This document shows positions 1 to 64,000 of a stretch of 64,000 nt of DNA, piece by piece. Each line of letters opens with the position of its first letter. Positions within the stretch are counted from its first letter, which is position 1. Location of the stretch: positions 1 to 64,000 of the forward strand of contig QPMI01000221.1 of NCBI GenBank assembly GCA_004431415.1, in the 5' to 3' direction. The stretch is from Cyanophora paradoxa CCMP329. Taxonomy: Eukaryota > Plantae > Glaucophyta. A program made the translations under genes and the position numbers. The notes under the pieces were generated by a model that searched no databases, had not been told where the DNA came from, and worked only from the letters and a program-made list of their open reading frames with translations.

Positions 1-2696
1 AGACTGTTCGCCGCATGCGAAGCCGGACTTGCCATCGTCCCCCTCGAGCTCCCCGCCGGCCTTGCTGACATTGCACTGGCTACGATGGACGGCTTTCCCG
101 GCTTCAAACCAGCAGAAGACGAACCCCAGGCCATGCCCAGCTCTCGGGGGATCTCTCACGTGCCGCGCACTCGACGGCCACTTGGGCCTCCTCCGCGGTG
201 AGCGTGTACCCCCGTTGCGGGCGAGCTTGAGCTTCTCCTCCAGTGCCTTTTCCAGCATACGCCTGCTCCGGTCGACGAGTTCCCCGACACTCGATGTGGT
301 GAGACTCCAGGGCGGCTCCTTGTCCTTTGCGGGCGGGGACGCGGGGAGTCGCTAGCGCTAGCGCTTGGCGGTTGCACGTCGGAGACGAGGTCCGCCAAAT
401 GACATTCCGGGGGAGTGAAGATTGCCCAACCGCACATGATTGGTGCAGGCGCAGCACTGGATCTCCGTGTCGGCGTCAATTGGCCTCCGCTCTGCACGCA
501 CGCAAAAGCATGTTAATTGCTTGCCAACTAGCCCTCTGCTTGTCTGGAACGAGAGGCGTGCGTCGACGTCGACGTTTGCATTCTAGAAACACAAAGGTAG
601 ATATCGATGGCACGCCGCCCGCGGCCGGCTCTAGATATGCAGCAAGCGCTGGATGTCCATTTAGCGAGCAGGTGGATTGTATATATGAGCGCACCGTGCG
701 TTTGTTCTTCGCCGATTGTACGAGCTCGCGACAATGCTCCAAGCAAACGATGTGGGCTTGACCATGACATAGCACGTGAAGGATGACATAGTCCTCGGCC
801 TTTTGACCGACCATGTCTCGGGATTGATCAGTTGCAGGGCGCAAGCCCGTGATCTTGTCGCGTCGACTCCGGAGAGGTACGTCGCCCGAATGCGAGCGGA
901 GATCAGCTCGTCATGGGAAGGGGGCTCCTTCAGAGGGCGAGCGGAGGAAACGCTCCAGATCGAAATCGACGGCGTCTTCTTGCGCAAGTTGAACCGGAGG
1001 GCGGCTCTCGCGGACGGTGCCTGCATCTGTTGCGTACGAAAGTCATTCGTCTCGCGCACCTTCAGCTTGTTGCGGAGGAAACGTCAAGCGGTAACATTGG
1101 GGATTCGAATTCGGGAACAGGAACGCAAACTTAGACTCTTCGTCGGCTTAAGGTCGGCGTGGGGAGATTTGAATTATTGGAGGCAACCGCTTGATTTGAC
1201 ACGCAAGACGTTTGCGATTGATCATTTATAAGGAATGCAAGATTTAAGAAACACTGGATGCCAGCTGCAGGCTGCAATTGTACAACTAGCACGTCGATTC
1301 GCAATTGATCGTGTATGAGCGCAGAAGGATCGCGAGTACTAGTTCGATTCAAATCAAAGGTAACCAAATCAGGCCACACGTGCACGGACCGAGATATTCG
1401 GCAACGAATGTCCCAAACGTCATGGGCTGAAAATCGCGAATCGTCTCCTGGAGGAGAGCAAGCGAACGATGGTAGAACAGTCGATCAGGAAGGCCAGTTC
1501 GGGGATGCCAGCCCGACGTCGACTCGCTGAAATGCCATAGCGTATTGTCGCTGCGATACATGTGCGAAAGGAAGCCAACTGCGTCCACGACCGAGACGTT
1601 GCGGAGATGATCGAGCTTGCTCATAACAGGGAATAGCAGCTGAAAATCGTTCGCATAAATCGTAGCGCCGACAGAACAAGGCGCGTCACGATGGAGATGA
1701 GACATTCGATACGATTTCGAACTCTTTATTTTCCGCGTCTCGGTGCCACCGGTCTGTGCACGTGTGCTTTGATCGTACAATTCCACAGCAGCATGAAGCG
1801 ACTCGGCCGCAATTGTCAGCAGTCGCTTTTTGCAACATACACACGGATCGCGATCGCGGGCGTCCAGCGTACGCAGCGAGGATTCGAATTCGTTGAAGTC
1901 GACGATTTCCTCGTTAATGAAATCCTGCAGACACGTTACAATTGGCGAAAGTTACAATTATATCGAGCCAAATCGAACTTCAGCAGTACTAGTTAGCTTG
2001 GTGTCAGATGCATGCGCATATATGCGCGGCATGCAGATCTAGATCTACTTCCAACCGATACATGAGTTCAATACAACGCACCTTTGCCGTTTGGCGGTAA
2101 AAGGACAAGATGTGAGCGCAGTCTCCAGAGTGCGCTGCTTTGATGACACGAACGAGAGTAACAAGAACGCCGAGTTCATGATCCCTCTTGGAAATTGCGT
2201 CTGCGGCTCAATTGATATGCACAACGTATACATGTGCCCGTGGGGAGTTAATTCAGAACGACGCACGTGCACCCTTGGTAACATACGCTGCCCGTAAAGT
2301 GGAAAAGCTCGCGTCTCGATCTGGGGGAGGTAACGGTGTAGAAGCCCGAAGCAGCAGGTTTTTCCGAGGTCCCTCGTTCCAGAAGAAGACCCGATCGACA
2401 AAGCCAGCCTCAAGAGGGACGCGTGCGAGTATGTTGTAACCATTTATCACGGTTGGGATGAGCAATCTGTTGGAAATCTCCATGAGCAGATCCGGAACGA
2501 TTGAACCGCGACCCGCTGCAATTGCCGTCAGAAAATTGTCGAGCTCCTTGGCGTTGTGGATGAGCGCGTTCAGAGCCGCGGCGGATACGTAGGACAGGGC
2601 TTTTCCGGGCGCGAGGGGTTCCTTTAACACGGTTGAGATGCTGAGAAAGAGCAATTTTAGCAGCTCGACTGCGGGTGGGTAGTCTTGCTCCCGCAT
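1..2696 (-). CDS. Hypothetical multi-exon protein (exon-like ORFs, lower GC than neighbours); 3' end may lie outside window
   Basis: Protein-like minus-strand ORFs at 2253-2696 (MREQDYPPAVELLKLLF...), about 1349-1924 (DFINEEIVDFNEFESSL... continuous with ORF 1349..1786), 476-1059 and 104-457. No family motif recognised; exon structure not resolved. Confidence 0.3.
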
Positions 2697-3099
2697 CTCA
2701 AGCAGCAGAGGGCCGAGAACACTGCTCCAGCATGCAGCCGCCTTTTCAAGTGCAAACTTCGACTGTACAGTGCGTACGTATCAGAGAACGCAGATGCCGA
2801 ATCCATGGTCTGCATTTGTGCGCACCTTTATATTATTCAAATATGACTGGAAGCGCTCATCGCGATCGAGCCGGGTCTGCAGCACGGACCCGGGCCCGGA
2901 AGGCCCAGCTGCAGGTGCGGTACCTCCTCAAATTCCAGCCGATTAAACTGCGAAACAAATTCGAGATATCATTCGGTTTCTGCGAGTGCAACGCTTTCGC
3001 ATGTACATGCGTAAGTGCACGTAGGCCGATATGTGCCTATATACCGAAAATAGCTGCAGGCGCTTGCTCTTGAATTAAAAGGATTTTAGATAAAAAGAA

Positions 3100-3420
3100 C
3101 TAGACGTTATATTCACTCTTCGAATTAGCAAGACGTGCCTGCGAGAGAATCAAATGGATGATTGCAAAATAGGGTCCACGTCGCTTTTGATACGTATTTG
3201 GATTGACAGTTAACGTTGTAGCGTCATCGGAAGGGATAGCGGTAGCGACAGATGAAGACTTGTCGATCGCGAGGCCAAAGTTTTGAAACTGGACGCCGAC
3301 GATCATGTCGCTCTCCGAGATAGAGGTGCGATCGTGCAGCTGCTCCAAGTGCTCCTCGGAGAAGTCATAGCGACTGATGCAGCTGAAGGCATCCAGGAGA
3401 TTTAGAACAACACGCCCGAT
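3100..3420 (-). CDS. Hypothetical protein 3' exon
   Basis: Open frame VLNLLDAFSCISRYDFSEEHLEQLHDR...SEYNV* followed by AT-rich sequence; no motif. Confidence 0.2.
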   Translation of the reverse strand: MGRVVLNLLDAFSCISRYDFSEEHLEQLHDRTSISESDMIVGVQFQNFGLAIDKSSSVATAIPSDDATTLTVNPNTYQKRRGPYFAIIHLILSQARLANSKSEYNV

Positions 3421-4079
3421 TCGCGCTTTGAAATTTCGTCTCGCGGTTGGAAATCAACAAGCGAAGGAAGCAGATTGATCTGACAATTGGCAAGTGCATG
3501 AATGAAAGGATGGTGCACGTTCATAACCAGCCGCCGACTGTGCCAATCCGGCGCACTGCGGCATCGAAATCGAATACCGGTTGTTAAAAGCGTGCACGTA
3601 CGCGTGTGGAATTGAATGCTTATACGGATAGTTTCATTTGGTCATAGGAAACCGATCTAGAACGAAGATAAGACGTGCGCATACACGGACGCATGTGCAT
3701 GCGAGCATTTTGAAATGATAACATTTGGAATCGGGATCCGATGATCCAACCGTTCGGTTGGAGCGCGAGCGAATCGGCCGCGGACCGGGCGTCTAATCTC
3801 AAATATGTTGGACAAATATTGTATATGGTGCGTAATTATTGAACGCAGAGATATATGCCGCGAGCTGAGCACCGTGAGCGAATTCGCCACCAGTGGATCC
3901 GGAGTCGCACCCGTGCACGTACCCGTCTGAGATAGCGACCCCTGGGCATGCATATGCATGTGCACAGACATGCACACGCGCGCGTGAGTATTGTGCACAA
4001 ATCACGATCACGTTCAATGCACGATTTTTTATTATAATAATAGTCATAATTGATTGCGGATCGTATTTTGTTTGAGAGA

Positions 4080-5696
4080 CTATAGCTACGGTGGGACGGA
4101 TCGCAGCTATAGGCGAGCTTGAAGAAACGATGCACGCACGCACCTCCAGAAGCAACGTTCCAGCGCGAGTTGCGGGGATTGGAGCGCTTGCAGTTGCAGC
4201 TGCCAGCACCGCGAACAAGAATGGCAAAAAGGGTTTCAACAGCACTCGGCTCGAGAGTTGAGACCGTGAAGCGACTGTGGGCGAAGCGGTACTCGCAGGA
4301 ATTCGAATGATCTCGCCATTCCAACGTGGCGAGGTCGATACCATAAAACGTCTCGTCGGGAGAGAGGGATTCCCGGAGGTAATCATCGGAGAGGCGCCGG
4401 CGTAGGCCTCCACGAGCTCTGTAGCCCATGGCGAGGGCGAAGCTGTAGCCACCGCGCTGCTTGGGGCAGGCCCCCGAGCGAACAAGCTGATCGACGGTCT
4501 CGATGTAAGCCCCGAGGCGGCTCTGAGCGTGACGCGTCTTGATGCAGCCGGCGTACGTCCCGGCGTACACCGCAAGGAGGAGGGCCCGTCCGTGCCCCGC
4601 ATCGACCGCCGCCCCCGCCTCCAGAAGCTGAGCGACAATCTCCCTCCGCCCCCCGGCAGATGCGGCGGCCAGGGCGAGGTCTAGCTGGGCAGCCCGATCC
4701 GCCGCCCCCCGCACGGAGTGCGCGTCGCCGGCGGTACCGGCAACAGCGGTCGCGAGCTGCTCGGCAACGCGGGCCGCGTCGCCCTTGAACGCTGCGAAAG
4801 CCAGCTCGGAGCTCAGAACGCAGGCGGCGAGCTCGATGTCCAGACCGCCGAGCGCTCCGATGTTGGTCCCGACCGTGCCCTCGGGAACAGAGGTATTGTG
4901 CAGTCGGGTGCAGTACGAGAAGAGGCCCTCGGTCAGCTGCTTGAGCGCCTCGTCGCAGTCGCGCGGGGCCATCCACAGCGGAAGGTCCAGCTTGGCGCCG
5001 CCCAGATCCGGAGGCCAGATGAGCGGAGGCTCGGCCATTTGCATGTCCGACAGCAACTCCATCTGGTTCGTTTTCAGAATCGACAGCCTGGGGAAAAATC
5101 CTGCTTGTGAGACCTCGCGTTCGAGAGTATGGACTCGCGAGCGCACACGCGATGGTGAAGTACTATATATAGATAGAACAAGCCTTTATACTAATTCATT
5201 TTTAAGCTAAACCCGTTGAACGTTAACTAGCTGCATATATAGGAGCCTAGATCGGGCGAGCGAGACGACGCCACGGCCAGGAACTGGAGCTGCAGCTGCG
5301 CATGCGCACGCTGCGGCGCTAGACACATGTACAGCGATAGCTGCGGGGAAAATATAGAGATCTAGAGTCGGTAAGCCTTGAAGGTGGTCCTAGGCCTAAA
5401 GATTCAGAGGACTGCAAACGCAAACGCAGCCCGCGCTTACCAGCGCCAAAGGCAATCTCCGGCGTCCTGGACCTCCAACAGGTGCCGCAAGGGGGCTCGC
5501 GGGTCGAAGTCGGGATCCGCGAACAGGCCTGGGTCGCGATTCGCCCATGCACGTGCAGGAGGCCAGGTGCGGGTCCAGATCCTCCTTCGAATTCCACGCG
5601 TACGGCCGGCTCATCCTCACGGTTGATCATGCGATGAAGCACGTCGTCGACGTCCGGGCCGCCCTCCGTAAGAGCCGGTACGCACGCATCGGACAT
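4080..5696 (-). CDS. Ankyrin-repeat-containing protein (3' end uncertain)
   Basis: ORF 3836..5146 contains LDLALAAASAGGRREIVAQLLEAGAAVDAGHGRALLLAVYAG and TVDQLVRSGA, which match the ankyrin consensus. Probable upstream exons run from ATG 5696 (DVDDVLHRMINREDEP...) to a GTAAG donor near 5439. Confidence 0.55.
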
Positions 5697-5799
5697 GGTA
5701 CCGGCCGCGGGAGACCTGCGCGCGCTGACATGAGCTTCGAGGTCGCGCGCGCGAACATGGACCGATCGATATCGGAAGCCGCTGAGCTTGATCAATGAT

Positions 5800-8480
5800 C
5801 ATGAGCCGCTGATCATGAGCCGGGCACTGCTAACGCTATAGCTAGTAGCGTTCCGAAAGTTTGGGATCCGTGCACGCATCACTAGTGCTGATTATGAGTC
5901 ATGGCATGCATATGTCACAGTGTGTATGGATCGGACCGTCGGACGTCAATTGCAACTCTCATGCATATGTATACGTATAGCATGTAATCCGGCCCGGCGG
6001 CCCATGCCATCATGCCATGATGCCAAATGCATGTATATCATGTGTGCACGTGTGACCGCGCGGCCCGGGGCCCGCGGCCGGCAGTATACGTTTATATACG
6101 TATATTTGAGTGAAGTTATGTGTGTAATTATAAGACTCAGTGAGATGCGGTTGCGCATGCATGTATATGCCGCATATGCATTGCGCAGGCCTAGCCTGAC
6201 GGCAACAGGCTCGTTCTTTCCGAAGTTCTATCATAGTATATAGATATGTGTGTGTGGCTATCTCGGTACTGCGCATGGTGCTCGGGGGGTAATTCTAGAT
6301 CTAGCCGCGGCGGCCGCGGGCGCCGCAGCCGCCGCTACGTATACGCACCGAATTCCGAAAGTTCGAAACGGTGTTACGGTCCCGCTGCCAGGCTGCCCAG
6401 CGTCGACAGAAGCCCAAGCCGAAGCCACCAGAGAGTATAGATAACCGTCGAACTGCCGCGAGTCACGGTCAGGGGTCCGACGGTCGACGTCGCCGCGACT
6501 CGCCGGGGTCGGTCGCGGCAGTACACTGTGACAATAGCTCTAGCGCGCTAGCTCAGAACGCGGCTGCTGTGCCGCAGTACCGAACGTTAACTTGAAAGCT
6601 TGAACTTCGGAAAGCCTTGAAGCTAGCTATATATAGAAGCCTTGAAGGCTTCGAGCTCGAGTTCGGATTCTGACTTCGGAAGCTCCGAGGCTCACGTACA
6701 CGGCCGGGACGGGGGGCCGCGGACCGTGGCACTGGGGTCCACTGTGGGGGCCAGTAGGCGCGCCGCCAGCTGCAGTGCCCGCCATGGCCAGTGGCCAGTG
6801 GCCAGTGGCCACTGCCAGGCTGGGGCGCCAGTGTCCGGCGGCCGCGCCCGGCCACGCCGCCACGCACCGTGAGTGACGCACGGCACCGTGCACGTGGCCC
6901 GTGGGTCCGTGACGAGCCCGGCGAGTCACAGACTCGCAGAGTCAGGCCGACCCAGGCGGACTCTGCCAGTCTGGCCGCGGGCTGGGCCGCCTGCCAGGCT
7001 GGGCGGGCCATAACTTACTAAGTTAAGCTTGCCGGTGGTACTACGTATACGGTATACAGTACTAGTATACTAGCTAAAGGCTACTACTTGAAAGGCTAGT
7101 ACAGTATAATTATATAATTCATTACGCCGTGACGATCGCGAGGCGAGCCTCGAGCTCGGAGTGACCGCGACTCCGCGAGTCATCAATGACTCATCATCAG
7201 AGTTGACAGAGTAATGTGATCACCGTGGCACTGATCAGTGATCATGAGTCTGACACTCTGAGTGAGTCACGTCCCGGAGTCCGACGGTCCGACGGTCGAC
7301 TTCACTGAGTCAAGGCCGAGTTTCGCGCAACGTCAACTTGGCAAGCTTTCAAGTTTAAGCCTTGAAGTTGGCGGCGCAGTACTAGTACTAGTGCGGCCAC
7401 GGTGCTCTCTCCTGAGTCTCTAGTAGTACTGTAGGACGGCTTAAATTGCCGTAGTTTTAAATTGCCGTAAAGTTTTTTTTTGAGAGACTACGGTGGGGCG
7501 AACCCCCGTAGGTAGTGATATTAAGGACAACAAAGCAATCACAAATTGCCGTAAATTGCCGAGAGGCTGAATTCGGCTACTCTCTAGTACCCCTAAGAAT
7601 TCTCGGCTTTACAGACGAGAAATATTCATTAATACATATTTGTGTTTCACGTTTTTGCATATATAATAATTGGTAGAGGCGCGCGGCGCCACCGTGGCAC
7701 GCGCATCATCGGCGGCGATTCGGCGCATGCATGCGATCATGATCATTCAAATGACGCACTGACTCAGTCATTATTGCTATGATGCTGGTCCATTGCTGGA
7801 TTGATGCATGAAATGCCATGAATGGGCCATTGGGCGGCGGATGGCGCCGCATGTGCAATTTTTACTACCGTGTAGCCTGCGGTGTAGGGAGTCTACCGTA
7901 GTACCGGTCGGGACTCTAGGGAGTCAGCCCGGCGGCCTGGCAGGGAGTCAGGGACGCGCCGCGCCGGCCCGCGCGCGCGGTGCGGCAAATCACTGAGTCT
8001 GACGGTCATTTGCTGAGAAGTTGCCAAGTTGATTTGGTCCCCGCCGAGTCGGCGCCGAGTCGCCGCCGAGTAATACGCCGGCGCCGACTCCCCGGGCCCC
8101 GGCGCCGCCGGGCCGGCGGGCTGGTCCAGACTGTACTACGGTAGCTACCGGTAGCTATCATAGTATATAGTACAGACTGCTGTACAGCAGTACAACGGAC
8201 TCTAGTACGGTACCGGCCCGGCGGTACTACGGTAGTAGTACCGTAGTACGGACTCCGGGACTCCCGGACCGGGGGTCGTAGACTCGTACGCGTAGAATCG
8301 TAGTAGTGTCATGATCACATGTACAGTATACATGACACTATAGCTACCGCCGGCCGTACTACGGTAGTACTACATGTACAAAACTACGTCATGTAGTACG
8401 GACCCTACGGACCGGCTACGTTAAAGGGTACCACTGTACAACTAGTACCACTAGCTAGCCTAGTAGCGGCTAGTACTAGG
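5800..8480. repeat. Low-complexity intergenic tract rich in short palindromes (GTAC, TAGCTA, ACTAGT, TGGCCA, TACTACGGTAGTA)
   Basis: Directly visible, e.g. 8130-8480 and (TGGCCAG)n at about 6784-6812. Confidence 0.6.
7429..7613 (+). mobile_element. Relic of CTGTAGG-TIR MITE family (AAATTGCCG subrepeats)
   Basis: TA+CTGTAGGACGGCTT start, repeated AAATTGCCG and GAGAGGC.GAATTCGGC, shared with copies at 34791-34990 and 35285-39522. Confidence 0.65.
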
Positions 8481-9989
8481 GTAATAGCCTGCATGCGCAG
8501 GCTGCAGGCTCAGCGGCTGCAGCCACCGCGGGCCGCGGCGCGAATGGAGCTCAGCGGCTGCCTCCGCTGGAGATTTAGAGTTGGGGTCACGATCTGGGCT
8601 GCCCGGCAGCCCTGCCAGGCTGCTGGGACTTGCAGGCGTCGGCGAGGCCTCCGCCGTCGCCGTGCTCGCGGCACAAGCCCGCACGGTCGCTGCGATCGGT
8701 CCCAGCCTCCTCCCGGTACCGGTGCGCTCCCTGCGCATCTCCGGTGGCTCCAGCGCTAGCGCCGACCCCATGGCCACCTCGTCGTCCTCGCCGCCCGCCG
8801 CCTCGGCTGGCCCGCCCCGGACCCGCGCGTGCTCCCCTGCCCTCTCCTCGAGCCCGCCGTTGGTCGCCGCCCTCCCCAAGATCTAGAGCGCCGGCAGAGC
8901 GACGCAGCCGGGGGCGGGGCGGTGGCGGGACGTGTCCGACGACGCGCTCGTGGCCCTCCGGAGCGTCCCCACGGCCCTTTGTCTCCGTCTAGGATCGCTG
9001 AGGCATGTCTCTCTCCTGGCGGGCGGCGGCAGGGACGCGGGGGCGGGGGAGGCGGCCGACGGGCCCGGCGAGCCGCAAGATGCCCCGTACGCCCCCGTCC
9101 CCTGCCCCCCCCTACCCCCCCCCCCCCCCCTCCCCCCATCTCTTGAGCGCTCGCCGAGGGCCGCCCCGCGCGGCGGCAGGGGCCCGGAGCAGCCGGAGGA
9201 GGAGGGCGCACCGCCGTCCAAGCGCCGATGAAGGGAGGCGGCCGCGGACGGGGGTACGGATAGTCCAGATCCGGCGCGGCGGGCGCCAGACGGGGTGCGA
9301 TCGAGGACGAGGAGGCGGCGGGGTGATGCGGGGCGGGGGAGGGGGAGGGGCAGGAGCGCGGCCGGGGCGGACCGGCTGCGGGCCCTCTGGGCGCGTACGC
9401 GTACGCCGGTAGCGGCGTCGGATTTCGTTTTCCTCTTTCGAGACGTCGTTTCCTCGGATAGGGCCCCTCTCGTTCACAGGCTAGGTGCTGGCCCGCAGCG
9501 GGGCCCCGAGCGAGGGCTCGGTTCCTGTGCGCCTTCATTGAATGTCTCAATAATGCATGACGTCGACACGAGATGCGCAGACACGGCCCCTTTCATTTGC
9601 GACACTGTAGCCGTTATGATTTGCATGAAGCTGTACAATTTCTTTGTTTCGGATGTATGATATTCGCGCGCGCCTGCTCATCTATACTTCTACATGAATC
9701 TTCTACTAGGCTAGTCAGTCGACGTCAGGGGCCTTTTCTTCTGCTTTAATTTCAATTTCGCATGCTACGAGGTACATTTCACGGTTCTCGTGCTGCAAAA
9801 GCCTCAACTTTCGCGCCTTTTCAGGGAACCGTAGTAGTACAGCATAGCAGTGATACCGTTGCCGTTGCAGCGCCAAAGCCAGTCTCCGGCCCGAGGCTCT
9901 CGAGCTCTTTTTCGCGAATGAATACCATAGTATTAAATTTATCCGAATGCAGAGACGAGTTGCAGCCTCTCATTTTTCCGTTTCTGCAG

Positions 9990-10586
9990 CTAGCCCGTAG
10001 GGAGGCAGTCATCCGCCGACTGGAAGCGGAGGCCGGCATCGCGGGCCGCCTCTGCGAGTTTCTGCATGCACGCCACCTTGCGCGCGAGGCCTCCCGAGGC
10101 CTTTTTAACCCTCATCTCGCACACGCGGGCCGATGCCGCGTCCTTGAACCCGTAGGCGACCGCGACGAGGCGCCACGGGCCCCTGCCGCGGCAGAACGAG
10201 TTCTTGATCGAGCCCGTAAAGTGCTCGTGAAGGCGGCGCTTCAGGTTGGTGGTGGAGCCCGTGTAGCTGACCTTGCCATTCTCCAATATGTACACGGCGG
10301 GGCTCGACCCCACGAGAACGACGAGGGGGTCCTCCGCGAGCTCGAGGGCAGAGGGGGAGCTCGCGCTCGCCGGGGCTGCGGCCGTCGGCGATGCTGCAGA
10401 GCGCGTGGCGCGCACGTGATCGAGCACGGCGCACGCAGCTCGCTCCGTCTGCGTCGGCGTCGACGTCGACGTCGCGATCGGCGGCAGCGGCAAGCTTAAG
10501 CCGCCGGAAGCGGGCGTATGCACGGTCTCGAGTTCGAGGCTTGCTTCGAGATCCGCCCCATCGCGATCGCCTGCAGCAGGATCCAT
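9990..10586 (-). CDS. Stand-alone GIY-YIG nuclease (SLX1/UPF0213-like), intronless
   Basis: AVYILENGKVSYTGSTTNLKRRLHEH...SFCRGRGPWRLVAVAYGFKDAASARVCEMRVK: VY..YTG, conserved Arg and His, and the metal-binding Glu. Confidence 0.9.
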   Translation of the reverse strand: MDPAAGDRDGADLEASLELETVHTPASGGLSLPLPPIATSTSTPTQTERAACAVLDHVRATRSAASPTAAAPASASSPSALELAEDPLVVLVGSSPAVYILENGKVSYTGSTTNLKRRLHEHFTGSIKNSFCRGRGPWRLVAVAYGFKDAASARVCEMRVKKASGGLARKVACMQKLAEAARDAGLRFQSADDCLPTG

Positions 10587-11783
10587 AGATACCTATATAT
10601 CTATTACTATATATATTGCCAAGAACCAGAGACGATGAGCCCTGCCCCGGCAATTTGTTTTTATTTATGTGTCCGGCCGGCCAGGCCCTCAATGGCCCAG
10701 CCCGCCAGCTGACAGTGACCCCGGCGATATGATGGCGATATCGATGTCGATCCTTAGGGCCTGTGCCGGTGTGATCGCGGTCTTTTAATCGAGAGCACGC
10801 CGCGCCAAGCTTAAGCCTGAATCGGTACTCGGGACGGGAATTTCGATAAGGTTCTTCGCCATACATGTCCAACCGAAATTCTAGCGGAGCACAGCGAACG
10901 ATTGGCGCGAAACTGAGCACGTCTGAAGTGCAGTTTAGAGCAATCTAGAGCAGGGAGATTTTGGGTTTCGCGCCAATGTCTCGCCGTGCAGAAGTTGGCC
11001 TCGGGGGTCGCTGCGCCCCGGCCCCCTCTTCAGCCCTCGACAGCGCAAGGCAGCTCAAGGCCCGCCCAGGCCCCCCCGCTCCCCCCAACTGCCCTTCCCG
11101 GGACTCGAACGCTGGGGCAATAAGACGCCGGCCGGGCGCGCTGCTAGCTCGGCTAGCTCGCCGCGAAACTGGCCTTTTCCTCGTCGCTTTTGTATGGCCA
11201 TACATCTAGGAAAATTTCGTACCGCATCCGCACGAAACTGAGCCTTATTCTAGCATCAAGATGCATACTAGCTAGTATTAAACGCTTCAGTTTCTCGCCA
11301 ATCGCTTTCCATTATTTTATCCAGCCAAATCGACCAGACAATCCTAGAGTTGACACTCGCCGTAGATATAATGCTTTCGAACTGGTATTCGCTGGATTCC
11401 GGGTTTTATAATCATGTGCGCACGTACTACGGTATACGTAGCTACTGACTCTGAGGTCCTTTTCATTTTGAATCGATCTAATTATAAAGCAGTCACGTTG
11501 ACGTAAGCGTCGACATATGCAGTTGAATCCGAATTCTATTAGTATTAATTTCATGCGACTCGCCACGGCGTCCGACGGTCGGTGATTTGGTTTTTGGTGA
11601 ATTCAATGCATATGATTACCGGCCACAGTCTCTAGACACCAGCACTGCGGGGGCTGCCCAGGGGCACAGTGAAGTTTTAGATGCGCATAAGTGTCCGAAT
11701 TCGAATATATAAATACAACACTGTAACACGGGCGTACGCGTGTGAGTCTATTAATTACAAACAATGCCCGTGTATGCGACCAG

Positions 11784-13447
11784 CTAGCTGAAGGGGGCAT
11801 ACGGAAGGAGAAAAATGCTGTATCCAGAAGCGCTCGGTACAATGACGGCGCGCTCGTCCGCCGTGAAGCGCACGCCGCGGTGCACGGCGATCGAACCCTC
11901 AGCGCGAAAGGGAACACGAAAGGGCCCCGCCCGCAGCCCTCGAAAAGGCCAGACGACCTCTACCGATGCCATACTACGGCCGTGGGTCGACAGGGGGCGT
12001 TTGTAGAAAGCAAGAACAGAGCGGCTTGGGGTTGTGCACATCACGATAGAGACGGGAATCCCGAGGACTTCGAACAGGTCGTCCCTGACAAGCGTCTCGC
12101 TTACGCTTTGCGTGAGCTCCCATGCATTCGTCTTCGGATTGAAGGGGCGCCACGAAGAGGGACCTGTTGGAAGGCCCACGATGTAAAACGAATTTTGAGA
12201 GACATCGAGATAACCCTCGCGCCCCGGGGCAGACCACGTGGAAGGCAAGTCCGCGAAGATCGGTGTGAGCGTGGCGACGCGATGCCGCACTGGCTCCCAC
12301 ACGAACGAGCTGGTTTGACACACGGCGAGCACGCGGCTCTCCCCCGCAGGGGCCAAAAAGCGAATCGAGATGACATCGCGAAGGGTTGACCGGGGATCCC
12401 GAACCTCGGATGTGCCCGCGCACAGCGTGTAGCGAGCTGCCCACCACCAGTAGACGTGCTTGCGACTGGCGGAATGCACGATCCACGGGCTCTCATCTTT
12501 TGGACCCTGAATGCGGGGCCAGGGCCCGGGAAAGAAAAGTTGCCCGCGACCGCGCGTCACGTTTTCGCGGTCGGGCTCGTAAATTGCAACCGAGTTCGTG
12601 TACTGTAACCAAAGGCGCCCTGAGGGGTCGCGCGCCATATCGACCAGCCAGGCGTGCGAGTTACGAAAAACGGGGGTCCATCGACCGGACTCCAAGTCCA
12701 CGACGTGAATTGTTTCGCTCCCTCCGACGGCCAGGCCGACGTGGTTTTCATCGATGGCAACAATTCGCCGCACTCGCTTTTGAGGTATTATCGTGAGTGC
12801 GCTCGACGTCAGGTCCTTTGTCTCGCTAGGAGGTCCGCCCCGGACGGAATTACCCTGTATCGACCCTCTCGATACAAGGCGACGCGCCCATCCGGCAGCC
12901 CAAACACGATGCCAGGAGCTCCAAATGCAGGAGCCCAGCTCGGAGCCCCTTTAATGGAGGGAGCCGCGTCGCGCTCATGATCGCCGACGCCTTGCAGAAG
13001 AGAAACGATGCGGTACTCATCGGTCTCGTAGCTGTGCACAACGGCCCACTCGCCGGAGGCCGCGAGGATAAGCGAGCCGCTCTCTCCTGGGGACAAGATG
13101 GGCAAGGCGAGAATGGCGGGTCGAGGCGGTCGGAAAAGCAGCCCGAGATCGGCAGGCATAGGGGCGGCCCGCCCCGCCTTGTGAAACACGGGATAGAGGC
13201 ATCGCGTCATCTCTCCCGCGTCGACCGAACCGAATCGCGTCCGGGCGGATAGCCTCTTGGAGCAGATGGAAGCGAGCACGGCTGGGTCGGCCCGCAATAG
13301 TACGGCGATTGCAGAATCGGGTGCGAAAGGAAGGTCAGCGTCCACGTCTTCCGCAAAACCAGACACAGTTTTGCACGAGAGAGTGGATTGCGCATATGCG
13401 TGCCATACGCAAGCCCATGAGGAGCTGCAGGAGGCCGGATAAGGCAT
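11784..13447 (-). CDS. Intronless beta-propeller-like protein (about 550 aa; one frameshift near 12840; start uncertain)
   Basis: ORFs 12809..13804 and 11784..12773 join if one G is added to the GGGG run (…IPSGGGPPSETKDLTSSALTIIPQKRVRRIVAIDENH…). Beta-strand blade-like segments include IVFGLPDGRVALY, TIHVVDLESGRW and LVDMARDPSGRLWL. Confidence 0.5.
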
Positions 13448-13730
13448 ATTAGAGCTTGGAAGTGAGTGGGCATTGCAATTGCAATGGATATCCTGCGCAT
13501 GCAAACGCGAGTCGCGATCGGATTCAAGCACCGTGTCCGTATACGTATTTGCACCCCTCATGATCAGAACGCGTCTCGAACTCCGGATCGGGGTCTTTGA
13601 GCTTGTGCTTGCAATTGCACGTGGGTCCCTTTTGGGATGTGCCATATATGCATCCCACCCATGGCAAGGCCCCCGATTTGAAACGCGGGATCGACCGGAG
13701 CTCGCGATCGGAACGAATTCGGTGGACGTC

Positions 13731-15385
13731 GACGTAAATGGGAAACAGCGCACTACGGTACCCTCAGGTTCAGTTGCAGGCGGTCTTCTGCTTGGCTTAT
13801 ACAATTAATCATGAATAAATCTAAGGAGGGAAAGGGGGAGAGGTGGGGGTGGGGGCGCTTCAAAATTTCGGGGACACCAGAAATCTAGATCTAGAGCGGC
13901 CGTGGTCTTATATAATTAAGGAGGACTGGACGTCAATGGGAAACGGCGTATCCCCAGGTGCCGAGCTGAGCTTGGCCAGATGGAGAGACGAGGTGGGGGG
14001 TCCTTGAGCGAAGCCTGGACGTAAATGGGAAACGCAGTACCCCCCAAGGGGGCGAGCTGAGCTTGGCCAGAGGAAGAGACGGAGGAGGGGGCCGGGGGCC
14101 TTGAGCGAAGCCTGGACGTAAATGGGAAACGCAGTACCCCCCAGGGGGGCGAGCTGAGCTTGGCCAGAGGAAGAGACGGAGGAAGGGGGACCTTGAGCGA
14201 AGCCTGGACGTAAATGGGAAACGCAGTACCCCCCAGGGGGGGGGGGGCGAGCTGAGCTTGGCCGGAGGGAGAGAGGAGAGAGAGGGGAGGGGGCCTTGAG
14301 CGAAGCCTGGACGTAAATGGGAAACGCAGTACCCCCGAGGGGGCAAGCTGAGCTTGGCCGGAGGGAGAGACGGAGACAGGGGAGGGGCGGCCTTGAGCGA
14401 AGCTACTTTCTACTTTCTAGCTGAGCTTGGCCGGAGGGAGAGAGGAGAGAGAGGGAAGGGGGCCTTGAGCGAAGCCTGGACGTAAATGGGAAACGCAGTA
14501 CCCCCTTCCCCTCCCATCCACCCTCCATGAGCCAATCCGAGCACATGATCATGATCATCAACGATTATCGCAATAATAATCAATCAAGCAGTAGGAATAT
14601 TATGAGATCGCAGCGTCAGTTTATATCTGCGGTCGATTCTAGATCGGATCCCGTCCCCCGCGCGAGCCTTCTCTCTCTAGATTCAGATGTAGATCTCAAT
14701 CTAAATGGCATCGATGCCATGATAATCATATATATGCAGCTGCAGGCGGCAAGGAGAGCTGGGGGTACAGCGTTTCCCATTATCGTCCAGGGCTCCCCTA
14801 TGGCCGGGGTGTCCCGCAGAGAGGAGAGCGGGGGGTACAGCGTTTCCCATTATCGTCCAGGGCTCCCCTATGGCCGGGGTGTCCCGCAGAGAGGAGGGCC
14901 CCGGGGTACAGCGTTTCCCATTATCGTCCAGGGCTCCCCTATGGCCGGGGTGTCCCGCAGAGAGGAGAGCGGGGGGGACAGCATTTCCCATTTACGTCCA
15001 GGGCTCCCCTATGGCCGGGGTGTCCCGCAGAGAGGAGAGCGGGGGGTACAGCGTTTCCCATTATCGTCCAGGGCTCCCCTATGGCCGGGGTGTCCCGCAG
15101 AGAGGAGAGCGGGGGGGTACAGCGTTTCCCATTATCGTCCAGGGCTCCCCTTTGGCCGGGGCCCCCGCAGAAAGGAGAGCTGGGGGTACAGCGTTTCCCA
15201 TTTACGTCCAGGGCTCCCCTATGACCGGTGTGCCCCGCAGAGAGGAGATCTGCGGGGGACAGCGTTTCCCATTATCGTCCAGGGCCCTCGTACACATGCA
15301 CATTGCCGGCCCGGGGTCCCCGCAGATCTAGAGAGGAGATCTTTGGGGTCAGGGGTTACAGCGTTTCCCATTTACGTCCAGGGCT
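13731..15385. repeat. Foldback-like element copy 1: left arm of tandem units with GGACGTAAATGGGAAACGC, spacer, right arm of ~70-bp units with the inverted motif
   Basis: About 7 direct motif copies in 13731-14500 and about 9 inverted copies (GCGTTTCCCATT(TA/AT)CGTCC) in 14770-15380. Confidence 0.8.
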
Positions 15386-15780
15386 CCTCTTTCGAAGCGT
15401 GCGCGTGATCATGAGACTCTGAGATCGCGGCCATCTTTGGGACTCGGAGCTGTAGACCTCGCCAATCGCGAGTCGCGTTGTGCGCGGGCCGCGGCCGGCC
15501 GCGCGCGGGTCCAAAGTCAACTGTGCTGCATTCAATCATAATTTGCATTTACGTATATATACATTTGCGGCCGTGCGGGCCTTGCCAGCACTCTAGATCT
15601 AGATCTAGATATAGATTTATCATCGTATGGCGTATGCGGGCCGGGGGCGCGGCGAGCCGGAGCGCGTGCAGCCAGCAGGGCTTGCGGCGCGCGTCGGCGA
15701 GCTCCGGCCGTGGGCCCGGGGCCGGGGCCCGGGGCTGGCCATGGGCGCGAGGCATGTGCGAGGCGTGAGAGCGGGTGCAG

Positions 15781-16765
15781 CTGCAGGCGGTCTTCTGCTT
15801 GGCTTGATCATGAATAAATCTAGAGGTGGGGGGCGGGGGGAGGGGGAGGGGGGGCGGGGGGGGGGGGGGGGGGGGCAGAGGTAGGGGCGGGGGGGCGCTT
15901 TCAAATTTTCGGGAGCACCAGAAATCTAGATCTAGAGCGGCCTTGAGGGAGGCCTGGACGTAAATGGGAAATAGCGTACCCTCAGATGCAGCTGAAGGCG
16001 GGAAGAAGTTTCGATCTGCTTGGCTTGAATAAATCCTAGAGGGGGGGAGAGGGCAGAGGTAGGGGCGGGGGGGCGCTTTCAAATTTTCGGGAGCTCCAGA
16101 AATCAAGATCTAGAGCGGCCGCGGCCTTGAGGGAGGCCTGGACGTAAATGGGAAACGCTGTAACCCCTGGCACACGAACTGAGTCTAGCCAGGGAGAAGC
16201 GGGGGGGGGGGAAGGGGGGGAGAGGGGGGCTTTCTTACAATCACCCATATGCACGGCAGCCCGGCGGCCCCCCCTCTCCCCCCCCCCTCGCCCTCACCCT
16301 CCATGAGCCAATCCGAGCACACTGACATGATCATGATCATCAACGATTATCGCAATAGTAATGATCAAGCACTAGGAATATTAAAATGAGATCTAAGCGT
16401 CGACGTCGGTCTAGATCTAGATCTAGATCTAAATCTGCGGCTGTCAAGACGACACTAGCTATATAGATCAGATCCCGTCCCCCGCACGCGCCTTCTAGAT
16501 CTCACTCTAGATTTAGATGTCGCTCTCAATCTAAATGGCATCGATGCCATGATCATCATATGCAGCTGCAGGCTGCAAGGAGAGCTGGCCGTGGGATACA
16601 GCGTTTCCCATTTACGTCCAGGGCTCCCCTATGGCCGGGGTGTCCCGCAGAGAGGAGAGCGGGGTATAGCGTTTCCCATTATCGTCCAGGGCTCCCCTAT
16701 GGCCGGGGTCCCTCGCAGAGAGGATGGCTGTGGGGGTACAGCGTTTTCCATTTACGTCCAAGGCT
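15781..16765. repeat. Foldback-like element copy 2 (shorter arms, same spacer)
   Basis: Start matches 13776 onward (GCAGGCGGTCTTCTGCTTGGCTT). Spacer 16296-16580 matches 14519-14760. Two direct and three inverted motif copies. Confidence 0.75.
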
Positions 16766-18811
16766 CCCCTTTCCCCTCGCTCTCTTCAGCCAACTGCAGG
16801 CCGACCGCATACCTCCCTCTCGCTCTCTCGACAGCTGGATGGGGGGTCGAGGAGGAGGCCCGAAAAGTCGAAAGATCTAGATCTAGCTAGGCGCCGTTCA
16901 ACTCTCGCAGGCGACAATCCCAACACGATCATGTGGTGCGATTACGATCGAGCTGGCAGGGCGCCCACATCGATCGAGCTAGCCTACTAGGCGCCTCCCA
17001 GCCACCGGCCCGGGGGCGGGACAGAAAGAATCCGAGGGGGGCAGATCTAGAGGCGCGCGCACTGCACGGCCGCGAGAGAGAGGAGCTCCGCCACCTCCCC
17101 GCCCGCCCGGGTGCAGAGCTGGACCGCCGTGCGTGTCCCGGTCCGCTGGTGTGCGTCTCCTTTGCCTGCTCCTGCAGCTGAGCGAGGGAGCGACGAGGGG
17201 TCCCCGAGACCGGGGCGCCCGGGCCCGGGCGCGATGGGGGCAGGGCATCGAGAGCTCGAGCGAGCGGTCTCGATCGCGAGAGGGCGCACCGGTACGGCCC
17301 TGCCGAAGAGGCCGCCGTCGGCCCGGACGACGACCGAGGGCTCCGAGCGGGACCGGCCGCGGCGCGCGCGCCTCCGGTCCCGAAACCGTCCCGAGCCGGT
17401 CCAGCTCGGGGCGACGTCGAGCAGGCTGGCATTGGCCACATGCATGGCTGGCGAGACGCGCGCAGTGCGCCTAGCTGTAGCCGTAGGCCAATGGCAAGCT
17501 CAAGGCTAGGCCATGCGCGCGCCCGACGCGCCGCGGCCGCTCGGGCTCCTCGTGCTCGCGATCGAGCCCCCGCCACTCGATTCTTCTCCGTCTGCAGCTG
17601 CAGCTGGATCTGCGCGCCGCGGCGCGCGTTACGTGGCGGCGGGGCCGACGGGGCGCATCGGCGCATGCGCACTAGCACTGCGGCAGCTGCGCATGCAGGC
17701 CCGGGGCAGGAGACGCCCACGTGCGCGTGGGACGAGCTCTGAGATCGACAGCGCGCCCATGGCGATCTCGATTCCACGCGTTCAAGGCCGCACGGCCAGC
17801 GCATCGCCGATCTAGATCTAGATCAAGACGGCTCGAACTCGATGCTGCATGACGGCTTCACTCGCTGCGATGCCGATGCCGATGCCGATGCAATCGAGCC
17901 GATGCATGTGCCGCTCTTCCCCCGCAAGCTCGCTCGACCGCACTGGGGGCGGCCGCCCCGCGCTGTTCTCGCCGGCACGGGGCAAAGGATCCAGACTTGG
18001 AGCGTGCAGTCCGCCAGTGATCGGGCCCTAGATCTCCTTTCCGCACGACTTAAGCGCGGGGCGCGCGGGGCCACGGGGCGGCCTCGAGCGCGAGGTGCGA
18101 CTGTACCCCACTGGCCCGCCCCGCTCTCTTGGATCGGCGGCTCCGACCCACCTCTGCGGTGCGGTACGCTCCTCTCGGATTTGGGCCCCCGTTCCGACCG
18201 GATTCGCAGACCCTGCGCCTTTCCGCAACATTCGATCCGCGAGCTACGAGCACGCGCGATCCACCGTGGCACGCGCGCCATTTGAGAGCCGCGCTGCGAG
18301 CGCGGACGATGGCCTGCCGTCCACCGCAGCCGCCCCCGTGCGCCCCTGCCATCCGATCTGCGACCCGCGGCCATCTCGCACCTTTCTCCCTCGATGGCGT
18401 CGCCCGATCGGCCCTCCACGGTGCACGCCGGCTCTTAGAATGGGTCTGGCCGCCTCTGGAAGACGCAGCGACGCCGGGGCTCGCAGGTCGCCGAGCTGGA
18501 GACGGGAATCTCTTCTTCTTGCATCCTCGGTTCGTACGGCGCTAAGCCTCGCCGACCGCGCTCCCCGGGTCGCGCTCGCGTGCTCACCGACCCCTCAGCG
18601 GTGGCGGGGCGGCGTGGGACGCTTCGTTCTCTTCGGGGCGGGCTGGGCGGGGGGCGGCACCCGCGGGATCGGGCGGACGAGGCCGAGCGGGGGCCGATCC
18701 GTCGGCTCCGGCAGCTGCGGCGCGACCGCCGGCTCCATCCCTTTCTCTTCCCTCTTTCCGGCGCGCCCCCGTGTCCGGCGCGCCGTCCGGCCCGGTTCCT
18801 TTTGGCCGCGG

Positions 18812-21800
18812 TCACGGCCCGCGGTTCTTCCGCGGCCTCCCGCGCGCCCGCGGGGCCCCCGAGCCGCCCCGTACGGCGGCCCCCGCACGCGGCGTCGGAG
18901 GAGCGGGGGGCGAGGACGGCCCGCCCCCCAGGCCCAGCAGGTCGGAGATGCGGGCCGGGGGCGTGCGGATGTCGACGGCGCCATTGCGGGCATCGTACCT
19001 CACCGGCGCGAGGGTGCGCACGCCCGTCCACTCGCGCGCGCTGCCCTCTGAGCTCGGCGTCCAGAGCGCCCCGAACCGGCGGAGGACGGCCCAGCGCGAC
19101 TCGTACTCGCCGCTCGGGAGGCGCACCATCTGCACCAGCCGGGCGAACACGGTCCGGGGCAGCGGGTCCGCCGCGTGCGTCGCCACCGCCGCCGCCACCT
19201 GCCCCGGGGGGTACGGGCTCGCGCTGACCCACCTCAGGTGCCACACGGGCCGCGACGGCGGGTCCGCGGGCTGCGCGGCGGGGAGAGCGGGGCGCTCCGG
19301 GCCCGGAGACGCCGCGGGGGAGGCGGCCCGACGCCCCTTGGTCTCCGCCCCGCGTCCCGTCCCCGACGCCCCGCCCCCGCGGCGGGCCCTCGTGCGGCTC
19401 CCGCTGCCGTTGGGGCAGGTCTGCGCGTGCCTTCGGGCCCCCGCCGCCGTCTGAAAGGTCTGGCGTCGGTGAGACGGTGCGCGTGCGCGCGCGCGCGCTC
19501 GCTCCCCCTCGCTCGCTCGCGGAAGGGTGGGGCGGGGCGGGCTCACCCGTCGGCAGGGCTCGCAGTACCGGCCCTCTCCGATTGCGAGGTCGAGCTCCAT
19601 CTGGTCTCCCGGGTCGAGGCGCCGCCGCTGCCACGGGAACCGCTTCGGCTTTCGCGGCCGCTCCTCTTCCTCCTCTTCCTCTTCCTCCTCTTCCTCTTCC
19701 TCTTCCTCCTCTTGCTCCTCCTCCTCCTCCTCCTCTTCCTCTTCCTCCTCTTCTTTGCCGCCCTCTGTCTCGCTCCGGCTCCCGCTCCGGCTCCCGCTCC
19801 CGCTCCCGCTTCCGCTCCGGCTCTCCGGCTCCCCTCCCTTTCCGGGCGGGGTACCGCCTCCCCGCGGGGGACGGGCGGCGGTGCGCGGCGGGACCGACGT
19901 CGGCGTCGCGCCCGTCGACGTCTCGGGAGCGCGGGGCGAGCTCGGAGGCGGCAGAGGGGCGACCGCAAAGGGTACGGCGGTGCGGACGGGTACGGCGGTG
20001 GGGACGGGTACGGCGGCGGGCGCCTCGCCGGGGCCCGGCCCGCCCGGGTCCGGATCGGCGGGGAGGAGGGCCGGCGGCGAGTCGCGGTCGGCGGCCCCCG
20101 TGGACCGCTCCCGCTCGGCGGCGCGGCGGCGCTCGTGCTCCTCGGCCAGGCGCTGGAGGTACGCGACGGCGGCCGTCGCCGTGCGCTGCCGCGCGCTGGC
20201 GTCGTAGTGCGTCGTCGCCGTCTGCGGCGTGTGCGCCAGGAGGCGCGCCACGCCCTCGGTCACCGCCGCCGCCGCGTCCCCCTCGATCAGGTTCACCGCC
20301 GCCTGGTCCCGCACGTGCGTCGTGATGACCGCCCGCATCGTCTTGGCCGTCACAGGCACCCCGGTGTAGCGCACCATCACCTGCGCGCGCGCGCGCGCGG
20401 GCGCGCGGGGCGCCGGCGTCAGCGTCGGCGTCGGGATTCGAGCCCACGCAGTAGGTTCGCTCCCCCTCTTCCCCCCCTCCCCCCCTCCCCCCTCCTCCCC
20501 CCCCCTCCTTCTCCCCCCCCCCCCCCCCCCCCCCCCCTCTTCTCCCGAGCGCACCTTTCTGACAAAGGCCGCCCAGCCGCTCTCGGAGAGGCAGGTGCCG
20601 AGGCTCGAGGCAAAGAGCCAGCCCTGGTCGGGCCCGCCCGGCGGCAGGAGGAGGGCGCGGAACCGCTCGATGTAGACGTCGAGCGGCCCCTGGAGGCAGT
20701 CGGCGATCGGCACGATCATCGCGCCGTGGGACCTGCGCGGCCCGGCCTCGGCGCGGGCGGGAGGGGGAGGGGCAGGGGGGTACGAGGGCGCGGGGGCGCG
20801 CACTTGGCCGTCTTCGAGACGAGCTCGCCGGTCTCCCCGTGGCGCATCTCGAGGAGGCTCAGGTGCCACCGCCCGCCGTCGCGGCGCAGCGTGTGACCGA
20901 TGCGCAGGCGCCGCACGACGCCGACGCGGGCCGGCGTCACCGAGATGAACCCGATGAGCACGGCCTCGCGCAGCAGCCGGGCCTTGTCCAGCTCGAGCGG
21001 CGCCCGCTCGTACGCCGCGAGCGCCTCGACCCGCGCGGACAGCACCGCGTCGAACGAGACCCAGTTCGGTCCGCGCGGCCGCCACCCCCGCTGCTGCTTC
21101 TTCTCCTTTTCGAGCTGCGTCTTCAGGTTCCGGAGGGGGCGCGCGTGGGGACCCTCGGAGGACCCTCCGCCCGGCCCGCCCGACGTACCCCCTCCGCCGC
21201 CGCCGCCGCCGCCGCCGCCAGAGGTGCGGGAGCAGACAAAGGTGTAGGCCTGCATGATGCTCTGCGTGTACCCCGCGAGCGTGCCGGGCGCGAGACGGCG
21301 CTCCTCGCGCAGGTACTGCAGGAAGCGGACGTAGATCTCGACAAAGTCGGCCGCGCCAGCAGGTCCATGGTGAGGGGCCCGACGCGCTCGCGCTCCTTGA
21401 CGTACCCCAGCAGGCGGCCGATCGTCCCCACGTCGTTGACGAGCACCGTGCTGCGCTCCGCCGCGCCCCCTGGCGGTCGGGTTGAGGCCGAGGTGCGCCA
21501 CGCCTGAAACGCCGCCAGCTGGTTCTTCAGCTCCCGTGACATCTCCGCCTCGCGCAGGGCGTACGGCGCCAGGCGCTCCGGCTCCGGCTCGCCCCCCCCG
21601 TCGGCCGCCTCTTCCTCCTCCTCCTCCCCCTCCCCCTCCTCCTTGCCCTCTCCTCCCTCGGGGGCTTCGAGGGGCCCTGCGTCCTCGCCCTCTTCGGCCT
21701 CGGCGGACGATCCCGAGGAGCGGGAAGAGGACGAGGAGAGCGAGGGCGGGGCGGGGGCGAGGGCAAGGGCCCGGCGGCGCGGCGGCGGGGCGGAGGAGGA

Positions 21801-23549
21801 GGAGGAGGGGGAGGGCCGGGCCGGCGGAGGGCCCCCTACCCCCGCCGACGGGCGGCTCGGGGGGTACCGAGGGGGCGGCGGGGGAGGACGACGCGCTCGG
21901 CGTCGGGCAGCGAGTCCTCGTCAAAGAGGACGACCTCCTTGTCCACCATCCCGCTCTCCAGGAGCGTCCGGTACGCCTCGCGCTTCTCCGCGATGAAGCG
22001 CCCGTTCTCCTCCGAGATCGCCGCCGACACCGCCTCGCCCTTCGCACGTAGGCCAGGCTCCCCGCGGAGATCTCGTCGCCCAGGGAACCCCGTCATCACC
22101 TCCGTCGTGAGCGCCTCGGCGAACCAGAGCGTCCACGGCCCGCACTGGTACCCGTCCCGACCTGCAGGCGCCCGCGCGTCTCCGTGACGAAGCGGTAGCG
22201 GGGAAAGGCGGCCTTGCAGGCGCGCTCGAGCCTGGGGTCGGGCGGGCCGCCGAGCGAGTCCCAGAAGCGCGTCTGCTTCGACGCCCCGTCCACCGCGAGG
22301 AGGGTCCAGTGGCCCCCGCTCGATCCCCCTGGGTGCGCTCCCCGCCGCGCCTCAGGTTGCCCACGCTGACGGGGCAGAGGACGCAGGTCCCGCGCTCGGC
22401 GGCGCCCAGGGCCCTGCGCGCCCGCCGCGCCTCGTCGGCGCGCGCGTACCGGAGCAGCAGCGACGTCACGATCTCGACGTGCATGGGGTAGAGGGCCTTG
22501 ATCCGTCCCCCGGCGCCGGCGCGGAGCAGCAGCAGCGTGAGGACGTTGGCGATCTCGGCGTCGCGGAGCCAGCTCTTGCGGCCGAAGATCGAGATGCGGC
22601 GGGCCAGCGGGAGGGGCCGGGAGGGCCCGCAGCGGCCACGGCGGCCGGGTCCGCCCCTCGAGCACGAGGCGGGCCCTCTGGAACTCGGCGGCCAGCCCCT
22701 CTCTCCGGTCCGGCAGCGCCCCGAGGAAGCGCTCCGCCCCAGGGCGCTGACAAAGGCCCACCTGCGCGCAGATCCGTGCGTCGCGACGTCGGCCCCGAGG
22801 CCGCCGTAGTGGACGAGGGTGCGGGTGAGGAGGGCGAGCCGCTCGCGCCCCACCGTCCGCGTGCTCGCCTCGAAGCGGTGCGGCCCGCCCACCGCGAGGT
22901 CCGGGTGCCGCCTCATGATCTCCATCCGGACGCAGTTCGTGGAGCGCGAGTCCCCGTAGGCCGCCTGGGCGAGGCTCGCCAGCGGGATCCACCACTCGAG
23001 CTCCGGCACCTGCGTACCCCCCCCCCCGGCCCCCACCGTTGCCGGCGGCGATGGGAAGGGGGGTACAGGGGTACGCACCTCGATCCGCCGCGCGCGCACG
23101 GCCAGGAACCGATCCCCCGCGGCGCGCAGGACCTGCATCTCGAGGCGCTCGAGACGGGCCTGCCTCCGGCGCTCCAGCGCGGCGTAGAGCTCGGCCGCCC
23201 CGCGGTGCATGCGCCCGTCCTGCGAGCGCTCCCACGTGTTGCTCACGATCGGCTCGACGTAGCGCAGGGGCAGGACCCGCGGCGGCCGCTCCTGCGCGTC
23301 GTGCACGTTGCGCGCGATGGCGCCCAGCGTCTCCAGGAGGAGGATGGCGTTTTCGTCGGGCAGCGGGCGCGTCGGGACCCGGTGCGCCTCGGTGAGCGCC
23401 TCGTCGCCGCTCGCGATGCCCAGCAGACGCCTGAGCTCGGCCGTGCAGACGCAGGGGCCGGCGTCCGTCCGCAGGACCACGAGGCGGGCCGGCCCGTACG
23501 GGCCCTCGAACTCGGCCAGCTCGTACGTGTCCGTGACCGCGGAGAACAT
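18812..23549 (-). CDS. Multidomain tyrosine recombinase with N-terminal Ulp1/C48-type cysteine protease and C-terminal C2HC zinc finger (Crypton-like transposase candidate); spliced, several homopolymer frameshifts
   Basis: Protease: SWLRDAEI...GHWTLLAVD (His 22309-11)...RFWDSLG...LQVG(D)GYQCGPW (Cys 22142-44). Recombinase: FLQYLREERRLAPGTLAGY, TPARVGVVRRL, SKTAK, AKTMR, LLAHTPQTATTHY (Tyr 20204-06). GT-AG introns at 20733-20803, 20381-20554 and 19460-19546; the last splits YCEPCRR|TFQTAAGARRHAQTC. Confidence 0.85.
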
Positions 23550-24264
23550 TCTCTGCTCCCCGCGGCCGCCCCTCTCCGAGGTCGGGCGCGCGGGGGCTTT
23601 TAGTCGCGGCGCCCCGGCCCCTCTCGGGCCTTTGTCGGCCCCTTAGTTGCAGTACCCTGAGGCCTTTGCCGGCCCGCTTCATTGCAGTACCCCTGCCTGC
23701 CTCGCGACCTCGCATTCATTGCAGTACCCCTGCCCGCCTCGCTTCCCCCACCTCTTTTCCCGCCCCTCGGGCCGCTTCGAGGCCTCGCTCCGCGCGCCTT
23801 GCGCGGCGCGAGCGCCGGCGCCGAGCGCGCTATCAGCGTAGAACGGCGTGCAGAGCACGCACGGCGCCTTTCCGCGCCGTTTGCGCGCGTCTGGAGCGCC
23901 CCTGGGGGGAGGGGGGCCCCCCCGGGGTCGCGATCGAGGGCCGAAAGAGGGGCCGCATATACCGCACTAAAATTAGCATCAATTAGAGGGGGTCCCCTGC
24001 ATCCCTTCGACGGCCTTTGTGCGGATCCGAAAATTCATTTGACCCCTTTTTCGGGGGGGGTGGGACTGGTATGGCATGCGCGGGCGCGGCGAAGACGCCT
24101 GCGGGGCGGGCGTGGCGCCGCGGGGCTGAGCACGGCGTGCGCGCGGCAGTGCGCATGCGCAGCGGACGGAATTCGCGCGCTGCATGCATGGCCGGGCGCG
24201 CGGAAGTTCCTTTTTTTTCCTATTCTTCCCCCCTGCGCTTCTCCCCCCTGTTCATTCCCCCCCT

Positions 24265-24288
24265 AAGTTAGCCACCGGTGGCTAACTT
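24265..24288. other. Perfect 24-bp palindrome AAGTTAGCCACCGGTGGCTAACTT upstream of the recombinase gene
   Basis: Sequence equals its own reverse complement. Confidence 0.9.
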
Positions 24289-24386
24289 GCGATCGAAGGG
24301 TACAGAGTTCGGCCTCGTGAAATTGATCTCATACAAAACCAACGATGTCGTAGAACCCTAGACTATAGCTGCATGCGCATGCGGAA

Positions 24387-26000
24387 TCAGGCTATCTGCA
24401 GTCCTACAAAAGCCTTGCACCGCTGCAGTAGCCCTTTTGCCTGCTCTTCGTTCGCGAAGATGTCAGGACGCCCCGCGCGGGGCGCGCGGAACCACTCTGT
24501 GGACGTGACCACAAATGGTGCGCATGCTGTCGGATCGCGCAGGTGGTGGCCACTGCACACCACCCGACCCCAGCGCGCGCGGGGAGAACAGGACCTCCAG
24601 GACCCGGTCGACCCAACACTTCGCTTTGAATGTAGACCCGGCGGTCGTGCGCAGCCCGTTGTTACTTTTGCAAGCGTCTCGACTCGAGCGCCACCTAACA
24701 GCATATTGAGAGCAGAATCGCAAGATAAGTTGCTGTAAGAAACGCACCGAGCTCAAGAATTGCAATTGCTTCAAAGCATTGAGCTCGTCCAGGGTCCGAT
24801 CCCGGCAGTCAGGGGCGGGAGCTCGACGCTGGCGGCCGGCTCGTCGTCGTCGAAGAGGGCCGCCTGTGTAGGGCGGCCCAGCCCCTGGCGCCCTGTGAAC
24901 GAAGAAGCAAAGGAGAGAGCCGCTCAGGACTCGGAAAGTAAAGAAGCTCAGAGGAAAGACGCTCGCCTTGTCGGAGTCCCGCCCCTCCCCGCACCCGGAG
25001 TCGGGCTTGACGTTGTAGTTCTCGAGGAGGGGCGGACGGCGCCGGGGTACATGAGGACCGCCTGCCGCAGGAGGGCGGCGGCGAGGGCCGCGGCAGAGGG
25101 CGGGGCGGCGCCGGCGAGGCGGGTCCAGCGTGTGCGAGAAGAGGCGCCGGAGGACCTGCCGCGCTTCAGTCTTAGAGGAGATTCGGAGGGCGCAGGGCAC
25201 CAGCTCGTCGACGGGCGCGGCGCCGCCGTCCCGCGCCACGCGCATGAGCGCGTACGCTGCGAGCCCGGCTCGGCGCCAGGAAAAAGGGGGGAGAGGCTAA
25301 GTGGGGGTACCGAGGAGTTGAGGGCGATGGGAGGAAGAGGGGCGGCTCCCGCCTCGAGAGGGCGGCTCCCGCACGAACGAGGCGGAGCGCCCGGGAGCGC
25401 CGGCGCCGCCACCAGCTCCAGAAGGAACTTGTACTCCCTGAAGAAAAATGAGGTGGGGGGGGGGAAGTTGGGGGGGGGGGGAAGGTTATGGGTACCTGGC
25501 GCGGAGGGCGAAGTAGTCGATGCACTGGAGCACCCCCATCAGGTCACTGTCGGGTCCAGCGCAAGCAGCAGCTTGGCCGTCTCTGGAGGTACGACGTTCG
25601 GTTCGAATCCGAGTAGGGGGAAGCGGTCGAGGGGTACCGAGGGAGGTGCGGGAGCAGCCGCCGCGAATGAGCATCTGCAGGCGCCGGAAGACCAGGCCCT
25701 GGGGGTGGCGGGTGAGTCCGGAGGAGGGTACAGGTTATCCTCGGGGTACAACGGGTTCTCTGCGCACTTGTTCTCCATGACTGCGAAGTCGAGGCGGCAG
25801 GCGCCGCTCGCCGGCTTGAACTGCGGGTGCCTGCCGGGACGGAGCTCAAAACCAAGTGAACGAACTGCAGCGCAACGCATCCTCCGCCCCGCCGCGCCCG
25901 TGCCCGCGCCCCGCCCCGCACCAGGCTGCCTCGAGGCAGTAGAGGGCGCGGTCGAGGAGCTCGGTCGCCGCGTCCAGCTCGCCGCTGTACTTGTAGATCT
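24387..26000 (-). CDS. TCF25: TCF25/Rqc1 (ribosome quality control, DUF654) homolog, C-terminal portion; 5' exons not found
   Basis: Exons IYKYSGELDAATELLDRALYCLEAAW|HPQFKPASGACRLDFAVMENK|LVFRRLQMLIRGGCSRTSL|TAKLLLALDP.SDLMGVLQCIDYFALRAR|...LLRQAVLMYPG match the TCF25 core as recalled. Confidence 0.8.
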
Positions 26001-26057
26001 GAGGCCGGCCCGCCGGCTTCAGGCCCCGGGCCAGGCTTCGTGTGCTCGGGGGTTCGT

Positions 26058-27350
26058 GTGCTCGGGGAGGGCGGGCCCGGGGCCCGGGGCAGGGCCGGGG
26101 GAGGGCGGGCCAGGGGAGGGGCGGGCCCGGGGCCCGGGCGGGCCGGGGGAGGGGCGCGCCCGGGCCCGGGCGGGGCCGGGGGGAGAGGCGGGCTGGGGAG
26201 AGGGCGGGGCCGGGGGAGGGCGGGGCCGGGGGAGGCGGAAGGCGGGGGCGGGGCCCTCCGAAGAGGGGCTGGGAGAGGGAAGGAGGTCCACGTCCTCTCT
26301 TCCCCCCGAAGAGGGCACTCCGGGGGTAGGGAGGTCCGCCTCCTCTCTCCGGGGTCAGCATGCTGCGGGTGCTCGGGGAGGGCGGGCCCGGGCCCGGGCA
26401 GGGCCGGGGGAGGGCGGGGCCAGGGGAGGGGCGGGCCCGGGCCCGGGGCGGGGCCGGGGGAGGGCGCGCCCGGGGCCCGGGCGGGGCCGGGGGAGGGCGG
26501 GGCCGGGGGGAGAGGCGGGGCTGGGAGAGGGGCGGGGCCGGGGGAGGGCGGGGCCGGGGGAGGCGGAAGGCGGGGCGGGCCCTCCGAAGAGGGGCTGGGA
26601 GAGGGAAGGAGGTCCACGTCCTCTCTTCCCCCCGAAGAGGGCACTCCGGGGGTAGGAGGTCCGCCTCCTCTCTCCGGGGTCAGCATGCTGCGGGTGCTCG
26701 GGGAGGGCGGGCCCGGGGCCCGGGCAGGGCCGGGGGAGGGCGGGGCCAGGGGAGGGGCGGGCCCGGGGCCCGGGGCGGGCCGGGGGAGGGCGCGCCCGGG
26801 CCCGGGCGGGGCCGGGGGAGGGCGGGGCCGGGGGGAGAGGCGGGGCTGGGGAGAGGGCGGGCCGGGGGGAGGGCGGGCCGGGGGAGGCGGAAGGGCGGGG
26901 CGGGGCCTCCGAAGAGGGCTGGGAGAGGGGAAGGAGGTCCACGTCCTCTCTTCCCCCCGAAGAGGGCACTCCGGGGGTAGGGAGGTCCGCCTCCTCTCTC
27001 CGGGGGTCAGCATGCTGCGGGTGCTCGGGGAGGGCGGGCCCGGGGCCCGGGCAGGGCCGGGGAGGGGCGGGCCAGGGGAGGGCGGGCCCGGGCCCGGGGC
27101 GGGGCCGGGGGGAGGGGCGCGCCCGGGCCCGGGCGGGGCCGGGGGAGGGGCGGGGCCGGGGGAGAGGCGGGGCTGGGAGAGGGGCGGGCCGGGGGAGGGC
27201 GGGGCCGGGGGAGGCGGAAGGGCGGGGGCGGGCCCTCCGAAGAGGGCTGGGAGAGGGGAAGGAGGTCCACGTCCTCTCTTCCCCCCCGAAGAGGGCACTC
27301 CGGGGGGTAGGGAGGTCCGCCTCCTCTCTCCGGGGGTCAGCATGCTGCGG
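26058..27350. repeat. G-rich tandem repeat, 4 units of about 325-330 bp
   Basis: CAGCATGCTGCGG landmarks at 26356, 26681, 27008 and 27338. Confidence 0.9.
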
Positions 27351-28440
27351 AGACGGGCATAAGACACCGAAAACCAGCGATCGCTTGGCCAATGAGAAGG
27401 CTGTGGACGTCAAGCCCGCGGCGACCGTTAGAACTGAGAACACAGAAGCGATCGCCGGCCCAGCAGCTCTTTGTTAGAGATCGGATCCGCTGGGTATGGC
27501 GCCGAACACAAAGCGATCGCCGAGCAATGAGAAGGCTCATAATTAAGCGCGCAACGCCGCGCATGAATCGAATTCGCGTCTTCATTCGAATATTTTCATT
27601 TGCATTCGTCTTCAAGGCCAACCGCCGGCGGTCCGCCGCTACCGGCGCGCGGCTATAGCTACCGCCGCGGCGCCGCCTACCGGTACCGCTCTCCGAGGCT
27701 CCTGCGACACTCATGCTGCGAGCCTGCGCATGCGCGACTCGGCGAGTCTCCTTCTAAATCTTGCCGCACGGGCCGCGGCACGGTGCATGCGCAATTGCAA
27801 GCTTAAGTTCGTTGCTTCAAGGCTTCAAATCGAGTCTAGATCTTGCGCACTGGCATATGCATGCGCATCAGTGCGATCCAGTGGCATCACTGGCATGGCC
27901 GCCGGGCGCACCGTCATGTGCACGCCGCTGCAAGGCGTCGCGCAACCGTCGCCAACCGATCGCGATTCGCGACTCAGGGCCGAGCTCGAGGAAGTCTGCG
28001 AGCTTAAGACTGCGTCTTGTGATTTCGCTTGAACTGTAAAACGTGCCGGCGCCGGCGATCGATATTCAATGATTATCAATTTAAGCCTCAGAATCGAAAT
28101 AGCAGCGACAAGCTTGACTTTGAAGGGATAGCCAATGCTGATCCGATGAAGCAATTGCAAGGAGATAAAAAAAACGAAAAACGAAATGGAGCCAAAGTTT
28201 TCTAATTACAATCGAACCTGTTCTTTCGAATCAAATGATTTATGATGATTTGCCAATATACCAAATACGCGGGGATTGTTGGAAGTTTCAAGGATGATAA
28301 TGTACCGCGAGAGGGCACGAGCGGATTAGAGGAGCCGCCTGAACATGCAGAAGGGCGGACTGGCTGATCTGGACGGCGCAGTCTCGAGGCCGAGAAGCGG
28401 GCAGGGGGAATGGGGGATCAAGGCCAGCGCGGCCGCGGGC

Positions 28441-31400
28441 TCATGCGTCGAAATCCGTGCGCGCCATCGGCGGCGGAGGCGGCCAGCTGCTGTACCCATC
28501 CGGCGGGGAGAAGCGGGGGGACGGGGGCGAGGGGTAGCCGGGGCCCGGTGCGGGGGCGGGGGCCGGCAGGGCGGGCGGGGAGACGGGGGGCGAGGCGGAG
28601 GGGTCCCACTGAGGGGCCGGGGCGGCGAGGCCGAGGGAGCTGGGGTGCCGCAGGAGGACGACGGGCCCCGAGTACCCCGCCCCGAAGTCCGGGCGGCCCT
28701 GGGGCGGCGGCGGCGGCGGCGGCGGCGGCTCGGCCTGGGGCGGGGGGAGCATAGCGGAGATGGGCGGGAGCACGCCGTAGCCGCCGCCGCCCTCCCGGGG
28801 GGAGGCGAGGGGCGTCCCCGGGCCGGGTACGGGGAATAAGGCGTCCTGGGTTGTACTGGTCGGGGCGGACGGCGGAGGTCGGGGGCGGGCGGGGGGCGGG
28901 GCTGGGGGGCCCTGCGGGGCCCCCTGGCGTGGGGCGGGCCTCGAAGGCGCCGGCCTGGGCGGTGGCGAGGGCGAGGGCGCCCGGGTCCGAGGGCGGCAGG
29001 CCGCACGCGTGCTCCAGCGCCGACCGCACCCGCGCATCCAGCTCCGGCAGCCCCGGCAGCCGCGCCTGCCCCCGCGTCACCAGGCAGGGGGGGGGGGGGG
29101 GGGGGGGGGAGGCGAGGGCCCGGGGGAAGGAGGGCCCTGGACTCGAGAGAGGAGGGACTGGGGACCCGGAAGGCCCCCCCGGCTTCTATCCCCCGTGCTT
29201 CTAGCGGGGCACGCCACCCCAGTCTAAAATTTGGGCTGCAGCCGCTCCGAGCTGCCTCTGGGGCTCCCGCTCGGTTCGGGGGCGGACCTGGCCGAGCTCG
29301 CGGACGAGGAAGTAGTTGACGGAGGAGGCCGACTCCCGGTGGAACTCCGGCCACTGCTCCTGTGCCCGCCCGCCCCGCCGTGTCGGCGTCGGCCCCCCGC
29401 GGTAGGAAGGAAACGAGAGAGGGCACGCGGCCGGCGCACCGCGAGCGCGCCGCGGCCCGGCGGGGCCAGCATCGCCAGGGACCACCTGCCGCCGCGCGCC
29501 GTCGGCGGGGGTACAGGCTCCCGCCGAGCGGGGGGGTACCGCAGCAGGATGGCGGTGACGTCCCTGGCGTCGGAGCGGCAGGCGACGCGGTAGAGGCCGT
29601 CGTACCTGGAGCGCGCCCCTGCCCCGTCGGCGCGGGCCGGCGATGGGTACGCGCGCACGCGCGCCGGCGCGCGCACCGGGCGGTGACGCGGGAGGGGGAG
29701 GGGGAGGAGGGGCCGGCGCGGGGAGAGGCCCCGTAGGCCCCCGACTCGTCTGCATCGTAGTCTGCGAGAGAGAGAGGGGGGGATCTTCGGCGGGGGTACA
29801 GGCGAGGGCGGGGAGGGGAAGGGCACCGTCGCAGTCGAGGGAGAAGCGGGCGGGCGGGGCGGGGCCGCGGGCCGAGCCCGGCGAGTCGGCCGCCCAGCCG
29901 CTGGGGCCGCCCCCGCCGCCGCAGCTGCTGACCGTCGTGTTGGAGGGGCATCCGTTCCCGCTGCCGGGGGTGCGTGCTCGAGGGGTACAGGGCCGCGTAG
30001 GGCCGGGGGAGGGGCGAGCGCTACCTGCCGACCGAGTCGCGGCGACCGCCGGGGTACCCCTGCGACAGGCACCAGGGTGAGAATCGACTCGGCGGGGGTA
30101 CCCGAAAGGAGGAGGGCCAACGCTCGCCTGGAAGAAAAAGGTGTTCGATGACTGGGGGGAGGGGGGGAATTCGGAGGGGGCCAGGTGCCGCATGTGTTCC
30201 ATTGTCGCAAGCTGGAGAGGGGGAAACAGAAGGGAGATCAGGGGCGGGGGATGTCTCGGAGAGGGGTACGGCACCTTGGAGCTGCGAAAGACTCGGACGG
30301 GCTTGCCGGAGGCCAGACTGGTGTCTAGGGCCGGCCCTCCCGATCTGCGCGTACCCCCGAGATCAGGAGAGGGGGGCGGGGGGGGGAGGGGGGGGGGGGG
30401 GGGCGGGCCTGTTGTTCGAGATGTAGAGGACGACGTCGTACCCGTCCACGTTGCGGGGGTGGAGAGCATGACGGAGGCGGCGCCCTCCTGGCGGCTCCCG
30501 GACACGTGCGGCGGGAGCTGGCGCCGGGCACGCGTCAAGATCTGGACGGGGGGGGGGGGGGGGTGGAGGAGGAGTGGGCGCGGGGCGGACGCCGCGGGGA
30601 GGACCCGAAGTGGTCGTGGAAGCCGCGGGCGCGGACCTCAGCGACAGGGAGAACCTGCGGCCCCGCCCCGGCCTCGGTCCGAGGGGCCGGCAGGCCTGCG
30701 CGGCCGGGGGCGGGGCCGGGGCCGGGGCCGGGGCCGGGGCGGACCTCGTTGACGAAGCAGCCGGGGAGTGGGCCGAAGCGGGGCGAGCGCTCCGGGCGGA
30801 CCCACGCCTCCAGCTCCACGGCGCGCCCCACCTGCCCCCGCCCCCTCAGGCCCCCCCCCTCGTGGCCCCGGCTCCCCCGTGGCGCCCCGGGTACCTGGGG
30901 CGGCTTGGCCCCCTGCCCCCGCGCCTCCTCCATCGCGCGGCGGAGCGCCCACACTGCGCCCCGCGTCAGGAGGGAGGGCCGGGGTCCCGTGAGGGGCTCT
31001 GAGGCGCCACGGGCGGCGGGGCGCAGTAGACGAGCCCTTGGGTGCAGGAGCGGGCGGCCGGTGACGGGGCAGTCCAAGAGGTGAAGGAGGGGGGGCGGGG
31101 CGGGGCGGGGCGGGGCGGGGGCACCGTCGAGCTCGCGGAAGACGATGGCGACGCGGCGCTGCCCTCTCGCTCCTCGCCCCCGCCGTCGGCGACGGCACCC
31201 GCCGCTCGTGCCTGCCACCGCGCCGCGCCCCGCGTCACCGCCGGCACCGCGCCCTCCAGGCTCGGCCCGGAGGGGCCCGCGCACCGCTGCTGCGTCATGC
31301 CGGCCATGAGGACCGACGCGTTGCGCCCTGCGCGCGCGCGCGCGTTCGCCGCGTGAGGCGCCTCGAGGCGAGTGCGGGGGGCGGGGGCGGGGCGGACGGA

Positions 31401-34132
31401 GGAGGATGCGGGCGTCGGGGGCGGCGGAGCGGGGCCCGCCCTTCCTCCGGAACTCCATCCAGCGCCGCCCCGAGAGCGAGACCGAGAGGACCCTGCCCGG
31501 GCCGCCGCCCGCGTCGGGGGGGTGGAAGGATCGGGGGCAGGAGGGCCGGGCGGCCGGACCTGGCGTTCTGGGGGTCGGGAGCGAGCCGCGCGTCGTCGGC
31601 GTGCCAGGCCATCTGCCCGCCCCGCCGCCCGGCCACCGTCAGCCGGCGCACGGGGGCGCGCGGCAGCGCGGGGCACGCGCGCACGTGGTGCTTGCCGTCC
31701 ATGTACCCCACCACTGCGCCGAGAGCGAGGCGCCAGGGGGGCGGGGGCGACATCAGGGGGTCGGCGCCTTCGCTCGCGCCCTGGCGCGGGGGCGGGGCGC
31801 ACGGTCGACGAGGGTCGGGTCGATGCCGAAGAGGGACCTCGCTCGCCCCACGAGCGGCATCAGCGCCTCCCGCAGCTCCCCCCGCAGCGCCTGCGCCTGC
31901 GCGGAAGGGTCAGCCGCAGCGAGGGGGCGGGCCCGAGGGGGACAGGGGCGGGGGCGGGCGGGCCTGGACCCAGAGGCCGGCGGCGTAGGGGTAGGCGAGG
32001 CCTGCGGGGGCGAGTCGGGGGCGGAGCGGGGCGGGAGAGCAGGCGGGGGGAGGGGCGCGCCCTCGTGCTCGGGCGGACGAGGAAGAGGGCGTGGAGGCGC
32101 GGCTCGGGCTCCGGGATGCCGTGCGCCAGCTGCGCCCCCGCGGCGGCCCCGGGCGGGCGCGAGTCGGCGGCGGGGCGCGGGGCGGGCGCGGGGCGGGGAC
32201 GGGGCAGGCACCAGGTGGAACTGCTGGAGGTGGGTGATGGCCCGCTCGCCCGCGCGAGCTCCTGCGGCGAGTCAGCGTGCGGCGCCGGGCGGGGCGGGGC
32301 GGGGCGGGCGGACCTCGTCCGGGAAGGCGTTGTAGACGACGCGGGCCGGCGAGTAGGCGTCGAGGTGGACCGTCACCGACGTCGCCGCCGCCGGGCCCGG
32401 CCCTCCCCGCTGCCAGCCAGCGTCACGGCCCGGGCCACGGCGCGCGCCGGCGCTCGGCCGCGGGGGGGGGGGGGGGGGGGGGGGGAGGAAGCGCAAGGCT
32501 GCTCCTAGGGGCACGGATGGATGGGATGGCCGGCGGTGCGCCGAGCCGGAGGCGCGCTCGGCGGGGAGGAGGCGGGGCGGCTCGGGCGCACCGGCCCGCG
32601 GTGCCACCGTGTCGTCGACGGTGAGCACGCCGCCGAACTGCGCGCGCAGGCGCCCTCTTCGGCTCCACCAGACCGGCGGGCAACCCCGCGGGCGGCGCGG
32701 GCGGCGCGGGGCGGGCGGGGCGGCGCGGGGCGGCCGCACCGAGGCCCGCCTGAGGCAGTGCGCGAGGTAGGCGTCCTGCGTGGCCGCCCCGCGCCGCCCG
32801 CCGCTCAGGCCGCCGCGCTCCAGCGCTTGGGCGCAGGGCGCGGCGCGGGACGCACCCAGAGAGGCCCCGCCAGTCCGACTCGTCGGGCCGCTCCCCGGGG
32901 CGAAGCGCCAGGGCGGCGCTCTGCGCGCGGGGCACGCCGGGGCCGGCCGGTCAGGCCCCGCGCGCGCGCGCCCCGCGACGAATTGCGCCTCGCACCGCGC
33001 CCCGGGCGTCGTCGATGACGGCCACCAGAGCGGAGCCAGCCGCCTCCGCGTGCGGGCCGGCGGCCGGGCCGGGCGCGGCGGGGACGCCGCGGCCGTCCTC
33101 GTAGTAATGCCCGTTGGGACCTGCGTTCGCCGGGACGTATCCGCTTCGCCTGAGGACGGGCGAAGAAACTCGAGTCAGCAGGAGACTCGGGGAGGGAGAT
33201 TCGATGATCGCGACGACGGGGAGCACATGGGCTGCCTGAACTCGTCGCTGGGGCGGCCGCGGGGGTCCTCCTCGCCCCCCGGCGCGACCCCCCGGGCGCG
33301 CTTGGCGGGCGGGGGCGACTGGTTGTAGGGCGTCGGGCCGCCCCCGAGGGGCCGCACTTGCGCGTGCGGGCCCCCTGGCCCCTGCCCGTGGCCCGGCCCG
33401 TGCCCCGGGTCGAGCTCCAGCGGGGGCCGGGGCGGCCCGTGCCGCGGGTACCGCGACGACGCCTCCTGGAGGATCTGCGCGGGGGAGCGCGCGCTCGGGC
33501 CGCGACTGCCGCCGCTCGGCCGGTGGCGAGCGCGCACGTTTATGGTCCGCTGGACGCAGTAGGCGCAGGGGCACTCCCTGGTGGCGGGAGGCGGGCCCGG
33601 GGCGGAGTCAGCCGCGCGGCGCGTGCCGCTGCGTGGCCAGCGCGCGAGGGGGCGAGGGGGCGCGGACCCCGTGCAGACGGGGCAGGGCTGGCCCTCTCGG
33701 TAGCGGCTGGCGCAGACGGAGCAGAACTGGTGCGCGTGCTTGCGCGAGGAGCGGCAGCTGTGGAACTTCACGCCCCGCTCGTCCACCTGCCGCCCGCCCG
33801 CCCGTCAGACCGCGCCGCAGCGCTAGCCTCCCGCTGGCCATGCCGTCGCTCAGGACGAAGGCCGTGCAGGCGGACGCGTACTAAGCGTCCGAGAGCGAGC
33901 GGCGTAAGGGGTTCTGGGCGGCGCTTCTCGAGCCCACCTTCTTCTTTCGGCAGCGGTGGCAGCTGAACCAGTTGACGTCAGCCCTGGTCTCCTCGCGGTC
34001 GCCGCGGTCCTCTGCATCCGCCGGCGTCGCTCCCGCGAACGGAGGCGCACCAGCTCCGTACTCCTGGACGAGCCCGCCGCCTTGCCAGTCGTCACCTCCT
34101 CCTTCGGCCGCGGGCGCGTATGCGGGTCGCAT
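28441..34132 (-). CDS. Multi-exon protein: zf-4CXXC_R1 zinc finger + AlkB-like 2OG-Fe(II) dioxygenase + SRA(SAD/YDG) domain + Pro-rich tail
   Basis: Zn finger: SCHRCRKKK|YASAC...HSC...QFCSVCASRY...CPVCTG|ECPCAYC. AlkB: EPRLHALF, YPY, QMAWHADD (31595-31603), VLSVSLSGRRWMEFRRK, SVLMAGMTQQ, RVAIVFR. SRA: RFGPLPGCFVNE|..EVRARGFH, HVSGSRQEGAASVMLS, NVDGYDVVLY, LDTSLASGKPVRVFRSSK, RYDGLYRV, YFLVRELGQ. Confidence 0.8.
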
Positions 34133-34790
34133 GGCGCCGGCGCGCGAGACCCACACGCGAGATCCTGGCCCAGTGGATCTGCTGCGACACTGCGGCAGCA
34201 AAACTCATGACACATGGTCCTGGCGCAGTCGCACAGGGCAACTCTCACCTGGAGACGCGCTCAGATGCTGCAGCGAGTCCTGCAGCGAGTCCTGCACTCC
34301 CGCAGGGCGGCAGTCTTCTACTAGGCTATAAGGTCCAATATTAATGAGGCTGCGCGCCCACATGGACGTGAGACTCGGGATGAACGTCGAACATTGGGAA
34401 GGCGTCAAATATGCACGAACGAGCGCACTGCGGCACTGGAGGACGATGCGACGCGGCCCGCGGAGGGCCACGCGTCCGCTGCGCCGGCGCCGGCCCCGCG
34501 GGCGGTCCGCGGCCAAAGCTTGACTTTGCTTCGCGTCAGCGGCGTCACTGAGTCACTGAGTCAAGCGGCCTCAAGCCTCGACGCTGCCTCGTCCAACTTG
34601 GGAAGCTTCTTAATTCAAGGCTTGCAAACTTGAAAGCCTTGACTCAGTGAAGCACTATAGCTAGTACTGCTGCGGCGGCAGTGCGGCCAGCTGCCACGCG
34701 TACTACGGAGTCTACGGTACGCGTAGTCGTCGCGTACGACGTCGCCGAGTCGACCGGTTTAATACCGGTAGGTCCGGTACCGCAGATCGA

Positions 34791-34990
34791 TGTAGGACGG
34801 CTTTTTTAACTGTAGTTTTAAATTGCCGTAAATTGCCGAGAGGCCGAATTCGGCAATTTTATAATTGAGCATCGGCAATGTTGCTGGGGGTAGGGGGTTT
34901 CTTAGCCCGCCATAGAGCGAAAGTCTGATTCCGAGTGATTCGGCAATCATTGAATTTATCGCCACGGCAATTCCGGTTTTGGGCGAATTT
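34791..34990 (+). mobile_element. Partial CTGTAGG-TIR MITE copy lacking the Helentron insertion (empty-site paralog)
   Basis: Aligns by eye with the reverse complement of 39351-39522 and continues across the insertion point (GGCAATTCCGGTTTT). Confidence 0.75.
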
Positions 34991-35284
34991 ACTAAGGTAT
35001 ACCGTATATATATACGTCACGGTATAGATCATGTGCCGCAGATGATGTGCGCCAAAGTACGTTATATATACGTTACCCAAGCACGAAGTTACTTATAATA
35101 TATTAATTAAAATACCAGTACCCGGTGACCGTGGATGCGCAATTGCAAGCTTCAAAGGCTTCGAATTCATGCCATGATGATTATGAATCATGATGAAGCC
35201 TACCGTGCACGTAACACTATATTATGACGGTCAAATTTATGTCGATATAAAACCCGACCCTTCTCTACTAGGCTATGCGAAATA

Positions 35285-38200
35285 CTGTAGGAATGCTTAA
35301 ATTGCCGCGTAGTTAAATTGCCGAATTCGACCAAAACCGGAACAAGATCCGTGCTCCTGCGGAGCACTAAGTACGGCGAAGCCTCGCGGACGCCCTCGCG
35401 GCTGTCACAGTAGGAGGCCAGCTGGACCCGGCCCCGCCCAGCTGCATGGCCGGGTTTCGCCGGCTTGGCACCGGCCATGGGCTGGCCCGCTTTAGCCAGC
35501 TCGAGGGAGAGCTGGCTGGCCAGAGAGCAATGTAATGAGGAGAGGAATATATAATTAACTAGGGGAGACCGGAGTTGAACCGGTAACGCTTGCTTTTAAC
35601 TGGTGGAGCAGATTGAGAGGAGATTAACTATATAATATTGTTGGAGGGAGGCCGCCGGGCCTGGAGGGGCGAGGTTCTCGCGGCCAGGCGCATGCACAGA
35701 GCTTGGGAATCGCTTAAACAGAATCTAGAATGCATATAGCATCGATGTGCAGGGGTGCGGAGGCAAGGGCACACGGAAAGCTTTGCAGGCCTGGCCAGGA
35801 TCGAATTTTCGGGTCGGCTGGATTCTCGCGCCCTGTCGCATCTCTAGAGTTCGCGAAAAGCTTGACAAAGATCTCAAACTACTGTTGTAGGGATGCGCAC
35901 GCGTGAGGATGCGAGGGCGCGCGGAAAGCTGTGCAGGTCCGTCCAGGATCGAATTTTCGGCGTCGGCTGGGTCCTCGCGGCCGGCGCATTTAGAGACCGT
36001 GCGGAATGCTTTGTCTACATCTCAAATGCTTATGCTATCGTTCCGCGCATGCGCCGCGGCGTTGGCGCGCGGAAAGCTGTCCAGGTTTGTGCAGGATCGA
36101 ATTTTTGATGTCCGTACCTTCTTGCGCTATTCCGGCTCCGAAAAGCAGATTTCGGGGTGCGCAGGCCCTGCTATGTCTATGCGCGCCAGTACGCATCGAA
36201 TGCGCGCCTCGCGGAACCGGCCGGAACCGGCCGGATCAAATTTTCGCCTACTGTTCGGACTGGAGCGTTGACGGCGCCCGAAATCGAGCTTGCGTCGATG
36301 CGCTCGCCCTCGCCGTCACTCTTTATCGTTCTGGGGCGTCCCTGGCGCGATTTCGTCGCGGGACCGGGCGGGACCGGGTCCCACCTTCTGACCTGGACTG
36401 CATTTGTCGGAGGTTAAGGACCGGATTTGATCCAGAGGGAAATTTGATATTCGCGCGACGCCCACGGGGAGCGGTCGTCTTAGGGAGCCAGGACGCTAAA
36501 AATGGATCTAGAGAGGTGTGTGGGGTTAGGGTAGCTGAGTCATTAGCGGCAATCGTGACCGTGTCGAGGCAGAATTAATAATTCTGCCTCGAGGAGTGCG
36601 ACACGGAAATTATTTATCAGGGGGATCTCGAGTGGAAAAAAAGGTTAAAAAAGGAATTTATATCGCGGTTTTTGGGTTTGAGACAAGATCCGTGCTCCTG
36701 CGGAGCACTAAGTACGGCGAAGCCTCGCGACGCCCTCGCGGCTGTCACAGTAGGCCTATAGGGCACTGGCCAGCGGCCTGGCCGATCGCGAACAGCTTTC
36801 TGGTTGGAAGCTGGCCGGCTGACGGCCAGTCCAGCTACCGCTGGCCGCTAGAGGAATATAACTAGAGGAATATTAATGTACTGAGGAAATAAAGGGAGGC
36901 CGGAGCAGGTTGAGATTAGAGGAGATGAATTATATATAATATTGTTGAGAGGGAGGCCGGGAGGGGCAAGGTTCTCGCGGCCAGGCGCATGCACAGAGCT
37001 TGCGAATCGCTTAAACAGAATCTTGAATGCATATAGCTATAGCATCGATGTGCGGGGCTGCGGAGCTCGAGGCGAGGGCGCGCGGAAAGATGTGCAGGTC
37101 CATGCAGGATCGAATTTTCGGGTCGGCTGGGTCCTCGCGGCCCGTCGCATACGCAAAGCGTGCGGAAGACTTTGCCTACATCTTAAATGCTTATGCTATC
37201 GTTCGCGCATGCGCCGCGGCGTGGGCGCGCGGAAAGATGTCAGGGCGCGTGCAGGATCGAATTTTGGCCGTCGGGTACCTTCCTGCGCTGTTCCGGCTCC
37301 GAAAAGCGGATTTCGGGGTGCGCAGGCCCTGCTATGTCCATGCGCGCCAGTACGCATCGATTGCGCGCGTCGCGGACCGGGCGGGACCGGCTAGCGCTGG
37401 ATCAAATTTCGGCCGACTCTTCGCACTGGAGCGTCGACGGCGCTTGAAATCGAGCTTGCGGCGATGCGCTCGCCCTCGCGCGGCATTCTGTATCGTTCTG
37501 GGGCGTCCCTGGCGCGATTTCGTCGCGGGACCGGCGGGACCGGGTCCACCTTCTGACTCGGACTGCATTTGTCGGAGGTTAAGTACCGGAATTGATCCAG
37601 AGGGAAATTCGATTTTCGCGCGACGCCCACGGGCGAGCGGTCGTCTTAGGGGAGCCACGACGCTAAAAATGGATCTAGAGAGGTCTGTGGGGGTTAGGGT
37701 AGCTGAGTCATTAGCGGCAATCGCGTCCGTGTCGAGGCAGAATTAATAATTCGTCCTCGAGGGAGTGCGACGCGGAAATTATTTAGCAGGGGGATCTTGA
37801 GTGGAAAAAAAGGTTAAAAAAGGAATTTATATCGGCGGTTTTTGGTTTGAGACAAGATCCGTGCTCCTGCGGAGCACTAAGTACGGCGAAGCCTCGCGGA
37901 CGCCCTCGCGGCTGTCACAGTAGGAGGCCAGCTGGACCCGCCCCGCCCAGCTGCATGGCCGGGTTTCGCCGGCTTGGCACCGGCCATGGGCTGGCCCGCT
38001 TTAGCCAGCTCGAGGGAGAGCTGGCTGGCCAGAGAGCAATGTAATGAGGAGAGGGAATATATAATTAACTAGGGGAGACCGGAGTTGAACCGGTAACGCT
38101 TGCTTTTAACTGGTGGAGCAGATTGAGAGGAGATTAACTATATAATATTGTTGGGAGGGAGGCCGCCGGGCCTGGGAGGGGCGAGGTTCTCGCGGCCAGG

Positions 38201-39522
38201 CGCATGCACAGAGCTTGGGAATCGCTTAAACAGAATCTAGAATGCATATAGCATCGATGTGCAGGGGTGCGGAGGCAAGGGCACACGGAAAGCTTTGCAG
38301 GCCTGGCCAGGATCGAATTTTCGGGGTCGGCTGGATTCTCGCGCCCTGTCGCATCTCTAGAGTTCGCGAAAAGCTTGACAAAGATCTCAAACTACTGTTG
38401 TAGGGATGCGCACGCGTGAGGATGCGAGGGCGCGCGGAAAGCTGTGCAGGTCCGTCCAGGATCGAATTTTCGGCGTCGGCTGGGTCCTCGCGGCCCGGCG
38501 CATTTAGAGACCGTGCGGAATGCTTTGTCTACATCTCAAATGCTTATACTATTGCTCCGCGCATGCGCCGCGGCGTTGGCGCGCGGAAAGCTGTCCAGGT
38601 TTGTGCAGGATCGAATTTTTGATGTCCGGTACCTTCTTGCGCTATTCCGGCTCCGAAAAGCAGATTTCGGGGTGCGCAGGCCCTGCTATGTCTATGCGCG
38701 CCAGTACGCATCGAATGCGCGCCTCGCGGAACCGGCCGGAACCGGCCGGATCAAATTTTCGGCCTACTGTTCGGACTGGAGCGTTGACGGCGCCCGAAAT
38801 CGAGCTTGCGTCGATGCGCTCGCCCTCGCCCGTCACTCTTTATCGTTCTGGGGCGTCCCTGGCGCGATTTCGTCGCGGGACCGGCGGGACCGGGTCCCAC
38901 CTTCTGACCTGGACTGCATTTGTCGGAGGTTAAGGACCGGATTTGATCCAGAGGGAAATTTGATATTCGCGCGACGCCCACGGGGAGCGGTCGTCTTAGG
39001 GAGCCAGGACGCTAAAAATGGATCTAGAGAGGTGTGTGGGGGTTAGGGTAGCTGAGTCATTAGCGGCAATCGTGACCGTGTCGAGGCAGAATTAATAATT
39101 CTGCCTCGAGGGAGTGCGACACGGAAATTATTTATCAGGGGGGATCTCGAGTGGAAAAAAAGGTTAAAAAAGGAATTTATATCGGCAGAATTAATAATTC
39201 TGCCTCGAGGGAGTGCGACACGGAAATTATTTATCAGGGGGGATCTCGAGTGGAAAAAAAGGTTAAAAAAGGAATTTATATCGGCGGTTTTTGGGTTTGA
39301 GAAAGAGGCTTCGCCTGAAAGAGGCTTCGCCTGAAAGAGGCTTCGCCTGATTGCCATGGCGATAAATTGCCGAAACGCTGGATTTCTTCTATGGCGCCAT
39401 ACAAAAGCGGTTGCTTACGCCTACCCCCTGAGCATTGCCGCGGCTCTAAATTGCCGAATTCGGCCTCTCGGCAATTAAATTTACGGCAATTTAAAACATC
39501 GGCTAAAAAAGCAATCCTACAG
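35285..39522 (-). mobile_element. Tc1/mariner-type MITE (TA TSD), split by the Helentron array
   Basis: TA|CTGTAGGAATGCTT ... AAGCAATCCTACAG|TA (13/14 TIR match); internal AAATTGCCG repeats on both sides of the insertion. Confidence 0.8.
35342..39349 (-). mobile_element. Non-autonomous Helentron/Helitron2 (HINE/DINE-1-like) trimer, bodies A-B-A
   Basis: Bodies start ACAAGATCC-GTGCTCC/TGC/GGAGCAC hairpin-GGCGAAGCCTC at 35342, 36683 and 37852. The far end carries three stacked AAAGAGGCTTCGCCTG (inverted subTIR). Inserted at AA/TT without TSD; no Rep/Hel ORF. Confidence 0.85.
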
Positions 39523-39797
39523 TATGACGGTCCCAAATAATTATGTCATTATGAAATTTCCGAGCTTGTCTGGGGCGGTCAATTGTATGCATGGGGCGAC
39601 TTACTATAGCCCGGGCCCGTTTTATGACGGTCCCAAATAATGTCGTTATGTCGTCATGTCCGAGGCGACATAATTTGGGGATGACATATTTAAGTGAGTG
39701 AGTGTTACACCGTTACCTGGGGCTTTAAGCCTTCAACTAGCTACTAGGCTAGCCTTCAAGCCTTCAACTTGGCTGCTGAATCAGTGCTGATCATGAC

Positions 39798-40652
39798 TAG
39801 GCCTGATGCTTGACCCCCCCCGGCTTCAAGCCAAGCCAAGCCAAATTTTGGCCTTCCGGAGTCAAGCCAAGCCAAGCACCCGAGCCGGCCGGCTCAAATG
39901 CTTGGCCCCTCGGCTAGGTCAAATATTTGTCAAATGCTTGAGGGGGGGGGTACCCCATGTACGCCCCATGCAGGTTGAAAAGCTGCGGCGGGCTCAGGCA
40001 GGGCCGGCCGCACACTGTGCGCGCGCGCGCCCGCATACCTCGTCGAGCCAGTGGATCGTGAAGCTGATGTACGACTTGCGCCCCTCGCGATCGCTCGTCC
40101 CGGAGAGTCCAGATATCGATGACGTCGACGTCGGACGTTGCAATTGCGTGCACGTGGCGCGTGCACACGTCGTATACGTAGATGCGGTTCGCGCCCTGAA
40201 ACAGCATCGATCTGACCGACTTCCGCTGGCGCGCGTGCTCCGCCAGGATGATCCGCCTGATCGTCCCGCGATCCGTCGGACGATAGCGCTAGCGCGCTAG
40301 CTTATATATAGCTTCTGCGGCCGAGTGAGCGGGCGTCGCGCGCGCGCGGGCCGGGCGGGCGCGCGCGGGGGCACGGAATTTTTCGAATGAGATGTTGCCG
40401 GACGCGTCCTTGCCGATGACTGACTGCGTGGATTTGCCCTTCTAGATCTCCTTCGGCGGCATTGCTGCTGGCTGCCTGGCTAGCGCTGAGCCTACTTCGC
40501 TGTGCCTAAGTATGGCCCTTCCCCCCCCTGCTCCCCCCCCCCCCCATAATATTTGCAAGTATCTTCAAGCACGGCTTTCTGGCTCAAATGCTTGGGGCTA
40601 GAGGTCAAGCCAAGTGCTTGAGGCAAATGCTTGACCCCAAGCAGCAGGCCTA
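39798..40652. mobile_element. Non-autonomous hAT element
   Basis: TIR TAGGCCTG(A/C)TGCTTG at both ends; perfect 8-bp TSD ATCATGAC (39790-97 and 40653-60); subterminal CAAGC(C) repeats. Confidence 0.9.
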
Positions 40653-41105
40653 ATCATGACATGATGACTCCGGATCCGGCGCCGGAACTTTCAAGTTTCG
40701 GAATTAAATCCCGGAGTCCGATCCGACGTCGATATTATTCGACGATATATCGACGTTAACGCGATCCCGGATTTCCGGAATATCAATCGATCCGGATTCC
40801 GGATCCGCGCCGATTCCGCGGACCCCATGGCCACGTGCACGGCCGGACTCCGGGATCGGCCCGGAATTCGAAAGAAGTTTTAAATAACAACAGGACATGC
40901 CATATATATATGCCATGATGTAAACATAATATATATAGTGATAAAAGCTTTTAAGTTTTAAAATTTGTGCGATCTATATATATAGATATATATATCACGC
41001 AAATATAGTGCTCAGAATTTCCCGCCTGCTAATTAATAATTATAAAGCCAAACGTCGACGTCGACGTGGACGATCAACCGACCGATCGCGAAGCACAAAG
41101 AATGT

Positions 41106-42300
41106 CAGGCGAAGCCTCTTTCTCAAACCCAAAAACCGCCGATATAAATTCCTTTTTTAACCTTTTTTTCCACTCAAGATCCCCCCCGCTAAATAATTTC
41201 CGCGTCGCACTCCCTCGAGGACGAATTATTAATTCTGCCTCGACACGGACGCGATTGCCGCTAATGACTCAGCTACCCTAACCCCCACAGACCTCTCTAG
41301 ATCCATTTTTAGCGTCGTGGCTCCCCTAAGACGACCGCTCGCCCGTGGGCGTCGCGCGAAAATCGAATTTCCCTCTGGATCAATTCCGGTACTTAACCTC
41401 CGACAAATGCAGTCCGAGTCAGAAGGTGGGACCCGGTCCCGCCCGGTCCCGCGACGAAATCGCGCCAGGGACGCCCAGAACGATACAGAATGCCGCGCGA
41501 GGGCGAGCGCATCGCCGCAAGCTCGATTTCAAGCGCCGTCGACGCTCCAGTGCGAAGAGTCGGCCGAAAATTTGATCCAGCGCTAGCCGGTCCCGCCCGG
41601 TCCCGCGACGCGCGCAATCGATGCGTACTGGCGCGCATGGACATAGCAGGGCCTGCGCACCCCGAAATCCGCTTTTCGGAGCCGGAACAGCGCAGGAAGG
41701 TACCCGACGGCCAAAATTCGATCCTGCACGCGCCCTGACATCTTTCCGCGCGCCCACGCCGCGGCGCATGCGCGGAACGATAGCATAAGCATTTAAGATG
41801 TAGGCAAAGTCTTCCGCACGCTTTGCGTATGCGACGGGCCGCGAGGACCCAGCCGACCCCGAAAATTCGATCCTGCATGGACCTGCACATCTTTCCGCGC
41901 GCCCTCGCCTCGAGCTCCGCAGCCCCGCACATCGATGCTATAGCTATATGCATTCAAGATTCTGTTTAAGCGATTCGCAAGCTCTGTGCATGCGCCTGGC
42001 CGCGAGAACCTTGCCCCTCCCGGGCCTCCCTCTCAACAATATTATATATAATTCATCTCCTCTAATCTCAACCTGCTCCGGCCTCCCTTTATTTCCTCAG
42101 TACATTAATATTCCTCTAGTTATATTCCTCTAGCCGGCCAGCGGTAGCTGGACTGGCCGTCAGCCGGCCAGCTTCCAACCAGAAAGCTGTTCGCGATCGG
42201 CCAGGCCGCTGGCCAGTGCCCTATAGGCCTACTGTGACAGCCGCGAGGGCGTCCGCGAGGCTTCGCCGTACTTAGTGCTCCGCAGGAGCACGGATCTTGT
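41106..42300 (+). mobile_element. Single complete Helentron-like (HINE) copy, type-B body
   Basis: T|CAGGCGAAGCCTCTTT ... GAGGCTTCGCC-GTACTTA-GTGCTCCGCAGGAGCAC-GGATCTTGT|TTTTT; inverted relative to 36683-37851. Confidence 0.9.
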
Positions 42301-42414
42301 TTTTTGTTGAGAAACTTCCGAGAAATTAATTGGGTCACAATTTAATTTTGGTGTCGTGAATCTCGTGATCACGATGAATGCGATAAATCAAAACATTTAA
42401 CGTACTGTGACATA

Positions 42415-42654
42415 CTGTAAACGTAGGAATCTTCGACAGCGTCTTTATTTCGTCTATATTCGTCAGCCCTGCACTTTGACGAATATTTGATACTCTTGAA
42501 CTGAAATTTTGAATGGAAGGGGTACTAACGGCTGACCCTTCTATGGCGGAGTCGCGGGGCTGACGAAAATTTGATGCTGTCGAACCATATATTTTCGTCA
42601 CGATTTTCGGGTTTTGTCGAAATTAAGTCTCGACGAACATTTCTACGTTTACAG
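42415..42654. mobile_element. 240-bp Tc1/mariner(pogo)-type MITE
   Basis: TA|CTGTAAACGTAGGAATCTTCG ... CGAACATTTCTACGTTTACAG|TA (19/21 TIR match), TA TSD. Confidence 0.85.
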
Positions 42655-42939
42655 TACGATACGCGTACGTATACCGCCGCACGTTACATAACTTTAGTGC
42701 CACGGTGATATTACCCGGGGTAGAGGCTGTAGAGCTGCAGGCTGCAGCTACGGCTCGAGCTTGAACTTGCCTCGAAGCCCCCGGCCCGGAGTTATGCCAT
42801 GATGATCATGATCATGATCAGCCTCAGATCAGGCCTGAGCTCGATCAGGGACCATGGCTCATGATCAGACTCTGAGATATCGATCGCAATCATCCGTCGC
42901 AGCTCGGAGCCTGGCCCCGGCCCGGGCCGGCGCCCAGTG

Positions 42940-43219
42940 TGTCGCGTGCGAGATTAGTGTGTCTAATCGTGCGCGCGGGACGCCCGTGCGGAGTGCAAGC
43001 TCGGCAGGGCAGGGAATGGCGAGTGTCGCTGTAGTTAGTCACCAAACCTCGACTCTGGGTGTACCCGTCCAGATACGGCGTACCCCGACACGAATACAAG
43101 TGACCGCGGCGCTCTAACTAGCCTAGGCGCCGTCGGTCCAGCAGCTCGAAGGCTGACATAATCTAGAGCCCTAGCGGCTCACAAATATAAATGAGCGTCC
43201 GATAATGTCGGATGCGACA
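42940..43219 (-). repeat. 3' LTR
   Basis: Direct repeat of 48396-48675. Confidence 0.95.
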
Positions 43220-43234
43220 ACTCCTCCTCTCGGA
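43220..43234 (-). other. Polypurine tract (TCCGAGAGGAGGAGT) abutting 3' LTR
   Basis: Purine run directly before the LTR TG on the minus strand. Confidence 0.85.
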
Positions 43235-46007
43235 TCCCGCGTCCGCGCGGGTCTAAATAAATACAAATCGACCGGCTACTGCCGGGAATCGAAAAAAGAC
43301 TCAGAGTCCGTCCGTGCCTGGCAACTGCCGGGAATAGAAAAGACGCCGAGCCCGGCTATGTACATGTCCGGCGACTGCCGGGAATCGAAAAGACTGTCGC
43401 CCGGCAGGTGCCGCGCCGGCACGACTCCAGCATGTAGTGCCCAGGGGGCGAGGTCCAACTTCGGGCCGGCGGCCCAGGCAACTCGCACGAGGCGAGCGGA
43501 ATTGGAAGGGGACAGAAGCCGAGGGGGCCCTGCCCTCATCGCGCAGCATGTTATATAATTAGCCGCAAAGGCGCACGCTGCAGCAGCAACGCGGGGCGTA
43601 GCGTCGCGACAGCGCTCGATAGCCCACAGCGAAATGCCCGTCCCAATGTTTAGGGCTAAGCAGCACGTCTAGCGCCGCTGCTCAGGCACACGCCGCGCCT
43701 TCACTGCATTTATCACGGCGTCGGATCGGGTTCCCCCGACGGCGGTGGAGCTAGGAATCTCCAGGGCGAGGCTAGGCGCCGCCCACAAGGCTCAAACCAC
43801 CGTCACGCGTGACGGCAGGTGCCCTGCCCGACCCGTGCATGCATGTCCATCACGAGGGGGACGTGACCCTCCCAGGCGAACTGCCACCGAGCGTCCCGGT
43901 GCAGAGCCCTGAATGGGGGAATTGTGCGTCCCCAGTCGTCGTGCCCGGAGTGGGATCCGGCGCCACGACCGCCTGCGTGTACCCCCACCGGCGCAAGGCG
44001 CGCCCTGGTGCCACGCCAGGTCTTACACGGAGGGGGAATTGGTCATCCCCTGTCGTCGTACCCGGAGCGGAATCCGGCGTCACGACCGCCTGCGTGTACC
44101 TCCGCCGGCGCAAGGCGCGCCCTGGTACCACGCCAGGACTTCCATAAGGAGGCATTTTCCTCTCCTGTCGCTGTACCCGGGGCAGGACCCGGCGTCACAG
44201 CCGCCTACCGACCCTTCTGCAGACGCAGGGCGCGTCCTAGGGCTCGGCTAGGTCTTTGCAAGGGTCTCCCGCCCTGTCACCGCGCCGAGCTGTGCTCAAG
44301 GCTAACGGCCGCCCGCGGCTCATCCTTCCGCCCGGGACTTACTGAGGGACGCTCGCCCTGTCGCCATGCCGAGCTGTGCTCAAGGCTCCCGGCCGCCCGT
44401 GGCTCACCCTTTCCGCCCGGGACTTTCGCGATGTTTCGCGGGGCTCTGGGCCCGTCTCAGCCCAACCCTTCACGGGCGGCTCTTCACAAAGCGCTGCTCA
44501 AGGGCTAGCGCAGCCGCTCTCCTGTCCTCGCCCTCTCGCGGGGTCGGGACGCAGCTCAGAGCCGGCTTTCTAGATCTCATGATCAAGCCGCTCCCGCCGG
44601 AGCCGTTGGCACTGTGGCCGTGGCTTCCGGCCTGGACCACCCGCCGCCTTGACCGCCTTGGGGCCAGGCCGGCCGCATGCGAGACGGGACTCATGGGTGT
44701 CCTTCTGGCGCCGCCTCAACAGGCCGGCCGCCGGGTCTCCAAGCTCCTAGCTTGTGAGCAGGGCTCGCGGCCCGTCGCACGCTCGGCCTGCAGCCGCAGC
44801 GTGCCGCCTGGGTGCCAACTTGTCGGGCAGTTCACCAGGTCTTTGGGCTGGGCACCAGGCCCTTGCCCGCTAACGTTCGGTCCGGGCCCCGGAACCAACA
44901 CGTGCGGCCTGGGCGCTAACTTGGCGGGCATCACCAGGACTTTAAGTTCACGATAGTGCAAAGCTCTCGATGGAGCTGCTGGTGCCTGAACGCCTAGGGG
45001 CGAGCCAGGACTTTATTTCAGGGCTCGAGCTCTCGAGGGCACTGTGTGCTCATGATCAAGCTCGCCCTTCATTGGAGCTTGGAAGCTCACGATTTTCGCA
45101 GGGGCTCACGGGCCGCCTGTCAAGCTCGCGGCATGCCGTCAGGCGCTCGCCGGCCGCGGGCCGGGCATCGTGCCTCTGGCATCGAGCTTCTCTTGAGAGT
45201 GCATCCCGAGCTCAAGGCTCCGCGGATTACATCTCATTTTGCAACGGCAGCTAGGCCGCTCTCAGGCCGAGGAGCTCACGATCGGAGCATTAGCTGCCGC
45301 AAGGGCCAGCTACAGCAAGGGCCAGCTCTGGCCGCAAGGCCTGAGGCCACTTTCCTGGACTTCGCCAGGCCCGTGGACGCACTCATGATCAGCGACTGCA
45401 TGCGCAGTGCGCCGCGCGAAATCGCAGGCTTTCGACGAGAGAGTCTTGGAGGGACTCCTCCTCTCGGAAAGACTGGTACCCGCTTGGGGTTTGCGATCTG
45501 ATCTCGGCCACTGGCCACAGATCTAGATTGAGGCAAGCAGGAGGGCTCGCAATTGCGGCACCGGCCGTGGGCCTCTTTGCAGGCTTCAGCGAAAGAGGTA
45601 CTCCTCCTCTCGGAAAGAGGGGCACCCGTGGCCGCTCGGGCTGCTCGACAGCACTCGATTGGGGCTCTAGATCTCTTTCGCGAGTGCTATTTGATCTTGG
45701 CCGGCGGCCACAGATCCAAGCAAGCCTCGGGGCAGGAGGGCTAGCGGCAGCGCTTGCACTGCTCGTGCAGCATGCCCATGCTCACTCCTCCTCTCGGAAG
45801 ACGTCGTCCCCGACGTCTGAAATTATGTACAAGTGTACAAATATACAGCCTGCTCAGAGGCAGGTATATTGGCCGCTTATTACAGCGACACATGGGGCTC
45901 TCGCAGGGGAGGCCCAGGCTCCGCGAAAAATTGAATCGCGGTTACGAGCAGGGCTGTTCTGGCGGCTGCCCAAGCCGGCCAGACCCTAGTGCAGCTAGTG
46001 CACGTGC

Positions 46008-47533
46008 TCACTCACGCTCCGCCGCAGGGCGTGCGGTTGGAGCCGCCGAGCTTGAGGGCGCAGGAAGCGCGGGGCGAGCAGCCCGTGTGGGGGGGTCGGA
46101 GCAGGCACTGTGGTGGTGCCCTGCCTCGCCACAGCGACCGCAGACTTCGTCTGGGTCCTGTTTTCCCTCGTCGGACCAGTACTCTTGCTCGTCGGCAGCA
46201 TCCTCTTGGATTGCTTTGGCCGATAGTACTGGCCGCGGTGCACCCAGGGCGTACTGGGGCGAATGGGGTGCGCTTGGGGCACACATTTGCCCAATGACGC
46301 CGCGCCGCAACGGGGACGCTAGGGTCATCTGAGCACCCATAGCAGTCTGAGGGGGGGTACTCGGGGTACCCGAGCTCAGACATGCGCCGCAGCACCTCCG
46401 CGACGGCGGCAGGCGAGCGGGACTGCACAGCCCAAGAGGACCCACGTGCAGAGATCGAGGGCTGGGCCCTGGGGTCAGCGTCCCGAGGCGCAGCAGGGCC
46501 AGGGGAGCTCGAGGACTCATCCTTGGCAAACTTTGCCTGCAGGATACGGGTCCGTTTTGCCTCTGGCGGCTCAGCAGCTGCCGGTGCAGGCGGGAACACG
46601 GCGCGGCAGCCGTGGCGCGTGCACTGCTCGATGAAAATATCATCAAGCTCGAGCGGCGAGACAGCGCCGTCACGGGCAAGGAGGCGCTGCTGCAGCGCAG
46701 CGAGGAACTCGCGCATGGTGCGCTCGTTCTCTTTGGCGAAGCCGGCCATCCGAACCTCAAGGTTCTGATATTCCGGTCCTCGCTCGTCGAGCGGGCCTCG
46801 AGCGCGATGCGCAGGCAATCCGCATAGTACGCAGCGAGCCGCTGGCCCGGCGGCAGTGTGTGCCGCACAAGGGGCATGACCCAGTCATGCCACGAGCGGG
46901 GTCCTCGCCCGTGTAGGGCTCAGTGAGGGCCCGGCGGGCCGCATGTGGGCGCAGCTTGTGAATCCACGCCGTGATCGTATCGAGCAGCCCGGGGGCACGC
47001 AAGTACGAGTCACGCACGGCCACGATCGTGGCCTCATCACGCACGCAGCTCTGCTGCAGAGCGAGAATATTGGCATCATCCTCGGCAGACCGCAGGTTTG
47101 CCGGGACAAGCTCGAGACGAGCGAGCGTGGCGCGGTCACGCTCTAGGAGAGCAACCGAGGCCTCATAGAGGTCACGCTTGCGCTCGATCTCAGCGCGGAG
47201 AGCGCCGGGGCGGATTCGCCCAACGATCACTCCGGCTAGTGCCTCCGACTTTGAGTACTCCTGGCCACCGGCAGAATCCGGGCCAAACAAGTACTTCGTC
47301 GGCAGGGCCGACTGGAAGTTCCGCACATCCTTCCGGAACCGGTCGCCATCGGCGAGGCGCGGATTCGCAGGCAGGAACGCGATCCGCACGGGATCATCGT
47401 CCGCCGCAGCGGAGGCAGCAAGTTGCTGCACATGCAAAGCAGCACCAGCCTGGGCATGCACAGGCGCGATGTGCGCGAGGGCAGACAGCCGGCTACGGAC
47501 TTCAGAACTGATCAGTTCAGAAGAGTTTGACAT
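46008..47533 (-). CDS. Gag-like protein with CCHC zinc knuckle (frameshifted in this assembly)
   Basis: ORFs 46757..47533, 46012..46818 and 46008..46877 overlap; CGRCGEAGHHHSAC (CX2CX4HX4C) plus a degenerate CYGC...HWANVC; located after the 5' LTR/PBS. Confidence 0.75.
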
Positions 47534-48057
47534 GGTGTTCTCTTTGCAACGTAAAGCCGCAAGAACAAGATGCCAGGGAGAGCACTAGGCGCGGGATTTG
47601 ATCTGCAGCTCGCTGCAGAATCCGGCGCGGAGATCTCGCGGTCACGCAAGAGCGCGACTCAGGGACACTTAGAGAGCTGCTCGCAGCAGTCTCCGTGGCA
47701 CGGTTGCTCGCAACCGGCGATGGGACAGGCAATGATGAGACTCTCGAGAGAGAGCTCGGCGCGTGCGCTTCGGTCTGGGGATGACCCGAAGCCCGCGATA
47801 GGCACTAGAGACGTTTCCGGTGCACTACCGTCCAACCGCAAGCGGTACAGGGCGGCGCACTCAAACGCAAAGCAACCGTGGGGACGGCGCTCGCGCGGAA
47901 AGCAGGTCTCTGGCTCCAATAGACACTGGGCAAGGCGGCGCAGCGATGCGCGCTGCGCGGCGGGGCTGGGGAGAGCGATACGGACTCAGACCCTTGAAGG
48001 TTCGATTCCGGCAGAGTGGCGCACCAGGCGCCGAGACGCGAGTCTCACATCGGAACG

Positions 48058-48130
48058 GCCCTCTTGGCTCAGTTGGTAGAGCTGTTGCTCTACGAGCCAA
48101 GATCCCCGGTTCGGATCCCGCGGACGGGAT
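48058..48130 (+). pseudogene. Degenerate tRNA-like sequence (probably tRNA-Arg ACG derived) inside LTR element, copy 1
   Basis: TGGCTCAGTTGGTAGAGC (A box/D arm), CTACGAGCCAAG, GGTTCGGATCC (B-box-like); stems pair poorly. Confidence 0.7.
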
Positions 48131-48243
48131 TTCGGAACGGAGGGGGAAGAGGCCGGGGGCGCGTTGTAAAAGAGAGCTCAAGCTCGATCAAATTCCCGGC
48201 AGTGGCGCACCAGGCGCCGAGACGCGAGTCTCACATCGGAACG

Positions 48244-48316
48244 GCCCTCTTGGCTCAGTTGGTAGAGCTGTTGCTCTACGAGCCAAGATCCCCGGTTCGG
48301 ATCCCGCGGACGGGAT
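48244..48316 (+). pseudogene. Degenerate tRNA-like sequence, copy 2 (186-bp tandem unit)
   Basis: Identical to 48058-48130. Confidence 0.7.
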
Positions 48317-48395
48317 TTCGGAACGGAGGGGGAAGAGGCCGGGGGCGCGTTGTAAAAGAGAGCTCAAGCTCGATCAAATTCCCGGCAGTGGCGCC

Positions 48396-48675
48396 TGTCG
48401 CGTGCGAGATTAATGTGTCTAATCGTGCGCGCGGGACGCCCGTGCGGAGTGCAAGCTCGGCAGGGCAGGGAATGGCGAGTGTCGCTGTAGTTAGTCACCA
48501 AACCTCGACTCTGGGTGTACCCGTCCAGATACGGCGTACCCCGACACGAATACAAGTGACCGCGGCGCTCTAACTAGCCTAGGCGCCGTCGGTCCAGCAG
48601 CTCGAAGGCTGACATAATCTAGAGCCCTAGCGGCTCACAAATATAAATGAGCGTCCGATAATGTCGGATGCGACA
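48396..48675 (-). repeat. 5' LTR
   Basis: Direct repeat of 42940-43219. Confidence 0.95.
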
Positions 48676-49429
48676 CAGTGAGCCGGGGACCGTCGGACGC
48701 CGTGACGCCGTGACGGCCGCGGGTTGGGGGCCGGATGGCACTATGGCAGCTGCAGGCGCGCATGCATATGCCCGCGATTCCCGGCCTCGCCGGGCTCCGA
48801 GGCTCGGCGGTACCCGGTGCCACGTGCACGGTGCGGCCCCGCGCGCGCGCCGCGGCCGCGCCGGCGCCGTGCGCCGGCCGGCGGCCGTCTGGCCCCTCAG
48901 GGGCTGGCCCATGGCCAGTGGCCCGGCGGCCCCTGGCTCGTACTACTAGGCTACTAGGGCTACGTCCGTCCAATTTTGTGCACGTGAACTCGGAAAAGAA
49001 TTTCGAGACGAGCCTCTAACTCATAATAGATACAGAGAGCGGATTTAAATCTAAAGATCTTTCAATCGGTTGCGATCTCCCACGGCCGCGATCGAGACGG
49101 CTGCAGGTTGCGACTTTTTGAGACATTCGCAGCCCACGATCAAAGCTCGGCCGTGAGGGAGCCACGCTGCAAATAAAAAAAAAACATTCACACGACTCAG
49201 TGACGCATCGCGAAACACGCAAAAGCGCCGCGGGGATCAAACCTGGGATAGGATGAGGTGCAGGGACTCGTTTACGCCCACCACGAATGCCGTGAGCGTT
49301 ATCTGTGAGGTTGCGGGGCTTAATGCGTGAGAAAATTAAATAACTATAATCCCGGCGAGCTGCAGATCGCGACCGGAAGGTCGGATGTGATTGTACAAGA
49401 TGCTAAATATTAGCATCTCTGCGGGAGCT

Positions 49430-50703
49430 CATGAGCGATCGCCATAGGCGCGGCGGACCACGAAGGACGCGATGCCGACAGAGGTCGAGCTGTTGACCTG
49501 CGCGGCGATGAGGGCGGGGTGCGTCAGCCACGCGGGGCTCAGGCGTGCAGGGTCGGCGAGTCGCGCCGCGGAGCCGCCGACCACGCCCCCCTACCACCCT
49601 CTCGCTTCGGCCGGGCCACGGGACCGCACCGTGAAGAGGTAGATGCCGGTCGTGAACGCCTGCGGGATCGATTGTACGATCTGCGCCGCAGAGAGGGAGG
49701 TCGTTCGAAAAGCACGGCACGCACAGAAAGCAGATACGGTAGATCTAGGCGCCCCAGCCCACGACCACACATGCCCTCGCGCGAGCCACGGAAGCTCACG
49801 CAGGATGTGTCTTAAATGGCAAGCCGCCCTATCTAGGCATGCCAGCGCCGGGTCGCACGCGTGCTAGCCCAGGACAGGTAGGACCCAGGGCCCCAAGCCG
49901 CCGGCGCGCGAGGGGCACCTTCAGGACTAGGGTGAAGATGGCTCGGAGTCTGCGGATCTCCCCCACGCGCTTCGGGTCGCTGTGCAGGATCTGCGGGCGG
50001 CGGGCGCGCGTCGGGCCGGGCCCGCCTCGCCCGACGGGCCGCGGGCCGCGCGCGGGGCCCGGGCGGGGCGCGCCGGGGCCGGCGCACCACGAAGGGCCCG
50101 ACGGCGGGGATGCACGCGAAGGCGATGTCGAGGCGGCTGCGCGGGGACGACCTCGTCGGGTGAGCCGGCTGCGGCGCGGCCCCGAGGAGGGCGGCGGGGG
50201 TGGGGCGGGCCCGGGGGCGCGGGCTACCGCACCGCTGGAAGAGCGCGGTGAAGAACTTGAGCATGTAGACCGTGGACGCCGCGAGGGTGAAGGCCAGCGA
50301 GGCGCCGAAGTAGCTGTACCCCGTCCCATAGGTCATGTAGAGCCAGATGGAGAAGTACCTGCGGGGCGCGGGGGGTCAGCGCGACCTCGCCACGGGCCCC
50401 GGGCGGGTCGCTGCACGGGGCGGGGCGCGCCAGTCGGACGCGAGGTCGGCGTCCTCGATCAGCTGGGAAAGGGTCGCCAGCATCCTCCAGGAGTACGACC
50501 CCTGCGGCCGCTTCAGCCGGGACCGCCGGGCCAGGCGGCGCCCAGCGCGGCCGGGGCGAGCGCGCCGAGATGTACGGGCGGGAGGGGCGGCCTTGGTACG
50601 GATCGCCTCCGTACTCCTCGAGCTCCGGCCTCTCGCCGTACGGGTCCTGGGCGGGCCCGTAGGCGTCGTACTGTGGCTGCCTCGGCGTGCGATACGGATC
50701 CAT
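49430..50703 (-). CDS. Hypothetical multi-pass membrane protein (weakly XK-related-like), multi-exon
   Basis: MDPYRTP...LIEDADLASDW|YFSIWLYMTYGTGYSYFGASLAFTLAASTVYMLKFF...QSIPQAFTTGIYLF; hydrophobic segments separated by introns. Confidence 0.55.
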
Positions 50704-50979
50704 CGCTGGAGGCTCAGAGGGTGCCACAACGCTTCGAAAACGAAGCGGAACAGCGATGCGAGGCTGGACGGAGCTCGGCGAGCCGGTGAAGCGCTAGTCT
50801 CGGAACCTCGGGAGCCCTGAAGTCAAGCGGGGACTCGAGCTACCGCCGCGATTTGAATGCTGGACGTTAGGAAACGCCAGTAAGCTTGGCCCAGCGACGC
50901 GAAATAGCTGCAGCTAACTGTCGGATGCGAGCTGGCGTACCCCCCTTGTGCTGCCAACTCAGTGCCAAGCCAGCGAGAT

Positions 50980-52433
50980 ATGGAAGAGCCTGCGCGCACC
51001 GTTGTCTTTTCGGACATCGATGGCACGCTAGCGTTCTACCCCGAGCAGTTCGACGGCGCGGGCGAGCTCACAAGTTCACAGGACGGGCGCCCCGCGTACA
51101 AGTGCGCCCTCTTGATCTGCGGCGCCCGCTGCGTGGATCGCGCAGCTTCCGGTGACCGGGGGCGCGCAGGGATTTCGCGACGGGACGCACGCTCCCTTGC
51201 AAGGCACTGCCGACGTCCACCTCGAAAGCAGCGTACATCAGCGAGCGGTCCGTACATGCAGTTGCTGCGCGCAGGCGCCGATTCGCGACGCAGGACAATC
51301 GAGCTGGTGCGGGCTCTCCAGGCGCGCGGCGTCCTCTTCGTTTTAGTCACCGCCGTTCGTATCTCCACCTTCCTTGCAAGGAAGGTCCGTCCCCAGCATG
51401 CTGCGAGCTGCTCCACACTGACCTGCAGCTCGCCGCACGCCGCGCCGCAGCCGCTGCTCCCGCCCGCGCACTACGCTTGCATCGAGAACGGCGGCCGCAT
51501 CTTCAAGTACAATGACGCCAGTGCGCGGTGCCCTCGGCCGATTTGGAGCTCCTATCGTCCGCGCCGCTCACCGCTCGCTCGACTCTCAGCCGACGCCGGC
51601 AGTGCGTACGAGGAGGACGAGGAGTGGGCAGCCGCCCTCGCGCCGCACACGGGCGGGGCCCCGGGCGCGGAAGGCGAGGCGAGGGGCGGCACGCTGTGGG
51701 ATTTCCACCGCGGCGCCCTCGCCGCCGGCTGGAAAACGGATCACAAGAGCTACACCGCCGACTTCCGCGTCGACCTGGGCGCCAACCCCGGGCGTACCCC
51801 GGCCGACCTCGACGCTCTGCGGCGGGAGGCGGCCGAGAGGGGCATCGCATCCTCCCACAACCTCGGTGCCCCTTTGCGCTGCGCTGCCAGGCTTCCGGCC
51901 CTTTCCTCACCGTACCCCTCCCCAGGCAAGTGCGACTTCTACCCCAAGCAGTCGGGCAAGGTGTGTATCCATCCCCCATCCCACCGATTCAAGGATCCCT
52001 TAGGGGGTTTGCGCATGCAGGCGAACGCAGTGCTGTATCTGATGAGGAAGCTGGGGGTGGACCCCGAGTCCTGCCACGCTTGCTTCGACGGTGCCACCCT
52101 TTCTCCGATTCTAGCTCTCGGGGAAGCACGAAATAAACCGCGCGCCGCGCGCAGACGATAACGACGTGGAGATGGGCGAGGTGGTCGGGCGGGGCTGGCT
52201 CACGGGCTGCACGGGCGCCGGCGCGCTCCCGCCCTCCGCACCTCGCCCCCCCGGCGCGCCTCCCTCCGCGCCTGACGAAGGTGCGATCGGCGGCAGGCAT
52301 CGAGGAGGCGCTGAGGAGGAACCCGCGCTGGCGGCTGTCGCCGGCGCGCGGCCCGCCCGCCATCGAGGGCGTCCTGGAGGAGATCCTCGCATCCCTGCCG
52401 CCGCCCCCGGCGCCCCACGCCGCCGCCTCCTAG
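50980..52433 (+). CDS. HAD-superfamily hydrolase, subfamily IIB (Cof/sucrose-phosphatase-like)
   Basis: VFSDIDGTL (motif I), VLVT, IENGGRIF, DFYPKQSGK|ANAV (motif III), CFD|DDNDVEM (motif IV). Confidence 0.9.
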
Positions 52434-52922
52434 CTCGCCCCGCCGGACCGACCCGGTGACCCGCGCGACGGCCGCGGGGCGCCGTACTGCGGCATCGTTG
52501 CCGCTCCCTTCAAGTTCAATGAATTATGTATAATATCAGCGATTCGATATATATCCCGCGCGCCGGCGCGCGCGGCTGTGCTCCAGCTGCATGCGCGCGC
52601 GCAGCTGCAGCTGCAGCTGCAGGCTGCAGTGCTGAGCCGCAGTTAGCGCATGAGCAGCTATAGCTAGCACTAGCGCGTGCGCTCAGCTGCAGATGCAGCT
52701 GCAGCGCGGCTCTCAGCTGCAGGCTGACCAGTATGCAAGCTTTCTGTATACGTACACGTACCCCACCGAAACTCCACGGAGTCCACGCCGAGTCCACGGC
52801 GAGTCCACGGTCTCCACCGCCTCCGCGCGACTTCGCCGAGCATTGCCGGTGGGTGCATAATACTCGCACGGGCTCGGCAGCCGCGGCAGCACTGACTTCT
52901 CTGCTCAGCCCGGACAATTGCG

Positions 52923-54504
52923 ATGCTCAGCCGGCCGGCCTCCGCCGGCCTCTTCGCGCTCGCACCGCTCCCGCTCGGCATTCCTGTTCTCGCCGGCGCC
53001 GCCGCTCTCGCTCTGGCCGTCCTTCTCCGCGGCCCGAGCGAAAAGCACACCGCAGACGCTCGGGCTCGCGCTCTCCAGCGCGGCGATCCACTCACGACAA
53101 TTGTCTACATGCGGACAGGTTTGCGCCTGCTGTCCGGAAATCGATCCCTGACGCCCCGCTCCCTGCAGCTGCTCCCTCGAGCTGGCCGGAGCGCAATCTC
53201 CTGCTCCGCGACGCGGCGTTCGCTGCTGGGCAAGCCGTCGTTGCGCACAAGTGTGCCCCTGCCTGCGGCTGGCTCAGCCCGCTTTCTGCGCACGCCGCGC
53301 GCTCGCCGGGATGGCTGGAGCGGACACCGCCCGCCTCCGCGGGGACGCCTAGTGCTCTCCACTGCCTTCCTCACTTTGTCCCTGGTGCTATCTATCAGGT
53401 TCAGCGCCAGGCTCGTACAGCTGGTCACCGGCAACTTCGAGAAAGACCGCGCCGCAGGCGTCCGGTTTTTCTCCAACATGACCGCGGCGCGCCCTCGCCC
53501 TCGGGATCGCCGTCCTGCCGGGGCGCCGCGCATGCGCTCACTTTCGCGCCAGGAGGAGAGGATTGTCATGAACGCGGCGCGCCCTCCTTCGCCTCCCGGC
53601 CCGTGCTAAGCGCGCGCTCACGTTCGCGCCAGGCGGGGCCGGTGATGGTCGCTCTCCACTTCACGGTGCGGCCAGCGAGTTTGCCGGGCTCGCCGCGGGT
53701 TCTGACGTCTATCCCAGAAGGAGGACGCGCTGTCGATGCCCGAAATCTGGACCCCCGACGTGGAATTCGCCGCGCGGGCAATTGGCGCCGTGGATCCATT
53801 CAGCGAGCTCCCGGACCTGCTTCTTCCTCCGAGGCCGCCCTCCCCCCACCGCCGCCTCGCGACCCGCCCGGTGTCGCTGGCCCGCCCGGCGCGCTGCCCG
53901 TCGTTTCGAGCCGCCGACGGGTCCCGCAGTTCGAGGAAGACTCGCTGGAATTCCAGCTGGCGTACTCCGCGTGGCGGCATCGGGCCGTTGAGGAGGGGCG
54001 CGGCGCCCGGCCGCTGGAAGCCTACTTTGCGAGTGAGTCCGGCCTGGGCCGCAAATGCGCGGCCCAGGCCCCGCCCGACTCGCGTGCGCGCGCGCGTGCA
54101 GCGCGCAGGGCTCTCGAGATCCTACGCGAGGGCTGGCCGGCGGTGAGCCCGCCCGCCCGCCCGCCCGCCCGCCCGCCCACCCGCCCCGCCGCCCTGCCTT
54201 TCGCTTGGGCACGCGTGACCGCGGGCCCTCCGCCTCGGCGCGCGACAGGTGGTGGCGCTGACGCAGGCGCTCTTCCAGCGCCGCGCCCTCGGCGGGCAGC
54301 AGGTCCGCGCCCTCCCGCAGGCCCCCACTCCGCCCCGGCCGCCCACGCCGGCGCGTGCAGGCGACGGAGCTGATCGAGGTCGCCATCGCCGGCGCGGCCG
54401 GCGCCCCGCCGGCCCGCCGGGACCGCCGCCCCAGTGCGCCGGCGCCCGCCGGCGACAGAGCGGCCGGTCGATACGAAGAAAGGCCCATCGCCCTCGCCTC
54501 CTGA
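52923..54504 (+). CDS. Peptidase M41/FtsH-C-terminal-like protein with degenerate zinc motif, N-terminal hydrophobic segment
   Basis: RDAAFAAGQAVVAH aligns with the AxHEAGHAVVA consensus. ALEILREGWPA|VVALTQALFQRRALGGQQ|ATELIE matches the M41 terminal helices. Confidence 0.55.
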
Positions 54505-54844
54505 AGCCCGCAGCCTAAAGCTACCTTCCTGCCCTTTGAGCCAGCCACTGCCCGTCTGTAATTATGAACAACGTCAACCTCCTCGCTGCAGTGCAACATG
54601 GGCAATCTCATCATGTCTTAAAAGACAATCCCTGAAAAGCAAACGGACAACTTGGCAAGTAGCGGCACTACCGATGATACGCGAGCGCGGGTCTAACCGG
54701 TCGAAGCACATATATACCTATCTTGCCCCAGATCTAGATGGGGACGCGGCTCAGGCACACGGAAGGGTCCAGTACAGGGCAAGCGTTAACGTCCAAGACA
54801 GCGGAGCAGCGTGAATCAGTGAACATAGAGGCCCCCGACGGGCC

Positions 54845-57248
54845 TCATTCGACGCTCCGGGGCCTGTTGTCGAACTGCGCTCGCAGCGCCTGGTGGTTCT
54901 GGTCGAACTGCGGGCCCGGGGGTATGGCGTTACTGCAGCGGGGCCTCGGCGGAGGGGGGCACGGGTCGCGCACCGGCGTGACGTGGGAAGTCTCGTAGGG
55001 CGTGGGGCCGGAGACCTCGTCGACGCGGAGCGCGGGGGCGGCGGGGGCGTCGAAGTGGTGGACGGGGTCGTACTCGGGGCCCTGCGGGGCGCGTGAGCGG
55101 CGCGGCGAACGAGCGCGAGGGGGGCGGGGCCGGAGGGGACCTCCTCGACGGTGGGGATGATGGAGCGCGGTTGCTGCCCGGGCGCCGACGAGCGCCGGCT
55201 GTTCGCGAACGACGCCGCCTCTGCGGGGCGCGGCTCGGCGGGGGCGGGGCGGGCGGGCGGGGCGCGGGGCGCGGGGCGGCACCGTGGGCCTGGGCGACGA
55301 GGGCGGGGTCGGGGATGTCGGTCATGGAGGCCCGCCGGAAGGTCTGGCTCCGGATCACCGACGGCTTCGGCGTCAGGCCTGCCCCCGCACCCGCACCCCG
55401 TGAGCGCCCCCCCTGGCGGGGCGGGCCGGCGGCGGCGGCGAGGAGCCGCACCGGCGCCGTGGGCGGGGCTGATGGTGCCCGGCCCGAAGCTCCGGGGTTG
55501 CGATATCGAGCTCTGCGGCGCGCCGCGTCGGCAAAAGAAATAGCGGTCCGGGAGGCTGTCGGTGCCGGGGCGAGGTCTCGCCTGGCGGGAGAGTCCGGTG
55601 GCGAGGGGTACGGCGAAGGAGGAGGAGCGGGAGAGGCTCTTCGTGCGCTCGATGACCTGCGGGGGTGCGGGGTTCGGCGCGGGCGCGCCCGCGGGGTCCA
55701 GGGCGGCTCACGTCGGCGGGGAGAGGGGTCGTCTGCGGCTTGGGCGCCGTCGGGTCGCGCCCCTTCGACGGGACCTGCCGCGTACCCGCTCGGGGGGTAC
55801 CGCAGCGCACGGGGAAGGGAGCGGGGGGGTACGGGGTACCGCAGTATCGAGCTCCTCGATCGCGTCGCGCAGGCGCGCCTCGAGCTTCGAGCTGCTGAAG
55901 CTGCGCGCGCGCTTCGGCGGCGGAAGGGGAAGAAGCCCCCCGCGCGGACTCGAACCTGATGTCCACCACGACGAACTGGGTCAAGTCTCCCCAGTCCTTG
56001 ACCTGGGGTAGGGGGCGGTCAAGGGACGGACACGGCGTGGGGACAAACCGGCAGGGAACGCCATCAGGGGCACTCAACGTATTTAACCTGAGGTAGCGGG
56101 CATTCAGGGGGGTGGGGAAGGGGGGGGAGGGGGGGGGGGGAAGGGAGGGGAAGGAGGCAGCGCGGACCTTGTCGTACATCTGGCGGGCCTCCTTGAGGTC
56201 GAGGCGGTCCTTCCAGAGCTCCTTGACGAAGTCGGCGGAGGCGAAGTTGGGCCGCTCCGGCGCCTCCCGCACCACGTCGATCAGGTACGTCTGCGCCCGC
56301 CCGCCCCCGAGCCGCTCGGCGCGCGGCGGCCGGGCGGCCGAGGCGGCGGCCGGGGGGCACCTGGACGACGTCCAGGAACTTGAGGGGCTCGATGTCCGTG
56401 AGGGCGTTGTTCTTCATCGGATCCTGCCACCCGCGTGAGCCGCACGGAAGTTGGCGCCGCACGCGAGCGGCCGGCCGCCGGCGCGGTTGCTCGCCTTGTC
56501 TGCGCGGGGAGGGGCATGGCGGTTAGTTGGGGGGGCGGCGCGCGGCGGCCGCGGGGCGGGCGAGCGGCGAACGCACAGAAGATCCAGTTGAAGGGCCCGC
56601 CTGCAGGGCGGGTGCGAGTGAGCGGCGGGCACAGGAACGGACGCGGGGCGCGGGGCGCGGGGGCGCGGGGGCGCACCGAGGAAGGCGGTCTGCTCGTGGA
56701 TCTTGACCTGCTCGTGGATCGTGCCCCGGCTGCTCGAGAACGCCAGGAAGAGGGGCTTGCCTGCAGACACGCCGCTGCGTCGGCCGCGGACGCCGCTGAC
56801 CGGGCCGGTGGCGCGTCCGCTGGCGGACCGGCAAGGTACTCGACGCGAAAGAGGATGCGCTCTCGGAACGTGTTGTTCGGGTTAAATACATCTGTCGTGT
56901 ACTGCGCCCCGCTCAGCGCCAGCCGCGGGGGTGCCTGAGAGCCTCGGAGAGGACGTACGGCGACGCCCTTGTGGATCTTACTGCTCTCGTTGGTCAGGCC
57001 GCGCTCTATCCTTCTCCCAACGACCCGAATGCGGTGCTCTCCGAAAGTGCACCTGCGCGGCAGGCGGACACACAACCTCTGATCAGCAGCCGAGGGACTG
57101 GATTGTCAATCAGACGAAGCCAGGATCGCACCCTTCGACGCCCAGGTTCTTGATCTCATCGATCTGCGCCGCTACGTCTGAAAAGACCGTGGCGGGCCCC
57201 GCGACCCGAACGCACGGCGTCGTGAACTTGTGTGACGGTGCTCAGCAT
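54845..57248 (-). CDS. Hypothetical multi-exon protein
   Basis: Exon chain with clear splice sites (YTTDVFNPNNTFRERILFRVEYL; DPMKNNALTDIEPLKFLDVVQ; VKELWKDRLDLKEARQMYDK|VKDWGDLTQFVVVD); family not recognised. Confidence 0.6.
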
Positions 57249-57617
57249 GGCGGCTGGGCGCAGTAGCGGACGTCCTTTAAGCGTGATGGACCGGACTGAT
57301 ACTGAGGCGCTGCTGGAGCCGGTTGAGAATCGAAGTCGACCGCGCCTCCGTCTTCGGAGGTTGGGGCTCGAGGGGGCCGGGGGGTACGAGCGCTAGCTCT
57401 GGATCGACGCACGAGGCGCGCTCATGCAGTCGCGGCTGGCGCTCTGCGATGGGCTCCGCTTGCAATTGTTCCAAGCGTGCGGTATCGCTCGAGCTCGAAC
57501 TGTTATCTCGGAGCTCGCCGCAGCGCTGGCGCTGGCGCCGCGGCACCCGCGCGCGCGCGCGCGTTCGCGTTCATCTAGATGGTCTGTAAGCAAATGGACC
57601 GGGAGTACCAGCCGACG

Positions 57618-59196
57618 TTAATTTTTTGATTTGACGACGCGCTCTGATCTGGACCCTGGAGCCGCTGCGCAGCGTTCGGGGGATCCGATGATTGGGATGG
57701 ACGAGAGGAGGATGGGCGCCGGCCGAGGTCCGGGATGCCCGCAGGGCAAAGACTCGGGGAGAGAGGGGGAAGGGAGCCAGGCAGGACGGCCGAGCCAGCC
57801 CGCCGGCGCTATACAGCCTCGCCGTAGAAAGGTTGCTCGCCAAGGGGCTTCTCGCAGCCCTCGAGGCAGCACTTGCCCTGGGCACGCAGTTAGACGAGGG
57901 GTACGTAGATGTTGAGCGCGCGGGGGGGGGAAGGGTGGGACCACACCTGAGCCTGCCACTCGCGGTGCCTGAGCCAGGAGCTGCTCGCCTTCCCCTCTAC
58001 GCTCCTGACAAATGCAGAGGCCATTTAGGGGGGCGCACAGGGCGGGAGCGGGGGACACGGACGCGCCTGGAGTCGCTGGCGGAGACGTGGGGGATCACGA
58101 GGAGGCTCAGCGGCTTCAGGCCGCGCTCCCCGCGGGTTCTGTTGATCGCCTCGCCGCCGGCCTCGGTCTCCTGGCTGCGGGCACCGTCAGCTGGGCGCCC
58201 CTCGGATCTGCGTCCGGGGAGGGCCTCGGAGGGCACCTGACGACGAGGCACTCGAGTTCCGCAGAGACGGTCGTGGGCCCGTAGGGCTCTTCGAGGCGTA
58301 TCATCTGCCCGCGCGACGCGTCAGCGCCTGGCGGGGCGCTGTGGCTCGACGCCGGCGCGCCTCGATCTCGATGTGGGGCTTGGAGGAGCGCAGGAAGGCT
58401 CTGACGCGGGCCATGCGGAGCTCGACCGGCTCTATGAGCGTTTTGTGTTTCTTCTTGCTCAGCATCGCCGGCCCGTCTGCGCCCCGCTCAGAAGAGACGA
58501 GGGGGCAACGGCAGGCGCCTCGCGGGCCGGGGGCGCGCCCGTGACGCCGACGTAGATCTTCTGCGTGCATGCGAGCGCGGCGACGGTGAGGAGGAGCTTG
58601 TGCCCGTTGTGAAGCCGGTCGAACGTCCCGCCGAAAGCCACGGTCCGGAAGGCCGGCCAGCGACTCGAGGACGGCGCTGGCTCGTGCGGAGCGATGGCTT
58701 GCGGTGTGCGCTCGACTCGCACGGGCGCCAGACCTCCGCGTTGCCTTCGCTTGCCGTTCAGAGCGTCCGGCGTGAGTTCTGTTGGGATGTCGCGCGGCGG
58801 TGTCAGACAGCATCGGGGGGCCGCCGGGGTTGCGCTGCACCTGGCACGTATCCGGAAGGGCAATACACGATCTCGATGTCGGGATGCAGCTCCAGACCTG
58901 CCATGGGGTCCTCGGGCGTCGCAGCGACGAGAACCCTGACATCGAGCGCGGGCCGGGCAACGATTGCTTGGCTGTAGCACTCCCCAACGAGTCGCATGAG
59001 CGCATCAAACTGTGAGGCGCACGTCAATCGCTAGGGGCGTCGCGTCGTGGACGCGCTCGCTTACCGGCCCGTCACGGAGCGAGCTGGAGAGGCAGATGGA
59101 CAAGCGATCGGCGGAAGCCGCAAGGGCCACGTTCAAAGCGGCTCTGCTTGCCTCGCCACCGTCCGGCAGCACGGCGCACGCGTACGCGCACTGCAT
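57618..59196 (-). CDS. COAD: Phosphopantetheine adenylyltransferase (eukaryotic PPAT/CoaD-type)
   Basis: VAFGGTFDRLHNGHKLLL, IYVGVT|DGPAMLSKKK, IEPVELR, LEEPYGPT, LVV|SQETEAGGEAINRTR, KASSSWLR. Confidence 0.9.
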
Positions 59197-59389
59197 TAGA
59201 AGTGGTTCCAGAGTCCAGCAGCTCGACAGCTCAGGGTGTATACTCAAGAGATCAAGAGATCAAGAGAGTCAAGACGCGTTGCTCGAGCTATCCAGCTATC
59301 TGGCAAGTAACCTGCAGCCGGAGCAGCCGCTGCAACGGGATGGAGCGCGTACCCGTTTGTCAGGGGGTACATAGAACCAGCACAATTTT

Positions 59390-62300
59390 CAGGCGAAGCC
59401 TCTTTCAGGCAAAGCCTCTTTCTCAAACCCAAAAACCGACGATCTAAATTCCTTTTTTAACCTTTTTTTCCACTCAAGATCCCCCCTGCTTAATAATTTC
59501 CGTGTCGCACTCCCTCGAGGCAGAATTAATAATTCTGCCTCGACACGGACGCGATTGCTGCTAGTCACTCAGCCACACGAACCCCCACAGACCTCTCTAG
59601 ATCCATTTTTAGCGTCGTAGCTGCCCTAAGACGACCGCTCCCCCGTAGGCATCCCGCGAAAATCGAATTTCCCTCTGGATCAATTCCGGTACTTAACCTC
59701 CGACAAATGCAGTCCGAGTCCGAAGGTGGGACCCGGTCCCGCCCGGTCCCGCGACGAAATCGCGCCAGGGACGCCCCAGAACGATACAGAATGACGCGCG
59801 AGGGCGAGCGCATCGCACTCCCTCGAGGCAGAATTAATAATTCTGCCTCGACACGGACGCGATTGCTGCTAGTCACTCAGCCACACGAACCCCCACAGAC
59901 CTCTCTAGATCCATTTTTAGCGTCGTAGCTGCCCTAAGACGACCGCTCCCCCGTAGGCATCCCGCGAAAATCGAATTTCCCTCTGGATCAATTCCGGTAC
60001 TTAACCTCCGACAAATGCAGTCCGAGTCCGAAGGTGGGACCCGGTCCCGCCCGGTCCCGCGACGAAATCGCGCCAGGGACGCCCCAGAACGATACAGAAT
60101 GACGCGCGAGGGCGAGCGCATCGCCGCAAGCTCGATTTCGGGCGCCGTCGACGCTCCAGTGCGAAGAGTCGGCCGAAAATTTGATCCGGCCGGATCCCCC
60201 CTGCTTAATAATTTCCGTGTCGCACTCCCTCGAGGCAGAATTAATAATTCTGCCTCGACACGGACGCGATTGCTGCTAGTCACTCAGCCACACGAACCCC
60301 CACAGACCTCTCTAGATCCATTTTTAGCGTCGTAGCTGCCCTAAGACGACCGCTCCCCCGTAGGCATCCCGCGAAAATCGAATTTCCCTCTGGATCAATT
60401 CCGGTACTTAACCTCCGACAAATGCAGTCCGAGTCCGAAGGTGGGACCCGGTCCCGCCCGGTCCCGCGACGAAATCGCGCCAGGGACGCCCCAGAACGAT
60501 ACAGAATGACGCGCGAGGGCGAGCGCATCGCCGCAAGCTCGATTTCGGGCGCCGTCGACGCTCCAGTGCGAAGAGTCGGCCGAAAATTTGATCCGGCCGG
60601 TTCCGGCCGGTCCCGCGACGCGCGCAATCCATGCGTACTGGCGCGCATAGACATAGCAGCGCCTGCGCACCCCCGAAATCCGCTTTTCGGAGCCGGAAGA
60701 GCGCAGGAAGGTACCCGACGGCAAAAATTCGATCCTAGACAGGCCCGGAGATCTTTCCGCGCGCCCACGCCGCGGCGCATGCGCGGAACGATAGCATAAG
60801 CATTTGAGATGTAGACAAAGCATTCCGCACGCTTTACAGATGCGCCGGACCGCGGGGACCCAGCCGACCCCGAAAATTCGATCCTTCACGGACCTGCACA
60901 TCTTTCCGCGCGCCCTCGCATCCTCACGCGAGCGCATCGCTACAGTATTCAGTTGAGATCTTTTTAAAGCTTTTCGCAAGCTCTGCGGGCGCGACAGGGC
61001 ACGAGAACCCAGCCGACGCAAAAATTCGATCCTGAACGGGCCTGCACATCTTTCCGCGCGCCCACGCCGCGGCGCATGCTCAGAGCTTTCCGCGCGCCCT
61101 CGCATCGTCACGCGAGCGCATCGCTACAATATGCATTTGAGATCGTTTTAAAGCTTTCCGCGAGCTCTGCGGGCGCGACAGCGCACGACAACCCAGCCGA
61201 CGCCAAAAATTCGATCCTGGCCACGCCTGCACATCTTTCCGCGCGCCCTCGCCTCCGCAGCCCCGCACATCGATGCTATATGCATTCGCTGGCCAGTCGC
61301 TGAGTGCCCTATAGGCCTACTGTGACAGCCGCGAGGGCGTCCGCGAGGCTTCGCCGTACTTAGTGCTCCGCAGGAGCACGGATCTTGTCTCAAACCCAAA
61401 AACCGCCGACCGAAATTCCTTTTTTAACCTTTTTTTCTACTCGAGATCCCCCCTGCTAAATAATTTCCGTGTCACACTCCCTCGAAGCAGAATTGTTAAT
61501 TCTGCCTCGACACGGACGCGATTGATGGACATTACACAGCTGCCCGAACCGCCACAGACCCCTCTAGATCCATTTTTAGCGTCCTAGCTCCCCTAAGACG
61601 ACCGCTCGCCCGTGGGCGTCGCACGACATCGAATTTCCCTCTGGATCAATTCCGGTACTTAACCTCCGACAAATGCAGTCCGAGTCAGAAGGTGGGACCC
61701 GGTCCCGCCCGGTCCCGCGACGAAATCGCGCCAGGGACGCCCCAGAACGATACAGAATGACGCGCGAGGGCGAGCGCATCGCCGCAAACTCGGTTTCGGG
61801 CGCCCTCGACGCTCCAGTGCAAACAGTCGGCCGAAATTTTGATCCGGCCGGTTCCGGCCGGTCCCGCGACGCGCGCAATCGATGCGCACTAGCGCGCATA
61901 GGCATAGCAGGGCCTGCGCACCCCCGAAATCCGGTTTTCGGAGCCGGAACAGCGCAGGAAGGTACCCGACGGCAAAAATTCGATCCCACACGGGCCCGGA
62001 CATCTTTCCGCGCGCCCACGCCGCGGCGCACGCGCGGAACGATAGCATAAGCATTTGAGATGTAGAAGAAGACTTCCGCACGGTCTCTAAATGCACCAGG
62101 CCGCGAGGACCCAGCCGACCCCGAAAATTCGATCCTGGACGGACCTGAACATCTTTCCGCGCACCCTCGCATTCTTGCGCATGCATCGCTACAATATTCA
62201 TTTGAGATTTTATCAAAGCCTTCCACAAGCTTCGAAGACGCGAAAGAGCACGAGAACCCAGCGGACGGCAAAAAGTCGATCCTGCACGGACCCGGACATC

Positions 62301-64000
62301 TTTCCGCGCGCCCACGCCGCGGCGCATGCGCGGAACAATAGCATAAGCATTTGAGATGTAGACAAAGCATTCCGCACGGTTTACGGATGCGCCGGGCCGC
62401 GAGGACCCAGCCGACCCCGAAAATTCGATCCTTCACGGACCTGCACGTCTTTCCGCGCGCCCTCGCATCCTCACGCAAGCACATCGCTACTATATTCATT
62501 TGGGATTTTATCAAAGCCTTCCACAAGCTTCGAAGACGCGAAAGAGCACGAGAACCCAGCCGGCGGCAAAAATTCGATCCTGCACGGGCCCGGACATCTT
62601 TCCGCGCGCCCACGCCGCGGTGCATGCGCGGAACAATAGCATAAGCATTTGAGATGTAGAAGAAGCCTTCCGCACGCTTTACGGATGCGCCGGGCCGCGG
62701 GGACCCAGCCGACCCCGAAAATTCGATCCTGGACAGACCTGCACATCTTTCCGCGCGCCCTCGCATCCTCACGCACGGGCATCGCTACAATATTCATCAG
62801 AGATGTTTTAAAAGCCTTTCGCAAGCTCTGCGGACGCAACAGGGCGCGGCAATCCAGCCGACGCAAAAATTCGATCCTGGCCACGCCTGCACATCTTTCC
62901 GCGCGCCCTCGCCTCCGCAGCCCTACACATCGATGCTATATGCATTCGAATTCGAGATTCTGTTTAAGCGATTCGCGAGATCTGTGCATGCGCCTGGCCG
63001 CGAGAACCTCGCCCCTCCCGGGCCTCCTTCCCAACAATATTATATAATTAATCTCCTCTCAATCTGCTCCACCCTTTATTTCCTCAGTACATTAATATTC
63101 CTCTAGCCGGCCAGCGCTAGCTGGACTGGCCGTCAGCCAGCCAGCTTCCAGCCAGAAAGCTGTTCGCGATCGGCCAGGCCGCTGGCCAGCCTGGCAGTCG
63201 GTGAATGCCCTGTAGGCCTACTGTGACAGCCGCGAGGGCGTCCGCGAGGCTTCGCCGTACTTAGTGCTCCGCAGGAGCACGGATCTTGTCTCAAACCCAA
63301 AAACCGACGATCTAAATTCCTTTTTTAACCTTTTTTTCCACTCGAGATCCCCCCTGCTAAATAATTTCCGTGTCGCACTCCCTCGAGGCAGAATTATTAA
63401 TTTTGCCTCGACACAGACGCGATTGCTGCTAGTCACACAGCCACCCGAACCCCCACAGACCTCTCTAGAGCCAATTTTAGCGTCCTGGCTCCCCTAAGAC
63501 GACCGCTCTCCCGTGGGCGTCGCGCGAATATCGAATATTCCTCTGGATCAATTCCGGTTCTTAACCTCCGACAAATCCAGTCCGAGTCAGAAGGTGGGAC
63601 CCGGTCCCGCCCGGTCCCGCGACAAAATCGCGCCAGGAACGCCCCAGAACGATACAGAATGACGCGCGAGGGCGAGCGCATCGCCGCAAACCCGATTTCG
63701 CGCGCCGTCGACGCTCCAGTGCGAAGAGTCGGCCGAAAATTTGATCCGGCCGGTTCCGGCCGGTCCCGCGACGCGCGCAATCGATGCGTACGGGCGCGCA
63801 TAGACATAGCAGCGCCTGCGCACCCCCGAAATCCGCTTTTCGGAGCCGGAAGAGCGCAGGAAGGTACCCGACGGCAAAAATTCGATCCTAGACAGGCCCG
63901 GAGATCTTTCCGCGCGCCCGCGCCGCGGCGCATGCGCGGAACGATAGCATAAGCATTTGAGATGTAGAAGAAGCCTTCCGCACGGTCTCTAAATGCGCCG
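59390..64000 (+). mobile_element. Helentron-like (HINE) array, at least 3 bodies with internal partial duplications; continues past window end
   Basis: TTTT|CAGGCGAAGCCTCTTT CAGGCAAAGCCTCTTT CTCAAA start; subTIR+hairpin+CTTGT ends at 61388 and 63289, each joined to CTCAAACCC. Confidence 0.88.

Follow-up and report, generated by a model that had tools for sequence, protein, structure and literature searches.

Ulp1-type proteases and the enzymes of mobile elements have been brought together before, in several different arrangements. Among Cryptons, C48 peptidases are described for CryptonF-2_PS and its relatives and, as an additional protein, for some CryptonS elements, in the portion of Kojima and Jurka 2011 (PMC3212892) available to us, which speaks against an earlier note on the present DNA that had not counted Ulp1 domains among the parts of Crypton recombinases. 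In Ginger1, Mutator and Helitron an Ulp1 or OTU protease is fused to a DDE or HUH enzyme, C-terminally in Ginger1; such domains are found across many classes of transposon, where their function has so far been a matter of hypothesis according to the accessible text of that source (PMC2836005). In Starships the recombinase gene opens the element at its 5' end and is directed inwards, with unrelated cargo genes behind it (PMC9156397, PMC10104507, as far as the accessible text goes). Polinton-like viruses of 14–40 kb encode recombinases together with GIY-YIG nucleases and occur in Cyanophora, according to the accessible part of PMC12220804.

The DNA analyzed here, a 64,000-nucleotide stretch of Cyanophora paradoxa CCMP329 (the window), contains a gene that probably encodes the transposase of a Crypton-like DNA transposon present in multiple copies, with a CE-clan protease in the same predicted polypeptide. 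With the C48-bearing Cryptons, as far as their published description was available, it shares a eukaryotic tyrosine recombinase without reverse transcriptase, an Ulp1-family peptidase and a low copy number. It differs from them in that the peptidase precedes the recombinase within one predicted chain instead of being an additional or second protein, and in that its family matches neither GCR1_C nor NDC10_II nor DUF3504; moreover, Cryptons as surveyed measure 0.35–6 kb, whereas the repeated block in the window may exceed 23 kb. The fusion itself resembles those of Ginger1, Mutator and Helitron, as these appear in the text accessible to us, but joins an N-terminal protease to a tyrosine recombinase. 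We found no description of the fusion or the element in the literature searched, which left Repbase and most subscription journals outside. Of the novelty claimed in the earlier note, that of an Ulp1–Crypton pairing does not stand: the pairing is known, and what appears to be undescribed is the in-frame fusion, the recombinase lineage, which lacks CryptonA, CryptonF and Starship Pfam domains, and possibly a very large mobile unit.

Architecture of the fused gene

On the minus strand, from 23549 to 18812, a Dachshund/SKI-like domain is followed by the CE-clan protease, the tyrosine recombinase, a zinc finger and a small β-barrel (Table 1); the motifs listed in the earlier note are all present on this strand where it had placed them. 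All 13 window pieces align in order and without a stop codon to the EukProt gene model P0002 (77% identity, 986 aligned residues), GC3 amounts to 0.93–0.98 in five coding segments, and the alignment shows both catalytic sets to be intact. The four predicted GT-AG introns sit where P0002 has no residues: introns 2 and 3 lie inside the catalytic domain, as had been proposed, and intron 1 is an addition to the earlier list.

Table 1. Positions of features in the window.
Feature	Position	Strand	Remark
Fused recombinase-protease gene	18812..23549	-	~1,350 codons once four predicted introns are removed
N-terminal region	22640..23549	-	first ~110 residues with predicted Dachshund/SKI-like fold
Intron 1	23078-23010	-	69 nt, GT-AG, predicted
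CE-clan (C48/Ulp1-like) cysteine protease	21880..22598	-	catalytic residues placed by P0002 alignment
Linker	21573..21870	-	low-complexity Ser/acidic, unconserved; frame break near 21855 in C run
Recombinase core-binding (SAM-like) domain	21100..21572	-	Pfam Phage_int_SAM_1 and fold
Recombinase catalytic domain	20150..21099	-	R-K-K-R-H-Y set
Intron 2	20803-20733	-	71 nt, GT-AG, predicted
Intron 3	20554-20381	-	174 nt as assembled, GT-AG, long G run, predicted
Pro/Ser-rich and acidic low-complexity region	19660..20130	-	
C2HC-type zinc finger	19405..19560	-	split by predicted intron 4
Intron 4	19546-19460	-	GT-AG, predicted
C-terminal β-barrel	18920..19258	-	conserved; 61-75% identity to five paralogs
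Spliced antisense transcript(s)	18209..22707	+	strand from splice signals
Block of uniform short-read contig depth	577..24076		~7x stray contigs; candidate bounds
GIY-YIG nuclease gene	9990..10586	-	198 aa; Pfam E=1.3e-9; EukProt P0175
15-bp motif arrays, direct and inverted	13731..16758		70-97 bp units
Perfect 24-bp palindrome	24265..24288		longest in window

As assembled, the reading frame is interrupted. A frameshift-aware alignment yields nine frame breaks (22735, 22652, 22617, 22324, 22163, 22078, 22043, 21855 and 21349) besides a self-compensating pair near 21486–21460; the positions given previously match broadly, with a single break near 22700 resolving into three and those at 22078 and 22043 having been missed. 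That the breaks are largely assembly errors is supported by short-read contigs, which supply the missing bases: five breaks are shown in this way to be bases missing from the assembly, and five to six further ones would have the same origin. A short-read DNA contig over 22363–22837 displays three gaps and no substitution in both runs, matching three breaks, and extra bases are also carried by contigs at 22329 and 21486. In 1000–13700, all 11 of the 11 listed non-repeat indels are likewise bases absent from the window.

In the protease, the P0002 alignment places the first codon bases of His, Asp, Gln and Cys at 22311, 22260, 22164 and 22144, respectively. The His-Asp-Cys triad and the oxyanion Gln thus follow each other in the order of CE-clan proteases such as SENP/Ulp1, DEN1 and the bacterial enzymes, and the CE fold is shared, at 13–23% identity in structural alignments; a C-terminal extension, common to the environmental fusions, is its own. 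Pfam Peptidase_C48 matches a 58-aa piece below its curated cut-off (E=0.0046), and the family profile matches CE-clan structures at E=1.9e-8. The top structural neighbours include SUMO, NEDD8 and ubiquitin proteases alike. Self-processing by the protease, suggested earlier, was rejected: the linker toward the recombinase is unconserved in the family alignment and offers neither a shared Gly-Gly column nor any other conserved site.

The flanking domains are less well defined. A model of the N-terminal region of the paralog P0001 superimposes on 1l8r (VIA Z 8.5, rmsd 2.8 Å, 94 residues; Foldseek E=0.04), the model as a whole being of low confidence (mean pLDDT 43.9), and as modeled this Dachshund/SKI-like domain likely binds DNA; an Atlas search with the region gave a best score of 0.79 and no lead. 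The zinc finger is matched in the paralogs P0003 and P0005 by Pfam zf-C2H2_jaz (E=0.04). For the C-terminal barrel, the best model reaches a pLDDT of 75 and the other four 36–43; structure comparison returned no clear fold match (best VIA Z 5.1), and a modeled SH3/Tudor/chromo-like fold is a weak lead. A basic motif after the barrel is presumably AT-hook-like.

Fusion in one reading frame, as claimed earlier, agrees with 14 proteins that hold both domains in one sequence: two environmental ones and 12 Cyanophora models from four subfamilies, the latter being products of a gene predictor. The 12 models are those among 19 EukProt family records that match both the protease and the recombinase profile. 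Protease and recombinase could instead be separate adjacent genes as in CryptonS, with the fusion a gene-model artefact. The linker break at 21855 lacks individual short-read support, the RNA-like contigs examined contain no sense intron and no bridge between the two domains, and the C48 Cryptons are, in the published description as far as accessible, endowed with a second protein. We nevertheless regard this arrangement as very improbable, given that P0029 and P0058 (JGI/IMG and ENA records) each carry the two domains within a single called protein, that the linker frames used are free of stops and that the 12 Cyanophora models agree. Because the RNA-like contigs are spliced on the antisense strand, the fused mRNA stays a prediction.

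The recombinase lineage

The core-binding domain is matched by Pfam Phage_int_SAM_1 at E=0.021, below the curated cut-off, and its model resembles the N-terminal domains of integrases and Xer (VIA Z 7.2–7.5). By alignment to P0002, the catalytic codons begin at 20928 (Arg), 20814 (Lys), 20344 (Lys), 20335 (Arg), 20233 (His) and 20206 (Tyr), whereby Lys 20344 occupies the position of the HxxR His; five of the six columns are conserved to 94–100% among 49 near-full-length relatives. The family profile matches archaeal Xer at E=0.0012, and the family comprises 174 matches at E<=0.001 and 80 metagenome loci. No GCR1_C, NDC10_II or DUF3504 match was obtained in Pfam scans of 10 window pieces (E<=1), 7 proteins (E<=0.1) and 44 proteins (E<=0.01), nor did the same scans of window pieces and relatives return DUF3435, the Starship captain domain. 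Without a match to any Crypton or Starship model in Pfam, the family may be an unnamed branch.

A catalytic tyrosine recombinase in dispersed multi-copy records fits Cryptons in the broad sense. Within them, the lack of GCR1_C sets the gene apart from CryptonF, in which this domain goes with an NDC10_II-type recombinase (Pfam link); the lack of DUF3504 together with the presence of C-terminal domains separates it from CryptonA and CryptonI; and the joining of protease and recombinase within one chain, seen in 14 proteins and predicted for the window, separates it from CryptonS with its separate C48 protein. Reverse transcriptase and RNase H, reported as absent nearby, were indeed not found among 64 ORFs in 1–13800 and 23 selected ORFs elsewhere, and the DIRS/Ngaro/VIPER-type combination of both with a recombinase was found neither in the window ORFs scanned nor in the family records inspected, which make up most of the 19.

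The proposal of a multi-copy eukaryotic recombinase element holds, with 19 family records on 17 contigs; P0003 and P0005 are 99.5% identical over 402 residues. Four subfamilies, each keeping the whole architecture, emerge from a recombinase tree that was built without Crypton, DIRS or viral references and whose careful search was not run to completion. Outside Cyanophora, the protease occupies the same position in two of the 11 relatives having at least 250 residues upstream (50.6 and 40.1 bits against a Cyanophora-only protease profile). None of the 80 related metagenome loci, mostly <7 kb, carries it, and a metagenome scan with the environmental-fusion alignment gave no match. Since most recombinase relatives lack it, the protease is dispensable for the lineage.

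The closest feature-space neighbours of the catalytic domain point in another direction: they include Atlas clusters with Preplasmiviricota as the commonest phylum (score 0.94–0.96), close to the recombinases of Polinton-like viruses and virophages, and a GIY-YIG gene lies nearby as in these viruses (PMC12220804, accessible part). An endogenous Polinton-like virus or what remains of one, the recombinase serving as its integrase, is nonetheless the most improbable origin we considered for the block. Three of three recombinase-family scans of IMG/VR and the phage records yielded no relative, and 39 ORFs from 13 of the 80 related loci comprise transposases and host-like genes without a viral core set. 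In the window, no ATPase, helicase or polymerase family was recognized among the 64 ORFs in 1–13800, which are broken by assembly errors; gene density is low, and spliceosomal introns are predicted.

The repeated block and its neighbours

The presumed transposase gene lies in a block of at least 23.5 kb with level short-read contig depth, ~350–420 in run X1 and 530–720 in run X8 over ~577–13700 and 17000–24076. Stray contigs (24 and 23 for the two runs) supplied the single-copy depth, and the block lies at 6.6 and 6.9 times their median, respectively; this stray set excludes rows with a depth of 165–205 (related-subfamily contigs) as well as high-copy repeats, and contig depth does not equal copy number. 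Unitigs of up to 6.9 kb match with 0–1 substitutions. Counted from the right edge, the fused gene comes first, 530 bp inside the block, and is directed inwards. Its likely companion as second gene of the element is the GIY-YIG nuclease gene, whose product shares 58% identity with the C-terminal portion of the recombinase model P0008 from another subfamily. A search of 97 candidates returned only the window's own GIY-YIG protein, so that P0008 is the sole evidence for this linkage in other subfamilies. The 15-bp motif of the arrays (21 matches versus 0.62 expected) marks a candidate binding-site array, and the palindrome near the right edge is a candidate recombination site.

This layout would suit the "captain" of a cargo element measuring 23.5 kb or more, with the GIY-YIG gene, the arrays and three further genes aboard, Starship-like if the block is the element (PMC9156397, accessible part), with an unrelated recombinase. 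The level depth, the near-identical unitigs, the edge position of the gene and the GIY-YIG domain of P0008 speak for it. Against it, the depth relies on stray contigs as single-copy standard and a segmental duplication would yield the same level; between the candidate ends only GC-rich 7–8 bp matches at chance level, and no terminal repeats, were found, Cryptons being marked by terminal direct repeats of 4–6 bp and the lack of long ones; the GIY-YIG cluster has one member in the collection, not seven; and the further ORFs lack database matches. Unlike in Starships, moreover, DUF3435 and Starship cargo families were not found in the window, and the host is not a fungus. We hold a captain of this kind to be rather unlikely. 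ORFs 11787–12950 and 4386–5162 gave no Pfam, PHROGs or PDB match; propeller-like and ankyrin-like labels had been assigned to them by eye.

Somewhat less probable still is a reading in which the gene belongs to a small or inactive element that was merely carried along when a segmental or subtelomeric stretch was recently amplified, or in which it is a silenced relic. The repeat-dense region, the near-identity of copies across many kb and the exclusively antisense-spliced RNA pieces seen would be in line with this, as would the failure to find an element end, a target site or an empty allele in the window and the short-read contigs; in an empty-site test, the flank in contigs that start to match at 24077 was not in the window. 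Conversely, both active sites are intact, GC3 is high, stops are missing and the whole architecture is kept in four diverged subfamilies. The CryptonS terminus TATGG at 24070–24074, near the right edge, was rejected as evidence for a terminus because 43 copies occur in the window. An Rfam scan of the window returned nothing.

Possible role of the tethered protease and antisense transcription

By analogy with Cryptons and Starships, the recombinase would bind the element ends, excise the element as a circle through a short homologous core and put it back at a target that matches; active Cryptons integrate by recombining at short motifs (bioRxiv 2022.05.23.493040, accessible part). The tethered protease could strip SUMO, or NEDD8 or ubiquitin, at the covalent recombinase–DNA site and in nearby chromatin, thereby sparing the intermediate from host DNA–protein-crosslink handling and the locus from silencing. 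Given the fused transposase, we rate this stripping step as almost, if not quite, evenly balanced. In yeast, trapped Flp recombinase draws local SUMO, which delocalised Ulp1 lowers, and its removal upon Ulp1 delocalisation is slower early and faster late (bioRxiv 2020.06.08.140079, in the part accessible), which leaves the direction of a protease benefit ambiguous. More speculatively, junction intermediates might be resolved or repaired with the help of the GIY-YIG nuclease, and the element might be kept in check by the spliced antisense RNA. The boldest combination appears unlikely: an unnamed clade of eukaryotic tyrosine-recombinase transposons, widespread among aquatic protists, that has become, in a glaucophyte, a giant (>23 kb), recently amplified, cargo-carrying analogue of Starships, with a captain whose deSUMOylase protects the covalent intermediate and with restraint by antisense RNA.

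One chain pairing an intact CE-clan protease with a recombinase whose reaction runs through a covalent DNA intermediate, in near-identical copies, would make the role of Ulp1 domains testable by a single Cys-to-Ala change. Cyanophora is a culturable alga. If the 23-kb block is the mobile unit, large cargo-carrying recombinase elements would not be confined to fungi.

The antisense splicing and the wider multi-copy block are absent from the earlier note. Runs X15 and X17, neither on record as RNA, were treated as such because their contigs are spliced; their cover is zero in the bin 21496–21776 and over the ORFs in 1000–13700. The antisense RNA was rejected as a coding gene, showing no codon periodicity and a stop-free frame that 147 of 2000 shuffles also have, and the transcript or transcripts are likely non-coding. 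The antisense exons seen or deduced are 18209–18420, 18487–18529, 18599–19013, 19065–19174 and 19238–19476, and a further antisense intron spans 22333–22386.

Reading frame and domains of the fused gene

The fused gene, which joins a predicted Ulp1-type (CE-clan/C48) protease to a tyrosine recombinase in one predicted chain, is real, intact and multi-copy. Every motif listed for it in the earlier note is present on the minus strand at 23549-18812, and all 13 translated window pieces align in order and without stop codons to the EukProt Cyanophora model P0002: In a frameshift-aware alignment, the predicted spliced sequence is 77% identical to P0002 over 986 residues and shows nine frame breaks, to which a self-compensating pair near 21486-21460 is added by eye. 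The note had regarded the breaks as not genuine, which is borne out for five of them. Contigs of two short-read DNA runs display three gaps and no substitutions relative to the window across 22363-22837, matching the breaks 22735, 22652 and 22617, and contigs also contain additional bases at 22329 and 21486; these five are thus assembly errors. An RNA-like contig across 22386-22706 shows two gaps, and the 12 indels listed for 1000-13700 are all bases absent from the window. The breaks at 22163, 22078, 22043, 21855 and 21349 and the second of the 21486-21460 pair are presumably errors as well; the one at 21855 sits in the protease-recombinase linker and bears on the fusion.

In the protease, the catalytic residues His, Asp, Gln and Cys follow one another as in the CE clan. 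Its Pfam C48 match is weak (E=0.0046), its family profile matches CE-clan structures with E=1.9e-8, and the structural matches of a low-confidence model of the Cyanophora paralog P0001 (mean pLDDT 43.9) are mostly CE-clan proteases. The recombinase residues are Arg, Lys, Lys, Arg, His and Tyr, and five of these six catalytic columns are conserved to 94-100% in 49 near-full-length relatives, drawn from 150 with a profile match; a 27-sequence recombinase profile matches archaeal Xer (E=0.0012). As modeled, the N-terminus (~110 residues) has a fold similar to the DNA-binding domain of Dachshund/SKI proteins, with Z 8.5 and an rmsd of 2.8 A across 94 residues. At the C-terminus lies a conserved beta-barrel domain, for which structure comparison gave no clear fold match.

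Relatives, copies and the depth block

The nearest relatives are 19 EukProt records across 17 contigs (11 named Cyanophora paradoxa, the other eight in the same naming style), and in 12 of them a single gene model contains both the protease and the recombinase. The Cyanophora models fall into four subfamilies with 45-85% identity, certain copies are 99.5% alike, and the element is probably mobile. Searching 1.84 billion representatives yielded 174 recombinase matches at E<=0.001, 150 of them listed. At least 250 upstream residues occur in 11 of 136 non-Cyanophora relatives. In two of these 11, the environmental proteins P0029 and P0058, the protease sits at the equivalent place (50.6 and 40.1 bits against a Cyanophora-only profile), and both proteins terminate in a chromodomain. 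P0154 is a protease without recombinase (45.3 bits, same profile). A rapidly built tree, containing no external reference sequences, places the recombinases of P0029 and P0058 in a clade of their own but does not resolve how it relates to the Cyanophora clade, so a single origin of the fusion is no more than plausible.

Neither protease nor GIY-YIG was found in 80 mostly short metagenome loci of a sister group; neighbours in 13 of these are transposases and host-like genes. No recombinase relatives were found among viral and phage sequences, and Atlas neighbours of the recombinase include Preplasmiviricota-rich clusters. On the metagenome contig L029, a related recombinase gene is followed after 1.4 kb by a downstream gene with a telomere-resolvase (ResT/TelK) domain (12288-13400, Pfam E=5.7e-15). 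The P0130 cluster contains a distant relative that carries two chromodomains and derives from a transcript of Gefionella okellyi, so the recombinase group extends to another eukaryotic lineage.

A GIY-YIG gene lies on the same strand, 8.2 kb downstream of the recombinase gene. Its protein is itself present as a EukProt record, which makes Cyanophora paradoxa or a close relative the probable host. It shares 58% identity with the end of P0008, a Cyanophora model with the GIY-YIG part immediately after the recombinase gene; with one member in the sequence collection, it does not evidence seven copies. Contig depth is even over ~577-13700 and 17000-24076, short high-copy inserts excepted, and amounts to 6.6x and 6.9x the median of stray contigs in the DNA runs X1 (n=24) and X8 (n=23), a depth not equal to copy number. 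At 24076 a contig terminates and depth beyond climbs >10x, while near 577 unitigs of both DNA runs begin. Both positions are candidate edges of a block of some 23 kb that may itself be the mobile unit; no terminal repeat was found between them, nor an empty-site flank where searched at a candidate edge. Three apparent block genes without database matches (see table) look propeller-like and ankyrin-like by eye only.

Comparison with known elements and proposed mechanism

Pfam DUF3504, GCR1_C, NDC10_II and DUF3435 matched none of the window pieces or relatives scanned. The earlier proposal of a Crypton-like family stands insofar as the element would work in the Crypton manner; in its domains it does not match CryptonA or CryptonF, nor Starship (criteria from the accessible parts of PMC9156397 and PMC10104507) or DIRS. 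The view that Ulp1 domains are not known from Cryptons does not hold, as available sections of PMC3212892 describe CryptonF-2_PS, and likewise some CryptonS, as having a C48 peptidase; excerpts of PMC13465315 describe a C48 peptidase as second gene, and of PMC2836005 Ulp1 fused to other transposases. In the literature searched (Repbase outside the search), including the accessible portions of PMC12220804, PMC12130899 and PMC13565253, neither the fusion nor the present element was found described.

Beyond the domains, residues, recurrent architecture and multiple copies observed here, we propose that the element would be excised and inserted by site-specific recombination via a short core, by analogy with CryptonF-1_cRei, for which such recombination was observed (bioRxiv 2022.05.23.493040, in part). 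Where the recombinase is covalently joined to DNA, and on chromatin close by, the tethered protease could strip off SUMO or a similar modifier. According to parts of bioRxiv 2020.06.08.140079, trapped Flp recombinase attracts local SUMO in yeast, and delocalised Ulp1 reduces it, with mixed effects on the removal of the trapped recombinase. Counter-silencing by the protease would be an equal and compatible reading. Self-processing, also suggested earlier, is disfavored: the alignment revealed no conserved site.

RNA-like contigs and other window features

Two runs from separate studies, X15 and X17, are RNA-like (their RNA nature is a guess); they gave 57 and 46 contigs, of which 5-6 and 4 records were listed. 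Over 18419-22706, plus-strand GT lies within 1-3 bases of all six internal right contig ends and AG within 1 base of all three left ends (background rate 0.09-0.21), and two further exons (43 and 110 nt), not themselves seen, would fill the contig gaps exactly. Minus-strand signals appear at an intron downstream of the recombinase gene (17672-17610) and at two out of three joints of the adjacent gene, so the reading detects both strands. Over the fused gene, the contigs are therefore spliced in the antisense direction, and their RNA looks non-coding; among the records listed, no sense intron of the fused gene was seen. The transcript with the downstream intron could represent an extended 3' UTR or else an independent RNA.

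Features of the window
Feature	Positions	Strand	Remarks
Predicted intron	23078-23010	minus	GT-AG; no P0002 residues
Predicted intron	20803-20733	minus	GT-AG; no P0002 residues
Predicted intron	20554-20381	minus	GT-AG; no P0002 residues
Predicted intron	19546-19460	minus	GT-AG; no P0002 residues
Transcript	17289-18095	minus	one intron; in both RNA-like runs
Motif arrays	13701-16999		between two depth-measured stretches
Apparent gene	11787-13440	minus	no database match
Apparent gene	4386-5162	minus	no database match
Apparent gene	1000-3450	minus	no database match
Short insert	10884-11311		depth tens of thousands; MITE-like, imperfect inverted ends 10899-10916 / 11287-11304
Short insert	7460-7548		depth tens of thousands; resembles repeats 34791-34854, 35283-35323, 39453-39524
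Large many-intron gene	24800-33900	minus	RING-like finger near start (Pfam E=0.017)
Stretch of high depth	24823-25400		contig depth ~2,000 in X1; spliced in both RNA-like runs
326-bp tandem array	26088-27350		within the many-intron gene
Repeat family	35400-42300, 59400-64000		long direct and inverted; internal 149-bp units
Tandem duplicate	48015-48394		perfect, 186 bp; tRNA-like by eye
Host genes	49400-59000		ordinary, intron-rich, by eye

Given the depth and splicing of its 24823-25400 part, the large many-intron gene may belong to another mobile element, present in greater abundance. The tandem duplicate is possibly a SINE; Rfam returned nothing at gathering score for its tRNA-like sequence. 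By eye, the host genes comprise a membrane protein, a HAD-like hydrolase and a nucleotidyltransferase-like gene.

Follow-up and report, generated by a model that had tools for sequence, protein, structure and literature searches.

A Cyanophora paradoxa gene with the motifs of a CDCA7-type zinc finger, an ALKBH2-like dioxygenase and an SRA domain: a putative three-part fusion protein

The minus strand of the window (the whole stretch of 64,000 nucleotides that was analyzed) carries, from 34132 to ~28441, a single nuclear gene of Cyanophora paradoxa with ~30 coding exons and a product of ~1,030-1,040 aa. The features of this gene are listed in Table 1. An earlier note on this DNA had placed three motif sets in one exon chain and read them as one protein, in the order CDCA7-type finger, AlkB-type dioxygenase and SRA-type domain. 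We found all three sets where they had been placed, within one spliced transcript, and RNA contigs, closed exon phases and Pfam assignments agreed with the proposed domain order. The matching public gene model, EukProt tig00000950_g5762.t1 (P0001), has 1112 aa and the same start and end as the gene outlined in the earlier note.

Table 1. Features of the finger-AlkB-SRA gene, in window positions and in the order of transcription
Feature	Position	Strand	Basis
5' UTR exon	34249..34478	-	upstream end inferred from RNA contig excess beyond 34189
59-nt GT..AG intron	34190-34248	-	donor and acceptor read in sequence
Exon 1: 57 nt of UTR, ATG 34132, acidic/Gly N-terminus, first CXXC	33938..34189	-	RNA contigs; model residues 1-65
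First CXXC (C-H-R-C-R)	33938-33964	-	sequence
Exon 2, middle of finger: Cys, His-x-His, F-C-x-x-C, C-P-x-C	33668..33786	-	RNA contigs, Pfam, CDCA7 alignment
FCxxC...CPxC motif set	33667-33786	-	sequence
Exon 3 (40 nt), end of finger, C-x-C-x-x-C	33538..33577	-	contig gap of ~40 nt; AG and GT read
CxCxxC	33547-33576	-	sequence
Exons 4-5 (33227-33474, 32996-33149): Pro/Gly-rich linker, KRAR basic patch	32996..33474	-	RNA contigs; no family in Pfam search
Exons 6-9: pre-AlkB region and N-terminal part of AlkB core	32311..32920	-	RNA contigs
Exons 10-18: AlkB (2OG-FeII_Oxy_2) core	31125..32261	-	Pfam, ALKBH2 match, RNA contig joints
HxD iron ligands (W-H-A-D-D)	31592..31612	-	aligned to ALKBH2 HxD (H-R-D-D)
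Distal His (R-H-E-R-R-V-P)	31193-31213	-	sequence
RxxxxxR (R-V-A-I-V-F-R)	31126-31164	-	sequence
Exon 19: short AlkB-SRA linker	30895..30953	-	RNA contigs; model residues 603-622
Exons 20-27: SRA-like domain	29540..30831	-	Pfam SAD_SRA; exon lengths match contig arithmetic exactly
Exon 23 with G-K-P-V-R-V-F-R (PVRVFR at 30296-30328)	30275..30344	-	SAD_SRA profile 86-109
Three exons inserted in SRA	30128-30211, 30026-30060, 29827-29960	-	~85 aa together
Exon leading into YDG motif	29677-29761	-	RNA contigs
R-Y-D-G-L-Y-R-V (SRA YDG signature)	29584..29613	-	sequence
Exon 28 (29287-29358) and last exon from 29065: helical stretch, then Pro-rich tail	28441..29358	-	RNA contigs to 28916; gene model
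Stop, two options	28441-28443 (gene model) or 28418-28420 (uninterrupted frame)	-	

Spliced RNA contigs from 3 runs of 2 studies had the same structure and bridged 34189-28916 unbroken, joining all three motif sets; the RNA status of these runs is assumed, with the splicing pattern as its sole support. The contigs measured 2865 nt in run X1 and 2412 nt in run X2, and those of run X5 agreed. The introns removed in them were short (most 63-102 nt), and nearly all ended in CT..AC on the plus strand, that is, GT..AG on the minus strand; GC-AG introns were found after 32061 and 31964. In run X8 the introns were read through contiguously, and this run is therefore DNA-like. From the ATG up to where the last exon begins, the contig coordinates gave 2478 nt, or 826 codons, with exon lengths and phases that close, apart from one 3-nt in-frame mismatch between the 826-codon sum and these coordinates. 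The splice pattern of the public model, together with a GC-AG intron at 30345-30408, was an exact fit to this arithmetic. Hand-made exon models (30102-30211, 29516-29605 and a continuous 30275-30517) were off by 10 and 21 nt and were rejected. At the 5' end, RNA contigs reached 107-230 nt past 34189, pointing to an extra UTR exon above 34249, and a longer open reading frame upstream of the ATG was ruled out by an in-frame TGA at 34261-34263.

We considered whether two or three neighboring genes had been fused by the gene predictor and the contig assembly. A contig running across two genes would not prove a single transcript, and besides the assumed status of the runs, the 3' part at 28518-28915 has no RNA contig cover. 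However, exon phases close over every domain boundary, the finger-AlkB and AlkB-SRA linkers are ordinary, stop-free spliced coding exons, and the same contigs recurred across runs and studies, which makes such an artefact extremely improbable. Separate genes revealed by RNA would have spoken against the earlier note, and the contigs of all three runs joined the domains instead. The three-part architecture, finger-AlkB-SRA in one protein, is very probably real.

Reading frames in the window break because single bases are missing from G/C runs: the RNA contigs carry 10 or more single bases, within G/C homopolymers, that are absent from the window, which has a G+C content of 80%. For example, the RNA adds one base at each of ~32776/32855, 32604 and 32400 within exons 6-9, and two bases, after 31176 and after 31161, at the end of the AlkB core. 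The public model is partly wrong as a gene model. Pfam search of ~3,100 aa of raw long frames from the same region, junk included, returned one weak RING match only, and an exon-by-exon search returned only one SRA exon (profile positions 86-109, E 0.21, 11.8-13.8 bits) and RING-like half-matches.

In the central part of the protein, the top Pfam family was 2OG-FeII_Oxy_2 (PF13532), with E 7e-7 and 30.1 bits for model residues 500-580 and E 1.7e-6 and 28.8 bits for a second AlkB slice of the model; both scores fall under the gathering score of 31.2 bits and cover only profile positions 94-165 of 194, the flanking exons being mis-framed in the searchable model. The best match in a search of solved structures was human ALKBH2 (E 0.04, HxD aligned). 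The AlkB-family structures retrieved were 12 human ALKBH2 sequences only, which occupied ranks 1-12. In the ESM Atlas, the nearest named clusters all bear PF13532, a finding we treat as a lead only. A tblastn search of the window with E. coli AlkB left the AlkB exons within the noise of this GC-rich sequence. By alignment to ALKBH2 and by reading of the window, the HxD...H iron triad is complete, and both Arg residues of the 2-oxoglutarate-binding RxxxxxR motif are kept on the last strand; the distal His and RxxxxxR share one frame only when two RNA-supported bases are counted. Aligned with ALKBH2 (for example PDB 3BTZ), the core corresponds at HxD, at the Tyr of the N-x-Y motif before HxD and along the strand after HxD, but overall identity is low and the Asn of N-x-Y is Val here, so that this motif as a whole was not recovered. 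These observations suggest an ALKBH2-like dioxygenase with metal and 2-oxoglutarate ligands in place, consistent with the AlkB dioxygenase proposed in the earlier note.

The Val at the conserved Asn, a Pfam score just under the cut-off and the long, low-complexity Pro-rich regions would also suit an inactive or protein-directed dioxygenase, in a molecule that serves mainly as a chromatin scaffold or reader. We regard this as improbable: the HxD...H triad is kept, as are both Arg residues of RxxxxxR, and the sub-threshold score is accounted for by frame errors in the sole searchable model.

The N-terminal cysteine-rich part had zf-4CXXC_R1 (PF10497) as its top family, with E 0.0058 and 17.2 bits (gathering score 22.7 bits) over profile positions 5-75 of 99 and model residues 45-135. 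Profile positions 76-99, which represent the C-terminal helices, had no match, and these helices are required in CDCA7 for binding of hemimethyl-CpG DNA (PMC11343034). CDCA7 was also the top solved-structure match (class I; PDB 8YV8, 8TLE), with an alignment of 60 residues in which 10 of the 11 signature Cys correspond; no Cys stands opposite the third, and His residues are close by. Class I sensors of the zf-4CXXC_R1 family are defined by the ICF residues R274, G294 and R304 (PMC10538959). Of these, R274 is kept, G294 is replaced by His and R304 falls in a gap; in addition, CDCA7 Q275 is Lys here and Cys 6 is separated from Cys 7 by 9 residues, versus 19 in CDCA7. An AlphaFold2 model of the finger built without an alignment was unusable (pLDDT 51.8). 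Because only R274 is kept among the three ICF residues, the finger is not a class I hemimethyl-CpG sensor, and its sequence resembles diverged class II/III forms.

It could be argued that the N-terminal zinc domain is instead a RING of the E3 ligase type and that the protein is a UHRF1/VIM-like RING and SRA factor that acquired AlkB. RING profiles gave E 0.02-0.05 on the second half of this domain, BMI-1-type RINGs were among the solved-structure matches, and the pairing of RING with SRA is already known. Yet on the full 91-aa slice zf-4CXXC_R1 was best (E 0.0058 versus 0.49-4) and covered 63 residues, whereas the RING profiles (PF00097, PF14634, PF13920) scored 7.8-15.4 bits over that second half only, below cut-offs of 21-28. 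The third ligand is misspaced for C3HC4 or C3H2C3, and the CDCA7 alignment takes in the trailing C-x-C-x-x-C, which is absent from RING. Assignment to RING was rejected on these grounds, and a ligase of this type has a low probability.

For the C-terminal part, SAD_SRA (PF02182) was the only Pfam family found on the slice (E 0.0017, 18.6 bits, two stretches within model residues 640-900); the score lies under the gathering score of 30.7 bits, and the searchable model has ~26 residues from the core of the domain in a wrong frame. Both SRA motifs occur in profile order, the PVRV strand (G-K-P-V-R-V-F-R) upstream of R-Y-D-G-L-Y-R-V, and the domain is interrupted by the insertion of ~85 aa encoded by three exons. 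No solved SRA was retrieved with this part in a sequence search of solved structures, the ESM Atlas gave no usable match for it, and AlphaFold2 without an alignment gave an unusable model (mean pLDDT 29.8). Compared with UHRF1, whose 5mC pocket has a stacking Tyr pair and an Asp and which carries an NKR-type finger, the domain seems to retain the second Tyr but neither the first Tyr, nor the Asp, nor the finger loop, which we regard as a lead. The domain appears to be a divergent, PUA-like SRA. In all three slices the family expected from the earlier note came first in Pfam, and every score lay below its gathering score. The view of finger and SRA as two methylcytosine readers was not supported in that form: the finger has only one of the ICF residues and no match to the C-terminal end of the profile, the SRA is so divergent that the sequence search retrieved no solved SRA, and the ligand predicted for the fungal AlkB-SRA fusions is not 5mC.

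Searches for related proteins used pieces of the window and the public model as queries. With the AlkB core of the gene model, the homologue search returned, among candidates of 612-1946 aa, only the protein itself. Similarly, in an exhaustive phmmer search of 1.84 billion representatives with a read-through piece of 297 aa, the only match was tig00000950_g5762.t1, and no second organism with the AlkB-SRA junction appeared; the query was fragmentary, and this is weak evidence of absence. A 478-aa open frame gave no matches in homologue searches, one of which was dominated by poly-Pro junk words, and read-through pieces of the window gave nothing useful among solved structures. The finger-AlkB-SRA form was absent from the literature searched and from these limited database searches. 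AlkB-SRA fusions are already described in fungi; what is new here is that a finger is joined to them and that the host is a glaucophyte.

Fusions of AlkB with a divergent SAD(SRA) domain in several fungi, which the earlier note had mentioned, were described by Iyer, Zhang and Aravind (2016, PMC4738411), together with SAD/SRA fusions in the AlkBH3 clade. Like the present gene, they combine an AlkB dioxygenase and a divergent SRA in one polypeptide and are known from sequence analysis only, the likeness being one of architecture by description. The C. paradoxa protein differs from the fungal form in its host, in a core nearest ALKBH2, in the extra N-terminal finger and in the SRA insertion. The finger has its own parallels in the plant and fungal class III proteins IBM1, JMJ24 and DMM-1 (PMC10538959), in which a diverged zf-4CXXC_R1 with lost ICF residues and a short Cys 6-7 spacer is likewise fused to a 2OG/Fe(II) dioxygenase, one that opposes methylation-linked silencing. 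However, their dioxygenase is of the JmjC type (histone substrate) and is found without the SRA present here, where the dioxygenase is AlkB-type (nucleic-acid substrate). UHRF1 and VIM (ORTH), factors connected with CpG methylation, also pair an SRA with a zinc domain rich in Cys. In these proteins, however, the zinc domains are of the PHD and RING types, a dioxygenase is lacking, and the SRA has a canonical 5mC pocket. ALKBH2, with ~260 aa, has no reader domains.

Taken together, the sequence points to a protein that is probably a targeted nucleic-acid demethylase. Its center would be an ALKBH2-like Fe(II)/2-oxoglutarate dioxygenase with catalytic residues in place, and the finger on the N-terminal side and the SRA on the C-terminal side would hold the enzyme on chromatin. 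We infer that DNA is the substrate, that the flanking domains do the targeting, and that a lesion or mark is removed. The C. paradoxa genome shows 32% mCG and encodes DNMT1 and DNMT3 (PMC12344493). Across eukaryotes ALKB2 co-evolves with DNMT1/DNMT3, and the reason given is the production of 3mC by DNMTs (PMC9246332), the source that agrees with the earlier note on this point. The preferred substrate would be N-methyl lesions (3mC, 1mA) created by DNMT1/DNMT3 in heavily CpG-methylated DNA and repaired by direct reversal. Repair of 3mC/1mA at methylated DNA, taken by itself, is a tentative assignment with less than an even chance of being right, while the overall explanation (a fusion gene for a chromatin-held demethylase, with N-methyl lesion repair preferred) stands slightly above even.

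Other substrates would lead to different readings. Instead of repairing damage, the protein may erase an N-methyl mark with a regulatory role, for example N6-methyladenine of DNA or RNA, and the divergent SRA would recognize that mark and not 5mC. For the fungal AlkB-SRA proteins, an m6A ligand was predicted from distinct SRA features (PMC4738411), and the SRA is divergent here as well. However, the core comes closest to ALKBH2, which repairs 3mC and 1mA, and a search of the C. paradoxa proteome for the PF01555 N6/N4 methyltransferase had no matches (PMC12344493); this reading is unlikely. Alternatively, the SRA may flip out 5mC for oxidation by AlkB to 5hmC, 5fC or 5caC, giving a TET-independent eraser. 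ALKBH2, ALKBH3 and AlkB oxidize 5mC in vitro (PMC6582317), and SRA- and CDCA7-type modules are what such an eraser needs; but in the known enzymes this activity is weak and secondary, and the 5mC-reading residues of finger and SRA are not conserved, leaving it very improbable. A broader version, a methylation proofreader or eraser in which finger and SRA would dock the dioxygenase on methylated CpG for removal of 3mC left by DNMTs or oxidation of 5mC, is distinctly unlikely.

Returning to the preferred lesion-repair reading, the link between ALKB2 and DNMTs has until now come mainly from cross-species co-occurrence and from the production of 3mC by DNMTs. An ALKBH2-like enzyme that is naturally fused to two domains known elsewhere for their connection with methylated CpG would add gene-fusion evidence for this link, and it would offer one recombinant protein for joint tests of targeting and catalysis. 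It also extends the partners of diverged zf-4CXXC_R1 fingers from JmjC to AlkB dioxygenases. If the proofreader or eraser reading were true, the gene would tie AlkB chemistry physically to the 5mC machinery, as a Rosetta-stone fusion, in a lineage close to the base of Archaeplastida. Should the flanking domains instead recognize something other than 5mC, the protein would point toward a new mark, on DNA or RNA, in glaucophytes.

We found one transcribed gene on the minus strand encoding, in this order, an N-terminal CDCA7-type Cys-rich domain (the finger), a central AlkB core with an intact catalytic set (HxD...H and RxxxxxR) and a C-terminal SRA-like domain. The three motif sets of the earlier note were all located by reading the sequence (see table). 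Across 28300-34300, where G+C is ~80%, hundreds of codons are open in all six frames, so that open frames are uninformative there.

Motifs of the gene and bases present in transcript contigs and absent from the window
Feature	Position	Strand	Source
Cys-rich set, C-H-R-C-R	33938-33964	minus	sequence
Cys-rich set, F-C-x-x-C + C-P-x-C	within 33667-33786	minus	sequence
Cys-rich set, C-x-C-x-x-C	33547-33576	minus	sequence
AlkB set, W-H-A-D-D	31592-31612	minus	sequence
AlkB set, R-H-E-R-R-V-P (distal His)	31193-31213	minus	sequence
AlkB set, R-V-A-I-V-F-R (RxxxxxR)	31126-31164	minus	sequence
SRA set, G-K-P-V-R-V-F-R	30296-30328	minus	sequence
SRA set, R-Y-D-G-L-Y-R-V	29584-29613	minus	sequence
Extra RNA base	after 30454		RNA contigs
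Extra RNA base	after 31161		RNA contigs
Extra RNA base	after 31176		RNA contigs
Two extra RNA bases	near 30597		RNA contigs
One extra RNA base each	near 32071, 32400, 32604		RNA contigs
One extra RNA base	32776/32855 joint		RNA contigs

The word share of the stretch was ~0.25-0.29 in seven sequencing runs of one organism, about that expected from the mRNA of a many-intron gene, and 0.44 in an eighth run. Reads of four runs were aligned to window positions 28280-34279 (6000 nt). Contigs of runs X1, X2 and X5 (two studies) skip short stretches, most of 63-102 nt, nearly all with CT..AC ends on the plus strand, i.e., GT..AG on the minus strand. These runs were taken as RNA because ~30 introns are cleanly removed, the label itself being a guess, and run X8, which covers introns contiguously, behaves as DNA. 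The X1 contig (2865 nt, 34189 to 28916) and the X2 contig (2412 nt, 34189 to just below 29827) pass through the motif-bearing exons. Joining of these exons in spliced contigs bears out the earlier proposal that finger, AlkB and SRA lie in a single transcript.

The exon chain was built from contig joints and sequence and then compared with the contig's own coordinates. From the ATG at 34132 to the last-exon start at 29065 the exons total 2478 nt (826 codons), in agreement with the contig. One in-frame 3-nt mismatch was seen in the AlkB part (exon sum 1023, contig 1020), which the choice of a NAGNAG acceptor (CAGGAG at 32261, minus strand) would explain. Ordinary coding exons with closed phases span every domain boundary. 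Four GC-AG introns are apparent (donors after 32061, 31964, 30409 and 30128, minus strand), two fixed by RNA joints and two inferred from the exact contig-length fit. An additional 5' UTR exon ends at 34249, followed by a 59-nt intron, and an in-frame TGA at 34261-34263 marks the ATG at 34132 as the start. At the other end, RNA contigs break over 28518-28915, with a depth minimum in 28680-28879, a GGC/poly-Pro coding repeat. Because this stretch is unbridged, the C-terminus and stop codon are uncertain: the gene model, which shifts frame across it via a predicted intron, gives 28441-28443, and the uninterrupted frame 28418-28420. Approximately 1 kb past the 3' end lies a G-rich tandem repeat (26088-27350; 325-326 bp unit, 3.9 copies, 93% matches, subunits of 16-17 and 33 bp), in which long open frames rich in Pro and Gly, present on both strands, are probably not genes.

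Exhaustive phmmer search of 1.84 billion representatives with a 297-aa stop-free read-through piece (30601-31491, minus) returned exactly one protein (E 1e-24, 93% identity, four stretches), the singleton-cluster EukProt entry EP00741_Cyanophora_paradoxa_P005944 (model tig00000950_g5762.t1; P0001 below). On the minus strand it spans 34132-28444, in agreement with the gene extent proposed earlier. The splicing it predicts at 30026-30211 and 29495-29605 agrees exactly with the RNA contigs. At 29228-29286 (minus) it adds 26 codons inside the X1 contig's intron after exon 28, which reflects alternative splicing or else an error of prediction. P0001 also retains two introns, skips the distal-His segment and reads the exons at 32061-32261 and the exon part 30455-30517, with the few codons before it, in the wrong frame; these faults lie where the assembly itself is wrong. 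All three RNA runs carry extra single bases in G or C runs, and with each the frame bearing conserved residues is regained. For example, the distal His and RxxxxxR share one frame only after two RNA bases are added, and the base after 30454 is needed for the G-A-A-S-V-M-L-S strand to continue into N-V-D-G-Y-D. Between the DNA-like run X8 and the window, too, there is a one-base homopolymer difference at 30240, which together with the frame-restoring bases indicates assembly errors. A broken gene was rejected on this restoration of the conserved frame and the difference at 30240, and RNA editing on the same evidence.

Domain scores were obtained from slices of P0001, exon-by-exon searches being nearly blind at such exon sizes. 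Each slice matched the Pfam family predicted for it, with a score below the cut-off. For 2OG-FeII_Oxy_2 (E 7e-7, 30.1 bits, cut-off 31.2) the score covers only profile positions 102-165, the rest being unscorable in P0001. With an RNA-corrected joined protein the AlkB match would very likely rise above its cut-off, and the SRA match perhaps too. No such domain matches were found in ~3,100 aa of long, mostly junk frames from the same region used as control. Within the AlkB family, the solved-structure search returned only 12 human ALKBH2 sequences (E 0.04), which were the 12 best matches; the alignment includes HxD and, within N-x-Y, the Tyr, with Val in place of the Asn. PF13532 was present in all of the nearest named clusters of the ESM Atlas, which serves as a lead only. 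In the AlkB-SRA linker (P0001:598-614, window ~30920-30970), a sub-threshold DUF6900 match (E 0.0059, 16.9 bits) is probably due to chance.

SAD_SRA matched in two stretches (E 0.0017, 18.6 bits, cut-off 30.7), and the window exon alone matches the same profile region; a sequence search of solved structures with the SRA part retrieved no solved SRA. The YDG and PVRV strands are kept and ~85 aa are inserted from three exons, whereas the loop that bears the NKR finger in UHRF1 is absent. Compared with that of UHRF1, the 5mC pocket presumably lacks both its first stacking Tyr and its Asp. AlphaFold2 without alignment gave no usable model of either flanking domain.

The 91-aa finger slice matched zf-4CXXC_R1 (E 0.0058, 17.2 bits, cut-off 22.7; profile 5-75 of 99) ahead of RING families. 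Its top solved match was CDCA7; 10 of the 11 signature Cys align, as does the residue corresponding to R274. Class I domains are defined by 11 Cys plus R274, G294 and R304 (PMC10538959); in the present finger His replaces G294, nothing corresponds to R304, and the spacer between Cys 6 and Cys 7 is shortened, as in class III (IBM1-type JmjC proteins; PMC10538959). Reading of hemimethylated CpG requires R274, Q275 and C-terminal helices (PMC11343034). Since Lys stands in place of Q275 and the C-terminal part of the profile finds no match, the finger shares the scaffold of CDCA7 but not the reader demonstrated there, and with the changes at G294 and R304 its earlier assignment as a CDCA7-type reader is not supported.

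Fusions of AlkBH3-clade enzymes to SAD/SRA are on record, and several fungi have a divergent SAD(SRA) fused to AlkB (Iyer, Zhang and Aravind, PMC4738411); diverged zf-4CXXC_R1-JmjC dioxygenase fusions are widespread in plants and fungi (PMC10538959). The three-part form was absent from the literature surveyed, and no second protein with it was found by two weak searches, one of a representative library with AlkB-SRA junction fragments and one word-based, with the AlkB core as query among 612-1946-aa proteins. The AlkB-SRA pairing is known, and within these limited searches the three-part combination appears to be new.

The earlier interpretation is supported in part: the analysis shows one transcribed gene with an intact catalytic set, and the proposal of two methylcytosine readers is not supported. 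The main rival to DNA repair is erasure of an N6-methyladenine-type mark, as m6A, not 5mC, has been suggested as the ligand of SAD(SRA)-AlkB proteins (PMC4738411). Oxidation of 5mC, of which ALKBH2, ALKBH3 and AlkB are capable in vitro (PMC6582317), is the least likely activity. DNMT1 and DNMT3 methylate 32% of CpGs in C. paradoxa, for the most part in repeats and silent genes (PMC12344493); 3mC is a product of DNMTs, with which ALKB2 co-evolves (PMC9246332). We infer an ALKBH2-like demethylase that would be tethered to chromatin and would most probably repair N-methyl lesions in methylated DNA.

Follow-up and report, generated by a model that had tools for sequence, protein, structure and literature searches.

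How does an array of transposon bodies come to have all of its 5' termini stacked at one end and none between the bodies? The question is raised by positions 35342-39349 (minus strand) of the window, the 64,000-nt stretch of Cyanophora paradoxa DNA analyzed here. At one edge of this locus, which we call array 1, three exact copies of the 16-mer CAGGCGAAGCCTCTTT adjoin one another at 39302-39317, 39318-39333 and 39334-39349, each containing an 11-bp subterminal inverted repeat (subTIR), GGCGAAGCCTC, and a hairpin, AGGC-GAA-GCCT. TRF reports the stack (39302-39349, minus strand) as a repeat of period 16 with 3.1 copies and 100% match, and a pattern search found six matches to the 16-mer within the window against 0.05 expected. 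Three bodies follow on the same strand. Body b1 (type A, 1450 bp, 37852-39301) adjoins the stacked termini, starts with CTCAAACC and ends in CTTGT; b2 (type B, 1169 bp, 36683-37851) is approximately 86% like both of the others; and b3 (type A, 1341 bp, 35342-36682) is outermost. Each body of array 1 terminates in GTGCTCCGCAGGAGCACGGATCTTGT, and the internal junctions read AGCACGGATCTTGT^CTCAAACC, placing CTTGT directly onto CTCAAACC, the sequence that comes after the 16-mer in a solo copy on the plus strand (41106-42300). This solo copy consists of one 16-mer (41106-41121) and one type-B body (41122-42300), flanked by GAATGT^ on the left and ^TTTTTG on the right. The first-pass annotation had described three stacked 16-bp termini with three bodies, junctions running from CTTGT straight to the sequence just inside the terminus, and a solo copy with a single terminus and body; the TRF result, the pattern search and the body ends agree with this account on every point, the junctions to the base.

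The bodies of array 1 fall into an A-B-A order in which the nearest relative of each unit is not its neighbor. Bodies b1 and b3 are 99.8% identical, differing by three clustered substitutions, a 99-bp internal tandem duplication carried by b1 (39085-39285) and homopolymer-length differences, and both are type A over their whole length, with no chimeric units. Body b2 is likewise 99.8% identical to the solo copy, which lies 3.3 kb away; the two differ by one or two substitutions, depending on the alignment, plus homopolymer-length differences, and types A and B are approximately 86% alike. The A-B-A order had earlier been taken as an argument for independent insertions, and these subfamily identities bear that argument out: they support the reading that the bodies within an array arrived independently and come from different subfamilies.

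The repeat is a young, abundant, non-autonomous and non-coding rolling-circle transposon of the Helitron2/Helentron type. The earlier label of "Helentron-like" was right as to Helitron2/Helentron-type ends; judged from those ends alone, the class appears to be one or the other, Helentron and Helitron2 being separable by their transposase. A complete unit begins with the 16-nt 5' terminus, continues with a non-coding body that has 149-bp repeats at its center, and closes with a 3' subTIR, a 3' hairpin and the terminal sequence GGATCTTGT. The 16-mer is a small GC hairpin with a GAA loop that doubles as the 5' subTIR, GGCGAAGCCTC beginning at base 3 of the CAGGCG-type 16-mer, or base 4 when the preceding T is counted, as the 5' element boundary is uncertain by 1 nt. 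The 5' inverted repeat thus lies within 0-4 nt of the 5' end and takes part in a 5' hairpin, as in Helitron2/HINE-like elements; this hairpin is the predicted minimum-energy fold, but a weak one (-2.1 kcal/mol, z = -0.8). The 3' subTIR, GAGGCTTCGCC, is the exact 11-bp reverse complement of the 5' subTIR and is found at nt 44-34 from the 3' end in six of six complete bodies; that of b3 (35375-35385, minus strand) ends 33 nt before the 3' end, which is subterminal, upstream of the 3' hairpin and within the 20-60 nt typical of the class. The 3' hairpin itself, GTGCTCC-GCA-GGAGCAC (35351-35367, minus strand), stands 9 nt before the end, inside the customary 8-35 nt, and is predicted in both copies folded. 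The non-coding bodies with central tandem repeats (149/298 bp) are also in keeping with this class. Pfam searches found no Rep, helicase or other secure domain in 20 long ORFs of the window, and the ORFs of the bodies gave no significant Pfam match, the one weak match being below the gathering cut-off. A canonical Helitron (Helitron1; 5'-TC...CTRR-3', no TIRs, A/T target) is ruled out by the 3' end CTTGT, the 11-bp subTIR pair and the T^T target.

What constitutes the insert can be read from an empty site. Array 1 is carried by an inverted-repeat host element, whose flanks lie upstream (39350-39560, minus strand, ending GGCAAT) and downstream (35150-35341, minus strand, starting TCCGGTTTTGG) of the array, and the opposite arm of the same element contains the paralogous empty site GGCAAT^TCCGG (34953-34989, plus strand, with T^T at 34971/34972). 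The filled site reads GGCAAT[CAGGCG...CTTGT]TCCGG, placing the whole 4008-bp block between T and T. Array 1 as a whole therefore sits in T^T without a target-site duplication, and a joint that skips 35342-39349 is also present in contigs of four public runs (Illumina-based contigs). The comparison of empty and filled sites shows both that the 16-mer travels with the element and that no target-site duplication is made. Insertion into T^T or T^(T/C) without duplication is seen at the empty site and in the flanks of the solo copy (TGT^ and ^TTTTT), and T^(T/C) is the reported insertion site of Helitron2 elements (PMC13085455). Two other roles for the 16-mer were considered and rejected: a landing pad already in place before insertion would be found at the empty site, which lacks the 16-mer, and a target-site duplication would flank the insert on both sides.

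A second array, which the first-pass annotation had not described, starts at 59390 on the plus strand. It opens with two stacked 16-mers (59390-59421), the second of which, CAGGCAAAGCCTCTTT, carries a G>A change in the hairpin loop; no covariation of this variant with a 3' subTIR was seen in the second array, the change sitting in the loop. At least three diverged bodies follow in 59422-64000 (59422-61388, 61389-63289, and 63290 to the window end). The three are 83-94% alike, contain 149/298-bp central repeats and 308/407-bp internal duplications, and are joined CTTGT^CTCAAACC, the same junction as in array 1. The count of termini to bodies is here two to at least three.

We consider repeated insertion of whole elements at the junction between 16-mer and body to be the simplest explanation of these arrays, and probably the correct one. 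Normal insertions would go into T^T without duplication, and a strongly preferred target would be the T^C bond that directly follows a resident copy's 5' hairpin (GCCTCTTT^CTCAAA). With every insertion of this kind, a whole new element would come to lie between the resident terminus and the resident body; because it falls there, termini would stack to the left, and to the right the bodies would form a head-to-tail row that no terminus interrupts. The transposase may choose this bond because the hairpin plus TCTTT^C resembles its own joined-end substrate, the hairpin plus TCTTGT^C, and all units would point the same way if insertion is strand-specific. The one-to-one count could later be loosened by slippage in the 16-bp stack, by remobilization that pairs any of the stacked 5' ends with any 3' end, and perhaps by terminus-less copies.

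Insertion of complete elements at the boundary of 16-mer and body is supported as a single process that explains both the stacked termini and the terminus-less junctions. The window's four internal junctions agree with one another base for base, and with 12,762 T^(T/C) sites in the window, the chance probability of four insertions landing on no more than three junction sites is approximately 1e-14. The first-pass annotation had proposed site-specific insertion behind the resident 5' subTIR, with as many termini as bodies. The first part of this proposal is favored by the four identical junctions and by the counts of 3:3 and 1:1 at two of the three loci in the window, and has the second array against it; the equality of numbers fails outright at that array. 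With two 16-mers and at least three bodies there, one terminus per body is no strict rule and the simple model has to be supplemented: slippage, remobilized composites or terminus-less copies must also act.

Further observations bear on nesting. The three loci examined yielded no intermediate states or strain polymorphisms, and array 1 is known from a single assembly, to all appearance a long-read one, whose consensus has visible errors in homopolymers. The thermodynamic weakness of the modeled 5' hairpin also speaks against nesting. A junction of terminus with terminus would be an equally good mimic as that of terminus with body, yet the window holds no junction of body with terminus; this absence weighs little, resting on about two informative choices. 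More tentatively, and with the odds somewhat against it, the transposase may have a true sequence- and structure-specific integration site, namely its own 5' hairpin plus TCTTT^C, which would mimic the joined ends of a circular intermediate. If so, resident copies would serve the family as a safe place to land, and satellite-like arrays would grow element by element.

The alternative that survives best, though we regard it as unlikely, invokes two unrelated processes: the 16-bp stack would arise by replication slippage and the bodies would be added separately as terminus-less units, the 3:3 count being a coincidence. Such units could come from circles nicked at the terminus-body bond instead of the true 5' end, or from a transposase exchange between a 3' end and the terminus-body bond. 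The two termini and at least three bodies of the second array are what this account would lead one to expect; the bond between terminus and body is a T^C, as is the true 5' nick site; and the family is rich in further tandem duplications (99, 149/298 and 308/407 bp). The breakpoints of those duplications, however, show microhomology and are scattered over different positions, which sets them apart from the four identical body junctions. The account also calls on two ad hoc processes where one is enough, the 3:3 and 1:1 counts do not follow from it, and its terminus-less units must still land exactly at the boundary of terminus and body, so that self-targeting stays.

Less probable again is that a composite of three termini and three bodies formed elsewhere and then transposed whole into the T^T of the host repeat. 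The empty site, with the whole 4008-bp block between T and T, is consistent with such a move, and for FoHeli elements, mobilization of a composite starting at an outer 5' end has been suggested (PMC5148889). This only shifts the question, as the composite itself needs an origin by nesting or by the two processes above, and the closeness of b2 to the solo copy 3.3 kb away fits recent local events equally well. We hold it very improbable that a long-read assembler stitched together near-identical copies from different loci. The region is indeed poorly polished, since missing bases are restored in short-read contigs, and b2 and b3 each have 11 homopolymer deletions relative to their sister copies; but a false join would fall in homologous sequence and would not yield a perfect three-terminus stack or end-exact junctions, and at 59390 diverged units show this architecture again.

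Least likely of all are rolling-circle concatemers of one circular intermediate, the customary explanation of tandem Helitron arrays in other organisms, or tandem duplication by unequal crossing-over: concatemers need one template and, as the first-pass annotation had argued, a terminus at each junction, whereas no junction has a 16-mer and neighbors are 76-94% alike; a satellite spread by unequal crossing-over would have homogeneous or chimeric neighbors, and exchange between A and B would not leave b1 and b3 type A throughout; and both a one-circle concatemer and a plain tandem duplication are excluded by the bodies being of different subfamilies, b2 matching the solo copy and b1 matching b3. 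Homologous recombination between a circle and a resident element was also rejected, as it would leave a terminus at each junction.

Nesting of whole elements at the terminus-body boundary bears on target choice by Helitron-type transposases and on the origin of tandem Helitron arrays and Helitron-derived satellites, for which rolling-circle concatemers are the usual explanation. Here the stacked starts and the stacked unlike bodies have both been kept, which excludes concatemers and indicates a base-precise self-target beside the 5' hairpin. If the pattern holds genome-wide, it would supply a testable transposase substrate (hairpin plus TCTTT^C), a "safe haven" mode of insertion for a rolling-circle element and a stepwise route from transposon to satellite. 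As a practical warning, such arrays will be mis-annotated by element finders built on the expectation of a single 5' end for every 3' end. In exact-pattern scans beyond the window, the 3' end pattern had no match in viral contigs or metagenome contigs and the terminus-body junction pattern had none in metagenome contigs; an ORF inside a body returned no record by identity and no match by homology.

Several known systems share features with this element. IS200/IS605-type HUH transposons resemble it in that their single-strand transposase picks a target by a motif needed beside its own end, but they are bacterial and of an unrelated class, have no helicase and form no nesting arrays. The HINE/DINE-1 non-autonomous Helentrons (Thomas et al. 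2014, PMC4067079) share subTIRs of 11-15 bp, set back by a few nt at the 5' end and by tens of nt at the 3' end, as well as tandem repeats in the middle, a short 3' palindrome, T-rich targets without duplication and a lack of coding capacity. Helentrons are defined by an endonuclease, and the comparison here is with non-autonomous copies only; fixed-site nesting is not described for HINE/DINE-1 in that paper. The non-autonomous Chlamydomonas Helitron2 families represented by Helitron-1N1_CRe (Bao and Jurka 2013, PMC3627910) likewise have a 5' ATIR 0-2 nt from the end that forms a 5' hairpin, a 3' ATIR just upstream of the 3' hairpin, and insertion after T and before T or C without target-site duplication. 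The Chlamydomonas elements are reported to need TTTT before the site, whereas AAT^T, TGT^T and TTTT^ all occur here, and self-nesting is not reported for those families (PMC3627910).

The route of self-insertion is not new, having been proposed earlier for Helitron2 elements of Fusarium and Metarhizium. For FoHeli1 and FoHeli2 of Fusarium oxysporum, Chellapan et al. (2016, PMC5148889) attributed the multiple 5' termini to self-insertion close to the 5' end; a tandem of three copies in Metarhizium acridum they took to have "inserted into the 5' end twice" or to have come from rolling-circle replication (PMC5148889). The FoHeli 5' end has the same build of TC, GC stem and GAA loop (TCAGCC-GAA-GGCTG vs TCAGGC-GAA-GCCT here), and both have asymmetric terminal inverted repeats. 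The duplicated 5' pieces in Fusarium, however, are 31-85 nt long, strain-variable and mostly ahead of a single 3' end, whereas the unit in C. paradoxa, an alga, is a minimal 16-nt hairpin, the site is base-identical in four events, and stacked termini and stacked bodies are both still in place. The unlike bodies here exclude the rolling-circle alternative that was left open in the Fusarium paper (PMC5148889). A further lead is MSAT-11_cRei of Chlamydomonas reinhardtii, an array of ~1.9-kb monomers from which new insertions measuring 0.5 to >21 kb arise in laboratory lines (PMC9940879, PMC9977147). Its monomer is similar in size to the bodies here, which reach 1.9-2.0 kb, but it is reported without transposon features (PMC9940879, PMC9977147); identity of the two was rejected, as the organisms differ and the comparison is by description only. 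If the Cyanophora transposase does recognize its own 5' hairpin plus TCTTT^C, the same cryptic mechanism could underlie "mobile satellites" without obvious transposon features, such as MSAT-11_cRei.

Array 1, on the minus strand at 35342-39349, opens with three exact copies of the 16-mer CAGGCGAAGCCTCTTT, the 5' terminus of the element, at 39334-39349, 39318-39333 and 39302-39317 (period 16, 3.1 copies and 100% match in TRF); a pattern search of the window returned six matches to this 16-mer versus 0.05 expected. Behind them on the same strand lie three bodies, b1 (39301-37852, 1450 bp), b2 (37851-36683, 1169 bp) and b3 (36682-35342, 1341 bp), each of which starts with CTCAAACC and ends with GTGCTCCGCAGGAGCACGGATCTTGT. 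Both internal junctions read AGCACGGATCTTGT^CTCAAACC, and the junction base is exactly the one found directly behind the 16-mer both of the innermost copy and of a solo copy on the plus strand, which has a single 16-mer (41106-41121) and a single body (41122-42300). This agrees with the first-pass annotation, which had described three stacked termini with three bodies, a 3' end joined directly to the sequence just inside the terminus, and a solo copy with one of each. The upstream flank of the solo copy (41080-41105) contains GCGAAGC, the mini-hairpin core of the element's own terminus, 11 nt ahead of the insertion site, possibly by coincidence.

A second array of the same family, array 2, starts at 59390 on the plus strand with two 16-mers, the second of which reads CAGGCAAAGCCTCTTT. 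Its bodies occupy 59422-61388, 61389-63289 and, cut by the window end, the sequence from 63290, and its junction CTTGT^CTCAAACC is the same as in array 1. Large internal duplications, 308 and 407 bp long, lie in the first body (59505-60604) and have microhomology breakpoints, e.g., GATCC, and in array 1 a 99-bp segment of b1 is duplicated at 39085-39285; duplication in this family occurs at many scales, not just that of the whole element.

Array 1 occupies one arm of an inverted-repeat element, the other arm of which (34953-34989, plus strand) provides an empty site reading ...TTTATCGCCACGGCAAT^TCCGGTTTTGGGCG..., compared with ...TTTATCGCCATGGCAAT[CAGGCG ... CTTGT]TCCGGTTTTGGTCG... at the filled site. 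A joint skipping 35342-39349 is also found, with a one-base ambiguity, in contigs of four public DNA runs from the same organism. Because the empty site and the run contigs join without 35342-39349, the 16-mers are part of the mobile DNA, and a pre-existing landing pad of 16-mers is ruled out; the same comparisons indicate that a target-site duplication is absent and that insertion is ordinarily into T^T. The flanks of the solo copy (TGT^ and ^TTTTT) agree with a T^T target, the bond behind the 16-mer is T^C, and T^(T/C) is the reported insertion site of Helitron2 elements (PMC13085455). The host element of array 1 (34800-35341 and 39350-39560) is small, rich in GGCAATT/AATTGCC motifs and represented by several diverged paralogues among the read contigs. 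In the interval separating array 1 from the solo copy, some 870 bp at 39795-40665 with imperfect inverted ends (CATGATTAGGCCTG ... CAGGCCTAGTCATG) and long G/C homopolymer tracts just within them may be another small transposon.

The 16-mer contains an 11-bp sequence, GGCGAAGCCTC, and 44-34 nt ahead of every 3' end is the exact reverse complement of this sequence, GAGGCTTCGCC, followed by a hairpin, GTGCTCC-GCA-GGAGCAC, that stops 9 nt short of the element end. The 16-mer itself is predicted to fold into a 5' hairpin, AGGC-GAA-GCCT, of weak predicted energy, and the bodies carry central tandem repeats of 149/298 bp. This is the anatomy described for Helitron2 elements (PMC3627910) and for HINE/DINE-1, the non-autonomous partners of Helentrons (PMC4067079), and Fusarium FoHeli1 (TCAGCC-GAA-GGCTG; PMC5148889) has a 5' end of the same construction. 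A canonical Helitron is rejected on the 3' end CTTGT, the presence of the inverted-repeat pair and a target other than A^T. We assign the element, from its ends and body anatomy, to the Helitron2/Helentron type, and the earlier label of Helentron-like fits to this extent; its partner may be either a Helentron, which has an endonuclease, or a Helitron2. The body ORFs gave no significant Pfam match, with one weak match under the gathering cut-off. The long ORFs in the window yielded neither a Rep nor a helicase, and none of 20 ORFs of at least 300 aa (3836-56275) had a secure Pfam match. Genes in the window are probably split by many introns, with long spurious ORFs arising from GC-rich sequence.

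Comparison of the bodies bears on how the arrays arose. Bodies b1 and b3 are of one type (A), differing by three clustered substitutions and the 99-bp duplication, while b2 and the solo copy are of another (B), differing by one or two substitutions depending on the alignment. The two types are ~86% alike, and the bodies of array 2 are 83-94% alike. The many single-base differences that separate sister copies are all due to shortened homopolymers in b2 and b3 (35342-37851); each of these two bodies is one base short in 11 runs relative to its own sister, the solo copy and b1, respectively. Since short-read contigs restore the missing bases at the same places (from four runs at the sites in b2, and in one row at one site in b3), we take the shortenings to be long-read consensus errors rather than real differences. 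The assembly looks unpolished at 35342-37851, probably because short reads were unplaceable among identical copies. Each run has 1600 to 3400 contigs on the 4.5 kb around array 1, and word depth, which does not equal copy number, is two to three orders above that of a unique flank contig; the family is very abundant. Concatemers of one circle are ruled out, as the units are dissimilar and the near-identical relative of each is a non-neighbour, and the non-chimeric A-B-A order rules out one unequal exchange. Judged by their sequences, the bodies in both arrays are independent arrivals, as had been proposed from the A-B-A order, which would place all four arrivals in the window on the same bond. 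With 12,762 T^(T/C) sites on the two strands of the window, and given independent arrival, the probability of striking one of at most three junction sites four times by chance is near 1e-14.

The best and simplest explanation is the Russian-doll nesting put forward in the first-pass annotation, which at three loci we favor with some reserve. A whole element, 16-mer plus body, would enter a resident copy at the boundary of its 16-mer and its body, and an array would grow stepwise from T B to T[T B]B to T T[T B]B B, where T is a terminus and B a body; stacked termini and terminus-less junctions are thus explained by a single process. The choice of site may reflect the resemblance of GCC-TCTTT^C, behind the 5' hairpin, to the joined ends GGA-TCTTGT^C, likewise behind a hairpin and representing the bond at which a circular intermediate has to be cleaved by the transposase. 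Such mimicry would also account for the uniform orientation. Strict equality of termini and bodies, which the annotation had implied, is refuted within the window: the ratio is 3:3 in array 1 and 1:1 in the solo copy, but 2 to at least 3 in array 2. Short-read contigs cannot count 16-bp units. The shortfall in array 2 could reflect slippage in the perfect 16-bp tandem with loss of a 16-mer, movement of a composite that begins at an inner 5' end and extends to an outer 3' end, giving one terminus and two bodies (the mirror case, two termini and one body, is proposed in Fusarium; PMC5148889), or insertion of copies that had been nicked at the T^C bond after the hairpin and so lacked a terminus. 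These added processes soften the count test, and a census should be expected to yield correlation rather than identity. The counts at the three loci could also be read as the product of two independent processes rather than of nesting plus noise, which we consider unlikely.

The idea of self-insertion is already published. FoHeli copies, of Helitron2 type, carry multiple 5' termini in which the first 31, 65, 73 or 85 nt are duplicated, depending on the strain, and these were explained by self-insertion followed by remobilization (Chellapan et al. 2016; PMC5148889). New relative to Fusarium are an insertion site fixed to the base, directly behind a minimal hairpin of 16 nt, the independent use of this site four times, the intact preservation of both stacks, termini and bodies, and dissimilar bodies that decide between the two alternatives left open in that study for a three-copy tandem, double insertion into the 5' end or rolling-circle replication. 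By analogy, nesting of this kind may offer a lead, rather than a finding, for the "mobile satellite" MSAT-11_cRei of Chlamydomonas reinhardtii, which is said to be without transposon features and whose new insertions in laboratory lines range from 0.5 to >21 kb (PMC9940879, PMC9977147). Its monomer is 1.9 kb, compared with bodies of up to 1.9-2.0 kb in the Cyanophora element, and a 16-nt terminus, which would occur singly or in a short stack at just one end of an array, could easily escape a satellite survey.
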